Positions 1 to 64,000 of a DNA stretch of 64,000 bases are shown here, in pieces (positions within the stretch are counted from its first letter, which is position 1; each line of letters starts with the position of its first letter). The position numbers and the translations under genes were made by a program. The notes below the pieces were generated by a model that saw nothing but the letters and a program-made list of their open reading frames with translations, searched no databases and had not been told where the DNA came from. Where the stretch lies: assembly GCA_965240325.2 (NCBI GenBank), contig OZ251240.1:372001-436000 (forward strand), given 5' to 3'. This DNA is from Rebecca billardiae RCC1528 (taxonomy: Eukaryota; Protista; Haptophyta).

Positions 1-2
1 CG

Positions 3-400
3 ATGCGCCGCACGCGCTCGGCGCAGTCGCTCACGGCCGGCATGTCGCCCGCGCTCACCGACGGCCCGGTCTCCCTCCGCCGCTCCTTCTCCGTCTCCTA
101 CTCCATGTCCAACCAGACGGCGGACGCGGCCGCGCTGCTGCCAAAGGTTGCGCTCTCTCCGCTGCACCGGATGCAGACGTCGCGCCGGCTCTCGGCGGCG
201 GCGTTGGAGCGGCCGCAGGGGCTGGAGGAGGGCGCGCAGAACGGCGCGCGCGGGGGCTCGTCCCCGCTCAGCCCGCGGCCGCAGGGCATCCTCCGCCGAT
301 CCGGCGGCTCCTCGCCCGCGCTCGCGAGCGCGCTCTCGAGTGCCGCCGCCGCCGCGTCCGGCGCTCCGGCCTCTCCGAGCGCGCCGCGCCACGTGACCAT

Positions 401-478
<78 letters not shown>

Positions 479-1352
479 GGGCCCCACCGACGGCAGCGGC
501 ATCGTCAACATGGACGAGGACCTGCTCGGGAGCGGCCCCGAGGCGGCGGCCGCGTGGCGCGGGCGCACGCCCGTGGAGCGCCTCTTCTCGGTGCTCAGCC
601 CGCACACGCTGCTCATGGGCGTGGGCAGCGCGCTGCTGCTGCGCGCGACGGTGTACAACCTGCGCGGGCAGATGCGGATGGTCGGCTCCATCGCGCTCGT
701 CGACCGCGGCTCGGTCTCCGCCTCCTCCGCCGTCGGCATCGCCCTCCTCTGGATCGCCCTCACCCGGTACTACGAGTGGGCGCCTGCGCTCTACACGTTC
801 ACGCACACGATGCGGCGCGCGGTCAAGAACTCGCTCACGCTGATGCTCGCCGTGCTGCCGATCTTCCTGGGGTACGCGCTCGCGGGGACGGTGCTCTTCT
901 CCGACTCGACGGGCGCGTTCCGCGGCTTCTCCACCTCGTGCGTCACGCTCTGGGCCATGTGCGCAGGCGACGAGGTGAACGAGGACTTCCGGCAGGTGTA
1001 CGCGGCGCGGCCGGTCGCAGGCCGCGTGTACATGTACACGTTCACGATGGTCTTCTACTTCACGTGCGCGAACATCTTCGTGTTCCTGATCGAGGCGGCG
1101 CACTACGCGGCGCTGCGCGACATCTTCACCGCGTCGGGCTCGCTCGCCGTGCGCCAGCTCCTCGACAAGGACGGCGACCCGGGCGAGGCCTCGACGGCGG
1201 ACACCGTGCCGCACGCCGAGCTCAACCACCACCGGCTCACGACCGACGCCTCGCCCAGCTCGCTCATGCGCATCGAGCACATGATGCTCGCGCAGCAGCG
1301 CATGCTGGTCGAGCTGCTGCAGGCGCAGCGCTCGCCCGACGCCCGGCGCTGA
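3..1352 (+). CDS. Mucolipin/polycystin (TRPML-like) cation channel, C-terminal part; 5' end probably lies before the window
   Basis: S4-S5-pore-S6 signature typical of mucolipins: GIALLWIALTRYYEW, LPIFLGYALAGTVLF, FSTSCVTLWAMCAGDEVNEDF, GRVYMYTFTMVFYFTCANIFVFLIEAAH. Contains a poly-Gly tract. Confidence 0.75.
401..477 (+). repeat. (GGC)n coding microsatellite (poly-Gly)
   Basis: About 25 GGC codons with one GGT interruption. Confidence 0.95.
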
Positions 1353-1452
1353 GCGCGCGCGCCCGTGATAGTGATACAATTCGTCCGCGCTGCTCATGCC
1401 CGTGAGTGGCGTGAGTGGCAGTTTGGGGGCCCAATATTAATGTCCAGCAAAG

Positions 1453-1811
1453 ATGCTCTGTCACTCACTGTTCCATGGGTTTGCATCGTCATCGTGGTCC
1501 GGGCGGTGAGCACGGGTTTTCCCGATGGCGGCCGAGGTTCATGCATGGTCGCCGCCGCCATCGGCCAGCCCGCTGCGCCGCGCGCCGGCTGCTTCGTCGC
1601 GAGTGCTCGACGGAGCGCGCTGCTATTACGCGCGCCGGTGCACCGGCGCGGCGCGTGCCGTCGCCAACGGCGCGGCGCGCTCGTGCTCCGCCCGAGGAGG
1701 GGGCCAAAAACTTGGTCACCTCCCACTCTGTTGACTTGTGTGGCTCCTGTGAGGATCCACACGCGTCACCCGGCCTCTCCCACCCCTCTGTTGGGTCTGT
1801 GTGCGCACGCG
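1453..1811 (+). repeat. 5' terminal direct repeat of the YR retrotransposon
   Basis: ATGCTCTGTCACTCAC...GTGTGCGCACGCG, identical by eye to 6833-7191 (offset 5380). Confidence 0.95.
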
Positions 1812-1958
1812 GGAATAGCCCGCGTGCCGGGGCCATACCTCCCACTGGGAGGGCGTACACTTAAAGAGCGTAGCTTATGGCTGCGCTCTACAAGCTACCT
1901 CCCCGCCGGCCTCCTGCCGGCGAAGCTCTTCTCTCCGTCGAAGAGGCGCTCGGGGATC

Positions 1959-3305
1959 ATGTCCGCCAAGCGCACCACCCCTCCTACTCCTGCCGCTGGC
2001 GACGAGCGCGGCGAGAACCAGGAGGAAATGATTGCAGGCGTGCGCGCGACGACGGACGCGCGCGTGCCACCCGCGGGCCAGGCGCGCCGGAGCGCGCGCC
2101 TGGGCACCGGCCCCAAGACCAACGCCGAGACCGGCGACGCCGCGCGCGGCGGCGTCTCCGGCGCTCCTCCGCGCTCCACGGCGCGCGCTGCGGCGCGCGC
2201 TGCGGGCTCGGCCGCGGCGCGCGACGACGACGACGGCGACGGCGGCGGCGACGACGACGAGGACTGCTCTGGCCTCGAGGGCGACGAGGGCGGAGACGCG
2301 GACGGGGACGGCGATGGCGGTCGGCCGCCGGCACCGGACCCACTGCGCCGCGCCGCTCTGCCCGGCGCTTCGCCCCGGGCCGGCTCCGGCCTTGAGCGTC
2401 TCTCCGAGCAGGTTGAGTCGATCGCCACGTCCATGTCGGCCTTTCAGGACGTGATGAGCTCGCTCGTCGAGCGCATGGACGCGCAGGGCGCCGCGATCGA
2501 GGCGCTGCAGACGCGCGAGCAGGACGGCCGCGGCGTCAACTCGGAGGACGAGGCCGGCCGGCGTTACGCCCCGGTCGCCGACAACAACCCGTTCCTCCGC
2601 ACCGTCAACATCCCGGGGGGCCAGAAGGTGAAGCCCCAGCTCTTCACCGAGTACGGCAACTGGGCGATCCAGCGTCTCCACAAGGGTCACGGGGAGCTGC
2701 GCCAGCAGTCGGCGGTTTGCCGCAGCGTCGTGCTCAACTCGTCGTGCCTCTTCTCGCTCTTCAACGCGGAGCGGGAGCTCGAGGCGATCATCGCGGATCT
2801 GAACGTGGGCGAGGAGATCACGGGCGACGACGTGCAGCGCGTGCTCAACACGGTCGACGGCGTTTCCAAGATGCTCCACCGCGCCTACTCGCTCGACTTG
2901 GTGCGCGCGCGCTTCCCGAAGGAGCTCAACGCGGCGCAGCGCGCCGAGCTCGACTTCATCTCCGAGTTCGTCGAGCGCCGGATCGACGCGGCGGACGGGG
3001 TCCCGCTCGACGCCGACGTCGCGCGCGCGCAGGAGGAGTACTTCCGCGCGGCCAAGGCCTCGCACCTGCGCGTGCTGGCGGCGACGGGCCGCGGCTTGGG
3101 CGGCGCCGAGGCCGATGGTGGCTCGGACACGGGCGCGCACTCGGAGCTCGGCGGCGGCGGCGGCCGCCACGGCGGCGGCGGCGCGGGTCGCGGCTCCGGC
3201 CTCCGCGGCCGCGGTGGCGGCGGCGGCGGCGGCGGCTCGGGCCGTGGGGCCGGCGGCGGCGGCAGGGGCGCTGCCGCCGGCGCGCAGCGCGCCTCTCGCA
3301 AGTGA
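1959..3305 (+). CDS. Gag-like ORF1 of the YR retrotransposon
   Basis: First ORF after the 5' repeat (MSAKRTT...). Has an acidic tract, a coiled-coil-like segment (LERLSEQVESIATSMSAFQDVMSSLVERMDAQGAAIEAL) and a Gly/Arg-rich tail. Assigned by position. Confidence 0.7.
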   Translation: MSAKRTTPPTPAAGDERGENQEEMIAGVRATTDARVPPAGQARRSARLGTGPKTNAETGDAARGGVSGAPPRSTARAAARAAGSAAARDDDDGDGGGDDDEDCSGLEGDEGGDADGDGDGGRPPAPDPLRRAALPGASPRAGSGLERLSEQVESIATSMSAFQDVMSSLVERMDAQGAAIEALQTREQDGRGVNSEDEAGRRYAPVADNNPFLRTVNIPGGQKVKPQLFTEYGNWAIQRLHKGHGELRQQSAVCRSVVLNSSCLFSLFNAERELEAIIADLNVGEEITGDDVQRVLNTVDGVSKMLHRAYSLDLVRARFPKELNAAQRAELDFISEFVERRIDAADGVPLDADVARAQEEYFRAAKASHLRVLAATGRGLGGAEADGGSDTGAHSELGGGGGRHGGGGAGRGSGLRGRGGGGGGGGSGRGAGGGGRGAAAGAQRASRK

Positions 3306-5712
3306 GGCGCGGCGAGGGGGCCCGCCGGCGCGGCGCGGTGGCGGGGGTGGCGGTGGCGATCGCTCGCCGCCGCCTCCCCCGCTGCCCCGACGTGCGCGCC
3401 CACTGGGGCGCGACGCCGGGCCGGCGCCGCCCCCTCGCCGCCGGCCGCGCGCGCGCGCGGGCGACTCCCCACTTGGGAGCGCGAGCGCGCGCGGCCGGTC
3501 GCCGACTCCGCGCCCGGCCGTCCGGGCGCGCGAGCGGACGGACGCGACATCGCGCCCGCCCGACCGGCGGAGCCGGCCCCCGTCGTCGGGGGCCGGCTCC
3601 TGGCCCGCCCGCATGGGCTGGCCGCAGCTCGCCCACGGTGGCGACTCGTCATCCCCGCCGGCGCGGCGCGCCCCGACGCCGCCGCCGGCCGTGCGCAGCT
3701 CGCCCAAGCTGCGCCACCGCGTCCGCCGGCAGCTGACCGAATGGCAGCGTGCCGGCGCGTCCCCGCGCGTGCTTCGATGGCTGCGCGAGGGCGTGCGCTG
3801 CCCGTGGCTTCGCGGGCGGCCGCCTCCGCCCTTCCACTTGGGCGAGAGCCTGACGGACGCGACGCCCGAGCAGCTCGCTTTCCTCGAGCAGGAGACCGCG
3901 CGCTGCCTGGCGACGGGCGCGTGGGAGCCGGCGGAGTGCCGCTCACACGTGAGCCGGGCATTCCTCGTGCCCAAGCCCACCCCGCCCGGGGCGCCACCCA
4001 AGTGGCGCCTGGTGGTCGACCTCCGCGCGCTGAACGAGTGGTGCGCGCCGGCCAGCTGCCGCTACGAGTCCCTCCGGCGGCTGCAGCGGCTCGCGCGTCG
4101 AGGCGATTGGATGCTCTCCTTCGACTTGCAGGATGGATACCACGCCATCGGGATCCATCCCGAGCACCGGCGCTACTTCACGTTCAGCCTGCCGGGCCCC
4201 GACGGCGCGCCGCGCTACTTCCAGTGCGCGGCGCTGCCCTTCGGCTGGAACCTCAGCCCGTACGTCTTCACCAAGGTGATGCGCGTGATGGTGCAGCAGC
4301 TGCGTTCGCCGCGCGCGGCGCCGCGCGTGTCTCAGCGCGCGGGCGCGCTGAGCGCGGCGGCGCGCGCGCTGCTGCGGCGCGTCCGATGGCGCGACCCGGC
4401 GGCGCGCGGGATGCGGGTGCTGCCGTACGTGGACGACTTCCTCATCGTCGCCCCCTCCCGCGACAGCTGCCTCGCGTGTCGGCGCTTCGTCCAGCAGCTG
4501 CTCGACCGGCTCGGCCTTGTCCGCCATCCGGACAAGGGCTTCTGGGAGCCGACGCAGCGGCTCGAGCACCTCGGCATCGAGGTGGACACCGCGCGTGGCC
4601 TCTTCCTCGTGCCGCCGCGCAAGCAGCAGCAGATCGCAGCCCAGGCTCGCGAGCTGCTCTGCGTCGCCGCGAGCCGCCGCCGGCTCGTCTCGGCGATCCA
4701 GCTGTCCTGCCTGGTGGGCCGCGCTCAGTCGGTGCACCTCGCGTGCCCGGCCGCGCGCTTCTACCTGCGCGAGCTGCACACGGTCATCGCGTCCCGCGCG
4801 TCGTGGGGCTCGCTCGTGCGGCTCACACGGCAGGCGCTGCGCGACCTCCGCTGGTGGGCGGCGTTGCCCACCGCGGCGGTGAGCCGGGCGATCTGGCGCT
4901 CGCCGGCCGAGGTCACCTTGCACTGCGACGCGAGCCGCCGCGGCTGGGGCGGCATGCTGGAGGAGACCGTGCCCGCGCACGGGTTTTGGACGCCGCGCGA
5001 GCGAGGCCACCACATCACGTACCTCGAGCTTCTCGCGGTACAGCGCTCGCTCGACGCGTTCGTCTCGCGCCTGCGTGGGCGCGCCGTCCTCCTATGGGAG
5101 GACAACCAGGCGGTGCGGCAGATCCTCACGGCGGGCACGTCGCGCTCGCGCGAGTTGATGCGGCTGCTGCGCCGCGTCTGGTGGCTACTCGACTCGGAGG
5201 GCATCGACCTGCGGGTCGAGTACATCCGCTCCGAGGACAACGTCGGGGCGGACTCGCTCAGCCGGCTGCGCGCGGAGGACGAGACGTCGCTGCGCCCGGC
5301 GGCCTTTGCAGCGCTCGAGCGCCGCTGGGGGCCGCACACAATCGATCGCTTCGCGGCGCCGGACAATCGGCTGCTCGCGCGCTGCAACGCGCTGACTCCG
5401 GCGGGCGGCGCGGTCGAGGCGGTGAACGCCTTCTCGCGCGATTGGCGCGGCGAGAACAATTACGTCTTCCCGCCGACGCGGCTGCTCGACCAGGTCGCGC
5501 AGCTGCTCGAGGAGCAGCGCCCCGACGCGACGGTGGTCGCGCCGTACTGGCCCGCGCAAAGCTGGTTTCAGCGCCTCTTCGAGCTCGCTGCCGATCTCGT
5601 GCTGCTGCCGGCCAGCAGCTCGGTGGACGTGCACCCGGCGGCGTCGCCGCGGGTCATGCGGGCGACGCACCTCGCGCCGCTCGCGGTGTTCCGCTTGCGG
5701 CGGCGCGGGTGA
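3115..5712 (+). CDS. Reverse transcriptase - RNase H - Dam-like adenine methyltransferase polyprotein (first in-frame ATG at 3613)
   Basis: RT motifs FLVPK, KWRLVVDLRALN, FDLQDGYHAI, LPFGWNLSP, YVDDFL, LEHLGIEVD. RNase H motifs LHCDASRRGWG, HITYLELLAV, WEDNQAV, NVGADSLSR. DIRS MT domain TIDRFAAPDN, NAFSRDW, YVFPP, VAPYWPAQSWF. Confidence 0.93.
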   Translation: MVARTRARTRSSAAAAAATAAAARVAAPASAAAVAAAAAAARAVGPAAAAGALPPARSAPLASEARRGGPPARRGGGGGGGDRSPPPPPLPRRARPLGRDAGPAPPPRRRPRARAGDSPLGSASARGRSPTPRPAVRARERTDATSRPPDRRSRPPSSGAGSWPARMGWPQLAHGGDSSSPPARRAPTPPPAVRSSPKLRHRVRRQLTEWQRAGASPRVLRWLREGVRCPWLRGRPPPPFHLGESLTDATPEQLAFLEQETARCLATGAWEPAECRSHVSRAFLVPKPTPPGAPPKWRLVVDLRALNEWCAPASCRYESLRRLQRLARRGDWMLSFDLQDGYHAIGIHPEHRRYFTFSLPGPDGAPRYFQCAALPFGWNLSPYVFTKVMRVMVQQLRSPRAAPRVSQRAGALSAAARALLRRVRWRDPAARGMRVLPYVDDFLIVAPSRDSCLACRRFVQQLLDRLGLVRHPDKGFWEPTQRLEHLGIEVDTARGLFLVPPRKQQQIAAQARELLCVAASRRRLVSAIQLSCLVGRAQSVHLACPAARFYLRELHTVIASRASWGSLVRLTRQALRDLRWWAALPTAAVSRAIWRSPAEVTLHCDASRRGWGGMLEETVPAHGFWTPRERGHHITYLELLAVQRSLDAFVSRLRGRAVLLWEDNQAVRQILTAGTSRSRELMRLLRRVWWLLDSEGIDLRVEYIRSEDNVGADSLSRLRAEDETSLRPAAFAALERRWGPHTIDRFAAPDNRLLARCNALTPAGGAVEAVNAFSRDWRGENNYVFPPTRLLDQVAQLLEEQRPDATVVAPYWPAQSWFQRLFELAADLVLLPASSSVDVHPAASPRVMRATHLAPLAVFRLRRRG

Positions 5713-6809
5713 CCCCGCCGCACGTGGCGGGGCCTGCCCCGCGCGTGCCTTGGGCGGCGGCGGCCGCTCGCGCGTGGGCGGCGCAGCTGGGCGACACGCC
5801 GCAAACGGCGTTCGTGCTGGACACGCTCGCGTCCAGCCTGCAGTCCAGCTCGGCTCGCGCATACGGCCGTCACTGGGCGGCCTTTGAGGCGTGGTGCGCG
5901 TCGCAGGCGGACTCGCCTGCGGCGCTGCCTGCCTCGACGGCGACGGTGCTGCGCTACCTCGCGCACATTGGCGCGCGCGGCACGGTCGCGGCGGACAGCC
6001 TGCAGCCGTACCTCTCCGCGATCAACGCGGTGCATCGCGACTTGCTGCTCGAGCGGCCCGCGATCGGCCCGGCAGTGACCCGCTTTCGGCGGGGCCTCGC
6101 CAATCGGCAGCTGCAGGGCGGCCGCGCCGCAGAGCGGGTGTACCTCCCGGCGCGCGTCGTCTCCGAGGCGCTCGACTGGGCGCTGGGTGCGCGCGTGCGC
6201 GTCTCCGCGCGCGATCCGCGGCCTGCGCAGCTTTTCCGCGCTGCGGTCGCGGTGGTGCTCAACTTCGTCTGGTTCGCGCGCTCCGACACGGGCGCCGCGC
6301 TGCGCTGCTCCGACATCGACACGCAGCACGGCGGCATCGCGCTCGTCAACGTGCGCGAGAAGGGGCGCTCGCACCGGCGGCACTCGCGCGTGATCCGCAT
6401 TCCGGAGGGCGCGCTGCCGGACGTGCAGCGCCTGCTGCGCAAGTGGGAGCGCTTGCGCGGGCCGGCGGCTCCCGGCGCGAGCTACTTTGCGCTGCCGTGG
6501 GAGCGCGGGCGCCGCTTCCGCGCTCCCGTGCTGGACGAGTGGCTGCAGCTCGTCCTGCACCACCTCGGGGCACGCGCGCCGCTGGGGCAGAAGTGGACTT
6601 CTCACTCAGCGCGCAAGGGCGCTGCGAGCGCGTCGAGCGCGATCAATGTTGTGCTCGACAAGATCTGCCACATGGGTGGCTGGTCGATCCGCTCGGCTGC
6701 GGTGCACGACTACATCGACCCGACGTGCATCGCTGACGACGCGTGCTGGCGGCTCTTCGGCTGGCTGGCACCGGCGCCGCCCCCGAGGTCTCTTCTTCAT
6801 GGCAACTGA
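5709..6809 (+). CDS. Tyrosine recombinase (YR); the frame stays open back to 3741, overlapping RT
   Basis: N-terminal SAM-like domain (YGRHWAAFEAWC, YLSAINAVH). Catalytic R (FARSDT), K (EKGR), HxxR (SHSARKG), W (MGGWS) and Y (HDYIDP). Confidence 0.92.
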   Translation: MTPPHVAGPAPRVPWAAAAARAWAAQLGDTPQTAFVLDTLASSLQSSSARAYGRHWAAFEAWCASQADSPAALPASTATVLRYLAHIGARGTVAADSLQPYLSAINAVHRDLLLERPAIGPAVTRFRRGLANRQLQGGRAAERVYLPARVVSEALDWALGARVRVSARDPRPAQLFRAAVAVVLNFVWFARSDTGAALRCSDIDTQHGGIALVNVREKGRSHRRHSRVIRIPEGALPDVQRLLRKWERLRGPAAPGASYFALPWERGRRFRAPVLDEWLQLVLHHLGARAPLGQKWTSHSARKGAASASSAINVVLDKICHMGGWSIRSAAVHDYIDPTCIADDACWRLFGWLAPAPPPRSLLHGN

Positions 6810-6832
6810 TGGTCTTAACTGACTGTGGGCAA

Positions 6833-7191
6833 ATGCTCTGTCACTCACTGTTCCATGGGTTTGCATCGTCATCGTGGTCCGGGCGGTGAGCACGGGTTTT
6901 CCCGATGGCGGCCGAGGTTCATGCATGGTCGCCGCCGCCATCGGCCAGCCCGCTGCGCCGCGCGCCGGCTGCTTCGTCGCGAGTGCTCGACGGAGCGCGC
7001 TGCTATTACGCGCGCCGGTGCACCGGCGCGGCGCGTGCCGTCGCCAACGGCGCGGCGCGCTCGTGCTCCGCCCGAGGAGGGGGCCAAAAACTTGGTCACC
7101 TCCCACTCTGTTGACTTGTGTGGCTCCTGTGAGGATCCACACGCGTCACCCGGCCTCTCCCACCCCTCTGTTGGGTCTGTGTGCGCACGCG
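6833..7191 (+). repeat. 3' terminal direct repeat of the YR retrotransposon
   Basis: Identical copy of 1453-1811. Confidence 0.95.
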
Positions 7192-7249
7192 TTTTGGCAG
7201 CAGCAGCTTAGGACGTTTCGATCCACTCAACGGCCGCCGGCTCCCGAGG

Positions 7250-9322
7250 ATGGCTCCCGCCTTGGGATCCGCCGCCCTCCTCCTGCTCGCGGCGGGCGGA
7301 GCCCGTGCCGCGCTGCCTGAAGGGTACTGCGTGGACAACTTTGTCGATGCCGTGGGTGACACCACCACGGTGCGCCCCGCCCCGTCCGAAGGCGCGGCCA
7401 ACCACCTGATCGTGAGCGCCCGGCGCCAAGCGCCGTCCGAGCTCGACCCGCGCAGCAACGAGGAGGCGCAGGCGTACTTCCAGCGCCGGCTCGCGCCCTC
7501 GGCCGTGTTCCTCGCGCTGTGGGCGCTCGCGCTTCTCGCCACGTGCCCGGTGTGCACCTCGCGCCTGTGCTGCTGGATGCGCTGCTGCGCGCCCGACCCG
7601 ACAACCCTTCCGAAGGGCAAGCGCGCGAGGCGCAAGCCGCGCCTCGAGCTCGCGGGCGCGTGGGGCGTGCTGGCGTGCGCGTCCGTCGCGCTCGCGGGCG
7701 TGGGGATCCACTACGCGGGCGGCATCTCCACGGCCATCTCGCTCGGCGCGTGCGAGGCCGTGCAGCTCGCCGACGACGTGCGCGCGCTGATCGGCAAGCT
7801 GAACGAGCGGCTCGACTCGTTTGGCGATGCGGGCGAGGTGGTGGACGAGGTGGTCGAGCTGCTCGAGGGGAGCTCGGCCGGGCTGGTCGGGGACATGGAC
7901 GCGGTGCTCGAGGGGCTGCAGGCCTTCGAGGCCGCCGTGCGCGCGGTCAACATCTCGGGCGCCGAGTGGGCGGAGCAGGACGCGCTCGCTGACGACACGG
8001 CGCAGGCGCGCACCGAGCTGTCGGATGGGCGCGCGGCGGTGGTCGAGCTCAGCGCCGTGCTCGACGAGGCGTCGGACGCGCTCGTGGACAACGCGGACAC
8101 GGTGCGCGACATCGCCGACTCGATCAGCGACCTCACCGTCCAGACGCCGCTCGCGCTCGACCAGCTCGAGCCCTTCGTGCTGCGCGAGCTGATGCCGGTG
8201 CAGCAGCGGCTGTACTGGGGCGCCCTCGGCACGTTTGCGTACGCGCTCGGCGCGGCGCTGCTCGGCGCGCTCGGCGTCGCGCTGCTCGTGCTGCGGCCGG
8301 AGCACCGCGCGACGCCGCACGGGCTGCACTGCGCGTTCTCGTGCCAGTGGGCCTTCGTCCTCGCCGCGCTGCTCGGCGGCGGCGTGCTGATCGCCTTCCC
8401 CCTCCTCCTCGCAGACGCGTGCGCGCTGCTGGACGAGCTGCCGAGCAGCGTGGGCGAGTACGTGCAGGGCGGCGCGGGGGGCGCGCGCGTGGCGGGCGTG
8501 GTCGAGGGGTGCTTCGCACAGCCGCCGCGCAAGATCGTCGACTCGATCGGCATCCTCGACGGCGAGCTCGACCTCGACGCGCTCATCTCCTTCGACGCGC
8601 TCGACGACATCTCCCTCGGCTCCGAGCTGGACTACGACGCGTTTGAGGCCACGCGCGCGCAGGTGGGCGCGCTCGCGTGGACCGACTTTGGGCTCAACAC
8701 GACGCGCGTGCAGCTCGTCGACGCGTGCTGCGAGGGGGAGGGCGTGTGCTGCGGCACGGAGGACACGTGCACGGACGACGACCTGGACAGCTGCTCCTTC
8801 GCCCCCGCCGCGCTCGAGCTCAACGCGTCGGTCAACAGCGCGCTCGACTCCCTGCAGGCAGAGATGGCTGCGCTGGACGCGGACGTGCGCGCGTTCAACG
8901 CGTCTGCGCACGGCGTGCAGGGCGCGCTGCGCGAGGTGGAGGCGCTCACCGAGCCGCTGCGCGAGAGCGTGGGCAGCCTGGACGAGCTGGGCGAGTGCGG
9001 CTTCGTCGCGGACCGCTACTGGGGCGTGCACCGCGCGCTGTGCGGCGTGCTGCTGCCGAGCATCTTCTGGGTGGCGATCGCGCTCTGCGCCGGCGGCGCG
9101 CTCGGCATCGCGCTCGGCGCGCTGCTCCTCGCGATGGCCAAGATGGCGCTCGTGGCCGCAGCGGCGTGGCGCGAGGAGGAGATGCACGAGTACGAGGCGG
9201 ACCGAGGCTCGCCGCCGTACGCTGGGCAGAAGGCCAACCCGCCCCGAGACGACGACGCGTACAGTGATCACTCCGACGGGCTGCAGGCCGAAGATCACCT
9301 CACGGCAAGACTGGGAGCGTAA
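7250..9322 (+). CDS. Multipass membrane protein, Tweety/prominin-like topology
   Basis: Signal peptide MAPALGSAALLLLAAGGARA, about 5 TM helices, Cys-rich segment after TM1 (CCWMRCC), two large helical extracellular loops, conserved-looking CGFVADRYWGVHRALC before the last TM. Confidence 0.55.
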   Translation: MAPALGSAALLLLAAGGARAALPEGYCVDNFVDAVGDTTTVRPAPSEGAANHLIVSARRQAPSELDPRSNEEAQAYFQRRLAPSAVFLALWALALLATCPVCTSRLCCWMRCCAPDPTTLPKGKRARRKPRLELAGAWGVLACASVALAGVGIHYAGGISTAISLGACEAVQLADDVRALIGKLNERLDSFGDAGEVVDEVVELLEGSSAGLVGDMDAVLEGLQAFEAAVRAVNISGAEWAEQDALADDTAQARTELSDGRAAVVELSAVLDEASDALVDNADTVRDIADSISDLTVQTPLALDQLEPFVLRELMPVQQRLYWGALGTFAYALGAALLGALGVALLVLRPEHRATPHGLHCAFSCQWAFVLAALLGGGVLIAFPLLLADACALLDELPSSVGEYVQGGAGGARVAGVVEGCFAQPPRKIVDSIGILDGELDLDALISFDALDDISLGSELDYDAFEATRAQVGALAWTDFGLNTTRVQLVDACCEGEGVCCGTEDTCTDDDLDSCSFAPAALELNASVNSALDSLQAEMAALDADVRAFNASAHGVQGALREVEALTEPLRESVGSLDELGECGFVADRYWGVHRALCGVLLPSIFWVAIALCAGGALGIALGALLLAMAKMALVAAAAWREEEMHEYEADRGSPPYAGQKANPPRDDDAYSDHSDGLQAEDHLTARLGA

Positions 9323-9716
9323 CACTAGCACGACTCGGATGAGCGCCACGAGGCGCAGGCAAACTGCGCGCATCAGTCAGCATCAGGAAGTAGGAACGAC
9401 GAGCAGTACCCCCATAGTAGGCATCGGTCGCGCTGCTCGGAGGGGCTGCCGCGAGCTCTCGCTGCCCAGTTGCTCAGTGAATCAGATATGTCACGCTGTG
9501 GCGAAAAAAAAGGAGCGAAATATAAAAACAAGGGCCGGCCGAGCAAGGGGCCCGGAGGGGTGACGGTTCATTACAGTTTACTAAGAATAAGAGACGCACA
9601 CAGTATTACGTCTTGCCTGAGTTTAGTCACGGCCGTCCAGCCACGGGCCCTCCAGCAAGCGGAATCTCTCGCCCCCTGCATCCAGCCACCGGGCGAACCA
9701 CGGCGCCTCGGACGGC

Positions 9717-11063
9717 ATGGAGCTGCCCAGAGCAGCGGAAGGCGCGCCGGCGGCCGACATCGAGGCGGCAGCAAGCAGTGTCGACGACACGCCCACGCCC
9801 GCCCCCACGCCCACTCAGCGCGCGCTCGGCTGCCTGCGCTACGCCAAGGCGACCGCCCTCAAGCAGTGCCTGCCGATCGCGCTCCTGCTGGCAATCACCT
9901 TTGGCCTCGCGGTGCCGATCGTCGGGCAGGCGGCGGCGAGCTGGACGGTGGCCGGGCGCGGCGCGCTGCAGACTCTGTGCGTGTGGATCATCTTCACCAT
10001 CCAGGGCATCACCCTCAAGACGGACGACGTGCGCAAGGCGGTGAGCGCGTGGAAGGCGATTGGCTTTGGCGTGCTCACCATCCTCTTCATCACGCCGCTG
10101 CTCGCGCCGCTGGTGGGCCGGCTGGCGCTGCCGCTCCGGCGCGAGTTCTCCATCGGCTTCATGCTCTTCTGCTCCGTGCCCACCACCATCAACTCGGGCG
10201 TCGCGCTCGCGACGCAGGCGAAGGGCTCGTTTGCACTCGCGCTGATGCTAACGGTGCTGACCAACCTGCTCGGCGTGTTCACCGTGCCCTTCTTCCTCGG
10301 GCTGATCCTCGAGCTGGGCGACGGCGTGCGGCTCGACCCGGTCGACCTGCTCCTCAAGCTCATCGTCCTCATCCTCTGCCCGCTCACCATCGGCAAGGCC
10401 GCTCGCGAGCTGGTACCGCGCGTGGCAGCGTTCGCAAAGCAACACAAGCAGCCGCTCGGCTGGCTGAGCAACGGCTGCCTCGCGCTGATCCCGTGGATGA
10501 AGCTCTCCGAGTCCGAGGCGGAGCTCAAGGCGACGGGCGGCCCCGCCGCCGCGCTCGTCATCGCCATCGGCCTCACCATCCACGCCTGCTACCTCGTCTT
10601 CAACTACGGTGTCACCCGGTTTGCGCTGCGGCTGCCCTCGGAGGAAGTGCGCGCGGTCACCATCATGGGCTCGCAGAAGACGCTGCCCGTCGCGATGGCG
10701 ATCCTCGCGTCGCTGCCCGACTCGCTCGGCGAGCACGGGCTCATCGCCGTGCCGTGCATCGTCTCGCACCTCACGCAGATCTTCGTCGACGCGTGGATCG
10801 CCACGAAGTGGGCCTCGGTCCCGATCGTGGACGGGGCGGCGGCGGCGGGCGCGGCGGGCGCGGCCGCCGGCTTGAGCGCAGCGCAGGATCAGCCGGCGGC
10901 GGACGAAGCCGCCGGCGGCGCGGGCGGCGCGAGGGGCACGGGCAAAGCGCCCGGCGCCGCGCGCGCTGCGCCGCCGCTGCTCAACGAGTCGCCGCTCCGG
11001 AGCGACGGCGAGGCGGGGGGCCGCATGCCGCCGGCGGATTCAGGCGGAAACGAGCGCCTCTGA
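9717..11063 (+). CDS. Sodium/bile acid (metabolite) symporter, SLC10A7/BASS4-like
   Basis: IFTIQGITLKT, CSVPTTINSGVALATQAKG, TNLLGVFTVP, GSQKTLPVA, PCIVSHLTQIFVD; about 10 TM segments. Confidence 0.9.
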   Translation: MELPRAAEGAPAADIEAAASSVDDTPTPAPTPTQRALGCLRYAKATALKQCLPIALLLAITFGLAVPIVGQAAASWTVAGRGALQTLCVWIIFTIQGITLKTDDVRKAVSAWKAIGFGVLTILFITPLLAPLVGRLALPLRREFSIGFMLFCSVPTTINSGVALATQAKGSFALALMLTVLTNLLGVFTVPFFLGLILELGDGVRLDPVDLLLKLIVLILCPLTIGKAARELVPRVAAFAKQHKQPLGWLSNGCLALIPWMKLSESEAELKATGGPAAALVIAIGLTIHACYLVFNYGVTRFALRLPSEEVRAVTIMGSQKTLPVAMAILASLPDSLGEHGLIAVPCIVSHLTQIFVDAWIATKWASVPIVDGAAAAGAAGAAAGLSAAQDQPAADEAAGGAGGARGTGKAPGAARAAPPLLNESPLRSDGEAGGRMPPADSGGNERL

Positions 11064-11653
11064 AGTACTTCGCAGGCAGTCTACGGCTACTGCTACTCTG
11101 ACGGTCTGGCGGTCAGGAGCGCTTCATCAGATTTGCCCACGAGAGTAGTGACTCGGCTCAGCCGTCGATCATCGTCGGAGTCTTCAGTCTTCAAACTCGC
11201 CTGTCTCGTCTTATAGCAGCCTACTATATGCCGCGGCGGTTACCGGAATCGGATACCGGGCTATGATACCCGGCCCGGGCCGACGAATCGATGATGCGAC
11301 GATAGCTTAATCCAGATAGGAGCAACCGCTGCCTGCGAATGGCGGCAGCAACGCACCTGCGGGCGCAGAGCCAACGCCGCGGCGAAGCCCGTGCGCTGCG
11401 CGCTCGTGAGCTGTGCCTCAAGTCGCTGCGCCCGTGCCATGCGCGCCGCACGCTCGGTGCGACGGCATTCGTCGACTGCAGCCCAGGCTGCCACGCTTGC
11501 GCCACGCGCGTCGCGTGCGAAGGGCTGCGGGGGTGGCGTGCGCAGACACAGCCGAGCGGCGATCTGGAGGCGAGAGCGCACCGCCGCCGTCGCGAGCCGC
11601 CGCCCGCGCGCAGGCGCCGCCTTCGCGTGCCCGCCGCGCGCGCCGCCCACGCG

Positions 11654-12862
11654 CTAGTGGCACGCGGCCGTGAGCCATTTTTGCACATCGCGCGCGCTGA
11701 AGTTGGCGGCGTCCGCGGCCTCGAGCACAAGCCGCCGCGTGAGCGCGGCCGCGCCCTCGCCGCCGCGCGCGCGGTCGACCGCCTGGCCGACCCACATGGG
11801 CATGAGCTCGCGCCGCCCGGAGCGCGCGGCCGCGGCGCGCAGGTCCCGCGACATCGCGTCGTGCACCGGGTAGGGCGCGGGCCCCTTCTCGCCGTGCAGG
11901 GAGCTCACCTGCTGGTGGTGGGTCACTCGGCCCGCAAAGCCGCGCGCCGGCCGGCCGCTGAACGAGCTGGCGACGACGGTCTTGGTGTGCGCGTCGAGCG
12001 CGGTGGCCTGCGCGACGGCGGTGCGGTGCGCCTCGGCCGCGCTGCTCTCGTTCGTCGCGAGGTACGCCGTGCCCACCTGCACCGCCTGCGCGCCGAGCGC
12101 GATCGCGGCGGCGACGCCGCGCCCGTCGGCGATCCCGCCGGCGGCGATCACGGGCGTGGACGCGCCGCACTCGTCGACGACGGCGGGCACGAGCGCCATC
12201 GTGCCGACCATCGCGGACTCGAACGGGTGGAGGAACGTGCCGCGGTGCCCGCCCGCCTCCACCCCCTGCGCCACCACCGCGAGCACGCCCGCCTCGCACA
12301 GCACCGCCGCCTCCTCCGCAGAGGTCGCCGTGCCCACCGTCAGCACGCCGCGGCGCTCGAGCTCGGCGCACACCTCGCGCGGCGGGCAGCCGAAGGTGAA
12401 GCTCACGACGGGCGGGAGGTACTCCAGCGCGAGGAGCGCCTCCATCTGCTGCTTGAACGAGTGGCCGTACCGCGCGGGCGTGGGCGGCCGCTCGAGGCCG
12501 AGCTCGGTGCGGAAGGGCGCGAAGAAGTCGGCGCTGCGCTGCTCGTACTCGGAGGCCTCCGGCGTGCCCGGCGTGGGCGGGTCGTCGAGCACGAAGAAGT
12601 TCACGTTGTACGGCTGGCCCGCGCCGATCAGCTGGAAAAGGCTCTCGCAGACGCCGGCGATGGCCTCGGGTGCCGTGTTGGCGAGCGCGAGAGAGCCGAG
12701 GCCGCCCGCGCTGCACACGGCCGCGGCGAGCTCGGGCGAGTCGTGGCCGAGCATAGGCGCCTGGACGACGGGCAGCCGGATGGGCAGCTCGTGCAGCAGG
12801 TGCGACGTGCTGCGGCGGCGAAGGATCCGCATCGAATGCGCGCCCCGCCGCAACGACGCCAT
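11654..12862 (-). CDS. Nitronate monooxygenase / 2-nitropropane dioxygenase-like FMN TIM-barrel enzyme
   Basis: PVVQAPMLG, SAGGLGSL, YNVNFF, VSFTFGCP, QGVEAGGHRGTF, VIAAGGIADGRG, AVQVGTAYL, FSGRPARG, MWVGQ. Confidence 0.92.
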   Translation of the reverse strand: MASLRRGAHSMRILRRRSTSHLLHELPIRLPVVQAPMLGHDSPELAAAVCSAGGLGSLALANTAPEAIAGVCESLFQLIGAGQPYNVNFFVLDDPPTPGTPEASEYEQRSADFFAPFRTELGLERPPTPARYGHSFKQQMEALLALEYLPPVVSFTFGCPPREVCAELERRGVLTVGTATSAEEAAVLCEAGVLAVVAQGVEAGGHRGTFLHPFESAMVGTMALVPAVVDECGASTPVIAAGGIADGRGVAAAIALGAQAVQVGTAYLATNESSAAEAHRTAVAQATALDAHTKTVVASSFSGRPARGFAGRVTHHQQVSSLHGEKGPAPYPVHDAMSRDLRAAAARSGRRELMPMWVGQAVDRARGGEGAAALTRRLVLEAADAANFSARDVQKWLTAACH

Positions 12863-13137
12863 CGGGGCGATCGCCGCGGTGCGCGTGTGTGCGCGCGTGG
12901 CGGCAAACCTCAGCCGCAGCCGGCCGGCCAATCAGCGACGGCTGCTCGCGTGGACTACCCGCGTCCTATTGACCAGCCACAAACGCCCGTTGGGCAGGCG
13001 GCCGGGCGCAGCGCTCCGGCTCGATTCTCGGCGTGATGACAATGGCTGCGCGACGGACGCCTGTCGGAAGGCTACGGACGCTACGGTCGTCGGTGGTCCG
13101 AGTCAGGCTCGGCGCGTGCGTACGCGCCGGGCATTCT

Positions 13138-14490
13138 TCATTCGCCCATCTGGGTCAGCGGAATCTCGCCCCCGTCGTCCGCGGAGGCGGCGCTCACGCC
13201 GTCGTCGGCCGCGCTCGCGTCGCTCCCCGCGCCGTCTGGCCCGCCGCTCGGCGCGCCGTCCACCGCATCGCCCGCCGCCTCCGACGCCGCCGCGGCCGCG
13301 GCGGCGCTGCCGTCCGCCGTGCCCGCCGCGGCCGTGGCCACGCCGATCCCTTGTGCAGCGTCGGAGCCGTCACCGCTGCCGGCGTCTGCCGCGCTCGTGC
13401 CCTCCACCTGCGCGCGCGCGCTCGTGGACGTGACGATCATCTGCTCGACCTGCTGCTTGAGCGCCTCCGCCTGCTGCTTGGACTGCTCGGCCTCGTACCG
13501 CTCCTCCGCCGCGCGCGCCTTCTCCTGCTCCACCTCCACCTGCGGCCGGTGGCACGCACGCGCAGCGGCACACGCGTGCGCGTCAGCCGGCAGCGCCCTT
13601 GGCACCGCGCGCCCCGCCCGCGCCCCGCCGCGCTCTGCGCATCGGGCGCGCGCGTGCGCGCGCGCGCGCGCACGCACCTTTGAGCGCATGAGGGACGACT
13701 CGCGCTGCGAGAGGACGGACTCCTTCTGCCCGACCGCGGCCTCCTTCGCGTCGACCGACGCGGCGAGCTCGCGCAGGGCCGCCTCCTCCGCGGCGAGGGC
13801 CGCCTGCCGCTCCTCCAGCGCGCGCGTGCGCGAGGCCTCCTTCTTGCCCTGCGTGCGCTGCCTCAGGCCGTGCTCCAGCGCCTGCAGGGAGAGCTCGCGC
13901 CGCTCCAGCGCGGTCTGGGAGCAGGGGCGCGCGCGCGCGGCGGGCGGCGGGCGCAGTGAGCCGACGAGCGCACGCGCGCGCGCGGCGTGCGGCGCTGCCG
14001 CCGCGCGCGCGCTGTGCGCCGCGCCCGCCGCCGCCGCCCGCCCACGTGCGTGCGTGCGTGCGCGCGCGCGCGTACCATCGCCTGCTTGTACGAAGCCTCG
14101 CGCTGTCGCACCGACGCGAGCAGCCGCTCGCACATCGCCTCCGCGGCGCGCTGCTCCCTCTCCAGCGCCTCCTCGCGCTCACCCAGCTCGCGCGCCCTCG
14201 CCTTGAGGGCAGCCTCCAGCGCCTCCTGCCTGCTCGGGGCGCCGCGCGGACGCACGTTGGGGCGCGCGCGCGCGGAGGCGGCAAGCTGGCTGCGGGCGTG
14301 AGTGGATGCGGGCGGTGGTTGGCTCGGCGGCGGGGCGGGGCGGCGCGGCGCGGAGGGCGGGGGAGCGTGCGCGCACCTCGCGACGAGCGCGGCCATCCGG
14401 CGCTCCGCGTCCTCCGCCGCGGCCGAGGCGGCCTCCACCCGCCGACCCGTCTCGTCCGCGACCGCCGCGCCCGCGCCCTCCGCCGCCGCT

Positions 14491-14527
<37 letters not shown>

Positions 14528-16388
14528 GCTGCGCCGCGCGCGCGTCGGCGGCGGCGGCGAGGGCGCTCTCGGCGACGGCGCGCGCCACCGCCACCTCCTC
14601 CGCCTCCTCCGCGCCGCCGTCCGCCTCGGCATCGGGCTCGGCCTCCCAGCTGTCCACCTCGATGGCGGCGCCGCTGCCGTCGTCCGCCGCGCCCTCGTCG
14701 AGCACGACGTGCGCAGCGCCGCCCGTCGCGCCGCCGCCGACGGGCGCGGGCGGCGCGTGCGGCGGCGTGGGCGGCGCCGAGCGCGCGGGCGGCGGCGGGT
14801 GCGGCGGCGTCGCGTAGCGCAGAGGGCTGATGGCGGCGGGCGGCGGCGGGGCGGGCTCGTCGAGCTCGCCGACGCCGCCCACGGGCGCGACGCGCGGCTG
14901 CGGCTGCACCTCCGCCGCCAGCCCCTCGCCGCGCATGATCCGCACCTCGCGCGCCGTGCGGTCCGCAAAGCGCGCGCCGTGGCTCTCCAGGATGTGCGCC
15001 AGCGAGAAGTAGATCCCCTGCTGGATGCGCAGGAAGTCCTCGAGGAAGATCGACTTGGTGTGGCACGAGATCCAGAGGTCGAGGGAGAAGTCGGAGACGG
15101 AGCGGAGGAACACGAAGCGGTGCTGCTTCGGGTCGAGCTCGGGGTTGGAGAGCAGCGCCTCCCGCACCTCCGCCACGATGCGCGGCGCGAGCCGCATGTC
15201 CGAGATGCGCAGCTTGGGCTGCAGCAGGATGCGCCGGTTGGACATGCGCGACGCGTTGATCAGGTCCATCGTGGCGAGCTTCGAGTTGGGCAGGTGCAGC
15301 GGGCGCTTGTCCCACGTGTTGAGCACCGTGTAGTACCACCCGATCTTCTCGACCCACCCGTCGATCTCCTTCCGCCCGTCCGAGCCCTCGGTGACGCTCT
15401 GGATCCAGTCGCCCTTGGTGAAGGGCTGTGTGGCAAAGATCACGGCCGCGCCCATCAGGTTGCTCAGGATGTCGCGGCCGATGAAGCCGATGAGCACGGA
15501 GGAGACGCCGCCGACGGTGAGCAGCGCCTTGTAGTTCACCCCCGCCGTGTCCAGGATCGCCAGCGCCGTACACACCCACACGCCCACGGAGAGCGTCTGC
15601 ACGATCGTGTTGAGCCGTGCCTCAGTCACAGACGCCTGGCGGTCGAGCACGCGCGGACGCGGGCCGTCGCGCGACGGGCTGCCGCCCATGATGGCCTGGC
15701 CGAGCTTCGCCTGCTCCTCGGAGACGATGCGCGAGCGCAGCACGTCGAGGAAGTGCAGCGCGATCGCCGCGAGCGAGAGCTCGAGCAGCACGTCGCACAG
15801 CAGCCGCACGAGCTGCGCGCGCGCGCCCCAGCCGCGCCGCCGCAGCGCCGCCGCGGCCGAGTCGAGTAGCGACGCGCCGATCACGGCGACGGTGAGGCTC
15901 GAGAGCGGGAGGAAGGGGATGGTGGTCTTGGGCGGCGCGAACGGCCGCGTCACGCCCGTCGGCCCCTTCTCGCGCCGCAGGTGGTCGTCCTCCTCGCGCT
16001 GCGCCGGCGAGGCGGTCGCCTCCTCCTCCAGCCTCGTCACCTGCTTCACGATGAACACGGCGTCGCGGACAAAGCGCACGACGACCTGGAAGAGGGCGAG
16101 CGTGGCGAAGACGAGGATGATCTCCGCGATGAACGTGGGCAGCCCGCCGTGCTGCGCGCCCACGAGCCCCGTCGCGCTGAGCGCGTTCCACAGCCGCTGC
16201 GCGAGCGTCGGTCTCGGCGCCGAGAGCAGCGGCTGCCTGCTCTCGGTGGAGACGGTCTGCGCCGCGCGGCCGGCGAAGCCGAGCAGGCCCATCAGGCCCA
16301 TCCGAGCGGGCGCGCGCCGCCGGCCGAGCCGCGCCGCCGCGCGCGCCAGCGGCGCCGCCGCGCGCAGCGCCGGCGCGCGAGGGCGCAT
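13138..16388 (-). CDS. MscS-family mechanosensitive channel with long coiled-coil C-terminus; 4 exons (introns ~14376-14230, 14075-13915, 13677-13540)
   Basis: LLTVGGVSSVLIGFIGRDILSNLMG, QPFTKGDWI, GWVEKIGWYYT, LPNSKL, INASRM. GT-AG splicing joins in-frame EEALEREQ/ALEERQ coiled-coil exons. N-terminus resembles an organelle transit peptide. Confidence 0.85.
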
Positions 16389-16505
16389 GCTGGCCGTGTT
16401 TTGGGTGCCAAACGCGATGATCGCCGGCCGAGTTGAGAGTGTTCCACCCCCTTGCTCATGAAGACTGTCTTCCGCAATCTTCAGATCCGGCCGGCGAGAC
16501 TGGTA

Positions 16506-17510
16506 CAGGTGGATACGGGTGATCTTGGACAGTGGCCGACCCAACTCACGCGGAGGCCTCCCTGGGAGCATTGGGGTCGAAGGGGCGCCAGGGACGGACT
16601 TCAGGGGTCCCTGGAGTTCCGCCACAGCGCGCTTTCTGCGCTGCGGGCCCGTCTCCGCGCGTGGCGGCCGCAATAAGCACCTGCCGCTTTTTGGCCCCTG
16701 TTGGAGCCTAAGTTTGGCGGCTTGGCGAGCGGCGGCGGGGGGCGGGCGCGCGCCACGAGCGGGTTGGAGGCGTCGCCGGGGTCGAGTAGCCCCGCCCCCC
16801 GCCCCGCGCTAGCCCCGCGCGCACTCCCCTCGCGCGTGAGCGTCGCCGGCGCGAGGGCGGTGTGCACCTTGTGGCGAGCCGACCGAAGGGACGACCAGTC
16901 GCCATCTCCAAACAACTACCAGTTCAGACGCGTGCGCTTTTTTAATCCGGCCTTTTTTCTCGAGCGGGAGACTCGCGTCCGCGAACGGCTGCCGGGTTGC
17001 CAGCGCAGCGCAGCGGCACGACTGGTCGTCCCTTCGCTCGGCTCGCGGTTCCGCTGGGGAGAAAAGCAAAGCGGCAGGTGCTTATGGCACTGGCCAATTA
17101 GCCCCTGGCACTGGCTGAGGCATGGGAATCGAGCTCAGAGACGCGCGCGCGGAGGAAAAGCGTGTGCAGCGGCTCGGACGGTTGCTCTGGGACCTACCCA
17201 CGCCAGCGCAACCGCGCCTTGCCTCGGAGTCCGCCCTTCCTGAGTCCGCGCACGCGCCTTGCGGCTTGAAACGCTGGCGTTCGCCCTTGTGCGCGGGACT
17301 CACGAAACAAGGCGAAGGCGGCGAGAAGCGCGACCTGGCGCGTGCGCAGACGACGTCTCACGACCAGGTGAGTTCAGCGAACATCGTGCGCCGTCGTGGC
17401 GACCCGCCAGTGGGCGCTCGTGCTCGTTCGCCCACGAGCCCTCGCCACGAGGCCCGCCGCCCGCTGAGTGTCCAGATAGCCCCTGTGTCCAGTTAGCCCG
17501 TATCCACCTG
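16506..17510. mobile_element. Non-autonomous Tc1/mariner-type TIR element (MITE, ~1.0 kb)
   Basis: TIRs CAGGTGGATACGGGTGATCTTGGACA and the reverse complement CAGGTGGATACGGGCTAACTGGACA; TA on both sides (16504-16505, 17511-17512). No transposase ORF. Confidence 0.8.
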
Positions 17511-17570
17511 TAGATCGGCCATGCGTCGCTCGGCGCGCGGGCACCGCGCGGGGGCAAACAGCGCAAAACG

Positions 17571-18650
17571 ATGGTCGAGCGTCGGCGTAGCGAGCGCGCG
17601 CCGCCGCTCGCGCCGCTGCCGCACCGGATGTCGCAGCTCTTCTTCCCGGCGGAGGGCGAGACGCCCGCGCTGCATGACCCCGCGCTGCACCTCACGCTGC
17701 GCCCCCTCGGCACCTCGCCCCCCATCTACGCCATCGATGGCTTCCTCTCCGCGCGCGAGCTCGAGCACCTCAACGTGCTCATCGGGCCGTCGGCGAGCGG
17801 CTTCCGCGCGTCGCACGTGGACGACGCGCGCGGCTCGTTCGTCGACGTCGAGGAGCGCACCTCCGTCACGCTGCAGCTCACCAAGGCCGCCGACCCCATC
17901 CTGCGCGCGATCGAGCGGCGCGCGGCCGAGCTGCTCGGCATGTCGCCCGACCACACCGAGCCGCTGCAGCTCGTGGCGTACTCGCACGGCGCGCGCTTCG
18001 GGCTGCACCACGACATGGGCACGCTTGTGTGCGCCGATGACGCCCTCGGCGGCGGCGCCGCCGACGCGCTGGCCGCGGCGTGCGCGCCCGCGTGCGACGA
18101 GCCGCGCACGCCGACGGTGGTGGACGTGGACGTGGTGCCGCCGCGGCGGCTGGCGACGCTGTTCGTGTACCTCAACACCACGCGCGAGGGCGTGGGGCAC
18201 ACCGAGTTCCCCCTCTCCGAGCCGCCGCTCTCCGTGCGGCCGCGCGCGGGCAGCGCCCTCCTGTGGTCCAACGTGGCGCGCGGCGGCGAGCCTGAGCTGA
18301 GGGCGGCGCACCGCGCGGCGGCGGTGCCGCACCCGCACTGCAAGCTGGGGCTGAACGTGTGGGTGACGGACACGAGCCTCGCCGCGCTGGCGGGCAGGCA
18401 CGCGCCGGCGGTCGTGCGCCGCCTCCGCCAGCAGGGCGCTCCCGGCCACGCGGCGCGCGGCCTGCTGCGCGCCGCGAGCGCCGCCGAGTGCGCGTGCGCG
18501 CGCTGCGGCGGCGAGGGCTCGGCCGAGCGGATGCTGATCTGCGACGGCGCGCGGTGCGGCGCCGGGTGGCACACCTTCTGCCTGCAGCCGCCCCTCCAGC
18601 GCGTGCCCGAGGGCACGTGGCTCTGCCCGGCGTGCGCGCCGCCGAAGGCC

Positions 18651-18687
<37 letters not shown>

Positions 18688-19925
18688 GCGCGCTCGCGGC
18701 GCCGCGCCGCGCCAAGGGCGGGGCGCCCGCCGCCAAGCCCGAGAAGAGCGCGCGCCCGCCGGCCGAGCCGCGCCCGCCGGCCAAGCCGCGCCCGCCGGCC
18801 GAGCCGGCGCCCGAGTGCGCGGAGCACTACGTCAACTGCCGCGTGCGCAAGCCGTCGGGCGCGAAGGGCAGCATCGACGGGCACATTGTGCGCGTGCTGC
18901 CGGCGGCGCCCGCGCTCGCGGCCGCGGGCGGCGCGGGCGCGGCCGCCGCGCTGCTGCCCGCCCGGCTGCTGCTCGCGCTGGCCAGCGGGGAGCACCTCAC
19001 GATCGGGGTGGACGCAGTGCGCCCGCTGCTGCTGCCGCGCGCCGCGGCGCCCGCGCCCGGCCCGCGCACCGCGAGCGCCGCGCACACGCCCGTGCCCGGC
19101 GCCGCGCCGCCACCGGCCGCGTGCGCGCGCGCCGCGCGCGTGCGCCCCTCGCTGCTGCTCGGGCGCACGCTGGTGCGCGCCTTCGCGCCGCACGGGGACT
19201 TCCTTGGGCAGGTGTCGGGGTACGACGACGCGACGGGGTGGTTCCGCGTGCAGTACGACGCGGACGGCGACGAGGAGGACCTGCCGCTGCCCGTGCTTGA
19301 GCGCGCGCTCGGCGGGCAGCTCCGCTCAGCGGGTGCGGCCGCCCGGCTCGTCAGCCGGCGCGTGCGCAAGGCGTTCCCCGGCTACGGCGTGTTCGACGGC
19401 GTCGTGCTGGCGCACTTGGCCGAGCTGGGCGCGTTCCGCGTGCGGTACGAGGACGGGGACGACGAGGACGTGCGGATGGCCGAGCTGCGCCGGATTCTGC
19501 TGCCTCTCCGCGCGGAGGCTGGCGGCGGTGACGGCGGCGGTTCTCGCGCGCCGGGAGCTGAGCCTGACCCGGCCCGGGTCGGGCAGGGCGGCGGCGGCGG
19601 CGGCGCGGCGGCGAGCGCGGTCGTCGCCGGTGCCGCCGCGGGCAAGCGGCGGGGCGTGGGCGACGCCGGCGCGCCGAGGCAGCCCGCACGCCGCCGTGTG
19701 TCCGGCGGCGGCGCCTCCGCAGCGCCCTCGGAGCGAGAGGCCTCCTGGTGGGACCCGAGCCGGCCGGGTGGCTCTGCGGCGGGGGCGGACGCACTGCTGG
19801 CAGCACAGCCTGCGGACTCACAGCCTGGGGAGGGCGAGGGCGACGCTGGGTCCGGCGACGCCTCGGGCTCGGAGTCGGGTGCGAGCGAGGCCGAGGCGTC
19901 GCGGGCGGCCTCTGGGGCCTCGTGA
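17571..19925 (+). CDS. Prolyl-4-hydroxylase-type 2OG-Fe(II) oxygenase fused to a PHD finger and two Tudor-like domains
   Basis: EPLQLVAY, HHD, RRLATLFVYLN, GHTEFP, VRPRAGSALLWSN, AAH...KLGLNVW. PHD CARC...LICDGARCGAGWHTFCLQPPL..VPEGTWLCPAC. Two copies of (G/S)RxxxxxFxxxGxFxGxV...FRVxYxDGDxED. Confidence 0.85.
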
Positions 19926-20354
19926 CCATTCGAGCTTGCGCGGCAGCCTGGCCCCGGCCTGCATGGCGTCCCGGACGACGGTCCAAACCGTCAGAGAGTG
20001 ATGTGACTGACTGTGAACGGGCGGAGTCGGACGCCGGACGCGGGACGCCGGACACTGTCTCATGTCTGCGAGTGTGGCTGTGTGCTGACAAATAATGAGA
20101 TTCTGACCGAGCAGCGCAGCATTCTCGAGATTCGATCCATCATCGATGATCGATCTACTGCTGTGCTTTCAAATAGACAATCGTCAATCTCAGTCACCCG
20201 TGCTCTCAGAGGCAAGTCCCAATGTCTCATAATATTATCGCGTCATGCCGTGTGCCGACTGTGCGGCGCGAGCCCGGCCCCGCCAGCGCGCTGCCGGTGA
20301 AGTCACTCGCGTTCCGGCGGCCCCTGGTGCGTGGCGCTGAAGAGCTCAAAGACC

Positions 20355-20855
20355 TCAGCCAGCGAACGTCGCCCCATTCCAACCCACGTTCTCGCGCGGG
20401 ACGTCGAAGAAGTTGACGTAGATCCGGTCCTTGGGCACACCAAGCGGCTCGAGCAGCGCGGACAGCTGCGCCATCAGCTTGCCGTTGCTCTCCTTGCCGA
20501 TCGAGCCGATAGAGTAGAGCACGCCGAGCGCACACGGGGTGGGCTCGCCGCCCCAGATCAGGTCGAGCTTGTCGTTCACGCAAACGGCGACGTACGACTC
20601 CGGCTTCCCCGTCGCGGCGACGATCGCCTTGGAGCACTGCTGCATGAAGGCGACCTTCTCCGAGCCGAGGTCGATGTTGGTCGAGAGGATGAGCGAGGGG
20701 TCGCCGGGGAGAGTGCACGGGTCGACGGCGGGGGCGGGCGGGGTGGGCGCGGAGCTCATGATCGGGGTCGAGCGCATGGCCGAGGAGCCGACGCGGGAGG
20801 GCTGCATGGCGACGGCGGACGCGACGGCCGCAAGCGCGAGCACTCCGAATGACAT
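20355..20855 (-). CDS. MIF / tautomerase family protein with N-terminal targeting peptide
   Basis: PSLILSTNI, TGKPESYVAV, SIGSIG, RIYVNFFDV..ENVGWNGATF. Signal plus transit-like leader. Confidence 0.9.
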   Translation of the reverse strand: MSFGVLALAAVASAVAMQPSRVGSSAMRSTPIMSSAPTPPAPAVDPCTLPGDPSLILSTNIDLGSEKVAFMQQCSKAIVAATGKPESYVAVCVNDKLDLIWGGEPTPCALGVLYSIGSIGKESNGKLMAQLSALLEPLGVPKDRIYVNFFDVPRENVGWNGATFAG

Positions 20856-21538
20856 CGGTGATCGTCGGCCAGCCGCTCGTCTCTCGATCTACCAAAAATC
20901 TCGAACACATCTCGAACATTCGGCCCGAAATTACGACGCGGCGAAAAGCCCACTCGCACTCGCACTCTGGTTCGAGTGATCAGGTTCGACCGGCCACCGG
21001 GCGGGCCCAGGACGGCCGGGCCGGGACGCCCGGGATGGCAGTGCGGCCGATGGCGTTCAGACTTCATCTGATGATGTCTTATACTAGCATCGTCACCATC
21101 GGTCGGTTCCGATCTTATATATTTATATATATATACACCACTCGCAGCCCCGCCGCCATTAGAAGCCGTCGACATCGGCGTGGCGCCTGGCGGGTCCGCG
21201 CCCGGCCATTATGATTATTGGTCTAGGACCACCGGCACCTGCATCCCATTCCCGTTCCCGGCGTAGCTTCAGCGATGCCAGGGCGTACCTCGGCGTAGCG
21301 CCGCCACGGATAATCGGCGTCGGACTTCAGCAGCCGTCCGCACAGCGCAGTGCTGTCCCTGCTGATCAGACAGCGATGAGTTGCACCAGCCCGCAGTTGG
21401 ACAGCTTCAGGCTCAGACGTGCACGGCGTTCCCACCGCCATGGTGTGCCCTGATTGCCGCGTGGCGACACGGCTGCGGCTCGATCGAGCTGGCGCCGGCG
21501 CTGGCGACGACGCCAGCACACCATACGCGCACATGCGC

Positions 21539-22201
21539 TCACGAGCCCACGTTCGTCGCTTTGCGCATCGCCTTGAAGTCACCAATCTTGAGCGCAGGCG
21601 CAAAGTAGGCCCAGCCGCGCACGATACCGTTGGTCGTCAGCTTCAGGTCGTCCGTGGCGTCGACGGCGGCTGAGGCGACGTAGGTCTCTTTGAAGCCGCC
21701 GATGCCGAGCAGGAAGTTGCGCGTGAAGAGCAGCCTGTCGGGCCGCAGGCTCCACGAGCCCGTCCTCGCCACGAGCCCGCCCTCCCAGATGGCCTTGCCC
21801 TCCGAGTCGAAGAGGACCTGCAGCCGCTCTGACGAGCCGTCCTCCTTCTGGATGTCGATGATCCACACCGTGCGCGCGACGTCCGTGTCCTCGAGCACGG
21901 GCTCGAGCGGCTCCTCATCCTCACCAGCCGCCGCGGGCTCGCCCTCGCTCGACATGGCGAACCCGGGCCCCGCAGGCGCGTCGAGCGGCCAGTCGTCGGC
22001 GCTGCCCACCGCGGGCGGCGCCGGCGCCTCTGTGGCCTCGCGGCCGTCCGCGTCGCTGAGCATGAGCGGCGTGGCGGTCGCGCGCTGCGGTGACCGCACA
22101 TACGTCGGAGCCAGCCGGGCGAACGCCGAGCTCGCGCCCCCCGCGCCCGGCGCCAGCGCGAACACCGCGAGCGCGCCGGAGGCGAGCACCCACGCCGTCA
22201 T
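21539..22201 (-). CDS. Hypothetical protein with a bipartite (plastid-type) targeting signal
   Basis: Hydrophobic leader followed by SSAF and an Arg/Thr-rich transit-like stretch; acidic linker; beta-rich C-terminal domain. Confidence 0.6.
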   Translation of the reverse strand: MTAWVLASGALAVFALAPGAGGASSAFARLAPTYVRSPQRATATPLMLSDADGREATEAPAPPAVGSADDWPLDAPAGPGFAMSSEGEPAAAGEDEEPLEPVLEDTDVARTVWIIDIQKEDGSSERLQVLFDSEGKAIWEGGLVARTGSWSLRPDRLLFTRNFLLGIGGFKETYVASAAVDATDDLKLTTNGIVRGWAYFAPALKIGDFKAMRKATNVGS

Positions 22202-22371
22202 CGCCCCGTGTCTAATTGGTCTCGAACAAACCGAGCGCAGCGGGGTGGGAATGCCACGCGGAACCGGTTTGCGCGTGCTCGCTGTCCGGCCGCGCTGGGA
22301 CCGACGGTGGAGGCCACGAGGTCGAGCCCTTCGCGAGCGGCACGACCGTCCAAGGCTCAAAGCAGTCCAAG

Positions 22372-23511
22372 ATGGTGGACGTGAAGCGCTTTTGCGGCTG
22401 GCACGGCCTCACCCTTGCGGCGTGCTGGCTGTCGCTCGGCGCGCACGCCGCGCTGCCGCGGGCTGCAGGCGTGTCACGCGTGGCACCACGCGCTCGCACC
22501 GCCATGCTCACCCCGCGCAAGCGCGCACCGCCGCCCGAGCTCGGCCTGGGCGAGGGCGGCGCTGCGCTCTTCGACGACGAGGACGAGGACGAGGACGACG
22601 GTGATGATGAGCTGGTGTTCGATCCCGACGACGTCTTCGACCCGGCCGCGCCGCCGAGCGAGGTTGAAATATCCGCGCCCGCCCTGTCGCCTGCGGACAA
22701 GTTCGTCTCCGAGCGCGTGCCCATCGAGCTCGGCGGCGGGCGCGCGCTGAGCATCTGCAGGCCGGCCGATGACGCCGTGCTCGAGCTGCTGATGGTGGAG
22801 GCGCGCGCCGAGGCGATGGCGGACGGGGGCAAGGACTTTGACGGGGTGATGCAGCGGCTCGTGCGCCAAGCCGTTGAAGAGCGCCCGCGCGTCTGGTTCT
22901 GGTCGATGATCTGGCCCAGCTCCGTCGCGTTTGCGCGCTGGCTCAGCGAGGACGAGGACGCGCGCGCGCTGCTCGACGGCCGCGAGGTGTGCGACTTTGG
23001 CGCCGGGCTCGGGCTGGCGGGCGTGGCCGCCGCGCGTATCGGCGGGGCGGCGAGCGTGGAGCTCGTCGACGGCGAGCCGCAGGCGTGCGAGTACGCCGCG
23101 TTCAACGCCGCGCTCAACGGCGTGGGCGAGCGCGCGCGCACCGTCTGCTTTGAGTGGGACGCGCTGCCGCTGCTGCGCGCGCAGCCTGCGGATGGGGCGG
23201 CGGCGCGCGGCGGCGCGGGCGGCGCGCCGGCGCCGTGCGACGTGCTGATCGCGTGCGACGTGGTCTACGACGCGGCCGCGCCGGCGCACCTCGCGCGCTG
23301 CGCCTCCGCGCTCGTGCGCCCCGGCGGCGCCATCGTCCTCGTCGACGAGACGGCCCGTCCATACGGCAGCGAGCAGCGGCTGCAGGAGCTGCGCGCACGG
23401 CTCGAGGGCGGCGAGGCGGCGTGGCAGCTCGCGGAGCAGCAGGACGTGGCCGTCGCGTGGCAGGGCAAGGAGCACCGCGTGGCCATCACGCTGCTGCGGC
23501 GGCTGCCGTAG
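22372..23511 (+). CDS. Class I SAM-dependent protein-lysine methyltransferase (METTL21/Methyltransf_16-like)
   Basis: WSMIWPSSVAFARWL, VCDFGAGLGLAG, LVDGE, FEWD, DVLIACDVVYD. Divergent from the 22201 gene across ~170 bp. Confidence 0.85.
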   Translation: MVDVKRFCGWHGLTLAACWLSLGAHAALPRAAGVSRVAPRARTAMLTPRKRAPPPELGLGEGGAALFDDEDEDEDDGDDELVFDPDDVFDPAAPPSEVEISAPALSPADKFVSERVPIELGGGRALSICRPADDAVLELLMVEARAEAMADGGKDFDGVMQRLVRQAVEERPRVWFWSMIWPSSVAFARWLSEDEDARALLDGREVCDFGAGLGLAGVAAARIGGAASVELVDGEPQACEYAAFNAALNGVGERARTVCFEWDALPLLRAQPADGAAARGGAGGAPAPCDVLIACDVVYDAAAPAHLARCASALVRPGGAIVLVDETARPYGSEQRLQELRARLEGGEAAWQLAEQQDVAVAWQGKEHRVAITLLRRLP

Positions 23512-23879
23512 GCCGGCTGGCATGGCTCCGGCGGGCAGGCCACCCGCCAGAGCAGGCGGCGCGCAGGCCGTGACACTGGCCCACGACCGCCGCGACTCGT
23601 CTGCTGCTGATGGCGTGGCCGCCGTGGCACGACGGCGACCGTGCTGGCGCGGCGGCCATGGGCCATCACAGCAGCGCGCATAGTTGGCACCGCAGGGCGC
23701 CCCCATATATATCATCGTCGAAAGCATCCGGGTCGCCGTGAGTCGGATGATATAATATGATCAATGATGCTTCACTATCGTCGCAGCTATACGGCAGTAT
23801 ATAAGCAGAATATTGCAGCCGCGATATACGGTAGTAGTACGGCACTCGGACTGTAGCCTACGACGGCTCACTCTTGCAG

Positions 23880-24037
23880 GCGCGGGGGGCGCAGGGGGGC
23901 AGAGCCCCCCGCGCTGTGGGAGTGTGGCGGGCCCGCGCTGAGTCTTTAGGCCCGGCCGCCTAAGAAATTAATTATGGCCCGCGGTGCAGGGCGGAGCGCG
24001 CAGCGTGGAGCCCGCACCAGCGGGCCCGAACCACGTT
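23880..24037. other. Two GC-rich stem-loops at the left edge of the primase element
   Basis: GCGCGGGGGGC-GCAGGGGGGCAGA-GCCCCCCGCGC (23880-23914) and GGCCCGC GGTGC A GGGC...GCCC GCACC A GCGGGCC (~23976-24026). Confidence 0.7.
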
Positions 24038-24447
24038 TCAAAAAGATCTTTGATCAAAGAAAAAAGGGACGGGGGACGATTTTCAGGGCTGGAGGAGACC
24101 GAGTTTCGAATTTTGAGACTCCCTTACAGGTGCATCCTCGTCGGACCAAGGACCCCAGTTTCTCCCGGGTAACAATTCCTCTAACTATTACTCACCCCCG
24201 TCGCGCCCGTGAAAAGTGTTACGGGCCGAGCGTAGCAGTAACATGTAACACTCTCACGCCGGACTCACGCCCGGACTGCGGGTGTCTGACCGAGCCGCAC
24301 TCGCCGCCCGTGACTAAACGCCCTGGCTGAGCACACTGTCAGCCATCACTTTCACTTGAGACCGTCGGTGGCGTCGGTCTCGGATTCTCGCGGCCCGTTG
24401 CCGGCCAGTCCGGGTCCGGGTCCGGGGCCGGGCGGGTGGCGCTGGGC

Positions 24448-24750
24448 CCCGGGAGGAGGCCCCCTGTAACAGCTGTAACACCGTAACACGTAACAAGTCC
24501 GGCGCGGCGAGTCCGGGAGCCGACCGGTCCAGGTCCGGGGCGGGCGGGCCGCCCGGGCCGGGCCCGGGAGGAGGCCCCCTGTAACAGCTGTAACACCGTA
24601 ACACGTAACACAATGGCGCCGCTCGGCCGCGGCCCGTCGGCCCGGTGAAAAAATGGCGGCGGGGCGCGCGGCGCGCAGCGTCGCGCTCGGTGCGCTCGGC
24701 GGGGCTCGAGGAACGACTGCGGACGGGCGAGCGCGCACGGGCGCGAGCAC
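24448..24750 (+). repeat. Left arm of the ~300-bp inverted repeat around the primase gene (contains 2 GTAACA modules)
   Basis: Reverse complement of ~26295-26594 with a few mismatches and indels. Confidence 0.9.
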
Positions 24751-24842
24751 GAGTCGCGTCGCCCGCGCCCCTCCCCGAGCGACCTGCCGCCGCGTCTCGC
24801 GACGATGGCGCAGTGGCCGCTCGTCCGTGGCCGCGTGAAAAA

Positions 24843-26096
24843 ATGGCGGCGGGGCGCGCGGCGCGCAGCGTCGCGCGCCCAGGCGAGGCGTGCACGCACG
24901 AGGTTGTGTTCCTGGCAAGTGGCTCGCAGCGTACGTTCGGCGGCCGGCTGCACGTGCCGAGCAGCCGCCTGCGCGAGCTCGATGCACTCGTGGCCGCGCA
25001 GCACTTGGTGCACGGCGCGCGCGCGCCCATGGTGGTCGAGGCGCTCGGCGCGCGCGCGCGCTTCGTCGTCGATGTGGACTGCGCCTTCAGCACCGCGCCC
25101 TCCCCCTCGGACGTGGCCGCACTGCTCGTCGGCCTCTACCGCGTCGCGGAGGAGCATCTGCCCGTGCCCGTTCCCGTGGCTGGGCGCGTCGTGTACGTCT
25201 CGGCGCGCGCGCCCAGCCCCGCGACCGCCGCCGGCTCGGCGCCGGGCGTGCGCCGAGCCGGGATTCACGCGACATGGAACGACTCGGCCATCGTCTCGGC
25301 CGCTGAGGCGGCGCGCATCGCGCGCGTCCTGCTCGACTGGGCGCGCTCGCAGCCGCGGCCGCCGTGCTGGCACAAGCTCGAGATCGACTGCAGCATCTAC
25401 GGGGCGGGCCTGCGCCTGCCGTTCACGGCCAAGTCGGACGGCGGCCCGCCCTACCTGCCGGCAGCCGTCGTCGCCGCCGACGAGCACGGCGCCGTGCGCT
25501 GCGCGTGGCTCGACGCGCTGCCTGCGCAGCACGCGCTGCGGCGGCTCGCGGCGGATGGCGCGCGCTGGCTCTCTCGCGCGCGGCTGCGCACCGAGCTGGT
25601 CGAGTGGAGCGCGCCGCCGCCCGCGCCCGGCCGACCGGCTGTGCCGGCGACGAGCGCCGCCGGTCGCGATGCGGCGGCCGGCGCGCGGCGCGCGGCGCTG
25701 GTCGGCTGGCTCAACGAGCAGCTGCACGCGCACGCACGAGTCTCTGGCTCGGCCGAGCGCTGGCCGCGCATCGTGCAGGTGTTTGCTGGGAGCACGGCGC
25801 ACGGCCCGGTCGCGACGTGCTCGACCGCCAGCAGGTGGTGCGAGTGCAAGGGCGCCGAGCACGCGCGACGCACCGTCTTCTACTTCGCCAAGTCCGACGG
25901 CCTCGACCTGTGCTGCGCCGACGAGGCGTGCGTGCCAGCGCGCGGCGCCGGGTACGCGCGCGCCGTCTGCCTGCGCAGCATGCTCTTCTGCGCGGGCGGC
26001 GGCCGCACGGGCGCGCCGCCCCGCATCGCCGAGTTTGCCTCGCGCTTCCACGCCGCGTTCGCCAGCGGCCGTGCCGCGATGGGCCCGGCGCGTTGA
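24843..26096 (+). CDS. Archaeo-eukaryotic primase / PrimPol (NCLDV-herpes clade-like, A468R-type) with C-terminal UL52/PrimPol-like zinc finger, 417 aa
   Basis: GGRLHVP...MVVE; motif I RFVVDVD; motif II AGIHATW; motif III IDCSIY followed by GLRLPFTAK..PYLP; zinc finger SRWCECKGAEH..RTVFY...CCADEAC. Confidence 0.8.
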   Translation: MAAGRAARSVARPGEACTHEVVFLASGSQRTFGGRLHVPSSRLRELDALVAAQHLVHGARAPMVVEALGARARFVVDVDCAFSTAPSPSDVAALLVGLYRVAEEHLPVPVPVAGRVVYVSARAPSPATAAGSAPGVRRAGIHATWNDSAIVSAAEAARIARVLLDWARSQPRPPCWHKLEIDCSIYGAGLRLPFTAKSDGGPPYLPAAVVAADEHGAVRCAWLDALPAQHALRRLAADGARWLSRARLRTELVEWSAPPPAPGRPAVPATSAAGRDAAAGARRAALVGWLNEQLHAHARVSGSAERWPRIVQVFAGSTAHGPVATCSTASRWCECKGAEHARRTVFYFAKSDGLDLCCADEACVPARGAGYARAVCLRSMLFCAGGGRTGAPPRIAEFASRFHAAFASGRAAMGPAR

Positions 26097-26294
26097 CGAC
26101 GCGGCGGCCGTGCAGCGCGCATGCGCCCGCGCGCCGTCGCCGTCGCCGCCGCCGCCGCCCCGCCGCCGCCGCCGCCGCCGCCGCGCCCACCTCGCGCCGT
26201 CGGCCGACGGGCTCGGCAAACGAGGCGGCGTGCAAACAAGGACTCGGCGCTCGCGCCGGGGTCGGTGCAGCGCGACGCCACGCGAACCGCCGCG

Positions 26295-26594
26295 GTGCTC
26301 GCGCCCGTGCGCGCTCGCCCGTCCGCGGGCGCTCCTCGAGCCCCGCCGAGCGCACCGAGCGCGACGCTGCGCGCCGCGCGCCCCGCCGCCATTTTTTCAC
26401 CGGGCCGACGACGGGCCATGGCCGAGCGGCGCCATTGTGTTACGTGTTACGGTGTTACAGCTGTAACAGGGGGCCTCCTCCCGGGCCCGGCGGCCCGCCC
26501 GCCCCGGACCTGGACCGGTCGGCTCCCGGACTCGCCGCGCCGGACTTGTTACGTGTTACGGTGTTACAGCTGTTACAGGGGGCCTCCTCCCGGG
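26295..26594 (-). repeat. Right arm of the inverted repeat
   Basis: Reverse complement of 24448-24750. Confidence 0.9.
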
Positions 26595-27637
26595 CCCGGC
26601 GGCCCGCCCGCCCCGGCCCCGGCCCGGCCGGCTCCCGGACTCGCCGCGCCGGACTTGTTACGTCGTGTTACGGTGTTACAGCTGTCTGTTACAGGGGGCC
26701 TCCTCCCGCGGGCCCGCGGCAGCGCGGCCCGGGCCCGCCGGCAGCCCCGGACTCGGACGAGCCGGACTTGTTACGTGTTACGGTGTTACAGCTGTTACAG
26801 GGGGCCTCCTCCCGGGCCGCGAGGCCCGGGCCCGCCGGCAGCCCCGGACCCGGACGCGCCGGACTTGTTACGTGTTACAGGTGTTACAGCTGTTACAGGG
26901 GGCCGCTCCTCCCGGGCCCGGCGCGGCCGGCCCGCCGGCAGCCCCGGACTCCGGGACGAGCCGGACTTGTTACGTGTTACAGGTGTTACAGCTGTTACAG
27001 GGGGCCTCCTCCCGGGCCGCGAGGCCCGGGCCCGCCGGCAGCCCCGGACCCGGACGCGCCGGACTTGTTACGTGTTACAGGTGTTACAGCTGTTACATTA
27101 CGGGGGGCCTCCTCCCGGGCCCGGCGCGGCCGGCCCGCCGGCAGCCCCGGACTCCGGGACGAGCCGGACTTGTTACGTGTTACAGGTGTTACAGCTGTTA
27201 CAGGGGGCCTCCTCCCGGGCCGCGAGGCCCGGGCCCGCCGGCAGCCCCGGACCCGGACGCGCCGGACTTGTTACGTGTTACGGTGTTACAGCTGTTACAG
27301 GGGGCCTCCTCCCGGGCCCGGCGCGGCCGGCCCGCCGGCAGCCCCGGACTCCGGGACGAGCCGGACTTGTTACGTGTTACAGGTGTTACAGCTGTTACAG
27401 GGGGCCTCCTCCCGGGCCGCGAGGCCCGGGCCCGCCGGCAGCCCCGGACCCGGACGCGCCGGACTTGTTACGTGTTACGGTGTTACAGCTGTTACAGGGG
27501 GCCTCCTCCCGGGCCCGGCGCGGCCGGCCCGCCGGCAGCCCCGGACTCCGGGACGAGCCGGACTTGTTACGTGTTACGGTGTTACAGCTGTTACAGGGGG
27601 CCTCCTCCCGGGCCGCGAGGCCCGGGCCCGCCGGCCC
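26438..27637 (+). repeat. Tandem array of 12 ~100-bp units, each with 4x TGTTAC followed by GGGGGCCTCCTCCCGGG; alternating A/B linkers give a ~198-bp higher-order repeat
   Basis: Units start near 26438, 26547, 26656, 26769, 26866, 26968, 27066, 27171, 27269, 27367, 27466 and 27565. Confidence 0.95.
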
Positions 27638-28835
27638 AGGAGTGCCGCCGCGGACCGACCACGCCGCTGACTCAGGACGCCGACGGCGTCACGGCGGCGA
27701 TGCGGCGCGCCGCCGCGCGGCCGCCGCCGCGCGCGCGCGCCTGACGCGCGCGCTGTCGAGCCGCAGTCCCTCGCGTGCCTGCGCTGGCGGGTGACCGGGG
27801 TGTTACCATCGCTACGGCCGACAGGGCCAAAAATCCCTATAGAAAACATTTCCCCTATGAAGGTAATATGGGTAGCAGAAACTCGGGTCCATACCCCCTC
27901 GTCGAAAAAGGACGCGGCCGCCGTCTTGAATAGTGAACAGAGGAATCAACGAAACCCACGCCCAAGTGTGCCAGGCTGGGTAAATTTTGTGGGTAGACTC
28001 TCGTTCATGTGTGATAGTTTGCCTCCGCCTTGATGAATATGAACTTGGCTTCGCGGCGGTTGGTATCTAGAGTCTAAAACCCGCAAGCCTTATTGAAAAT
28101 ACCCGCGCAGCTATTCGTTGCCAGCCCATTCCATAGTCACTGACTTATACCGAGCTGGCGAGCTCAAAACCTGCCGCCGTCGCAAGCACGTGCGCAGGTT
28201 CCTTCGGGGGTGGCGAGCGAGCCGCGACGACTCTTGGTCCAAGCCTCCAAGGGGGCGCTCGATAATGGGCAGGTGCGCGTGGCGAGTGCCGAGTGGCGCC
28301 TGGAGCGCGCGTCTGCGGCGGGTCCCGACGGCCGTCAACATCGCGTTCGTGCCCGCTCACTAGTCGTCACTCCGCACGCCCCTGCCGCGCCCTGTCGATG
28401 CCTGCGCGGCCGGCCGCGCGGCCGCGCCGCGCCGCCGCCGCAGCCGCCGCCCTGTGTTCGGGCTCTCGCAAGCTCGGGGGCAGCGGCGCATGATGCCGGA
28501 CTGATCGATCTCTGAGTCTCCGACTTCACCACACGCCCCCCTTGCCATGCCTCTCCGCCAGGGTCTCCCAGAACTCTTCTTCAGAGCAGGCGCAAGTCGA
28601 ACTGGCCGCGGCCCCGGCCGGCGCCGTCGGCTCCCCGTGGCTGTCAGCTCCGCGTGGCCTGGGCGCCTGGCGTGCCCAGAGCTGGCCGTGCCTCTGCGAC
28701 GCGTGCCGAGCCTGACCGAGGTGTGTCACCCCGTGCACGCGCGGCGCGCGCAAGCACCGGTGCTGCATGGCTGCTCGCACCGTGCTCCCTGGCTCGGTCA
28801 GTCAGCTCACTAGGCCGCGTGTCGCCTGTCAGTGT

Positions 28836-29080
28836 GCACGTAGAGTCGCGCTCATGCGTCGCTCACGCCTCGCGCCCGCCTGTCGGCCGTCGCGCAGGCG
28901 CGCAGGTCGAACCCTACTGACCTGCAGATCATCTACTCCTGCGCTGCTGGCGTCGCGGCGACGACGGTCAGCGGCAGGCCCGAACGAACGGTCGAATGCG
29001 CGGTCCCACGGTGCAAGAGTCGCGCTCGTGCGTCGATCACGCCGAGTCGCATCCGCCTGTCGGCCGTCGCGCACGCGCAG
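28836..29080 (+). repeat. Imperfect ~70-bp direct repeat, two copies (~28836-28905 and ~29012-29080)
   Basis: AGAGTCGCGCTC(A/G)TGCGTCG...CCGCCTGTCGGCCGTCGCGCA occurs twice. Confidence 0.7.
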
Positions 29081-30028
29081 GGGGTCAGGTAAGGGCCGTC
29101 TGTGATGAGGGCAGCTCGGCCGACGACCGACATCCACACTCGGCGCACGCCAGCCGCCGACGCGCCCGCGCCCGGCCGGCCGGCCGGGCCGGCGGCGGCG
29201 CGGCGCTGGGCGGCGCGCCGCTGGATGGAGTCTAGACACTCTAGTTACGTACGGGACGACTGCGACGGAGGGTGCACCGCCACCGCGGGCCCCGAACTAC
29301 GTTCGTTCTACGGAAAAGGACCGCGGAACGCGGTCATATTATTTTGGGCCATATTTTGTCAGAGAAATAATAATAAATAATCTGGCATGATGATGAGTTG
29401 CATGGATGCTGCGCCGTGCACTGGCCATGAGTCTCAGTCAGTCATCATCAGGAGAAGTCGGGACGACTTGGCCTGTACAGTACTCGTAGTCGGGCCGCGC
29501 GCCGCGTCCCACGTGCACCGCACTGCGCCTTGGCGGACCACTCGACCTCGTCAGCCGCGGACGACGTCAGTCCGCCCGGTTTCTTATAGTGCATACTCAC
29601 TCACAGCGCATTGAGCATAAAGCTAGTGCTGACTATGCGTATGGCGAACCAGCCAATCGCTACAGTCTCAGTTTCTAGGCCATGCAGATCCGCAGATAGC
29701 AAGCCCGCCCAGTTTCTTAACTCGTGACGACAGCTCGCCTTATTGCCTGCGATTGGGCTCCGAAGTTGGGACCTGTTGCCTGTTGGCTGTTATAGAATAT
29801 AGATAGATGATGTCGTAAGTAAGCAGTCGCACTGACCCGAATAATAAATGTACTAATATAATAATAATAGATTATTTATTAATAATATAATAGCTATATT
29901 GCTAACGACTGATGCTGCCGCGCGCGCGCGTCGGCGTGATGGCGAGCCGTGACAAATACAATGCTGACGATGATGATGACAATCAGCACATCATATTGAC
30001 AATGATGTGATGACGAATGACGACGATG

Positions 30029-30168
<140 letters not shown>

Positions 30169-30401
30169 CTGTCGTCGTCGTCATATCGCGATCATCGTCA
30201 GTCGATCGACGAGTCGCTCAGTAGTCGCGGGAGTGCCGGAGTGCGGCCAGCGACTCGTCACGACTCCGGCGATCACGGATCAGACTCTGCTCCGTAACAG
30301 CCGGCGGGAGGATGCCGCCGGTGCTCCCGATGATGCCGCCAGCACCAAGTGACCGAGCCCACCCCGAGTCCGCGCCTCGTCGAGTCGTCGAACGCCTGCA
30401 G

Positions 30402-33338
30402 TTACTGCGCCGCCGACGCGGCCGTGGCGAGCTCGGCGCAGCGCCGCTTGTGTGCCTTCCAGTGCCGCTTCTGGCAGTCGCGGCCGCAGTAGTAGACCTG
30501 CTTGCACTTGATGCACGCGCGCAGGGACACGCCCGTCGCATGGCAGGCGGCGCACAGCTTGGGCAGCTCCGTGCGCGGCCCGTCGTCCGCGCGCGCCGCC
30601 GCGCCGCCGCCGCCGCCGCCGCCGTCGGCCGCGCGGCCCTCTGGCGCGAGCAGCTGCTCCTGCATCTGTGCAACGGCCGTGTTCACGCGCCCGTTGAACT
30701 CGGCGTACGCCTCGGCGCCGAGCTCGCGCAGGGCGTCGACGAAGTCGTCGCCCGCCGCCCACCAGTGCCGGCCGTGGTTGACGGTGTACCGCAGCGCGAG
30801 GCCGCGCGAGAAGTGCGCGCCCACGCCGGCCAGCCGCACCACCCCGTACGAATACGCGCCGCCGTGCTGCACGGTGCGGCGCGCGTCGTCTGGCAGCGGC
30901 TCCAGCCGCGCCAGGAGCGGGTACACGTGCGGGGACACGCGCACGGCGGCGCCGATCGCGCGGCGCGCGCGCGCAGAGCGCGGGCCGGAGATGCGCATGT
31001 GCAGCAGGGCGGCCACCCACGCCCACACGTCCTCCTCCTCACCCAGCGCGGGCGCCGCGCCGCCGCCCGTGCCGTCCGCGCCGGCGGCGTCGGCGGCGGC
31101 GGCGTCGGCGTCGCCGCGCCTCGCGCCGCGAGAAGCGGAGCCGCCGCCGCCCGTGCTCCCGTAGCGCGCCATCAGGGCGAGCGCGTCCTCCCAGCGCCCC
31201 GTCTCGAGCAGCACGTCGAGCAAAAAGTCGCGCGCGCGGAACGCGTCGGCCGGGTCATCCCAGAGCAGCGCCTGCGCGAGCGCGATCGCCTCGGCCACCG
31301 CCTCCGCCGTCTCCGCCTCCCACAGCGCGTTGGCAAGGCCGTACGTGTGCGCGCGCCACGCGTTGCGCACGCGCGCGGCCGAGCCGGGCGGGCCGCTCGG
31401 TGGGCGGTCGAGCCGGCAGGGGCCTTCCTCCGGGGGCGGCGGCGGCTCCACGCCCATCGGCTCGGGCTCGGGCTGCAGGCACTCCGGCCGCACCGCCACT
31501 GGCTCTGGCGGCGCCGCGCCCGCGCCGTCGGCGTCCGCGGGCAGGAAGCGGACGGTGTACCGCCCGCTGTCCTCGCTGAAGAGGATGACGCGCACGGCGC
31601 GGCCGTTGAGCTCGGCGCGCGCCGTCAGCCCGCGCACGCGCACCCGCCGCCGCAGCAGCGGGCCCATCCTCCCGAGCGCCTCCCGATGGTACTCGACCGC
31701 CTGCGCGACGGTGCGCACGCTGGCGGGGCGGACAACGCCCATCGCGCCGATGGCCCCTGGCAGGGAGACGGCGGGGCGCATGGCCGAGCGGACGGCGCAG
31801 GCGGGGTACGCGGGGCGGCACGCGACGCGCGTGGTGCCCCCCACCGCGCCGCCGTGCCCGCGCCCGGACTCGTACGGCACGGGCTCGTCGTCCACGCCCG
31901 TGCCAGCCCCGCACGGCGCGTATTCGTACGGAACAGCGTGCGGAGGCGGTGGCACCGGCCTCGAGCGCACGGCGCGGGCGAAGAAGGCGACGGACATCGC
32001 CATGGCCGCCTCGGCGAGCGCGACGTCGTCGGGCGTGAGCCGGCGGGCGGGCTCGCCGCACGGGAAGAGCACCGGGAACGTGCGCCGCTGCGGGTCGCCG
32101 CGCGCCTCGGAGACGGCGGCGCCGAGCGGCCGCGCCAGCCTCAGGATGTCCGCCTGCACGCGCTCGCCCAGCTCTGCGTCGTCTGGGCCGAAGAAGGTGA
32201 GCTCGAGGGAGGCGGCGGGGAGCGCGGGGCGCGGGCGCACGAGGAGGTGGCGCTCGAACGACGCCGCGTCGGGGAACGTGCGCAGCCCCACCGCCTCCCC
32301 GCCCTGCACGCCGAGCAGCAGCACCACCGCCTCGCGTCCGCCCGGCACGTGCGCGCACCCCAGCCCGAACGCCGCGCCGTGCTCGGCCACGCCCTCCCAC
32401 GGCCGCGCGTCGCGCATGGCCGCGGCGGTGTCGAGGAACGAGCGCGCGAGCGCGGGCTCGAGGCCCGCGACATCGGTGAGGAAGCCCCGCGCCTCGGCGC
32501 CGCCAGCACGCCCCGCGAGCGCGGCGCGCGGCGGGCGCCACGCCGAGGGGCGCGCGCTAGGCAGCTCGCGCAAGCCGAGGCCGCGGCAGGTGCGCACGAC
32601 GGCGGAGCGCAGCACGCCCACAAACGTCTCGCGCGTGAGCGCGCGGGCGGCGGGCGTCATCACCGCCTCGGCGCAGTACACCTTGCACACCACGCGGTCC
32701 ACGACGAACACCGCGCCGAAGACGTGCACGTGCTTGGGCGGCCCTCCGCCGACCATCAGCTCGCCCGAGCGCGATATCAGCTCCATCGCGTTGGCAGGCC
32801 GGCGCGCGGGGCGGTTGCGCAGGAGCGTGAGGTCCTCGGCGCCGGGCACCTCGGCGGGGTCGGTGGGGATGCTGTCGAGGTTGTCGAGGTACCCCTCGCC
32901 GTCCGCCGCGGCCGAGAGCTCCCGCATCGTCGCGTGGAAGCGGCGCGCGTCCTCATGCGTCGGGAGCACCCACACCATGTGCCACATGTCACCGATCGTG
33001 TTCACCTCGCGCGACGGCGAGTTGGTCAGGCCGCCCGCCGTCTCCCACTTGCGCTTGCCCAGCACCTCGGCGCGGCAGGCCTTCCACAGGACGAGCTCGC
33101 CCAGGTAGCACGCGCCTCGCGCGCCGAAGCGAGCGCGCAGGTCGTCCAGCGTCGGCTCGCGCGGCGTGCCGTCGGGAAAGGCCTTAGGCGAGCCGTCGTT
33201 CATGGAGATCGGGCCAGGGCGGTCGACCCAGTCGCGGCTCACCACGAGCTCGAGCTGGTTGGGGGCGCCCACGCCCGAGCCCGGGACTTTGGCGAGGTCC
33301 GCCGTCGACAGGAGCAGGTCGCGCGTCGCCACCACCAT
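30402..33338 (-). CDS. Multidomain MYND zinc-finger protein (start 33338 or 33203)
   Basis: C-terminal MYND CAAC..LRACIKCKQVYYCGRDCQKRHWKAHKRRC. SH3-like VRVRGLTARAELNGRAVRV..GRYTV. ST7/TPR-like helical region LANALWE..EAIALAQALLWDDPAD. Confidence 0.8.
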   Translation of the reverse strand: MVVATRDLLLSTADLAKVPGSGVGAPNQLELVVSRDWVDRPGPISMNDGSPKAFPDGTPREPTLDDLRARFGARGACYLGELVLWKACRAEVLGKRKWETAGGLTNSPSREVNTIGDMWHMVWVLPTHEDARRFHATMRELSAAADGEGYLDNLDSIPTDPAEVPGAEDLTLLRNRPARRPANAMELISRSGELMVGGGPPKHVHVFGAVFVVDRVVCKVYCAEAVMTPAARALTRETFVGVLRSAVVRTCRGLGLRELPSARPSAWRPPRAALAGRAGGAEARGFLTDVAGLEPALARSFLDTAAAMRDARPWEGVAEHGAAFGLGCAHVPGGREAVVLLLGVQGGEAVGLRTFPDAASFERHLLVRPRPALPAASLELTFFGPDDAELGERVQADILRLARPLGAAVSEARGDPQRRTFPVLFPCGEPARRLTPDDVALAEAAMAMSVAFFARAVRSRPVPPPPHAVPYEYAPCGAGTGVDDEPVPYESGRGHGGAVGGTTRVACRPAYPACAVRSAMRPAVSLPGAIGAMGVVRPASVRTVAQAVEYHREALGRMGPLLRRRVRVRGLTARAELNGRAVRVILFSEDSGRYTVRFLPADADGAGAAPPEPVAVRPECLQPEPEPMGVEPPPPPEEGPCRLDRPPSGPPGSAARVRNAWRAHTYGLANALWEAETAEAVAEAIALAQALLWDDPADAFRARDFLLDVLLETGRWEDALALMARYGSTGGGGSASRGARRGDADAAAADAAGADGTGGGAAPALGEEEDVWAWVAALLHMRISGPRSARARRAIGAAVRVSPHVYPLLARLEPLPDDARRTVQHGGAYSYGVVRLAGVGAHFSRGLALRYTVNHGRHWWAAGDDFVDALRELGAEAYAEFNGRVNTAVAQMQEQLLAPEGRAADGGGGGGGAAARADDGPRTELPKLCAACHATGVSLRACIKCKQVYYCGRDCQKRHWKAHKRRCAELATAASAAQ

Positions 33339-33401
33339 TCTGGAGCGCGTGGCGACCGTGATGACGACGCCCGCCGGCGCGGCGCGGGCCCGACCCACCA
33401 A

Positions 33402-34786
33402 CACTTGCCAGAGTGCACGCGACCACTTGGCGGGCCCTCGGGCGCCAACCGTTGCGGCCCATTGGCTCGTACCGCGTGGGGGGGCGCAGAGTAGACTGAT
33501 GAAGCCTCTCGCACCACCCGAGCCGACCTCGACACCTGTCACTCGCTCGCGCGCGGCCGCAGAGCCCCCCGAGCGGACTGCCGTGAGCACCCGGCCGCGG
33601 CACCCGCGCCGGCCAAGCTGGCGAGAATGGCGCTGAGGAATGGCGGCGAAGGCGCGCCAGCGTTGCGCGCACGAGCAATAGCCACGATCCGCCTGCCGCC
33701 ACCGCCGCCGCTGTCATCGTGCGCCCTGACCCGCCGCCCGAGCGGCACGCGCGGTGGGCTGGGGGGTGCCAGGCGGCCATGCTGATCAGCCGCCGCCACC
33801 ATGGCGCGCGCGCTCACGGCGCAGCACCTCCTGGAGATAGTTCCGTGGCACAGCGCCAGTGAAGATAAACACCGTCGCTTGCGGCTGCGATGCGCGCCCT
33901 GGCGGGCCGAGACTGGCAACGGCAGGAGATGCATCTGCCACACGCCACTGCTGACTGCGAAGTGAGGTAGACCGCACACACCGCAGTGTCCGCAGTCTGC
34001 GCAGAGCTGGAGCAGCCTCAAGCCTGGCCACACGAACACTCAGGACACAGGCGCTAGCGCACCAGCGCCCGTGCGCGGCAGCTTACTCAGGGACTGGCCT
34101 TCTGACATGTCTAGACTGCCAGCTATACAGTACCGCCATGTAACACACAACAAGTAGCACGCGCGGGCTGGAACTGAGGTGCCAACTCCAAGGTTTGGAA
34201 TTGGAGCCGCGTCGGGGGACGCCGCATGTCCTCGGCGCACAGCACCAGCTGCCACCTTCTGCAGTCTGCGAAGGGCTCTGAGGCCGCAACAGCTCACTGA
34301 CACACACATGGACCATGCCAAAAGTCCACAACAAGCCACACGCCACTTGAGCCGGGTCGACGCGCGTGCGCCATGGTGGCGGCGGCTGATCAGCATGGCC
34401 GCCTGGCACTCCCCAGCCCACCGCGCGTGCCGCTCGGGCGGCGGGTCAGGGCGCACGATGACAGCGGCGGCGGTGGCGGCAGGTGGATCGTGGTTATTGC
34501 TCGTGCGCGCAACGCTGGCGCGCCTTCGCCGCCATTCCTCAGCGCCATTCTCGCCAGCTTGGCCGGCGCGGGTGCCGGCCGGGTGCTCGGCAGTGCGCTC
34601 GGGGGGCTCTGCGGCCGCGCGCGAGCGAGTGACAGGTGTCGAGGTCGGCTCGGGTGGTGCGAGAGGCTTCATCAGTCTACTCTGCGCCCCCCCACGCGGT
34701 ACGAGCCAATAGGCCGCAACGGTTGGCGCCCGAGCCCGAGGGCCCGCCAAGTGGTCGCGTGCACTCTGCCGAGACTCTGGCAAGTG
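33402..34786. repeat. Foldback structure: ~410-bp inverted repeats (33402-33812 and 34362-34786) around a ~550-bp spacer
   Basis: The arms are high-identity reverse complements with small indels. No clear TSD. Confidence 0.9.
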
Positions 34787-35785
34787 GAACGCGGGGGTGT
34801 TATCCTGGGGGGCCTCGCGGCGAGGGCCACTCGGCCGTTTCAGGCTGATTAGATGTGGCTGTCCCCGACCAGGCAGGCCGGGCTACAGCGATGGCGGCGC
34901 TCATGCGGAATACTACTAGGCGCGCTGGCGGTGTGATGAGTGATCGCGGCGGCGCAGGTGGTCTCATGGAGTCATGGGTCACGTACGCGTATGTTGACAG
35001 GCTTGGCACATCAGGTTGGTGGCCCGCTCCATCCTCCTTCCCGCTGGCCTGTCGGCTGCAAGTTGAGCTGGCTGCACCGAGTGATCGAGACTCGAGTCCG
35101 CCGACAGTACGGCTAACTAGCCCGGACCGGCTGTGTCAGCGCCCTTCGCCCTCGGCGCTGAGTGCCAGCTTCAGCTTGTGAGCTCGGCGGGCATGGCGCA
35201 ATGGCATGGCCATCGTCGTCCTCAGAGTGTACTGCGCCGTGAACGACGGACTGGTGATTGACAGGCAGACTAGTTTACGGCTATCTCATTTGCCCGGAAG
35301 CCCGCGCGCGCCGGCGCGCGGCGCGCGGGCGCGGCGCAGCGCGCCAGACCGTGACGGTCACGGCCCAGACGGGCCCGGACCCGCCCTGATGGCTAGATAC
35401 CGCCGCCCCAAATATGATACATTAACTAGTCAGTTGATTAAACGATACCCGTATGCGTATGTATGATACCTAGAAACACCACGACCAGTGCGAGGCGGAC
35501 ACTCTACTTCCAACCCGCGCCTACTCATTGATGACTGCTCCTCATCGATGACAAGTTTAGCTCAGCGAATCACTGACCTTGACAGGAAAAACGAAACGGG
35601 AATCACACCGAGTTCGTAAGCGAAATGCGACGAACAAACATCATTTGAAAGGGGTAATGAACGTCCGTCCAATCAAAACACTTCCGGCCGGGACGCTTCG
35701 CGCGGCGAATCCAAACTCTTGCTCTCAAAAGGCGAATCCACAACACCTTCCCCGCTGCCACAGCATCTCCACGGACTCAACCAAA

Positions 35786-37180
35786 ATGCCATCCCATCCA
35801 ACGATCGACGGAGGTGCCGCCCCCACGGCCGTGCTCATCGAGCGGGTGCGCACCCTGGAGCCGCTTCTGAACGCGCCCGCTCTCCGTACCTCGCGCGAAG
35901 CCGCGAGCGGTGACGCAAAGACTGCCGCCCTGCGTGAGAAGGTGCGCGCTCTTGCGCTCGAGGGCTCGCCGCCGCTTGGGCGGGCTGAGCTGTGCGAGCT
36001 CCGTGGGCTGGGCGAGGGCGAGTTCGCCGTCGTAAAGCTGTGCGAACTGTCGCCGGAGGCGACGAGCCGCTTCGGCGTGCGCCTCTCCGCCGCGCCGCGC
36101 GGGCCCGGCGGTGGCGCCCTGGTCGCGGTCAAGTGGCTGAGGACGCACGTGCCCGCCGCCGCCGAGCCGAGCTCGGGCGCGCCTTCATCGACCATCCGCA
36201 AGCCGACGGCCTTGCCCGCGCACGAGAAGACCAACTTCTTCGCCGAGGCCGCGCTGCTGCGTGCCTTCTCCCACCCGGCCATCATCAGCGCGTACGGCTG
36301 CTACGACTTTGACAACGACGGCAACGACAACAACAAGAGCGCCGCGCTCGTGCTGGAGTACGCGTCCGGTGGCACGCTCGCGGAGCGCGTGCGCCGGGGC
36401 CGCACGGCGTACACGGGCCCCGAAGCACTCGGCTGGCTCACCGAGCTCGCGCACGCGGTCAAGTACATCCACGCCGTCGCCATCGCGCACCGCGACCTCA
36501 AGCCGGACAATGTGCTGCTGGACGGCGCGGGCCACGTGCGGCTCATCGACTTTGGGCTCTCGCGGCTGCTGCTGCCGTCGCATGGCGGGCAGCAGCAGGG
36601 AGGCCAGGGGTCGAGCTCGGGGGGCGGCTCACCCACGAACGTGACGGCGGTGCACCTGTCGCCGTCCTTCTCCACCGAGCGGCTGTCCTCCGCCGTATTC
36701 GGCGCGCGCGACAACAACAACAAACCGAACGCCGCGCGGATGACCGGCCGCACCGGCTCGATGCGCTACATGGCGCCCGAGAACTGGCGCGGCGAGGCGC
36801 TGTACACCACGTCGGTGGACGTCTTCTCGTTCGCCGTGATTGCGTGGGAGGTGCTCAGTGCCCGCCGAGCCTACTCGCAGATGCACTTCAGCCCCGACCA
36901 AGTCGTCGAGTCCGTCGCGAGCAAGGGGCTCCGCCCGTCCGTGCCCGAGACCTGGCCGCACGAGCTGCATGAGCTGCTCGCGCGCTGCTGGGCCAACGAC
37001 AAAGACGCGCGCCCGCCGATGGCGCGCGCCGCGGAGCAGCTTGACGAGCTCTACGCCCGCGCAGCGCATGACCCCAAGGCGCTCACTGGCTTGCTGTCAT
37101 CTCCGCCCTCGCCGCTCGCTCGGATCAGCCGCTTCCTCGGCGGCGACCGACTCCGGCGGAAGGCGAAGTCCCTCACGTAA
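35786..37180 (+). CDS. Tyrosine-kinase-like (TKL) Ser/Thr protein kinase
   Basis: LGEGEFAVV, VAVK, FFAEAALL, HRDLKPDNVLL, DFGLSR, TGSMRYMAPE, DVFSFAVIAWE, CWANDKDARP. Confidence 0.93.
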   Translation: MPSHPTIDGGAAPTAVLIERVRTLEPLLNAPALRTSREAASGDAKTAALREKVRALALEGSPPLGRAELCELRGLGEGEFAVVKLCELSPEATSRFGVRLSAAPRGPGGGALVAVKWLRTHVPAAAEPSSGAPSSTIRKPTALPAHEKTNFFAEAALLRAFSHPAIISAYGCYDFDNDGNDNNKSAALVLEYASGGTLAERVRRGRTAYTGPEALGWLTELAHAVKYIHAVAIAHRDLKPDNVLLDGAGHVRLIDFGLSRLLLPSHGGQQQGGQGSSSGGGSPTNVTAVHLSPSFSTERLSSAVFGARDNNNKPNAARMTGRTGSMRYMAPENWRGEALYTTSVDVFSFAVIAWEVLSARRAYSQMHFSPDQVVESVASKGLRPSVPETWPHELHELLARCWANDKDARPPMARAAEQLDELYARAAHDPKALTGLLSSPPSPLARISRFLGGDRLRRKAKSLT

Positions 37181-37272
37181 TTCCTGGCGGCTGCTGATAT
37201 GGCATCATCAGCATCAATTCATCATCAGCAGCATCAGGCTGACAATGTCGATGGCGGCTCTTTCTCGTCTGG

Positions 37273-37324
<52 letters not shown>

Positions 37325-37338
37325 GTCTCTGCTCTCTC

Positions 37339-37377
<39 letters not shown>

Positions 37378-37437
37378 ACTCAGTGCGGCTCTCGATGTGG
37401 TCTCAATGCGCGCGCGCGCTCTCTCTCTCTCTCTCTC
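37273..37437. repeat. Interrupted (CT)n microsatellite
   Basis: Several CT runs. Confidence 0.95.
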
Positions 37438-38866
37438 TTACTCTTACGGTAGTCTCTCTATCGCCGGTCTGAGCCGGACGATAGACGACGGACGACGACG
37501 ATACTACTGTGATGCTGCTTCGATCGAGGCTGCTATACTACGACGACTATATACAGCGCGCGCTGACACTGACCGTTATACTACTGCTCACTAGTAGTGT
37601 AGTTATCAGGCCGTACCGCCAGTACCGTGAGTACTTGCCGAAGTTCGGAGTGCGGAGTGCTGACGGTTGTTCAGTCTGAGCCGCCCCGTACTGGGCACCC
37701 TACTCACTGCTCCGCCGTCTCGGTGCGGTGACGAGTCGTACTCGGAGCCGATCAGTAGTCGTCGTCTTTGATGTACCGCGCCGTATATATAAAAATATAT
37801 ATATACTTCGTATAGCTTAGTAGTTACTGGAGTAGCGTCGATCTATCTGCTCGAGGCTCATTGTCAGCAACTTGGTCACTCAGCAACAGCTGCGGACGCC
37901 GCGGCTCAGACTCAATGTACGTCATCACGGCACTGCTATATATATATATATATGTCTAGCCGTCCTCGTGAATGCCGACGCCAACTGCTGGCCGAAGGTG
38001 GGCACGCCGCCTGGCATGTCGATGCTGAGGCGGCTGCGTGTGTTCCTACTCAGTGGGATTTATGTGTCCTCATGGCTTGTCGAGCGGCAGCAGATGCGGT
38101 GGGCATGCCGCTCGCCGTCGACGAGACGCGGTGCGTGCGCGCCGAAAGATGTTGGTCGGTGCACGCGACGCGCCACGGCGCCACCCGCGTGCGAGCCGCC
38201 GCCGCCGGCGACGCAGGTGACGAGCTTGGCTGGAGCCACCTCGCACGCCGCGCCTGGCGAAGCAGGCGGCAGAGGCCGGCGCCGGAAACCGATCTCCTGG
38301 GCGGCAGAAAAACGCCCGGACAGACTGTTTGTCCGGGAGCAGCCCTTTGAGGCGATGGTCTGTTACAGGGCGATATGTGGCTGATGTCTGATGAGCGGCG
38401 CTGGCGCCCGGCGTTCTTGGCATCGTCGTCGTCCTTTTGTTTAGACAATCGATCATCAGTTATATTGTACATACTAGCTACCAATAACCCCGCCACATAT
38501 ATTACGTCAGTAGACAGTGCGAGTCGTCCGTGAACCGCGCGGCATAGGACTAGACTGTACCCGCATCACATGCCCCGCCGCCATATCACCGCCAGTGCGG
38601 CAGTGCAGGGCCCAGGCCAATCCTCCGCGGGCAATGGATGACGATGCGCCCACGGGCACGCCCCGCAGGTCCAGGAACTCCTCCACAGCGAGGCAGGCGT
38701 GCGGGGGCCCATCGAGCTTTGAGATCGGCGCCTCAGACTCAGACAGAACCGTCGTCTCCCGAGAGGGACTGCTCGGCGGCTCGGCGGGAGTGCCCATCCC
38801 TGCAAGCCGATCGGGCAGGCCATCGCGCTCGTGGACGTGGTCGCACAGCAGCCGAGGCCGGCGGTG

Positions 38867-41802
38867 TCAGTCCGCCGCGGCTTTCTGCGTCTCTTCTTCC
38901 TGCGCCTTGAGCTTCGCGTCCAGCTTGACCGTCTCGGCGGACGCCCAGCGGCCGAAGACGCGCACGCAGAGCAGCGCGCCGAGCAGCAGGCCAAACGAGA
39001 CCCAGCCGAGCGGCATGATCGCGTTGAGCGCCTGCACGCGGCGCGCGCGCACACCGCGCGCGCACAGCGAGTCAGCGCGGTGCGCGCGGCGGCCGCGCGG
39101 CCACGCGGCCGCGCCCACGCGCCGCGCGCGCCGACCGCTCGCGCGCGCGGCCGCCCTCGCGCGCGCGCGCGCACGTTGCCGCCCAGCTTCTCCTGGATCG
39201 AGTCCGTGATCTCGAACACGACAAAGCAGAGGTCGTCAAAGGCGGCGGTGAGCGTGACGCACGCCCACGCGCACAGCCAGCCGACGACGAGCAGCACGCG
39301 CACGCCCGCGGGCATCGGCTGCAGCCAGCCCGGCTGCAGCGGCAGCCGCTGCGGCTCGCCCCCCTGCTGGTACACGATGTCGAGCACGTGCTGACGGTCC
39401 CAGTGCGCCGCGGCGGTGCGCACGGCGGAGGAGCGGCGCTCTGCGACCTCGAGCTGCACCACCTCGAGGTCGGGCTCCTCCTGCTCGAGCTCGGCGCGGT
39501 GCACGCTCACCTCGCGCTCGATCGCACGCATCGCGAGCAGCAGCGGCACCAGCCCCATCAGCGAGGCGAAGATGAGCACGAGCTTCTTCTGGTCCGCGTC
39601 CATCGGCGGCTTGGGCAGCGAGAGAGCGCCCATCACAACGGGCGGCCACAGGAAGACAATCACCGGGAGCGAGCCGAGCAGGCACTGCTTCACGTCGCAT
39701 CTGAGGATGCCCGCCAGCACTGACGTCGGCCAGTCCGGCCCGCCGACCAGCACGGACACCTTGGGGAAGGACAGCCCGCGCTGCGTGATGATGCGGCGGA
39801 TCGCGCGCGTGTTGACCGAGTTGACCGACACCAGCTTGCGCACGCGCGCGGACGAGGCGAGGTAGCGCCCGACGCCCTCCTGCTGCACGACGATGGCGAC
39901 GAGCTTGAGCGCGAAGCAGGTGAGCGTCGCGATCCCGATCCCGCCCCAGTACCCGTACTGCCAGCGCGCGGCCGAGGTGACGACGATGCCGCCTGCACGC
40001 ACGCACGCGAGCGCGGCGCGCGCGCGCGCGGTGTCGGCGCGGCGCCGCGCGGCGCGCGCGCGCGCCGCTGCCCTCGGCGCGCGCGCGCGCGCGCGCGCAC
40101 CCGTGATGAATATGCTCGTGGCCGGCACCGCGGGGATGAGGAAGAGGAACGCGCCGGCGAACATGTACGCGCCGATCACCGCGCCGAGCGGCAGCCCCTT
40201 GAGCGTGCCGGTGAGCCACGCGAGCACCAGCACCATCGCCTTGCCCGCGCCCACCGTGACCACGTAGAAGACGGTGCAGAGCGTGACCGCCTTGGGCAGC
40301 ACAGACGCCCAGTTGTAGTGCACGTACGAGCGGATGATCGAGACCCCGCGCGGCTCCTCCTTCCGACGCAGCGCCAGGTGCCGCACCGCGTCGAGCAGCA
40401 CGTACAGCGCGGCCACCAGCGGCGCGGGCGAGATGATGAGCAGCGCCAGCGCCCAGTCGCCATACGACGCGCCCAGCTCGAGCAGGATGGTGGACGCCTT
40501 GGCGTTGAGACGCTTCGCGATGCGCAGGTTGCCGATCGTGAGCTCCACCGTCTTCGCGTCGCGCCCGAGCGGCCGCCCCTGCATCAGGTCGTGCAGCGCC
40601 ATCGACGAGTAGACCCACGAAGCAATGAACGCGCCCGCCACGCCGCACAAGGCCCACAGCGTCACGATCTGCGCCAACGCCGCCGCGCGCGGCGCGGGGG
40701 CGGGGCGGGCGGCGCAGCCGACGGCGCGCGGCGGGGAGCAGTGTGAGCACGCCATCCTTCCGGTCCCGGTCCCGGTCCCGCGCCGCGCCGCGCCGCGCCG
40801 CGCCGCGCCGCGCCGCGCGCGTCCTCGCGCGCGCACCGTGGCGAAGCGATACGCGACGGCCGCGACCTCGACCGCCACCCAGATGAACGCGACGAGCACG
40901 GCGAGGGACTGCCGGGTGACCTTCTCGACCGCGCCGTCCTTCGCGTCGGTGAGGGCGAAGGCGAGCGTGGCGAAGAGCGCGCAGCCGAACGCCGCGATCA
41001 CCGGGTTCACCCACAGCATGTACGCCAGCACGCACGCGCGGCCGCCATCGTCGCGGTGGCCCTTAGTGTCGACGCAGCCCCACTCGGGCGAGATGTCGCA
41101 CGGCACGCAGCCGACGCGGTGCGAGATGGAAGAGAGCTCGCGCGGGATGGCGCCGCGGTGGAAGACGCGCGTGGAGTACACCGACAGCCACCACGCGAGC
41201 ACGAGCAGCGCCACGCCGATCAGCGCGCGCCACAGCGCCGAGAAGACCGTGTACGTCGCGAGCGGCGCGCCGCTCACGCCCTCCGCGACCGCCCGGCCGG
41301 CGATCACGCACACGGGGAAGGAGGCGAGGAGGAGGCCGAGCGGCCAGGAGGGCGCGGAGGCCTGGATCGAGATGATCATGCACGTCGTGCCCACGAACGC
41401 CACCAGGCTCAGCGGCGCCGCCAGCCACTTGAACCAGCGCGAGAGGTGGAAGAACCACGCGAGGAAGAAGACGCTCAGCGTGCTCGCGCCCGCGCGCATC
41501 ACGGTGATGGGGTGCACCGCGACCCACGCGTGGACTTGGACGCCGTAGCCGAGCGTCGAGAAGAGCAGGATGAAGCAGCCGACGGGCAGGCATGACAGCA
41601 GCAGCGTGACGAGCACAAACTTGACGCTCGGGCCGTTCCCCACGTAATCGCCCAGAGCCGAGCCGGAGAGCGAGGCGTCGTCGTCGAGCACCTCGTGCGT
41701 GCTGCGCGAGCGAGCTCTCGGCGGCTCGAGCAGGTTCTGATCCGGCGCCTCGGCCTTCGAGGCCGGCGGCTCGGCGCGCGGCGCGCCGCACACGGCGCCC
41801 AT
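38867..41802 (-). CDS. Large multipass membrane protein with a VTT/DedA (SNARE-associated)-like domain; 4 exons (introns ~40836-40669, 40100-39993, 39174-39032)
   Basis: Many TM segments; FLFLIPAVPATSIFITGGI and KVSVLVGGPDWPTSVLAGIL motifs; MGAVCG N-terminus (possible acylation); GT-AG introns restore the frame. Confidence 0.7.
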
Positions 41803-42221
41803 CAGCGCGTGCCGAACCCCGCTGTCTGTCCAAGCCGGTGCCGGCGGCTGAGGCGCGGCTTTGTGAGCGCGGGGGCGGCCTTGCCGTGCGTGCTCCCGGA
41901 TGACAATGACGATTTCCATCGGTTTCGTTTCTCTGCCCTGATGAAAAGCGGGTACGACGTTCGTACAGTTTACTATGATTTAACGTGCACACCACAGTAT
42001 GGGGGTACTGTTAAGAGACGCACACAGCTCAGGCAGGCGACAGTAGTTTACTCAGCAGAATCAGTGGCAGCAACGCACATGTACCGCTCACCGAAGCATC
42101 GGCGATGCGACGATGGCAGCTCAACCCCGCCCGCGCCTGCCCCTCCCCTCCACCGCAAGCGGTCGGCGACAAAGGAGCCGCTCTCGCCGCGCGCGCGCGC
42201 GCGCGCGCGCGCCGCGCGTGC

Positions 42222-44657
42222 TCAGAAGAGCAGCGCGGGCGAGTCCGGCTCGTCGCCCGGCGCGCACAGCTCGATCGTCTCGATCTGGTGGATCGCCGAG
42301 TAGTTGAGCACGAGCTCGGGCTCGTGCGGCTGCAGCTGCTTCGCGCCCTCAAAGTCCGCGGCCGCCGCCTCGTACCGCCCGAGCGCCTTGTGCGAGAAGC
42401 CGCGGCGGAAGCGCGCGCGCGCGTTGTCCGGCTGCGCCGAGAGCACGCGCGAGAAATCGTGCACCGCCGCCGCGTGCTCGCGCGCGAGCTGCAGGGCCTT
42501 GGCGCGCTCGTGCCGGTACGCGGGCAGCTCGGGCCGCGCGGCGACCGCCTCGTTGAGCAGCTCGACCGCCTCGAAGTGCCGCCCCTGCCGCGCCGCGCAC
42601 AGCCCCCCCAGGTAGTAGGCGGCGTGCAGCCGCGCGCGCCCGAGGTGCGCGCGCGCGCCCGGCGCGAGCGCGAGCGCGAGATCGGCCGCGGCCGCGTCGT
42701 ACTCGGCTCGCATGAAGAGGATGGCGGCGCGCTGGTGGCGCAGCCGCGCGCCCGCCGCCGCCGCGGCGGCGCGCGCGGTGGCGAGCGCGGGCGCCGCCGC
42801 CGTCGGCGCGGCGCGTGTGCTCAGCCGCCCGCCCTCCGCGGCCGCGTGCGCGCCCGAGCCGGCGCCCTCATGCGCGCGCGAGATCGCAATCTCGAGGTCG
42901 GCGTGCGCGGCGGCGAGGTCGCCCTGGCGCGCGAGGCAGAGCGCGCGCGCCTCGAGCCAGCGGTGGTCCGTCGGCGCCTCCGCGAGCGCCGCGTCCAGGT
43001 CCGCCGCCGCGCGCGCCGTCTCGCCGAGCGCCGCGAGCGCGTGCGCGCGCTGGCCGCGCAGCTCGGCGCGCAGCGGCGCGTCTGCCGCATGCCGCGCCGC
43101 CGCGCGCGACGCGTCGTCGGCGGGCGGCGCGCCGTCGTCCGCGCCGGCGCCGCCGCCCGGCCGCGCGCGGTACACGCCGCGCCCCTCCGCCGCGCGCGCC
43201 GCCGCCTCCTCCGCCGCCGCCTCCGCCGCCTGCGCCGCGCGCGCGTCCGCGGCCGCCTCCGCCTCCGCGTGCAGCGCGCACGCGCGCTCGAGCTCGTCCA
43301 GCGCGGCGATCGGCTCGCCGAGGGCGAGGTGGGCGCGGCCGCGGAGGAGGTGCGTGCGCACGTCGCGCGGCTCGAGCGCGAGCGCCCGCTCCAGCCGCGC
43401 CAGCGCCGCCGACGCCTCCGCCGTGTCCAGCTGCACCGCGGCCGCGGCGATGTGCGCGTCGGCCGAGTCGGTCTCCAGCGCTGCGCATCGGTCGAGGGCG
43501 GCGAGCGCGTCTGCAAACCGCCCCTGCTGGTGCTTGAGCACGCCCATCTGGTAGTGGGCGCGCGCGAGCATGGGGTCGTCGGCGAGGACGGCGTCGATCT
43601 GCTCCTCCGAGCCCGACAGGTCGCCGAGCAGGTACAGCGCGCGCGCGAGCGCCAGCCGGTGCTCGGCGGCGCCGGGCGCGCGCTCGACCGCCGCTCGGAA
43701 CGCGGCCGCGGCCTCCGCCACCTCACCCGCCTGCGTGTACGCGTCGCCGAGGGCGGCGTGCATGGCGGCGTCGGCGGGGCGCAGCTCGATCGCGGCGCCC
43801 AGGTCGGAGAGCGCCTCCGAGAACCGCCCCTGCTGCACCAGCGCCGCCGCGCGGTTCGAGAGGAACGCGCTCGCGTCGGGCGCCAGCCGGATCGCCTCCG
43901 CAAAGAGAGCGAGCGACTCCTCCAGCTGGCCGAGCGCGGTGAGGGCGAGGGCGAGGGCGTTGAGGGCGTGCGCGTGGCGCGGGTCGAGGGCGAGCACGGC
44001 GCGCTGGTCCTCCGCCGCCTCCTCGTACCGCCGCAGCCCGTGCAGCAGCAGCCCGCGCTGGTGGTGCGCCTTGATCGTCTGCGCCGAGTGAGAGTCGCCC
44101 GCGAGCTCGATCGCGGCCGTGTGGTCGTCGACCGCGCGCGAGGCCTCGCCCATGTCGGCGAAGACGAGGGCGCGGTTGAAGCAGTAGGTCGAGTTGGTCG
44201 GCTCCATCGACACCGCGAGCTTCAGGTCGGCGAGCGCGTCGTCCAGCCGGCCGAGCCGGCGGAAGATCACGCCGCGCGAGCCGTAGTACGCGGACGTGGT
44301 CTCGTCGAGCCGGATCGCCATCGAGTAGTCGAAGAGGCAGCGCTCGAGGTCGCCCATGTTGCGGTAGCAGTTGCCGCGCGAGAAGAACGCCTTCCCGTTG
44401 TCCGGGTCGAGCGTGATCGCCTGCGTGAACGACTCCGCCGCCTTGGCGTAATCGCCCAGCCGGAACAGCCCCTGACCGTTCGTGAAGTTGGCGAGCGCGA
44501 GCTGGCGCGTGGCGCGGCGCTCGCGCCGCGCGTCGGCGGTCTTGGCCGCGGCGGCAGCGAGCGCCTTGTCCCGCGCGCTCCGCCCGCCGCCGCCGCCCGA
44601 GGCCGGCCGCGTGCCCGGCGGCGGCGGCGGCGGCGCGGGGCGGGCAGGCGGCGGCAT
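42222..44657 (-). CDS. Tetratricopeptide-repeat (TPR) protein, 811 aa
   Basis: Many 34-aa repeats such as AFFSRGNCY..DYSMAIRLD, YYGSRG..ALADLKLA and ARFRRGFSH..AAADFE. Confidence 0.9.
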   Translation of the reverse strand: MPPPARPAPPPPPPGTRPASGGGGGRSARDKALAAAAAKTADARRERRATRQLALANFTNGQGLFRLGDYAKAAESFTQAITLDPDNGKAFFSRGNCYRNMGDLERCLFDYSMAIRLDETTSAYYGSRGVIFRRLGRLDDALADLKLAVSMEPTNSTYCFNRALVFADMGEASRAVDDHTAAIELAGDSHSAQTIKAHHQRGLLLHGLRRYEEAAEDQRAVLALDPRHAHALNALALALTALGQLEESLALFAEAIRLAPDASAFLSNRAAALVQQGRFSEALSDLGAAIELRPADAAMHAALGDAYTQAGEVAEAAAAFRAAVERAPGAAEHRLALARALYLLGDLSGSEEQIDAVLADDPMLARAHYQMGVLKHQQGRFADALAALDRCAALETDSADAHIAAAAVQLDTAEASAALARLERALALEPRDVRTHLLRGRAHLALGEPIAALDELERACALHAEAEAAADARAAQAAEAAAEEAAARAAEGRGVYRARPGGGAGADDGAPPADDASRAAARHAADAPLRAELRGQRAHALAALGETARAAADLDAALAEAPTDHRWLEARALCLARQGDLAAAHADLEIAISRAHEGAGSGAHAAAEGGRLSTRAAPTAAAPALATARAAAAAAGARLRHQRAAILFMRAEYDAAAADLALALAPGARAHLGRARLHAAYYLGGLCAARQGRHFEAVELLNEAVAARPELPAYRHERAKALQLAREHAAAVHDFSRVLSAQPDNARARFRRGFSHKALGRYEAAAADFEGAKQLQPHEPELVLNYSAIHQIETIELCAPGDEPDSPALLF

Positions 44658-46039
44658 GCTGTGGTGAGCAGCAGCCTGTCTTCGCCTTTATAACCGCGCG
44701 CGCGTCGCGCTCCTTCTGGCGAACCGGTGTTTACGATAGGCGGATGCAGGGGTTGCCTGGGGCCGCCAGTCGCCACGGGGGGGGGCAGGGCGGCGAGGCA
44801 GCGCCCGCCCGGCAGCACATCGCCCCCCCCGTGGACGCTGACTCAAGCCGCACCCACCCCAGCGCGGCGATCCCACGCCAGGGAGGGCGGGCGGGAGGCG
44901 GAGGAGCGCCGCTGGCTGTCCGTGAGTGTGCCGGCGCCGCCGCGGCCTGCCGCCCGGGGGCCCCGGGCCCGGGCGGGGCCGCTGTGCTCAGGCGTCGGCC
45001 GGGGCAGGGTGCGCCGGGGGGCAGTCGCGGCGGAAGCGGTCGGCTGCACGACGTGGGCTGCCCTGACCGGCCCCGAAGGTGCGCCTGTCACGCCGAGGGT
45101 CGGCCCGCCTGCAGGTACGCTCACTTTCCGCTTGGTACCCGCGCCGCAAAGGCGAGCTGCTTCCGACTCACATCTCGTCACCGTCCGGTCACTCCGGCGA
45201 TGCCGCTGCGAGCGCCGAACCCGCGTCCGGCCAGGTATACGCCCACCTAGCGGGGAGGGGCACGGACGGCGGCGGAGCAGCGACGCGGCAGTCATAACGC
45301 GATAACCACCGCGGACTGCCAAACCCACCACTCCCGTCGCGTCGGCCATCGCCCCATAACCGCGCGCGCGTCGCGCTCCTTCTGGCGAACCGGTGTTTAC
45401 GATAGGCGGATGCAGGGGTTGCCTGGGGCCGCCAGTCGCCACGGGGGGGGGCAGGGCGGCGAGGCAGCGCCCGCCCAAAGAGGCGCAGCGCCAGGCGCCA
45501 CGCCGGCGTGGCCGGCGTCGGCCGGCGCGGCCGAGGCCAGGCCCGGCCCCGACCCCCAGAGGCGCAGCGCCCTGCCCACCACCACGCCGCACGCCGCCGG
45601 TGTGAGGCCGCGGAGCGGCGGACTGGGTGCCCCCCCCCCTCCCCCCCAGCGCTCAGCCCCTGCCAGAGGTCGCCGAGAGCCCGCAGCGACCGGCGGACCA
45701 CAGGACCACTGGCGTAACCCGCCCGTCGTCGCGCGCCGGCACAGGCCAGGCGAAGCGCTGCAGGTGACCCGCAGGCCACGCCGTCCACTTGCCCGACGAA
45801 ACCGCCCAGCAGCACGCGCGCACCGCCGCCGCCGCCGCCGGCCGGCGAGAGCGCATGCGCCCGAGCCGTCGCGGAACACACCCGAGCCGACATGAGGCGC
45901 AGGTATCGACGTCGGCTTGCCGACAACGTCGTCAACCACGCGCCTGCAGACCGCACGAGCGCCCGTGAAAGCGCGCCGAAAAGGGGCGTGCGAGGTGACG
46001 CGCACGGTGCGCGAATGGTGATGGCCGTGCGGCGCACGA

Positions 46040-47025
46040 ATGACGATCGGTGCGCGCGCACGATGAGCGGTGCGCGCGCGGGCGGATCGGAGCGCGCGCA
46101 TGATAAACGGCGCATGATACTCGGCGCGCGCGCATGACGGCGCGCGCGCATGATGATCGGCGCTGGTCGGTGCGCGCGCATGATGATCGTCACGCGATGA
46201 TCGTCGCGCGCGCATGACCATGCGCGCGCGTGACGAATTCGCCGCAACGGCTCGCGCGAGAGGCACAAGGCGATTGACGATGAACGCGACCACGTTCGAG
46301 CGCTCGAGCGAAGCAGGAGGTGATGAGTGAGGAAGATGGCACAGGAATGGGAGAGGAACGCGTGGCGCGTGGCGGGAAGGGCCAGGCACGCTCGGCGTGA
46401 GGAAAGGAACGCGCGTAGAAACGGAACGGAACGGAACGCAGCGGTTCGAGCGATAGACAGGAGGTGATTGACGATGATGAGCGCGTCCGCGCTCGAGCGA
46501 CGCAGAAGGTGACGAGCGAGGAAGACCAAGGCCAGGTGAAAGCGCCGCAGGTGGCCAGCGGGCCACGTCGCTTTTCGCGCCCGAAAACGCCCAGCAGCGC
46601 GCGCGCCCCGCTGCAGTGGCAGCCGACCGGCGAGAGCTGCATCCGCCAGAGCCGCCACGCGGCGCAGGTATCAACGCCGGCCCGCCGACAACGTCGTCCC
46701 CGACACCCCGGCCACAGACACCACGTACACCCATGTAAGCGCGCCGAAAGGTGCGCGCGAGGATGGCGCACTCGGCACCCGAATGATGATGATGGTTATT
46801 GCGCGGAGCACGAATGATGATCGGCGCGCGCGGGTATCAACGCCAGCCCGCCGACGACGTCGTCCCCCACGCCCCGGCCACAGACACCACGTACGCCCAT
46901 GTAAGCGCGCCGAAAGGTGTGTGCGATGATGGCACGCTCGGCACCCGGATGATGATGCGATGGTTACGCTGAGCACGAAGTGATGATCGGCGCGCGCACA
47001 TGATGATGATCGGCGCGCGCGCATG
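46040..47025 (+). repeat. GCGCGCGCATGATGATC-type short repeats and a ~185-bp imperfect tandem duplication (~46665-46835 and ~46833-47020)
   Basis: GGTATCAACGCC(G/A)GCCCGCCGAC...GGCCACAGACACCACGTAC..CCATGTAAGCGCGCCGAAAGGTG occurs twice. Confidence 0.8.
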
Positions 47026-47091
47026 AGAAGACAGGTGCGAGTGACGCGCGGAGAATAAGATGCGCGCGGAGACGATAGGCGCGGAGGGCAT

Positions 47092-47535
47092 AGGCGCAAG
47101 TAACGCGCGGAGGAGATAGGCGCAAGTAACGCGCGGAGAAGATAGGCGCAAGTAACGCGCGGAGAAGATATAGTAGGCGCAAGTACCGCGCGGAGACAGG
47201 CGCAAGTAACGCGCGGAGAAGATAGGCGCAAGTAAACGCGCGGAGAAGATATAGTAGGCGCAAGTAACGCGCGGAGACAGGCGCAAGTAACGCGCGGAGA
47301 AGTAGATAGTATAGGCGCAAGTAACGCGCGGAGGAGGTATAGGCGCAAGTAACGCGCGGAGACAGGCGCAAGTAACGCGTGGGGAAGTAGATATAGTAGG
47401 CGCAAGTAACGCGCGGAGAAGTAGATAGGCGCAAGTGACGCGCGGAGACAGGCGCAAGTAACGCGCGGAGAAGTAGATAGTAGGCGCAAGTAACGCGCGG
47501 AGATGAGATAGGCGCAAGTGACGCGCGGAGAAGAT
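47092..47535 (+). repeat. Minisatellite: 16 copies of AGGCGCAAGTAACGCGCGGAG with short variable purine/TA-rich linkers
   Basis: Counted directly; period about 23-34 nt. Confidence 0.95.
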
Positions 47536-47584
47536 AGGGTGCGCACACGATGATCGGCGCATGATGATCGGCGCGCGCGCGAGG

Positions 47585-47662
47585 GATAGACAGATAGACA
47601 GATAGACAGATAGACAGATAGACAGATAGACAGATAGATAGACAGATAGATAGACAGATAGA
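47585..47662 (+). repeat. (GATAGACA)n / (GATA)n microsatellite
   Basis: Seen directly. Confidence 0.95.
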
Positions 47663-47989
47663 CGCGCGAGTGAGCGACGGCGAGCTGTAGAGAAGGGTGA
47701 GTCGTGCGGCGGCGAGTGGCGGCGGCGTGCTTGCAGCGCGGCAGCGGCGTGCGGCGAGCGCGAACACGCGGAGCGCGCGCGGCTCCGCTGTTGCGCCCCG
47801 AGGGGCCCGCGCCGAAGAAGCGCGCTCGCTCGAGCGGGGGGCAGATCGAAGGTGATGAAGCGCGCGGTTCCGCTCAAGCGAAGTAGAAGGTGATGAGCGA
47901 CGAGTGTGCCCGACGGACGACAGCGCAACGACACCTCACGCGCCGCCCCGCCGGCCGCCCAACAGATGGCCGAGAACGGGACGCCGAAG

Positions 47990-48872
47990 TAGCATGTGTG
48001 CGCTCACTGCCCGCGCCGCCGACATGCGCTCCAGCTCGGACGAAGGGCAGAAGGTGTTGTTGAGCGCGCCCCCGCGAGCGCGCAGCAGCTGGTGAGGAGC
48101 GTGTTGTTGAGCGCACCCCCTCGAGCGCGCAGCAGCTGGTGAGGAGCGTGGAGCGTGCCCGACACACGCCCGCTGGCGCCGCCCCGCCGTGCGCCCAGCC
48201 GCCGGACGCTGCCGATGGACGCAGAAGCAGCATGGATGCGCACGAGTCTCGTCCAGCGCCAAAATGCGCTCGCGCGCGAGCGAGGTAGACAGTGCCGAGC
48301 GCGCCCACGCTCGAGCGAAGCAGGTGGAGATGAGCGAGGAGCGCGCCCGACGGACGGCAGCGCACCGGCACCTCACTTACCACCCCGACGTTCCGAAGCA
48401 GCATGTGTGCGCTCACTGCCCGCGCCGCCGACATGCGCTCCAGCTCGGACGAAGGGCAGAAGGTGTTGTTGAGCGCGCCCCCGCGAGCGCGCAGCAGCTG
48501 GTGAGGAGCGTTGCGCTCCAGCTCGGACGAAGGGCAGAAGGTGTTGTTGAGCGCGCCCCCGCGAGCGCGCAGCAGCTGGTGAGGAGCGTGTTGTTGAGCG
48601 CGCCCCCGCGAGCGCGCAGCAGCTGGTGAGGAGCGTGGAGCGTGCCCGACACACGCCCGCTGGCGCCGCCCCGCCGTGCGCCCAGCCGCCGGACGCTGCC
48701 GATGGACGCAGAAGCAGCATGGATGCGCACGAGTCTCGTCCAGCGCCAAAATGCGCTCGCGCGCGAGCGAGGCAGACAGCGCCGAGCGCGCCCACGCTCG
48801 AGCGAAGCAGGTGGAGATGAGCGCGGAGCGCGCCCGACGGACGGCAGCGCACCGGCACCTCACTTACCACCC
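47990..48872 (+). repeat. ~400-bp tandem duplication with nested GTGTTGTTGAGCGCGCCCCCGCGAGCGCGCAGCAGCTGGTGAGGAGC sub-repeats
   Basis: ~47991-48386 matches ~48400-48873; the second copy has an extra sub-unit. Confidence 0.9.
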
Positions 48873-49741
48873 CGATGTGCGCCCCCCGATGTGCGCCCGG
48901 CCACCGGACGCCTCAGAAGGACACCCAGCACAAGCGTGGTCGCGCACGAGCGGATGAGAGAAGCAGAAGGCGCTGAGCGTTCCCCTCGAGTAAAGCAGTG
49001 GGCCATGAGGAGGAGGGAGCACGACGGACGGCAGTGCCCAGCACCTCGCGCTCCGCCTCGCAGTGCGCACGACCGTCGGATGCCGCCGCAGAAGGACGCC
49101 GAAGCAGCATCGTGAGAGTTCGAGCGTGATGCACGCGCACCACGCCAGGGGGGGACAACGAGGAACGGGGAGCGAAGGAGGCGGAGGAGCGCCGCTGGCT
49201 GTCCGTGAGTGTGCCGGCGCCGCCGCGGCCTGCCGCCCGGGGGCCCCGGGCCCGGGCGGGGCCGCTGTGCTCAGGCGTCGGCCGGGGCAGGGTGCGCCGG
49301 GGGGCAGTCGCGGCGGAAGCGGTCGGCTGCACGACGTGGGCTGCCCTGACCGGCCCCGAAGGTGCGCCTGTCACGCCGAGGGTCGGCCCGCCTGCAGGTA
49401 CGCTCACTTTCCGCTTGGTACCCGCGCCGCAAAGGCGAGCTGCTTCCGACTCACATCTCGTCACCGTCCGGTCACTCCGGCGATGCCGCTGCGAGCGCCG
49501 AACCCGCGTCCGGCCAGGTATACGCCCACCTAGCGGGGAGGGGCACGGACGGCGGCGGAGCAGCGACGCGGCAGTCATAACGCGATAACCACCGCGGACT
49601 GCCAAACCCACCACTCCCGTCGCGTCGGCCATCGCCCCGAAACTGCCGCATGCACGTTGGCGGTCGTCGGCAGCCAAATCTACGACCGGGGGGGCAGCCG
49701 CACGCGCGGCACGCCCGGCCCGGGCGGCCGCCCGCGGCGCG

Positions 49742-51537
49742 ATGCAGGGCCTCTTCGCCGCGCTGCACGAGGCGCAGTCGGCGGTGGAGGGGCTGATCGC
49801 GCCGGGCGCGCGCGGCGCGCAGCCAGCGCAGCCAGCGCCCTCGCCGCCGCCCGAGCCACCCTCCGCGCCGCCGCTCTCCGCGCCGAGCACCACGCCCGAG
49901 GAGCGCGTGCGCCTCTTCGAGCAGCTGCTCGGCGCGCGCACGGTCGACCTGCGCCGGCTGCGCGAGCTCGCGTTCGACGGCGTGCCGGAGACGCCGGGGA
50001 ATCGGCTGCGCTCGCTTGTGTGGAAGGTGCGCGCCACTCGCCTCCGCGCGCCGCGCGCCGCACCGCGCTCTGAGCGCGCGCCGCCACCGGCGCGCGCGCC
50101 GCGCGCAGCTGCTGCTTGGCTACCTGCCCGCCGAGCGCGCGGCGTGGGAGGAGACGTACGCGCGGCAGCGGCAGCTGTACCGCGAGTTCAAGACCGAGCT
50201 CATGATCGTGCCCGGCCAGCGCCAGCGCAGCGCCGACGGCGTCGCGCCCGACACGCCGCCTGGCCCGGCGCGGCGCGCGGACGCGCCGAGCTCAGTGCCG
50301 CGCAGCACGCCGGCGGCGACCGAGGTGGCGCTGGACGAGCACCCGCTCACGAGCGCGCCGGACTCGGAGTGGACGGAGTACTTCCGAAACGCCGACCTGT
50401 TCGACGAGATCCAGAAGGACGTCTCGCGCACGCTGCCCGACTACGGCTTCTACTCAGACGACGGTGCGGCCGGCCGCGCGCGCGCGCGACACGGCGCCAT
50501 GCGCAGAGCGCGGCGCGTGCGCGCTCGGGCTCGGGCGGGCGCGCGGGCGCGCGCGCGCGCGGGCGGGCGCCGCGCGACGACGCGCCGCGCACGGCCCTCA
50601 CCCCGCCTCGGCCCCCGCCCGCGCCCCTGCCGCCGCGCGCGCGCCGCGCGCAGGCCCGCGCGGCTGCGCGCACCGGGCGGCCATTCTGCACTGCCTGTTC
50701 GTGTACGCTCGGCTCAACCCGGGTATCCGGTACGTGCAGGGGATGAACGAGCTGCTCGCGCCGCTGTACTACACGCTGCTGCAGGAGCTCGAGCTGCAGC
50801 CGGGCATGGAGCTGCCGGCGGAGGCGGGCGGCGCCGACGCGGGCGGCGGCGGCGGCGGCGGCGGCGCGAGCGGCGGCGGCGCCGACGGCGGCGCCGTGCT
50901 TGCGCGCGCGGTCGGCGCGCCGTCCGGCTCGGCGCGGCCGACGCGCGCGGAGGTGGCGGCGGAGGCGGACGCATTCTTCTGCTTCACCGCGCTGATGGCC
51001 GAGACGCGCGACTCCTTCTGCGCCTCCCTCGACCACTCGAACAACGTGGGCGTGAGCGCGGCCATTCGCTCACTGGACGCGCTGCTGGCCGCGCGCGACC
51101 CGGCGGTGCATGCGCATTTGGCCGAGCAGAGGGTGTCGCCGACGTTCTGGTCGTTCCGCTGGCTCACGCTGCTGTGCACGCAGGAGTTCGACCTGCCCGA
51201 CGTGCTGCGCATCTGGGACTCGTTCCTCGCCGACGAGGCGCGCTTCGCGTACGCGCGCCACTTCTGCTGCGCCATGGTGGTGCACATCCGCGCGCGCCTG
51301 CTGGGCGCAGACTTCGCCGAGATCGTCAAGACGCTGCAGCGCTACCCGGAGCCGGACGTGGAGGCGCTGCACGGCATCGCGAAGCGGCTGTACACGGGCG
51401 GGGAGGCGGGCACGGGCGCGGGCGGCGCCGCGCTCGACGCGCCGCCGCTCGACGCCGGCGCACCGGCCGGCGGCGGACCGGCGCAGCAGCCGCGCGCGGC
51501 GCAGAAGCAGCAGCCGCCAACGGCTGCAGCCGCCGCT

Positions 51538-51568
<31 letters not shown>

Positions 51569-52032
51569 ATGGCGCGGCGCCGAGCCGCGCGGCGGTGGGG
51601 CCGGCGTCTGCAGAGGCGCCCGCCGTGCTCGGCCCAGGCGGGCTCGCCGCCGCTGCCGCCGCCGTGCGCCGCGTCGCCTCCGGCGGCAACAGCGGCGGCG
51701 ACCGCGCGGGCGGGGCGGGCGGGCGCGCCCTCGCCATGCTGCCGCTCACGCCAGCGGCCGGCCCGGCGGAGGCCGGTGCAGAGGCGGCGCGTGGCGGCCA
51801 CGCTGCGGGCAGCGGCGGCGAGGCCGGCGGCGGAGGGGGCTGGTGCGCGGGGGTTGGCGGCGGCGGCGGCGTAGGCGGAGGCGAGCCTGGAGCCCCTCGG
51901 CCTCCGGCGCGCGGCGGCGGACCCCACGGCCTGCTGGCCAGCCTGACGGCATCCAACGGCGCGCGCCAAGCGAGCGGGCGCGCGGGCGGCGTGGTCGACC
52001 TCCAGGTGGCGCCGGGAGGAGGCGCGGCATGA
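49742..52032 (+). CDS. TBC-domain Rab GTPase-activating protein (TBC1D13-like); 3 exons (introns 50027-50108, 50464-50653)
   Basis: LRELAFDGVP..RSLVWK|LLLGYLP, IQKDVSRT (R finger), YVQGMNELLAP (Q finger), EADAFFCF, FRWLTLLCTQEF, RIWDS. Confidence 0.92.
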
Positions 52033-53986
52033 CCGATTACCAGCGCACGCGCGCAGCAGGTCGTTGATCATATACAGTAACAGTTACTGATCACGGCAGT
52101 GCGCCCTGCGGATACTGGCGCGGATTGCTATCGCGGTTCATTCAGGTAAAGGTTGCAGTCCGCGCGCCGCGGATCATATTAGCGTCGCCGCGGGCAGCAT
52201 GGCCCGTCGCCGGGCCGCATGCGGGCATGCCGCCACATGGCACATCGGCAGCCATCAGGCCCGCACAGGCACATGCAGTGCCAGTGCGGCCCGCGATCAC
52301 GTCTCCTGACGCCGTACCGCGGCGGCCCTGACTGTAGGGGGGCCAAAGTGGCACTGTGACGTGACTGACGGCTACGAGCGCTACTGGTCCTAGCGAGTGT
52401 TCAGCGCTGATTTCGGGCTGGATCATTTGCCCTCTGGAGGGGTCTGGGCTAGCCAAGTAAAAAAATCAGGTGCACATACCCTGCTGAATATAGCTAGGGC
52501 GTAACGGCTAGCATATTTACTTATTAGAATGAGCCTGAACTTATTGGAATAAACGGCATATAACGGCCGTCTTATATATATGTGACATATAGACCATGTC
52601 GACCTCACTTTGAAGTTTGATAGAGCATCTCTGCAAGATGGCGTTCTGAGTCCCCAGCAGCAGCAGGTCCCAACATGCGATATAGGCTGTGATGTACTGG
52701 CAGGCTGTCAAATACGTAGTTTCCCGGAAGCCACTGGTCGTTACATACCCACCGTGTATATAGCCGCCATGCTGATGAATACAGTCTCGTCTGATCTCGA
52801 GCCGCGAGTAGATACGTTGTCAGACTGTGTATACGGCCATGCGTACGGCGTATTGCAGACATGATGTACCCAAAGCACCGGCCCCATGTCCTCAGCCCGG
52901 GAGCCCTCTCGGTCATAATCAAGGTTTAAAGTCACTCGAGCCAACCGTCACCGCTCCCTGGCCGATACCTACGAGGCAGGTCAAATCTGTCGTCGTCGCA
53001 GTGCGGCACAGTGCCGAGCATGCGATTCGGCAGCAAACGCCTGCTCCAGGCGGTGACTGGCGTTTCTGCACCAAACCAGGCTGGATGGGATCGGTCCATA
53101 TAGGTACGCCCTACCATGCCCTGTTCCGCGCTATTTCTGGGCTTTGGGGCGGATATTCGGCCTACAGAGGCTGATCCGGCGCTGTTCGGCGCTCCTGGCT
53201 GGCTGCGCGGAGCCCAACGGCAAGCGCCGGCGTGTGCAAGGTGTCAAGATTGAGACGGTCTCTGACGCTCCCGCCGATCTTGGGCGCAGCAGGGTGCATG
53301 AGGGCCCATCTGCATCTGCTTCTGCAGGCATGAACGTCACAGGGGCGCGCTTGCAGGCACGGTCGAGTGCACGTCAGACCTGTCGAATGAGCCAACCGTG
53401 GCCTGCAAGCACGTCCGCGACGTCCTGGGAGGCGATTGGGAGGCGCCCCGACGCTGCCTGGAGGCGCATGTGACCCATACCCAACGTGCTACTATCGCAA
53501 GTGCCACGGCAGGTGTAAACACGGCCCCTACAAGCGGAACATGGCAGTTGCGGGCTCCGCGGAGGTGTTGTGCGCGAGCTCAAACCGGTCTGCTGACGGC
53601 GATTCCGGCGCAGCAGGGCAGGTTAGGCGAGTTGATCATGCACATACATGCCTAGACACCCGCTCCGAGCACCGATCTCACCACTCCGAGTTGATCATGA
53701 TCCACACCGAGCGGTAGCGTGACGGGCGTACGCAGCGCGCCAATTCAGGCCCGCCAACGCGCGCCGCGCACGGCGCGAGGTGGCCAAGAACAGGGTGGTG
53801 AGCCGCTGGTGGCGCAAAGGCACGGGTCAGAAGCGCCCACCAGCGTCACGCGCGCGCGCACCCGAGACCATCTCGGCGTCTCATAGGTCGCGAGCGCGCG
53901 GCGGTCCACTGCCTCCGGCCGCTCGTGCTGGAGCGGACCCGAGCTCTGAGCGTCCGAAGGCGTCGGAGCTGTACAGTTTACCCCCA

Positions 53987-54880
53987 GGCTTGTCCCCTAC
54001 ACCCCTGGCTCGGGGGGACGGCTGCCGTGGCGGCGGTGGGTGCGTGCTCGCCGAGCGTCCTAGCGGTCGATTGCGGGGCGTTCCGTGGCGGCACGCTGGG
54101 CGGGGCGGGCCCCAAGACGCAGGGGAACGTCGACAAAGCAGCCCGCTGATGTCTCTCCGCGCTCGTCGCCCTTGCGGTTGGCGCGCGCAACCACTTGCGG
54201 GCTTGAGCTTGTGCCGAGCGGTCACTTCCTGCCAGCCGATTCGACATGTGGGGAGCCTGGGCGCGATTAGATGGCTCGGGAAGGTGGGGGTATGTATCCA
54301 CAATGTATACGTACACGCCCGCTGGACTTCCGACCCCGCACGCCGCCTGACAGAGGTCACGTTAGGCACGCGCCGCGCTCTCGCTTTTCAAACGGTGTGT
54401 GCCGCGCGACATTTCCAGAGTCACGGATCACTGATCGAGCTGCTTTTCTGGTCGCCCATAGCACATATTAGCCTACCCGACTAGCCCCATGCGTGACGGC
54501 CGGGTCTTGAGTGCTATGGCGCCACTCGTAGCAGCTTCTTGCACGCTAGGCACTGCCACAAGCGCCGCGAGCCAGCTTCGTGAGCATTTGAACGCAGACA
54601 CAAGGTGCCGAGGCAGTCTTCAGGGCGTGGCAATGGCATGGGAGTCAGCGTCTGGTGTTGTACACGCAATGCGACGGCGCGCACACGCGCGACTACGTGC
54701 CACAAGGCCGGTGATACCCGCGAGCCGCCACGCTCACGCGCCCGTCGCTCCTCCAGCCGCCGCTTGGCGAGTTGGCGACGTCGCCCGGACTCAGCGTCGA
54801 CACTGGTCGCGGCCTCCCGGACCCCCAGGGGGGGGGGGGGGGACCTGGATTTACCCGTCCAGGGGTTTAGGAGATAAGCC
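53987..54880. mobile_element. Non-autonomous TIR element (PIF/Harbinger-like MITE, ~0.9 kb)
   Basis: TIR GGCTTGTCCCCTACACCCCTGG versus reverse complement GGCTTATCTCCTAAACCCCTGG (19/22 identical); CCA on both flanks as a 3-bp TSD. Confidence 0.7.
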
Positions 54881-54911
54881 CCAGGTCTTTCCATCGGCCA
54901 CGAAACCCACG

Positions 54912-55328
54912 ATGGCGGCGGCTGACGGCGCACTCGACGACATCCTCGCCGAGGAGCTCGACGTGCTCGAGCCCAAACCGAGCTCCCCTGCGTCTCTGCA
55001 GACGCTGTGCATCGAACAGATTGCGCGCGACGTGCGGTACTACTCCGCCATGCCGCTGCCCTCGGAGTGGCACGACAAGCTGTACCGGATGCTCGCGAGC
55101 TCTGGCCGGCTCACACCGGACGGCCTGCTGCCACTGCTGAGGTCGAGGGCGCACGGCGAGGCCCTCGGGAGCGAGCTGGGCGAGGGCATGAGCCAGCTGG
55201 CGCTCGGTAGCGTGGGCCTGCGCGCCCTCGCCGCGGCGCGCCTCACGCACCTGCACAGACCAGCGCACCAGCGTTTTGCTCCCGCCGCTCCGTTCAGCAC
55301 GACCAAGCCAGAGCTCTACTGCGAGTGA
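54912..55328 (+). CDS. Small protein (138 aa) with a BC-box-like motif
   Basis: PASLQTLCIEQIAR...LPSEWHDKLYRML resembles an Elongin-BC box; host-like codon usage starts at ATG 54912. Confidence 0.55.
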   Translation: MAAADGALDDILAEELDVLEPKPSSPASLQTLCIEQIARDVRYYSAMPLPSEWHDKLYRMLASSGRLTPDGLLPLLRSRAHGEALGSELGEGMSQLALGSVGLRALAAARLTHLHRPAHQRFAPAAPFSTTKPELYCE

Positions 55329-55819
55329 CGAGCTCAGCTACCAGGCACGCACGTTCACATTGGCGTTTCTCGTCGTCACGCCGGCGCGACCAGGCGAGCA
55401 GCCTCAGGTATGCCACGAGGTGGCAGAGCCCCAGCGCCCGGCGGCCTTTGCATCAGATCACGGGTCACCCGTTCATGCTGCTGATGACGGCTCCCCACAT
55501 TGGTCTGTCGCATGCGGGCCGGCAGCCCGGGACCGCGGGCGCCGCCGGGCGCGGGTCCGGCAGGCCGCCCGGCCCGCCGGGTCCGGATCTAATCGCGCGC
55601 GGTGCGGACGATATCGAATATCAGCTGCGTGATGCTGAGTCTCAGAGGCGTCACGAGTACTCTGACACCAGTAGTCAGTACGCGGGGCGCAATCAACTCA
55701 TCTATCAAGTACAGCAGCTCCTAAGATGATCTTTCGATAAATAATTAAGATGATGGCTGCTATAAGATCGTAACTCAATATGATAGCAGAGACCAGACGA
55801 GTGATACTGATAGGCTTAC

Positions 55820-55836
55820 ATATATATATATAATTC

Positions 55837-55896
<60 letters not shown>
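55820..55896. repeat. (TA)n microsatellite, interrupted
   Basis: Seen directly. Confidence 0.95.
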
Positions 55897-55899
<3 letters not shown>

Positions 55900-56345
55900 G
55901 CTTCCTATCAGTGCTGACGACCATGTGCACTCGGTAGCGCTATACTAACTCCCTGATGGTACCGGACAGGCGGACTGCAGAGTGCAGCACAGTGAGCTGT
56001 CGTACTCGAATAACGGAATAACCTGCCGCTGGGCGCTGTCGGCTGGCCAACGGCAACGGTCGAATGACCGAGCAACGCCGGCTGCGATCCGTATTCCGTC
56101 GCACACGCAGCCGCAGCAGGCATGATGTGACTCTGTGTGCGCCTAGGCGAGAGCGCAACTCTCCGGTGCTGCCCGCGTGCGCGGTCGCCTCCCCCCCTCC
56201 GGCGCACTCGCCCCATCGGCGCGCCTCGCCGAGCAGCCGAGTGCGCGCGCCGCGCGCTGCCCGCGAGTGGCGCGCGGCCGCGCGCGCAGCCGGCGCAGCG
56301 TCGGCGCGCCCTCTCGTGCGCGCCGTGCGCAGCGGCGCGCGGCGC

Positions 56346-59300
56346 TCACATGTCGGCCGGGCCGTGCTCGTGCTCGGCGCCGAGCAGCGCCTCGCCCTGG
56401 GCGGCGGGCGCGGCGCGGCGCGCGCGCACGCGCGAGAGCGCCTCCGGGCCGTAGCGGCCGGCGGCGACGAGCGCGGCGCCGAGCACGGTGCCGACGAGCC
56501 CGGCCGCGACGACGACAACCTTGGTGCCCACCGCCTGCGGCAGCTGCTCCGCGCCGCCCGACGCGGACGCGGCGAATTTCTGCGCGAGCAGCGCGAGGTT
56601 GTAGTGCTGCAGCGGCGCGATGGTCGGCGGCCATGGCGGGTACGGCGGCGGCGGCGGCGAGAGCGGCGCGGACGGCGGCGGCGGCGGCGCGATGGGAGGG
56701 AGCGGCGGCGCGAGCGGCGGCGAGGGCGGCGGCTTGTCGGCCTTGTGCGAGCCGGGCGAGGCGGGCGGCGGCGGCGGCGAGGTGGGCGGCGGCGGCGAGA
56801 AGGGCGGCATCGACGGCTCCTCCAGCCCGTACGGCGAGGCGGCGCACTCGAGGTGGCGCGGCCACTCGATCGGCTTGGTGCGGTTGTGGTGCATCTGCGG
56901 CCGCGACGCAATCCACGCGAGCACCGCCGCGCGCGAGTTGCCGTTGCCCGCCGGGATCTCGCCCGAGAAGACGTGGTCGGGCAGCGCCAGCGCCTGCTTC
57001 CACGCCTGCGCAGGCGTGTGTGTGCGTGTGCGAGTGCGCCGGGCGCGCGCGCGCGCGCGCGGAGGCGGGGAGCGGGCGTGAGGCGGCGCGGCGGCGGTAC
57101 AGCGCGCCGAGGGGGCGGCGCGCGGGGCGGGGCTGGCCTCGCGCGAGCGCGCGCCCCGCGCACGGCACGGCACGGCACGGCACGGCACGGCACGGCTGTC
57201 GGCGCGCGGCCAGCGCACCGACGACGGGTCGAGCACCGCGAGCTGCATCACGAAGAGGGAGACCCAGCCGTCGAGCGTGCACTGCGGCGAGAGCGCGCAG
57301 TCGCGCGAGCCCAGCTTGTACGACTCGGCGGTCCACTTGGGCTGGTTGTAGAACTCGGAGGGCGGCATGAAGGGCATCATCTGGATGCCGTGCACCATGT
57401 ATGGTGCGGAGCCAAACCACGTCTGGTACTGCGCGAGGTTCTGCCACAGGATGCCCATCAGCTGCGAGCGCGCGCGGTGTGCGGCGCGGTGCACGGCGGC
57501 GAGGGGCGGACGGCGGAGCAGGAGGCGCCGAGGGCGGGCAAAGCGGGTGAGCGGCGTGGGCGCGCGGCGCAGGCGCGCGCTCTCGGCGCCGCGCTGCACG
57601 CCGCGCGAGAGGGGAGCGAGGGAGAAGGCCCCGCCTCCCCGCCTCCCCGCCTCTCTCTCTGGCGCGCGCGCGCGCGTGCGCGCGCGTGCGCGCGCGTGCG
57701 CGTGCGTGCGCGCACCGTCTTCTTCTTGATGATCTCGGGGTACACCTCCGAGTCCGGCCCGATCTGCCAGTAGGTCTGCGCGGCCAGCACCTCGGCCGCC
57801 AGCGTCGCGCGCCCCCAGTCTCGCATCGTCGTGTCGTTCAGCGCGTCGCCGAGCAGCTGCAGCGAGTAGTAGGCCATGATCGACTCGGAGGTGGACTCCT
57901 GGTTGCGCCCGTTGCGGTACGGCTTGCCGCCGCCGAGCGCGATCCCGCTCGCCCAGCTCCACCCCGTGTACCAGTCCTTGTGCCGCCAGACGGGGAAGAA
58001 GGGGTCCCCGCGCGAGGGGTTTGCAATGTCGCGCGCGTACAGCTTGAGCGTCTCCTTGTGCTTGGCGCCCCACGCCGGGTCGAGGTGCGCGGCGACGGCC
58101 GCGGCGTGCATGTGGTAGCCCCAGTGGAAGTGGTGGTCGTTGTAGTACGCGTTGCCAAAGTCCATCCCCGGGTCCTTGAACGTGGGGCAGTCCTCGGGCG
58201 GGCCTGTGTTCTTGCAGTAGGCCTGCGACGGCTCGCAGTGGCACTGGTCGGCGGGCAGCACGTTCGGGTTGCACCCGGCCGGCACGCAGTCGTCGTACAG
58301 GCAGCCGCACGAGATGTAGCCGCCCCACGAGGCGTCGTACACGAAGCGGTTCTTGCCCTGCCCGCTCGCCCACATCTCCACGTGCGCGGCGAGCTTCTTG
58401 CCCAGCTCGGCCGCCACCGCCTTCTCGCCGAGCTCCTCCGCAATCAGTGCGAGCTGGCCGATGCGAGACATCATCTTGCCTGGGGGAGGAGGGGGGAGGA
58501 GGGGGGGCGCAGGGGCGGGAGGGGCGGCGAGGGCGTGAGGGCGTCGCCGCCGGCACGCGCCGCGCCGCGGCCGGCGCCTCGCGGGCGCGTGCTCGCTCGC
58601 CCCTGCCGCCCCTGCCGCCCCGCCCCTGCCGCCCCGCCCCGCCCCGCCCCGCCGCAGCGGCGCAGCGCGCACCGGCGTTGTAGGGGTCGCCCGCGCCGAT
58701 GCGGTAGTTGAGCGGCACGTCCCACTCGGCCTCCTCGAGCACGGCCTGGCGCAGCCGCGAGACGTAGGTGGAGGCGAAGCCGTGGACCGAGTGCCACGAG
58801 ACGGGCAGCAGCGCGTACGGCAGCAGCCACTCGTCCCCCAGCACCAGGCTCAGGTTGCCGTTCAGGTTGCGGTGGATCACGTCCGTGTGGTGCAGCGTCG
58901 AGCCCCAGCGGTCGCACAGCCCCAGCTTGCGGTGGTGCTCCATGGCGACCATCGCGATGGGCGCGCGGCCGGGGGGCGGCTTGCCGTAGATGTCCTCGTG
59001 CTCGGGGTACGGCATCGAGCGCGTCTCCCACTCGATCCGCACCACCGAGTCGTTGCCCGCGCGCGTGAGCGACACCTTGGCGCCCACGGGGTAGGTGCCG
59101 TGCGTGTCGTCGAGAACCTTCTCAAAGCGCGCGGGCGCGGGGTCGGCGGGCGGCTTCTTCTCGCAGTGGAAGGCGGAGCGGCCGTAGGTGCAGTTGTTCG
59201 TGACGGCGGCGCGCACCACGCCCGTCATCTTGTGCTTCGCGCGCAGCAGCGGGCCCTCCGACTGCGTGCGCGCGCGCGGCGTGCGGCGGCGGCGGCGGGC

Positions 59301-60124
59301 GCGGCGCGCGCGTGAGCGCGCGAGCGCGTGCGCGCTCGCGCGCGCGCGCGCGGCGACGCGGCGCGGCGACGCGGCGCGGGGGGGCGCACCTGGCAGGCGA
59401 CGGCGAGCCTGTGCGACGACCAGATCGTCCACGTCTCGTCCGACTGCACGAGCACCACGTCGAAGCGGCTGCCCTCGAAGGAGCCCGGGCACTTGACCTC
59501 CTCCCCGTCCACCCACACGCCGTGCTGCGGGTCGACCATCTGCGGCGTGTCGAAGACGGGCGTGGCGTCGCGGTACTCCATGGTGAGGTAGGGCGAGCCG
59601 CGCACGATCGGCATGCGCGCGTTCGCCGAGCCCTTCCCCGCCTTCGCGTCCCACTCCAGCGTCACGCTGAGCGCGTCGTGGTTGATCACGCGGTGGCCGA
59701 CCGCAACGTCGGCCGCGCCGAGCGTGACAAAGTTGATGTTGGAGTCGAAGCCGTTCTCGATCTGGTTGGCCTGGGCGAGGACGAACGGGATGGCCGCCGA
59801 CATCCCGCGCTGCGCGGGCCACATCACGAACGGGATCTGGAAGCCGTTCCCGTCCTCCATCTCGGTGGGGCCGCGGCCGAGCACAAAGTTGGTCCACCAC
59901 GCGTTCGTCGGCCGCGCGAACGAGCCGGCGCTGTCGAGGTCGCCGTCGTGCTGGTACCAGCGCTCCTCGAAGGGCGCGATCTCGGGCGAGCGCGTGATCG
60001 CCTCGATGCCCAGGTCGCGCGGGTCCACCGAGGAGTAGGGGACCGCGCGCGCGCCGCGCGGCGCCGAGGTGAGGAGCGCGAGGCCGAGGCCGAGAACGGC
60101 GCTGCCGGTGGTGGCGAAGCGCAT
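56346..60124 (-). CDS. GH81 endo-1,3-beta-glucanase, secreted and membrane-anchored; 5 exons (introns ~59389-59262, 58672-58480, 57715-57462, 57218-57006)
   Basis: Signal peptide; PTNAWWTN; PIVRGSPYLT; DFGNAYYNDHHFHWGY; RHKDWYTGWSWASG; GRNQESTSE catalytic motif; HGIQMMPF; Pro-rich stalk and C-terminal TM. Confidence 0.92.
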
Positions 60125-61799
60125 GGCGACGGCTGGGTGGGCGCGCTCGGGCGTCGCGGGCGGGCTGGACAAGCCGCAGGCGCGAGCGGAGGCTCCGCTG
60201 TGCGGCGCGTGCGACGACCGACGGGCCGGTCCTGCACGGGGCGACTTGCTCGCGGGGCTGCCGATCGGCCGACGAAGTCCTGCGCCTCGCGGCCGTGGGC
60301 GTGGCGCGCGGCTGCGCCCGCTTTGCGGAAGGAACACGCCGGAGCAGAGAGGGAACCCGGAACAGGTTTTCTGCGAGTGGCTGGCGCGCGCGCAGGCCAA
60401 CATCGGATCTGATTGGCTGCGTGCGGAGAGACGGGCCCGTTCGTTCTCTGTCGCAACCGGGATGCAAACCGGTTCGCCGCGGCTCAGATCGAGTGGACGG
60501 GTCGCACAACCCGACGGAACCCACTTATTCGCGCCTTCGAGCGAGGCGGGCGGTCTGAATACTCTTTGATGCGCGCGAAAAGGCTCCGGACCGACGACCT
60601 GGCCTTGGCACGGACCGAGGGGGGAGAGTGCAACGATGGCACCCGTGCGCCATCCAGCTGTCCGGCGCTGCAGGGCAAGTCGAGGTCATCAGAGAGGATG
60701 GCGACTAGACAATGCTCAGGCGTCAGGTAGACAGCAGCTTCGAGTTTCTACGTCAGGTCTGGCGCGTCGGTGCTCATGGCGGGGCACCGCCGCCAGGCCT
60801 GGTAGCGCGGGCTGCAGCGCTCGGAGGCCGCAGGGATTGTAGCGGAGACCGCACGGTGGTCTTAAGGGCGCACAACTTCGGTCACGGGACATTCCAGGGT
60901 TGCACGTCTGTGTCGTTCGACTAGGCTCTCCTCGCACACGGACTGCGCGACATATGCGATCCGCCTGGTGCGATCCGATCCGCTACGTGCGAACCGTCAC
61001 GGCGGCGAAGCAAGGCACGCCAGCTGGTGCCAGGCAATCCCCGCCATATGGGCGCGGCGGTATTTACGCAATAGGCGCCGAGGTTGGCCGCCGGGAAGCA
61101 GCCGGGGCCGCACGACGCCGCCGCCGCCAGTGGCCACCCGCCCATATGGCAATGACGCCATGACGGTTCCGACGCTCACCCAGCCATTGAACTCAGCCCG
61201 GTGACGGGCCCGAGGCCGACGACTCGACGAGTCCGGTCTCCGGAGTTGAGCGGTAGACCTGCTAAGTGCGATTATCTAGATGATATATATATCGATGATG
61301 GACGATGTGCTGATAGCTAGACGACTACGAAGACAGTATAGTACGATAATATCGCGGCCCGCGCAGCATCACGGACCAGACCGATGGTCTGCGACGACTG
61401 CCGGTCAGTAGACAGTACACGGTCAGTGTCACGGCCCGAGCCGCGACCGTGACGTGAGTCGGACGCGCGCCTTCGTCTTCGGAGTGACTCGGAGAGTTAA
61501 ATTTTCAGTTCATCGGTCACCACTGTTCGGCGCCATCATATCATCACTTCGTTCGCCTGCTTATTCGGTAGTCCCTTCCGGCCTTCGGACGCGGGCGGCC
61601 CGGCTGCTGAGTCTCATCAGTCGGACGGCGACCGGGCTCACGCCGCTCACGCCGGCGCGCACCGAGCATTCGTCGGCCGACTATGGCAGCAGCAGCCGTC
61701 GCGCAGCACCGGGGAGCCGCAGTGCCGTCAGCGTCCTCGGCGTTACGTCCGATTCCGAGAGCCGGGCACTCGTCAGGCGGCCACTCGTGCACTCGGCTG

Positions 61800-64000
61800 C
61801 TACGCCGATGCGCCTCCGCCGCGCGCAGCCCGCGCCGCGCGCAGCTCCTCGGGCAGCTCGACGGCCGCGCGCGCGAGCGCGCGCTGCAGCGCCGGCGGCA
61901 GGTCGGCGGCCGGCTCAGCCTTGGCCATCGCGGCCAGCCACGCGGCGAGGGGCTCGCGGAGGCCGAGCCGCGCGGCCGCGCGCGCCGCCGCGTGCCCCAG
62001 CGCGGTGCACGCGCCCTCGCCCGCGCCCGCCGCGGCCGGCTCCGCGCCGGGCGGCGGGCAGAGCACGGCCAGCACGCGCCGGTGCACGTACGCCGCCGTC
62101 TTCTCAGAGAGCGCGAGCCTGCCGGCGAAGAGCTCGCAGAAGGCGAACTGGGCGGCGTGGGCGCGCGCGGCGGCGAGGGGCGGCGGCGCGAGCGCGTACG
62201 CGGCGCAGCCCGCGCCGCCCTCGGCCGCGCCCGGCCGCACGGACGGCGCCTCCGCGCCCAGCGGCAACAGCAGCCTCTTAAAGATCCGGTTGAAGGCCCA
62301 CTTCTTGCCGCCGCGGCAGCCGAGCAGCTGCAGCCCGAGCAGCGCGCACGAGCCGCGCGCCGAGAGCAGCGCGGACGGCGCTGCGCTGCGCGGCGCGGGG
62401 CGCTCGGGCGCGCCGCCGGGTGGCGCGCACGCCGGGGCGGACTCGGCTGGCGGCTCGGCCGGCTCGGCCTCGGGCGCGGCAGCGCACGGCCGCCACACGT
62501 CGGCGAGGAGCTCGGCGCAGAGCCGTGCTGCCGCGGCCTCGCGCGCCGCGTCCGCGCGCTCGCTCAGCGTGCTTGGCACCGCGCCCGTGCCGGCCGCGCC
62601 CGCGCCGGCCGGCGGCGTCGGCGGCGGCGACGCGAGCGCCGCCACCGCGCTGCGCGCGTGCTGCGTGCCCGGCGCGCCCGTGCCGGCTGCAAGCGCCCAG
62701 CCTGCGCACGCGCCCAGCAGCCCGAGGCCCACCGCCTCCGCGTCTGCGAGCTCGCGCGCGCGCGCGGCGCCCTCGCGCGCCGACGCGCAGGGGCCCGCGC
62801 CGCCGCCGCCGCCGCCGCCGAGCTCGGCGGCCCGCGCCGCCCACACGGCCGCCTCCTCCACCGCCGCGCACGCGAGCGCGGGCGCGAAGAGAGGCGCTGC
62901 GGCCGCGCGCATCGCCGCCGGGTAGCCGAGCGCGAGCGCGCCGAGCAGAAGCGCCTCGACGCGCGGCCGGTGCCTCGCGAGGTCGTATGCGAGCACGCGC
63001 ACGCGCTGCGCGCTGAGCAGCGCGGCGCGCGGCGGCGCGCCGCCGGGCTCGGCCGCGCCGGCCGCGTCCGCGCCGGCCGCGGCCGCGTCGGCGGCGTCGG
63101 CGGCGTCGGCGGCTGCGCCCACGCCCGCGCGGCAGAGGCGCGCGTACAGCAGGCAGCGCGCCGCGTCCGCGCCGGCCGTCGGCGCCGACGGCCGCTCGGC
63201 GGCGCCGTCGGCGTCGGCGTCGGCGTCCACGCCCCCGCCCGCGCCGCCGCCCGGCGCGTGCGCCGTCGGCGCCGCGTGCGCGCGCGAGCACAGACGCGCG
63301 TGCGCCACCGCCAGCCACGCGCCCACCGCGTCCGCGCCGAGACGCAGCGTGACGCGCTCCAGGGTGGCGAGGGAGCCGCTGCCGTCGGGCGCGCCCAGCA
63401 TGCGCGCGCACGCGACGCCGCTCGAGCGCCCGAGCGCGCTCGCGCACACCGCGCCGTCGATCTCCTCGGCGAGCGCGCGCGCGCTCGGCGCGCCCGCACC
63501 GTGCGCGCGCGGCAAGCGGATGCGGCCGAGCACGCGGCCGAGCGAGGGCGCTGCGCGGGCCGAGCCGCCGCGCGCAGGGCCCGCAGCGGCGCCGGGCGCC
63601 GGCTCCGTCTCCGCCGCGCGCGAGAGCGCCGCCACGGCCGCGCCGACGGTCAGAGGCGCGGGCGCCGCCGCTGCGCCCGGCTGCGCGCCCGGCGCACGGC
63701 GCGGCGGCGCGAGGGCGGCCGAGGCGCGGCCCGCAGCCGGCGCGGGCGCACGCGCCACGCCGAGAGCGGGGCGCGCGCCGGCCGGCCGCTCGGCCTCGGC
63801 CGCGCTCTCGGCCACGCCTGCGCCACCGGCCCAGCCGCCCGCCCCGCCGCCCTCCGTGCCGCCGCCGCACTCGTTCAGATCCCCCTCCTCCTCCCCCTCC
63901 TCCTCCTCGCCCCTCCCCTGCCACGCGCGCTGCTGCCGCGCGCCAGACGCGCGCTGCTGCCGCCGCCACCCGGCCGGGCCGGCTGCGGCGCCGCCGCCCT
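61800..64000 (-). CDS. Ala/Gly-rich hypothetical protein, 3' portion (runs off the window)
   Basis: Long open frame with host-like codon usage and helical segments (KKWAFNRIFKRLLLP). No family recognised. Confidence 0.55.
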   Translation of the reverse strand, partial: GGGAAAGPAGWRRQQRASGARQQRAWQGRGEEEEGEEEGDLNECGGGTEGGGAGGWAGGAGVAESAAEAERPAGARPALGVARAPAPAAGRASAALAPPRRAPGAQPGAAAAPAPLTVGAAVAALSRAAETEPAPGAAAGPARGGSARAAPSLGRVLGRIRLPRAHGAGAPSARALAEEIDGAVCASALGRSSGVACARMLGAPDGSGSLATLERVTLRLGADAVGAWLAVAHARLCSRAHAAPTAHAPGGGAGGGVDADADADGAAERPSAPTAGADAARCLLYARLCRAGVGAAADAADAADAAAAGADAAGAAEPGGAPPRAALLSAQRVRVLAYDLARHRPRVEALLLGALALGYPAAMRAAAAPLFAPALACAAVEEAAVWAARAAELGGGGGGGAGPCASAREGAARARELADAEAVGLGLLGACAGWALAAGTGAPGTQHARSAVAALASPPPTPPAGAGAAGTGAVPSTLSERADAAREAAAARLCAELLADVWRPCAAAPEAEPAEPPAESAPACAPPGGAPERPAPRSAAPSALLSARGSCALLGLQLLGCRGGKKWAFNRIFKRLLLPLGAEAPSVRPGAAEGGAGCAAYALAPPPLAAARAHAAQFAFCELFAGRLALSEKTAAYVHRRVLAVLCPPPGAEPAAAGAGEGACTALGHAAARAAARLGLREPLAAWLAAMAKAEPAADLPPALQRALARAAVELPEELRAARAARGGGASA

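Follow-up and report, generated by a model that had tools for sequence, protein, structure and literature searches.

An intact AEP primase-polymerase gene lies between inverted arms of short repeated modules in the 64 kb stretch of DNA analysed here (the window), and gene and repeats together resemble a compact replication cassette for which eukaryotes offer no described counterpart. We put at about even the chance that a virus-derived initiator-primase and the origin-like repeats that belong to it have integrated between genes of the host.

Eukaryotic mobile and virus-like DNA is sorted by its key enzyme, whether a DDE, tyrosine or HUH recombinase, a protein-primed polymerase B or a reverse transcriptase, and we know of no eukaryotic mobile element built solely on an AEP primase-polymerase. 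In bacteria and archaea, plasmids commonly rely on AEP initiators that have origins of their own. A conserved unit of AEP gene and co-diverging iterons in algal chromosomes would, if true, fill this gap in eukaryotes. It would also provide a concrete intermediate for the acquisition of PrimPol-like genes by cells from giant viruses, and a natural pair of primase and probable recognition site with which to study how zinc-finger AEPs choose where to start.

Genomic setting and the AEP gene

The locus is intergenic and lies in the nuclear genome of an alga-like eukaryote whose DNA is very GC-rich and poor in introns. The neighbours of the AEP gene are cellular (MIF, a lysine methyltransferase, a MYND protein and a TPR protein), and this holds for every neighbour with a family match, NMO, SBF, MscS and PHD-Tudor included. 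The flanking ORFs gave no family match. As the preliminary description had stated, genes for a transposase, helicase, capsid or integrase are absent near the AEP gene, and the 20 kb to each side contain no other viral gene; capsid, packaging ATPase, protease, integrase, pPolB and primase-helicase genes are all absent from 23.5–30.4 kb and from the neighbouring genes. An unrelated LTR-retroelement pol gene is situated 20 kb off, with no other transposase in the window, and another minisatellite array is located at 47079–47538.

The AEP gene and its parts are as follows.

24843–26096, plus strand: AEP primase-polymerase gene, 417 aa plus stop, intact
24843–25532, plus strand: AEP domain (aa ~1–230) within the 417-aa ORF
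25071–25079, plus strand: AEP motif I, DVD (aa 77–79)
25260–25268, plus strand: AEP motif II, GIH (aa 140–142)
25380–25424, plus strand: AEP motif III, EIDCSIY (aa 180–186) and GLRLPF (aa 189–194)
25839–25931, plus strand: CHCC zinc finger (aa 333–363; C333-x6-H340-x17-C358-x4-C363)

The 417 codons contain no stop or frame change, and their GC content by codon position (0.76/0.63/0.92) has the periodicity of the neighbouring host genes, which longer overlapping ORFs in other frames do not have. Codon usage is fully host-like (GC3 of 0.92), suggesting that residence is old or that this is now a host gene. The three catalytic motifs occur in order and supply two acidic residues (motif I), a histidine (motif II) and an aspartate (motif III), all of which fall on predicted strands in both structure models. 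The intact reading frame, the catalytic motifs and the C-H-C-C finger thus stand as first described. A Pfam search reveals no helicase domain in the protein, and there is no helicase ORF in the flanks or among the neighbours.

Assignment to the NCLDV-herpesvirus AEP clade

The protein belongs to the NCLDV-herpesvirus AEP clade, as judged from its relatives, its motifs and medium-confidence models. By itself it has no Pfam match at E ≤ 1, including to PF23162 (AEP_C962R), and no significant match among PDB sequences. Searched with phmmer and without a length filter, 1.84 billion representatives yield only six relatives, and two of these (P0006/P0009, 43.2 bits; P0005, 27.8 bits) score above the cut-off of 23 on PF23162; these link to the window protein at E values of 2.4e-9 and 8.7e-5 in the whole-library search. 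P0006/P0009 are encoded on NCLDV-like contigs and are flanked by capping-enzyme, TFIIS, NUDIX and RING genes.

The model of the N-terminal domain is of medium confidence (pLDDT 65, pTM 0.63). In a fold search of the PDB its best 32 matches are to ASFV PrimPol, followed by HSV-1 UL52; the ASFV PrimPol Prim/Pol domain is matched with E values of 7.7e-5 to 5e-4 and TM scores of 0.51–0.55, the upper value on both normalisations. Fold matches in BFVD are to C962R-like AEP proteins and to primases of Medusavirus, Pandoravirus, Feldmannia virus, Pithovirus and alloherpesviruses. Residues D77, D79, H142 and D182 and the GLR of motif III are invariant in all five full-length family members, and the CHCC pattern is present in seven of nine family proteins, including P0001, P0002/7, P0003/8 and P0006/9. 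The Pfam Herpes_UL52 profile matches marginally (E 0.096), and to P0006 alone. These matches favour the viral clade over cellular PrimPol, as had been proposed from the motifs.

Inverted arms, iteron modules and leader copies

The repeats that surround the gene, together with the flanks included in the earlier delimitation, are as follows; features with no orientation are given without a strand.

23880–24401: left flank of the earlier delimitation, non-coding, with four scattered hexamers at 24169–24245
24402–24750: left arm of the inverted repeat, containing a spacer, two iteron modules and an inner unique part with a copy of the leader/start
24445–24610, opposite sense to the right-hand modules: two left iteron modules, reading GTAACA on the plus strand with spacing 9, 8 and 7
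24495–24502, plus strand: AAGTCCGG box, exact, immediately after the outer left hexamer cluster
24805–24876, plus strand: leader and start of the AEP gene, paralogous to 24611–24686 (left arm) and to the inverted 26363–26410, with an A6 run directly before the ATG
26127–26187: (CCG)n microsatellite inside the 198-nt stretch from the stop codon to the right arm
26295–26646: right arm of the inverted repeat, containing the inner unique part with an inverted copy of the leader/start, then the first two modules
26438–27635, plus strand: tandem array of 12 iteron modules, 97–113 nt apart
27636–29305: right flank of the earlier delimitation, non-coding, with one hexamer at 27801

The arms that enclose the ORF pair with gaps over ~350 bp (331 of 342 aligned bases identical, 97%), and contain three ungapped blocks of 118, 83 and 116 nt with 96–97% identity. 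Each module has four TGTTAC hexamers spaced by 7, 8–9 and 9 nt, and the right array has a 197-nt higher-order period with copies up to 99% identical. The inverted repeats, and the count of two modules on the left and 12 on the right, agree with the preliminary description. A 23-mer derived from the module has 12 matches, compared with none in 100 shuffles, and 56 of the 66 TGTTAC/GTAACA hexamers in the 64 kb are within the arrays, with five in the near flanks and five elsewhere. The AAGTCCGG box precedes 11 of the 12 right-hand hexamer clusters on the minus strand; its 12 copies in the window are all within modules (2.05 expected), with none outside 24300–27800. A second word, the 9-mer GGCCCCCTG, is likewise confined to modules (13 of 13).

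The start of the gene is itself part of the repeat. A segment of ~48 nt comprising the A6 run, the ATG and 11 codons is present three times: at the real start (24829–24876, plus strand), in the left arm (24639–24686, plus strand) and in the right arm (26363–26410, minus strand). The A-run-plus-ATG word occurs at three places only in the 64 kb, and this A-rich start context is not seen in host genes of the window.

The outer limits first placed at 23880 and 29305 do not hold. The inverted repeat ends with the arrays, past which there are low-complexity GC matches only, and neither 23880–24401 nor 27636–29305 has coding periodicity or similarity to the flanks of relatives; there is no evidence that either is part of the unit. 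The right flank contains a local direct repeat of ~60 nt (28842–28901 and 29016–29078). GC hairpins reported at the left edge are no more stable than expected (folding z = -1.15; 30 of 200 shuffles as good). Mobility, which had also been suggested, finds no support in the window, which has one copy of the unit and no solo arms, target-site duplication, sharp termini or terminal repeat past the arrays.

Repeats beside AEP homologues in relatives

Comparison with relatives shows, at the level of sequence, that the modules have been passed on with the gene in diverged lineages and that the word differs from one lineage to the next: GTAACA in the window, GTAAAG in L007/L019, GCACCA in L004/L005 and TGCAGG in L003. 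L004/L005 have one copy of the AAGTCCGG box, upstream of the AEP part on the plus strand, and L007/L019 one copy downstream of the AEP homologue on the minus strand, against an expectation of 0.04–0.07 copies per contig; the joint chance of the 8-mer in these two clearest lineages is ~0.003, before strand or adjacency is demanded. In L004/L005 the box directly adjoins short tandem words of period 8 (5.2 or 3.4 copies), and in L007/L019 tandem words of period 7 and then 8, the contig ending within the cluster. L003 has a variant of the box after 4–5 words of period 9–10, as well as the GGCCCCCTG 9-mer and a 111-nt direct repeat at the contig edge; its spacer alignment taken alone is borderline, as 5.1% of GC-matched control segments score equally well. 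The orientation of box and words to the gene in the relatives agrees with that in the two arms of the window. L001 and L008 have no module within the little flank present, and the AEP gene on NCLDV-like contigs is without such a cassette. The proposal that gene and iterons are one unit is therefore supported by a homologous module beside an AEP homologue in independent, strongly diverged contigs, a homology that rests on short words in short contigs.

Most relatives carry a broken AEP gene, with truncation or a frameshift in at least three of the six GC-rich lineages; the window copy is intact. L004 and L005 differ in the AEP part by six substitutions in 750 nt, five of them at third positions, with no indel, and in the flanks by 15 substitutions and five indels in 817 nt.

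A proposed initiator-primase with its origin

The proposed cassette has two parts. One is a single small primase-polymerase gene of the NCLDV-herpesvirus clade, with an AEP domain and a finger of the UL52/PrimPol CHCC type and no helicase; the other would be its own cis-elements, inverted arms carrying four-word modules beside a AAGTCCGG box together with the A-rich leader and start. The modules are predicted to recruit the primase, by its zinc finger or by a partner, and to be the place at which it would begin DNA synthesis, so that the cassette would constitute a putative pair of initiator-primase and origin. By analogy it would work like the bacterial ColE2 Rep/ori, with the host supplying everything else. 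The asymmetry of two and 12 modules and the 99%-identical 197-nt units may represent recent expansions by unequal exchange. Since most relatives are truncated or frameshifted, the behaviour of the family is that of selfish or endogenised viral DNA decaying once it has integrated, and the window would hold one of the few intact copies.

A bolder version, which we advance as a tentative and rather doubtful possibility, is that primase-only replicons are an undescribed class of eukaryotic selfish DNA, with an NCLDV-type AEP as sole gene and inverted, lineage-specific iteron arms as cognate origin, integrated in algal nuclear genomes and multiplying alone or as satellites of giant viruses. The un-host-like A-rich start context in both arms would fit such replicons.

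Alternative readings

The alternative that survives best, although we think it unlikely, is a domesticated host gene: a giant virus would have supplied the AEP long ago, and it would now be a lineage-specific cellular gene, as PrimPol or PRI1/PRI2 became, with the modules as conserved regulatory repeats bound by a host factor and the downstream inverted copy as a local inverted duplication. The intact ORF, host-like codon usage, cellular neighbours and single copy in the window are all consistent with this, cellular co-option is known for this AEP clade (PMC4538821), and the AEP part of L004/L005 differs less than the flanks. Decay in at least three of six lineages is however unexpected for a needed host gene, a regulatory role leaves the downstream inverted module unexplained (in the window and in L007/L019), the A-rich start context is unlike that of the window's host genes, and the family is extremely rare, with six relatives among the 1.84 billion representatives. 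A domesticated gene would be a third independent occasion on which cells took up a primase of this viral clade.

Distinctly less plausible is a non-autonomous cut-and-paste transposon in which a transposase from another locus acts on the arms as transposon ends, with the AEP gene carried as cargo. The ~350-bp inverted repeat with subterminal arrays of short words is the usual anatomy of class II ends, and no recombinase is encoded within the unit. Unlike class II transposons, though, the arms are unequal (two and 12 modules), and neither a transposase, a target-site duplication nor sharp termini accompany them; the 64 kb holds no second copy or solo arms, and its sole transposase-type gene is the unrelated retroelement pol. 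The replication enzyme is moreover the constant and only gene: modules keep the same "cargo" across diverged lineages with differing words, and captured cargo would vary.

Chance association, with a decaying single-gene endogenous giant-virus fragment inside a duplicated and inverted minisatellite and no link between gene and repeat, seems to us very improbable. GC-rich genomes are rich in minisatellites, the window has its second array, and the right array is clearly a recent expansion; against this, box and word clusters recur beside AEP homologues in independent contigs more often than the 8-mer would by chance, and the leader and start of the gene are themselves within both arms.

That the gene is the host's ordinary cellular PrimPol (CCDC111) orthologue is barely conceivable and is contradicted by the data, as the two-domain plan of AEP domain and CHCC zinc finger is alike (PMC5934617) but none of the six relatives is PrimPol-like, no PrimPol entry appears in the top 50 PDB fold matches of either model, motif I is DVD and not the D-x-E Asp/Glu pair of PrimPol, as far as PMC10778844 describes it, and broken copies are frequent.

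Comparison with known systems

The NCLDV-herpesvirus AEP clade also counts PrimPol and the kinetoplastid PRI1/PRI2 as cellular members (PMC4538821), and priming in this clade requires the zinc finger (PMC5934617). The window protein shares with them the clade and the combination of AEP domain and finger, but differs in having no detectable sequence relation to them, in its DVD motif, in its iteron arms and in the frequent decay of its relatives. It is closer to the viral primases of the clade, which are its nearest named fold matches and provide the Pfam family of its relatives, and which it resembles in fold, in motifs (DxD, xxH, hD), in length (~400 aa) and in the C-terminal CHCC finger; A468R is not among the named hits. 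Unlike these, the gene stands alone in a cellular chromosome with host codon usage and, unlike on viral contigs, it is framed by inverted iteron modules.

As a viral replication gene resident in an algal or protist chromosome, it is also reminiscent of GEVEs, polinton-like viruses and virophages, and some PLVs encode primase-type replication proteins, to the extent that PMC12220804 and PMC4642659 describe them. The unit is however ~3.2 kb rather than 15–500 kb, and has no capsid, packaging ATPase, protease, integrase, polymerase B or helicase gene. A giant endogenous viral element is ruled against by the lack of a cluster of hallmark genes and by the matched neighbours all being cellular, a polinton, PLV or virophage by the lack of hallmark genes in 23.5–30.4 kb or among the neighbours, and a D5-type primase-helicase or herpes helicase-primase by the lack of a fused or neighbouring helicase.

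The ColE2 Rep protein, an AEP, both binds and primes at its own origin (PMC4538821). No sequence or fold match between it and the window protein was seen, and the cassette differs from ColE2 in its AEP clade, its eukaryotic nuclear setting, its integrated state and its inverted arrays of many modules in place of one short origin. By analogy, the cassette may nonetheless be likened to ColE2 Rep/ori, and more loosely to pRN1 ORF904, as one AEP-superfamily gene beside a putative specific DNA site (PMC4538821). It is like an initiator-plus-iteron replicon in that the AEP gene lies beside repeats and both diverge together, in the window, L003, L004/L005 and L007/L019.

The AEP gene and its product

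The cassette consists of a gene for an AEP (primase-polymerase superfamily) protein and two flanking inverted arms that carry repeat modules. Because long open frames occur in all six phases of the window (71.7% G+C), real genes were told from spurious ORFs by codon-position G+C. The ORF at 24843–26096 (+, 417 aa) has GC1/2/3 values of 0.76/0.63/0.92, with a GC3 that agrees with those of the neighbouring genes (0.90–0.97), and the longer ORFs that overlap it lack codon periodicity. Its codon usage is host-like and the copy is intact, with no stops and no frameshifts. The lone ORF with AEP motifs and a C-H-C-C finger reported in the preliminary description is thus coding, and all of its motifs can be placed in the translation.

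aa 77–79: DVD motif
aa 140–142: GIH motif
aa 180–186: EIDCSIY motif
aa 189–194: GLRLPF motif
C333-x6-H340-x17-C358-x4-C363: CHCC zinc finger

The protein has no Pfam match apart from one sub-threshold DUF, and no match among PDB sequences either as a single protein or as a profile. A full-length AlphaFold model is poor (pLDDT 52) and has HSV-1 UL52 and ASFV PrimPol as its best fold matches; the best BFVD matches are C962R-like AEP proteins and primases of Medusavirus, Pandoravirus, Feldmannia virus, Pithovirus, Clandestinovirus and alloherpesviruses. A model of the N-terminal domain is better (pLDDT 65, pTM 0.63), and the ASFV Prim/Pol domain takes its first 32 places in succession (best E 7.7e-5, highest TM 0.55), ahead of UL52. 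The phycodnavirus protein A468R is absent from the named hits.

A phmmer scan of 1.84 billion representatives, unindexed and with no length filter, found only six relatives. Word-indexed protein searches gave no gain over P0001 and P0006, and their candidate list was saturated by low-complexity Ala/Arg/Gly sequences.

Proteins related to the window AEP (P), the contigs that carry them (L), source, and identity to the window protein
P0001; L001; JGI/ENA metagenome; 41%
P0002 / P0007; L004–L006; three SRR runs; 48%
P0003 / P0008; L007, L019; ERR14847149, ERR14847150; 49%
P0004; L008; SRR run; 40%
P0005; L003; ERR14847151; 34%
P0006 / P0009; L002, L020; ENA/JGI metagenomes; 30%

P0005, P0006 and P0009 score above the Pfam cut-off for PF23162, which describes the N-terminal AEP domain of C962R, and the genes around P0006 and P0009 form NCLDV-like arrays that include capping enzymes, TFIIS, NUDIX and a RING protein. 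Since relatives match PF23162 and the fold matches are viral, with no cellular PrimPol among those listed for either model, the window protein is predicted to be a small AEP with a UL52-type finger, belonging to the NCLDV-herpesvirus clade (defined in PMC4538821) as the preliminary description had proposed in preference to cellular PrimPol. The zinc finger is required for priming in this clade (PMC5934617). Within this known clade the window protein forms a new and very rare branch. Scans of the viral_contigs and metagenome_contigs sets by protein alignment, and with P0006, revealed no related loci.

Inverted arms and repeat modules

An inverted repeat frames the gene, with 24402–24750 pairing with 26295–26646 (331 identities over 342 aligned bases). 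Modules make up the outer part of both arms, each module with four TGTTAC hexamers at spacings of 7, 8–9 and 9 nt followed by a GC-rich spacer.

24445–24610: two left modules, in opposite sense
26438–27635: twelve right modules, 97–113 nt apart

A 23-mer representing the module has 12 matches in the window and none in shuffled sequences, and 56 of the 66 TGTTAC/GTAACA hexamers in the 64 kb lie within the arrays. The right array has a 197-nt higher-order period with copies up to 99% identical, and these near-identical units point to recent unequal exchange. The inner part of both arms contains a copy of the gene's leader and start (A6 run, ATG and 11 codons), such that a ~48-nt leader/start segment is present three times (24639; 24829; inverted at 26410). 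The A-run-plus-ATG word is confined to these three copies across the window and is not found in the start contexts of the host genes there.

The inverted repeats and the two left and twelve right modules had been correctly recognized in the preliminary description. Its outer limits (23880 and 29305) are not element ends because the inverted repeat stops at the arrays; outside them, a search for a longer inverted repeat or for target duplications returned nothing but GC-rich chance matches, and the flanks (23880–24401 and 27636–29305) are non-coding and without matches. The GC hairpins described at the left edge fold no better than shuffled sequence (z = −1.15), and no significant secondary structure was found at the left edge or in the modules.

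Conservation of the repeats with the gene

The exact 8-mer AAGTCCGG, referred to here as the box, occurs 12 times in the window, always within modules and directly beside the hexamer cluster; outside 24300–27800 about two occurrences are expected and none is observed. It is also present in two independent lineages (0.04–0.07 expected per contig).

L004 and L005: once, on the gene's strand, upstream of the AEP part
L007 and L019: once, on the opposite strand, downstream of the AEP part

Here too the box directly adjoins a cluster of short tandem words.

L004:320–361: period 8, 5.2 copies
L019:1270–1298: period 7 then 8, with the contig ending within the cluster

The L005 cluster has 3.4 copies, so word copy number varies between samples. 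Contig L003 starts inside a 111-nt direct repeat and has a copy of the 9-mer GGCCCCCTG, all 13 window occurrences of which are in modules; in L003 it is followed by four to five words of period 9–10 and then by a variant of the box differing by one letter, although the alignment of the spacer, taken by itself, is borderline (5.1% of control segments do equally well). The orientation of box and words relative to the gene agrees with the left and right arms of the window. The repeated word is GTAACA in the window, GTAAAG in L007/L019, GCACCA in L004/L005 and TGCAGG in L003; the most deviant word pairs with the most deviant protein, which is suggestive only, because the choice of register for words this short is partly arbitrary. 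This comparison of the window with L003, L004/L005 and L007/L019 (the flanks of L001 and L008 are too short to judge) shows, at the level of sequence, repeats that evidently belong to the gene, the modules being inherited with it while the words change.

The NCLDV-like contigs (L002 and L020) lack the box-and-word architecture. In both, the 60–130 nt before the AEP ATG (L002:9860–10000 and L020:380–520) contain three to four GACTCT hexamers and one more in inverted orientation, which may be a word of a viral promoter or a binding word. The module DNA pattern has no match in viral_contigs, and nine single matches in metagenome contigs (39–58% GC) were set aside as unrelated to the cassette. Three metagenome contigs of 39–42% GC (L011:5106–5238, L012:8897–8943 and L018:3790–3917) have palindromic clusters of a 9-nt-spaced word that contains TGTTAC by coincidence, and these look like iterons or operators of unrelated systems. 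The translated array, searched as a protein in Logan and NCBI data (one frame, with a length filter), has no match, which speaks only weakly against further copies of the array.

L004 also contains a ~52-nt segment with a T/A run (462–611, 1410–1468 and 1779–1830; likewise in L005), with two tandem copies ahead of the truncated AEP part, an inverted copy closely following it, and one more copy farther downstream. The arrangement is reminiscent of the three leader copies in the window but faces the opposite way. The ends L005:1–24 and L006:1–17 appear to be sequencing-adapter remnants, so these first bases are not biological. Four consecutive runs (ERR14847148–151) contain three different lineages of the AEP cassette.

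State of the copies

The L001 copy is intact with all motifs and the finger. L003 has an intact AEP domain in a 509-codon ORF, and a search of the called frame did not find the CHCC pattern (divergence or one break). L004, L005 and L006 are one lineage from three runs and share one 5′ truncation in which motifs I and II are absent; the retained part has no stop and no frameshift. What remains of the gene in L007/L019 is split between two reading frames (at least one frameshift), and the contig lacks the N-terminal half. L008 is likewise in two reading frames (at least one frameshift), and its N-terminal part is missing where the contig ends. Between L004 and L005, the AEP part (750 nt) has 6 substitutions (1/0/5 by codon position) and the flank (817 nt) has 15 substitutions together with 5 indels, which hints at some constraint on the AEP part, though the numbers are tiny.

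Nature of the cassette

The arms may be cis-sites of the gene's own product, in which case the cassette would be an origin-like element together with its initiator primase; this is the most likely reading. The closest working analogy is Rep of plasmid ColE2, an AEP-superfamily protein that binds the plasmid origin, makes a primer and leaves the rest to the host (PMC4538821). We rate the cassette as belonging to this known kind of unit, an initiator plus iterons. The literature searched contains no description of a eukaryotic chromosomal unit in which a single AEP gene is accompanied by inverted iteron arms that diverge along with it, and that the cassette is a truly new class of eukaryotic replicative element is doubtful. 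Herpes primase and PrimPol are reported to start at 3′-GTCC-5′ (PMC5934617); a link of this site with the box, or with the CCCTG edge of the module, was set aside, as chance alone would supply such a 4-mer and the polarity of the box is opposite.

Members of the family are often decayed, as would be expected of selfish or endogenised DNA more than of a gene that the host needs, and this tells against a domesticated gene with conserved regulatory repeats, which is unlikely. A non-autonomous TIR transposon with the AEP as cargo is less probable again, given that no target duplication was found outside the arrays. Gene and repeats could also be chance neighbours, a very improbable arrangement beside modules that appear to be inherited with the gene, and a host PrimPol is scarcely credible with none among the fold matches listed. 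Apart from the origin-like reading and these rivals, a giant endogenous viral element was rejected because no viral gene other than the AEP is present among the window genes.

Genomic surroundings

The neighbours are ordinary eukaryotic genes, which further include TPR, nitronate monooxygenase, SBF transporter, MscS channel and PHD-Tudor proteins.

2803–5709 (+): LTR-retroelement pol ORF with reverse transcriptase and RNase H domains; not related to the cassette, which is 20 kb away
20358–20855 (−): MIF homologue with a putative presequence
22216–23508 (+): lysine methyltransferase
30405–33590 (−): MYND-finger protein

No flanking genes are common to the window and the relatives' contigs, and an Rfam search of the whole window gave no match. 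Window positions 19588–23227 are matched at 100% identity by a Logan contig of run ERR14847148. Exact look-ups of host proteins, made as an empty-site and synteny test, found only the MIF protein on record, in the ERR14847148 contig, and its 90% cluster has no other member. The MIF homologue has an N-terminal extension of 50–60 residues, a hydrophobic stretch followed by a Ser/Ala/Pro-rich one, which looks like a bipartite plastid-type presequence and would point to an alga with a complex plastid. The genome of the haptophyte Diacronema lutheri has 73.25% GC and 45% single-exon genes (PMC8379373), and the window (71.7% GC, many single-exon genes, LTR elements) agrees with it, a resemblance that gives a lead on the host without identifying it. 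There is no sign of human or animal DNA.

A region of ~5.4 kb (44700–50100) is without coding periodicity and has dense tandem arrays and a strong purine skew; the cassette box and hexamer are absent from it.

46662–46998: 166-nt unit, two copies
47079–47538: ~26-nt unit, 17 copies
47585–47663: 8-nt unit, 10 copies
48054–48637: 47/78-nt units

Microsatellites lie in AT-rich intergenic islands.

30032–30166: perfect (AT)67
37273–37377: (TC)49
55820–55896: (AT)39

The cassette itself is flanked by two AT-rich islands, at about 23700–23860 and 29330–30170.
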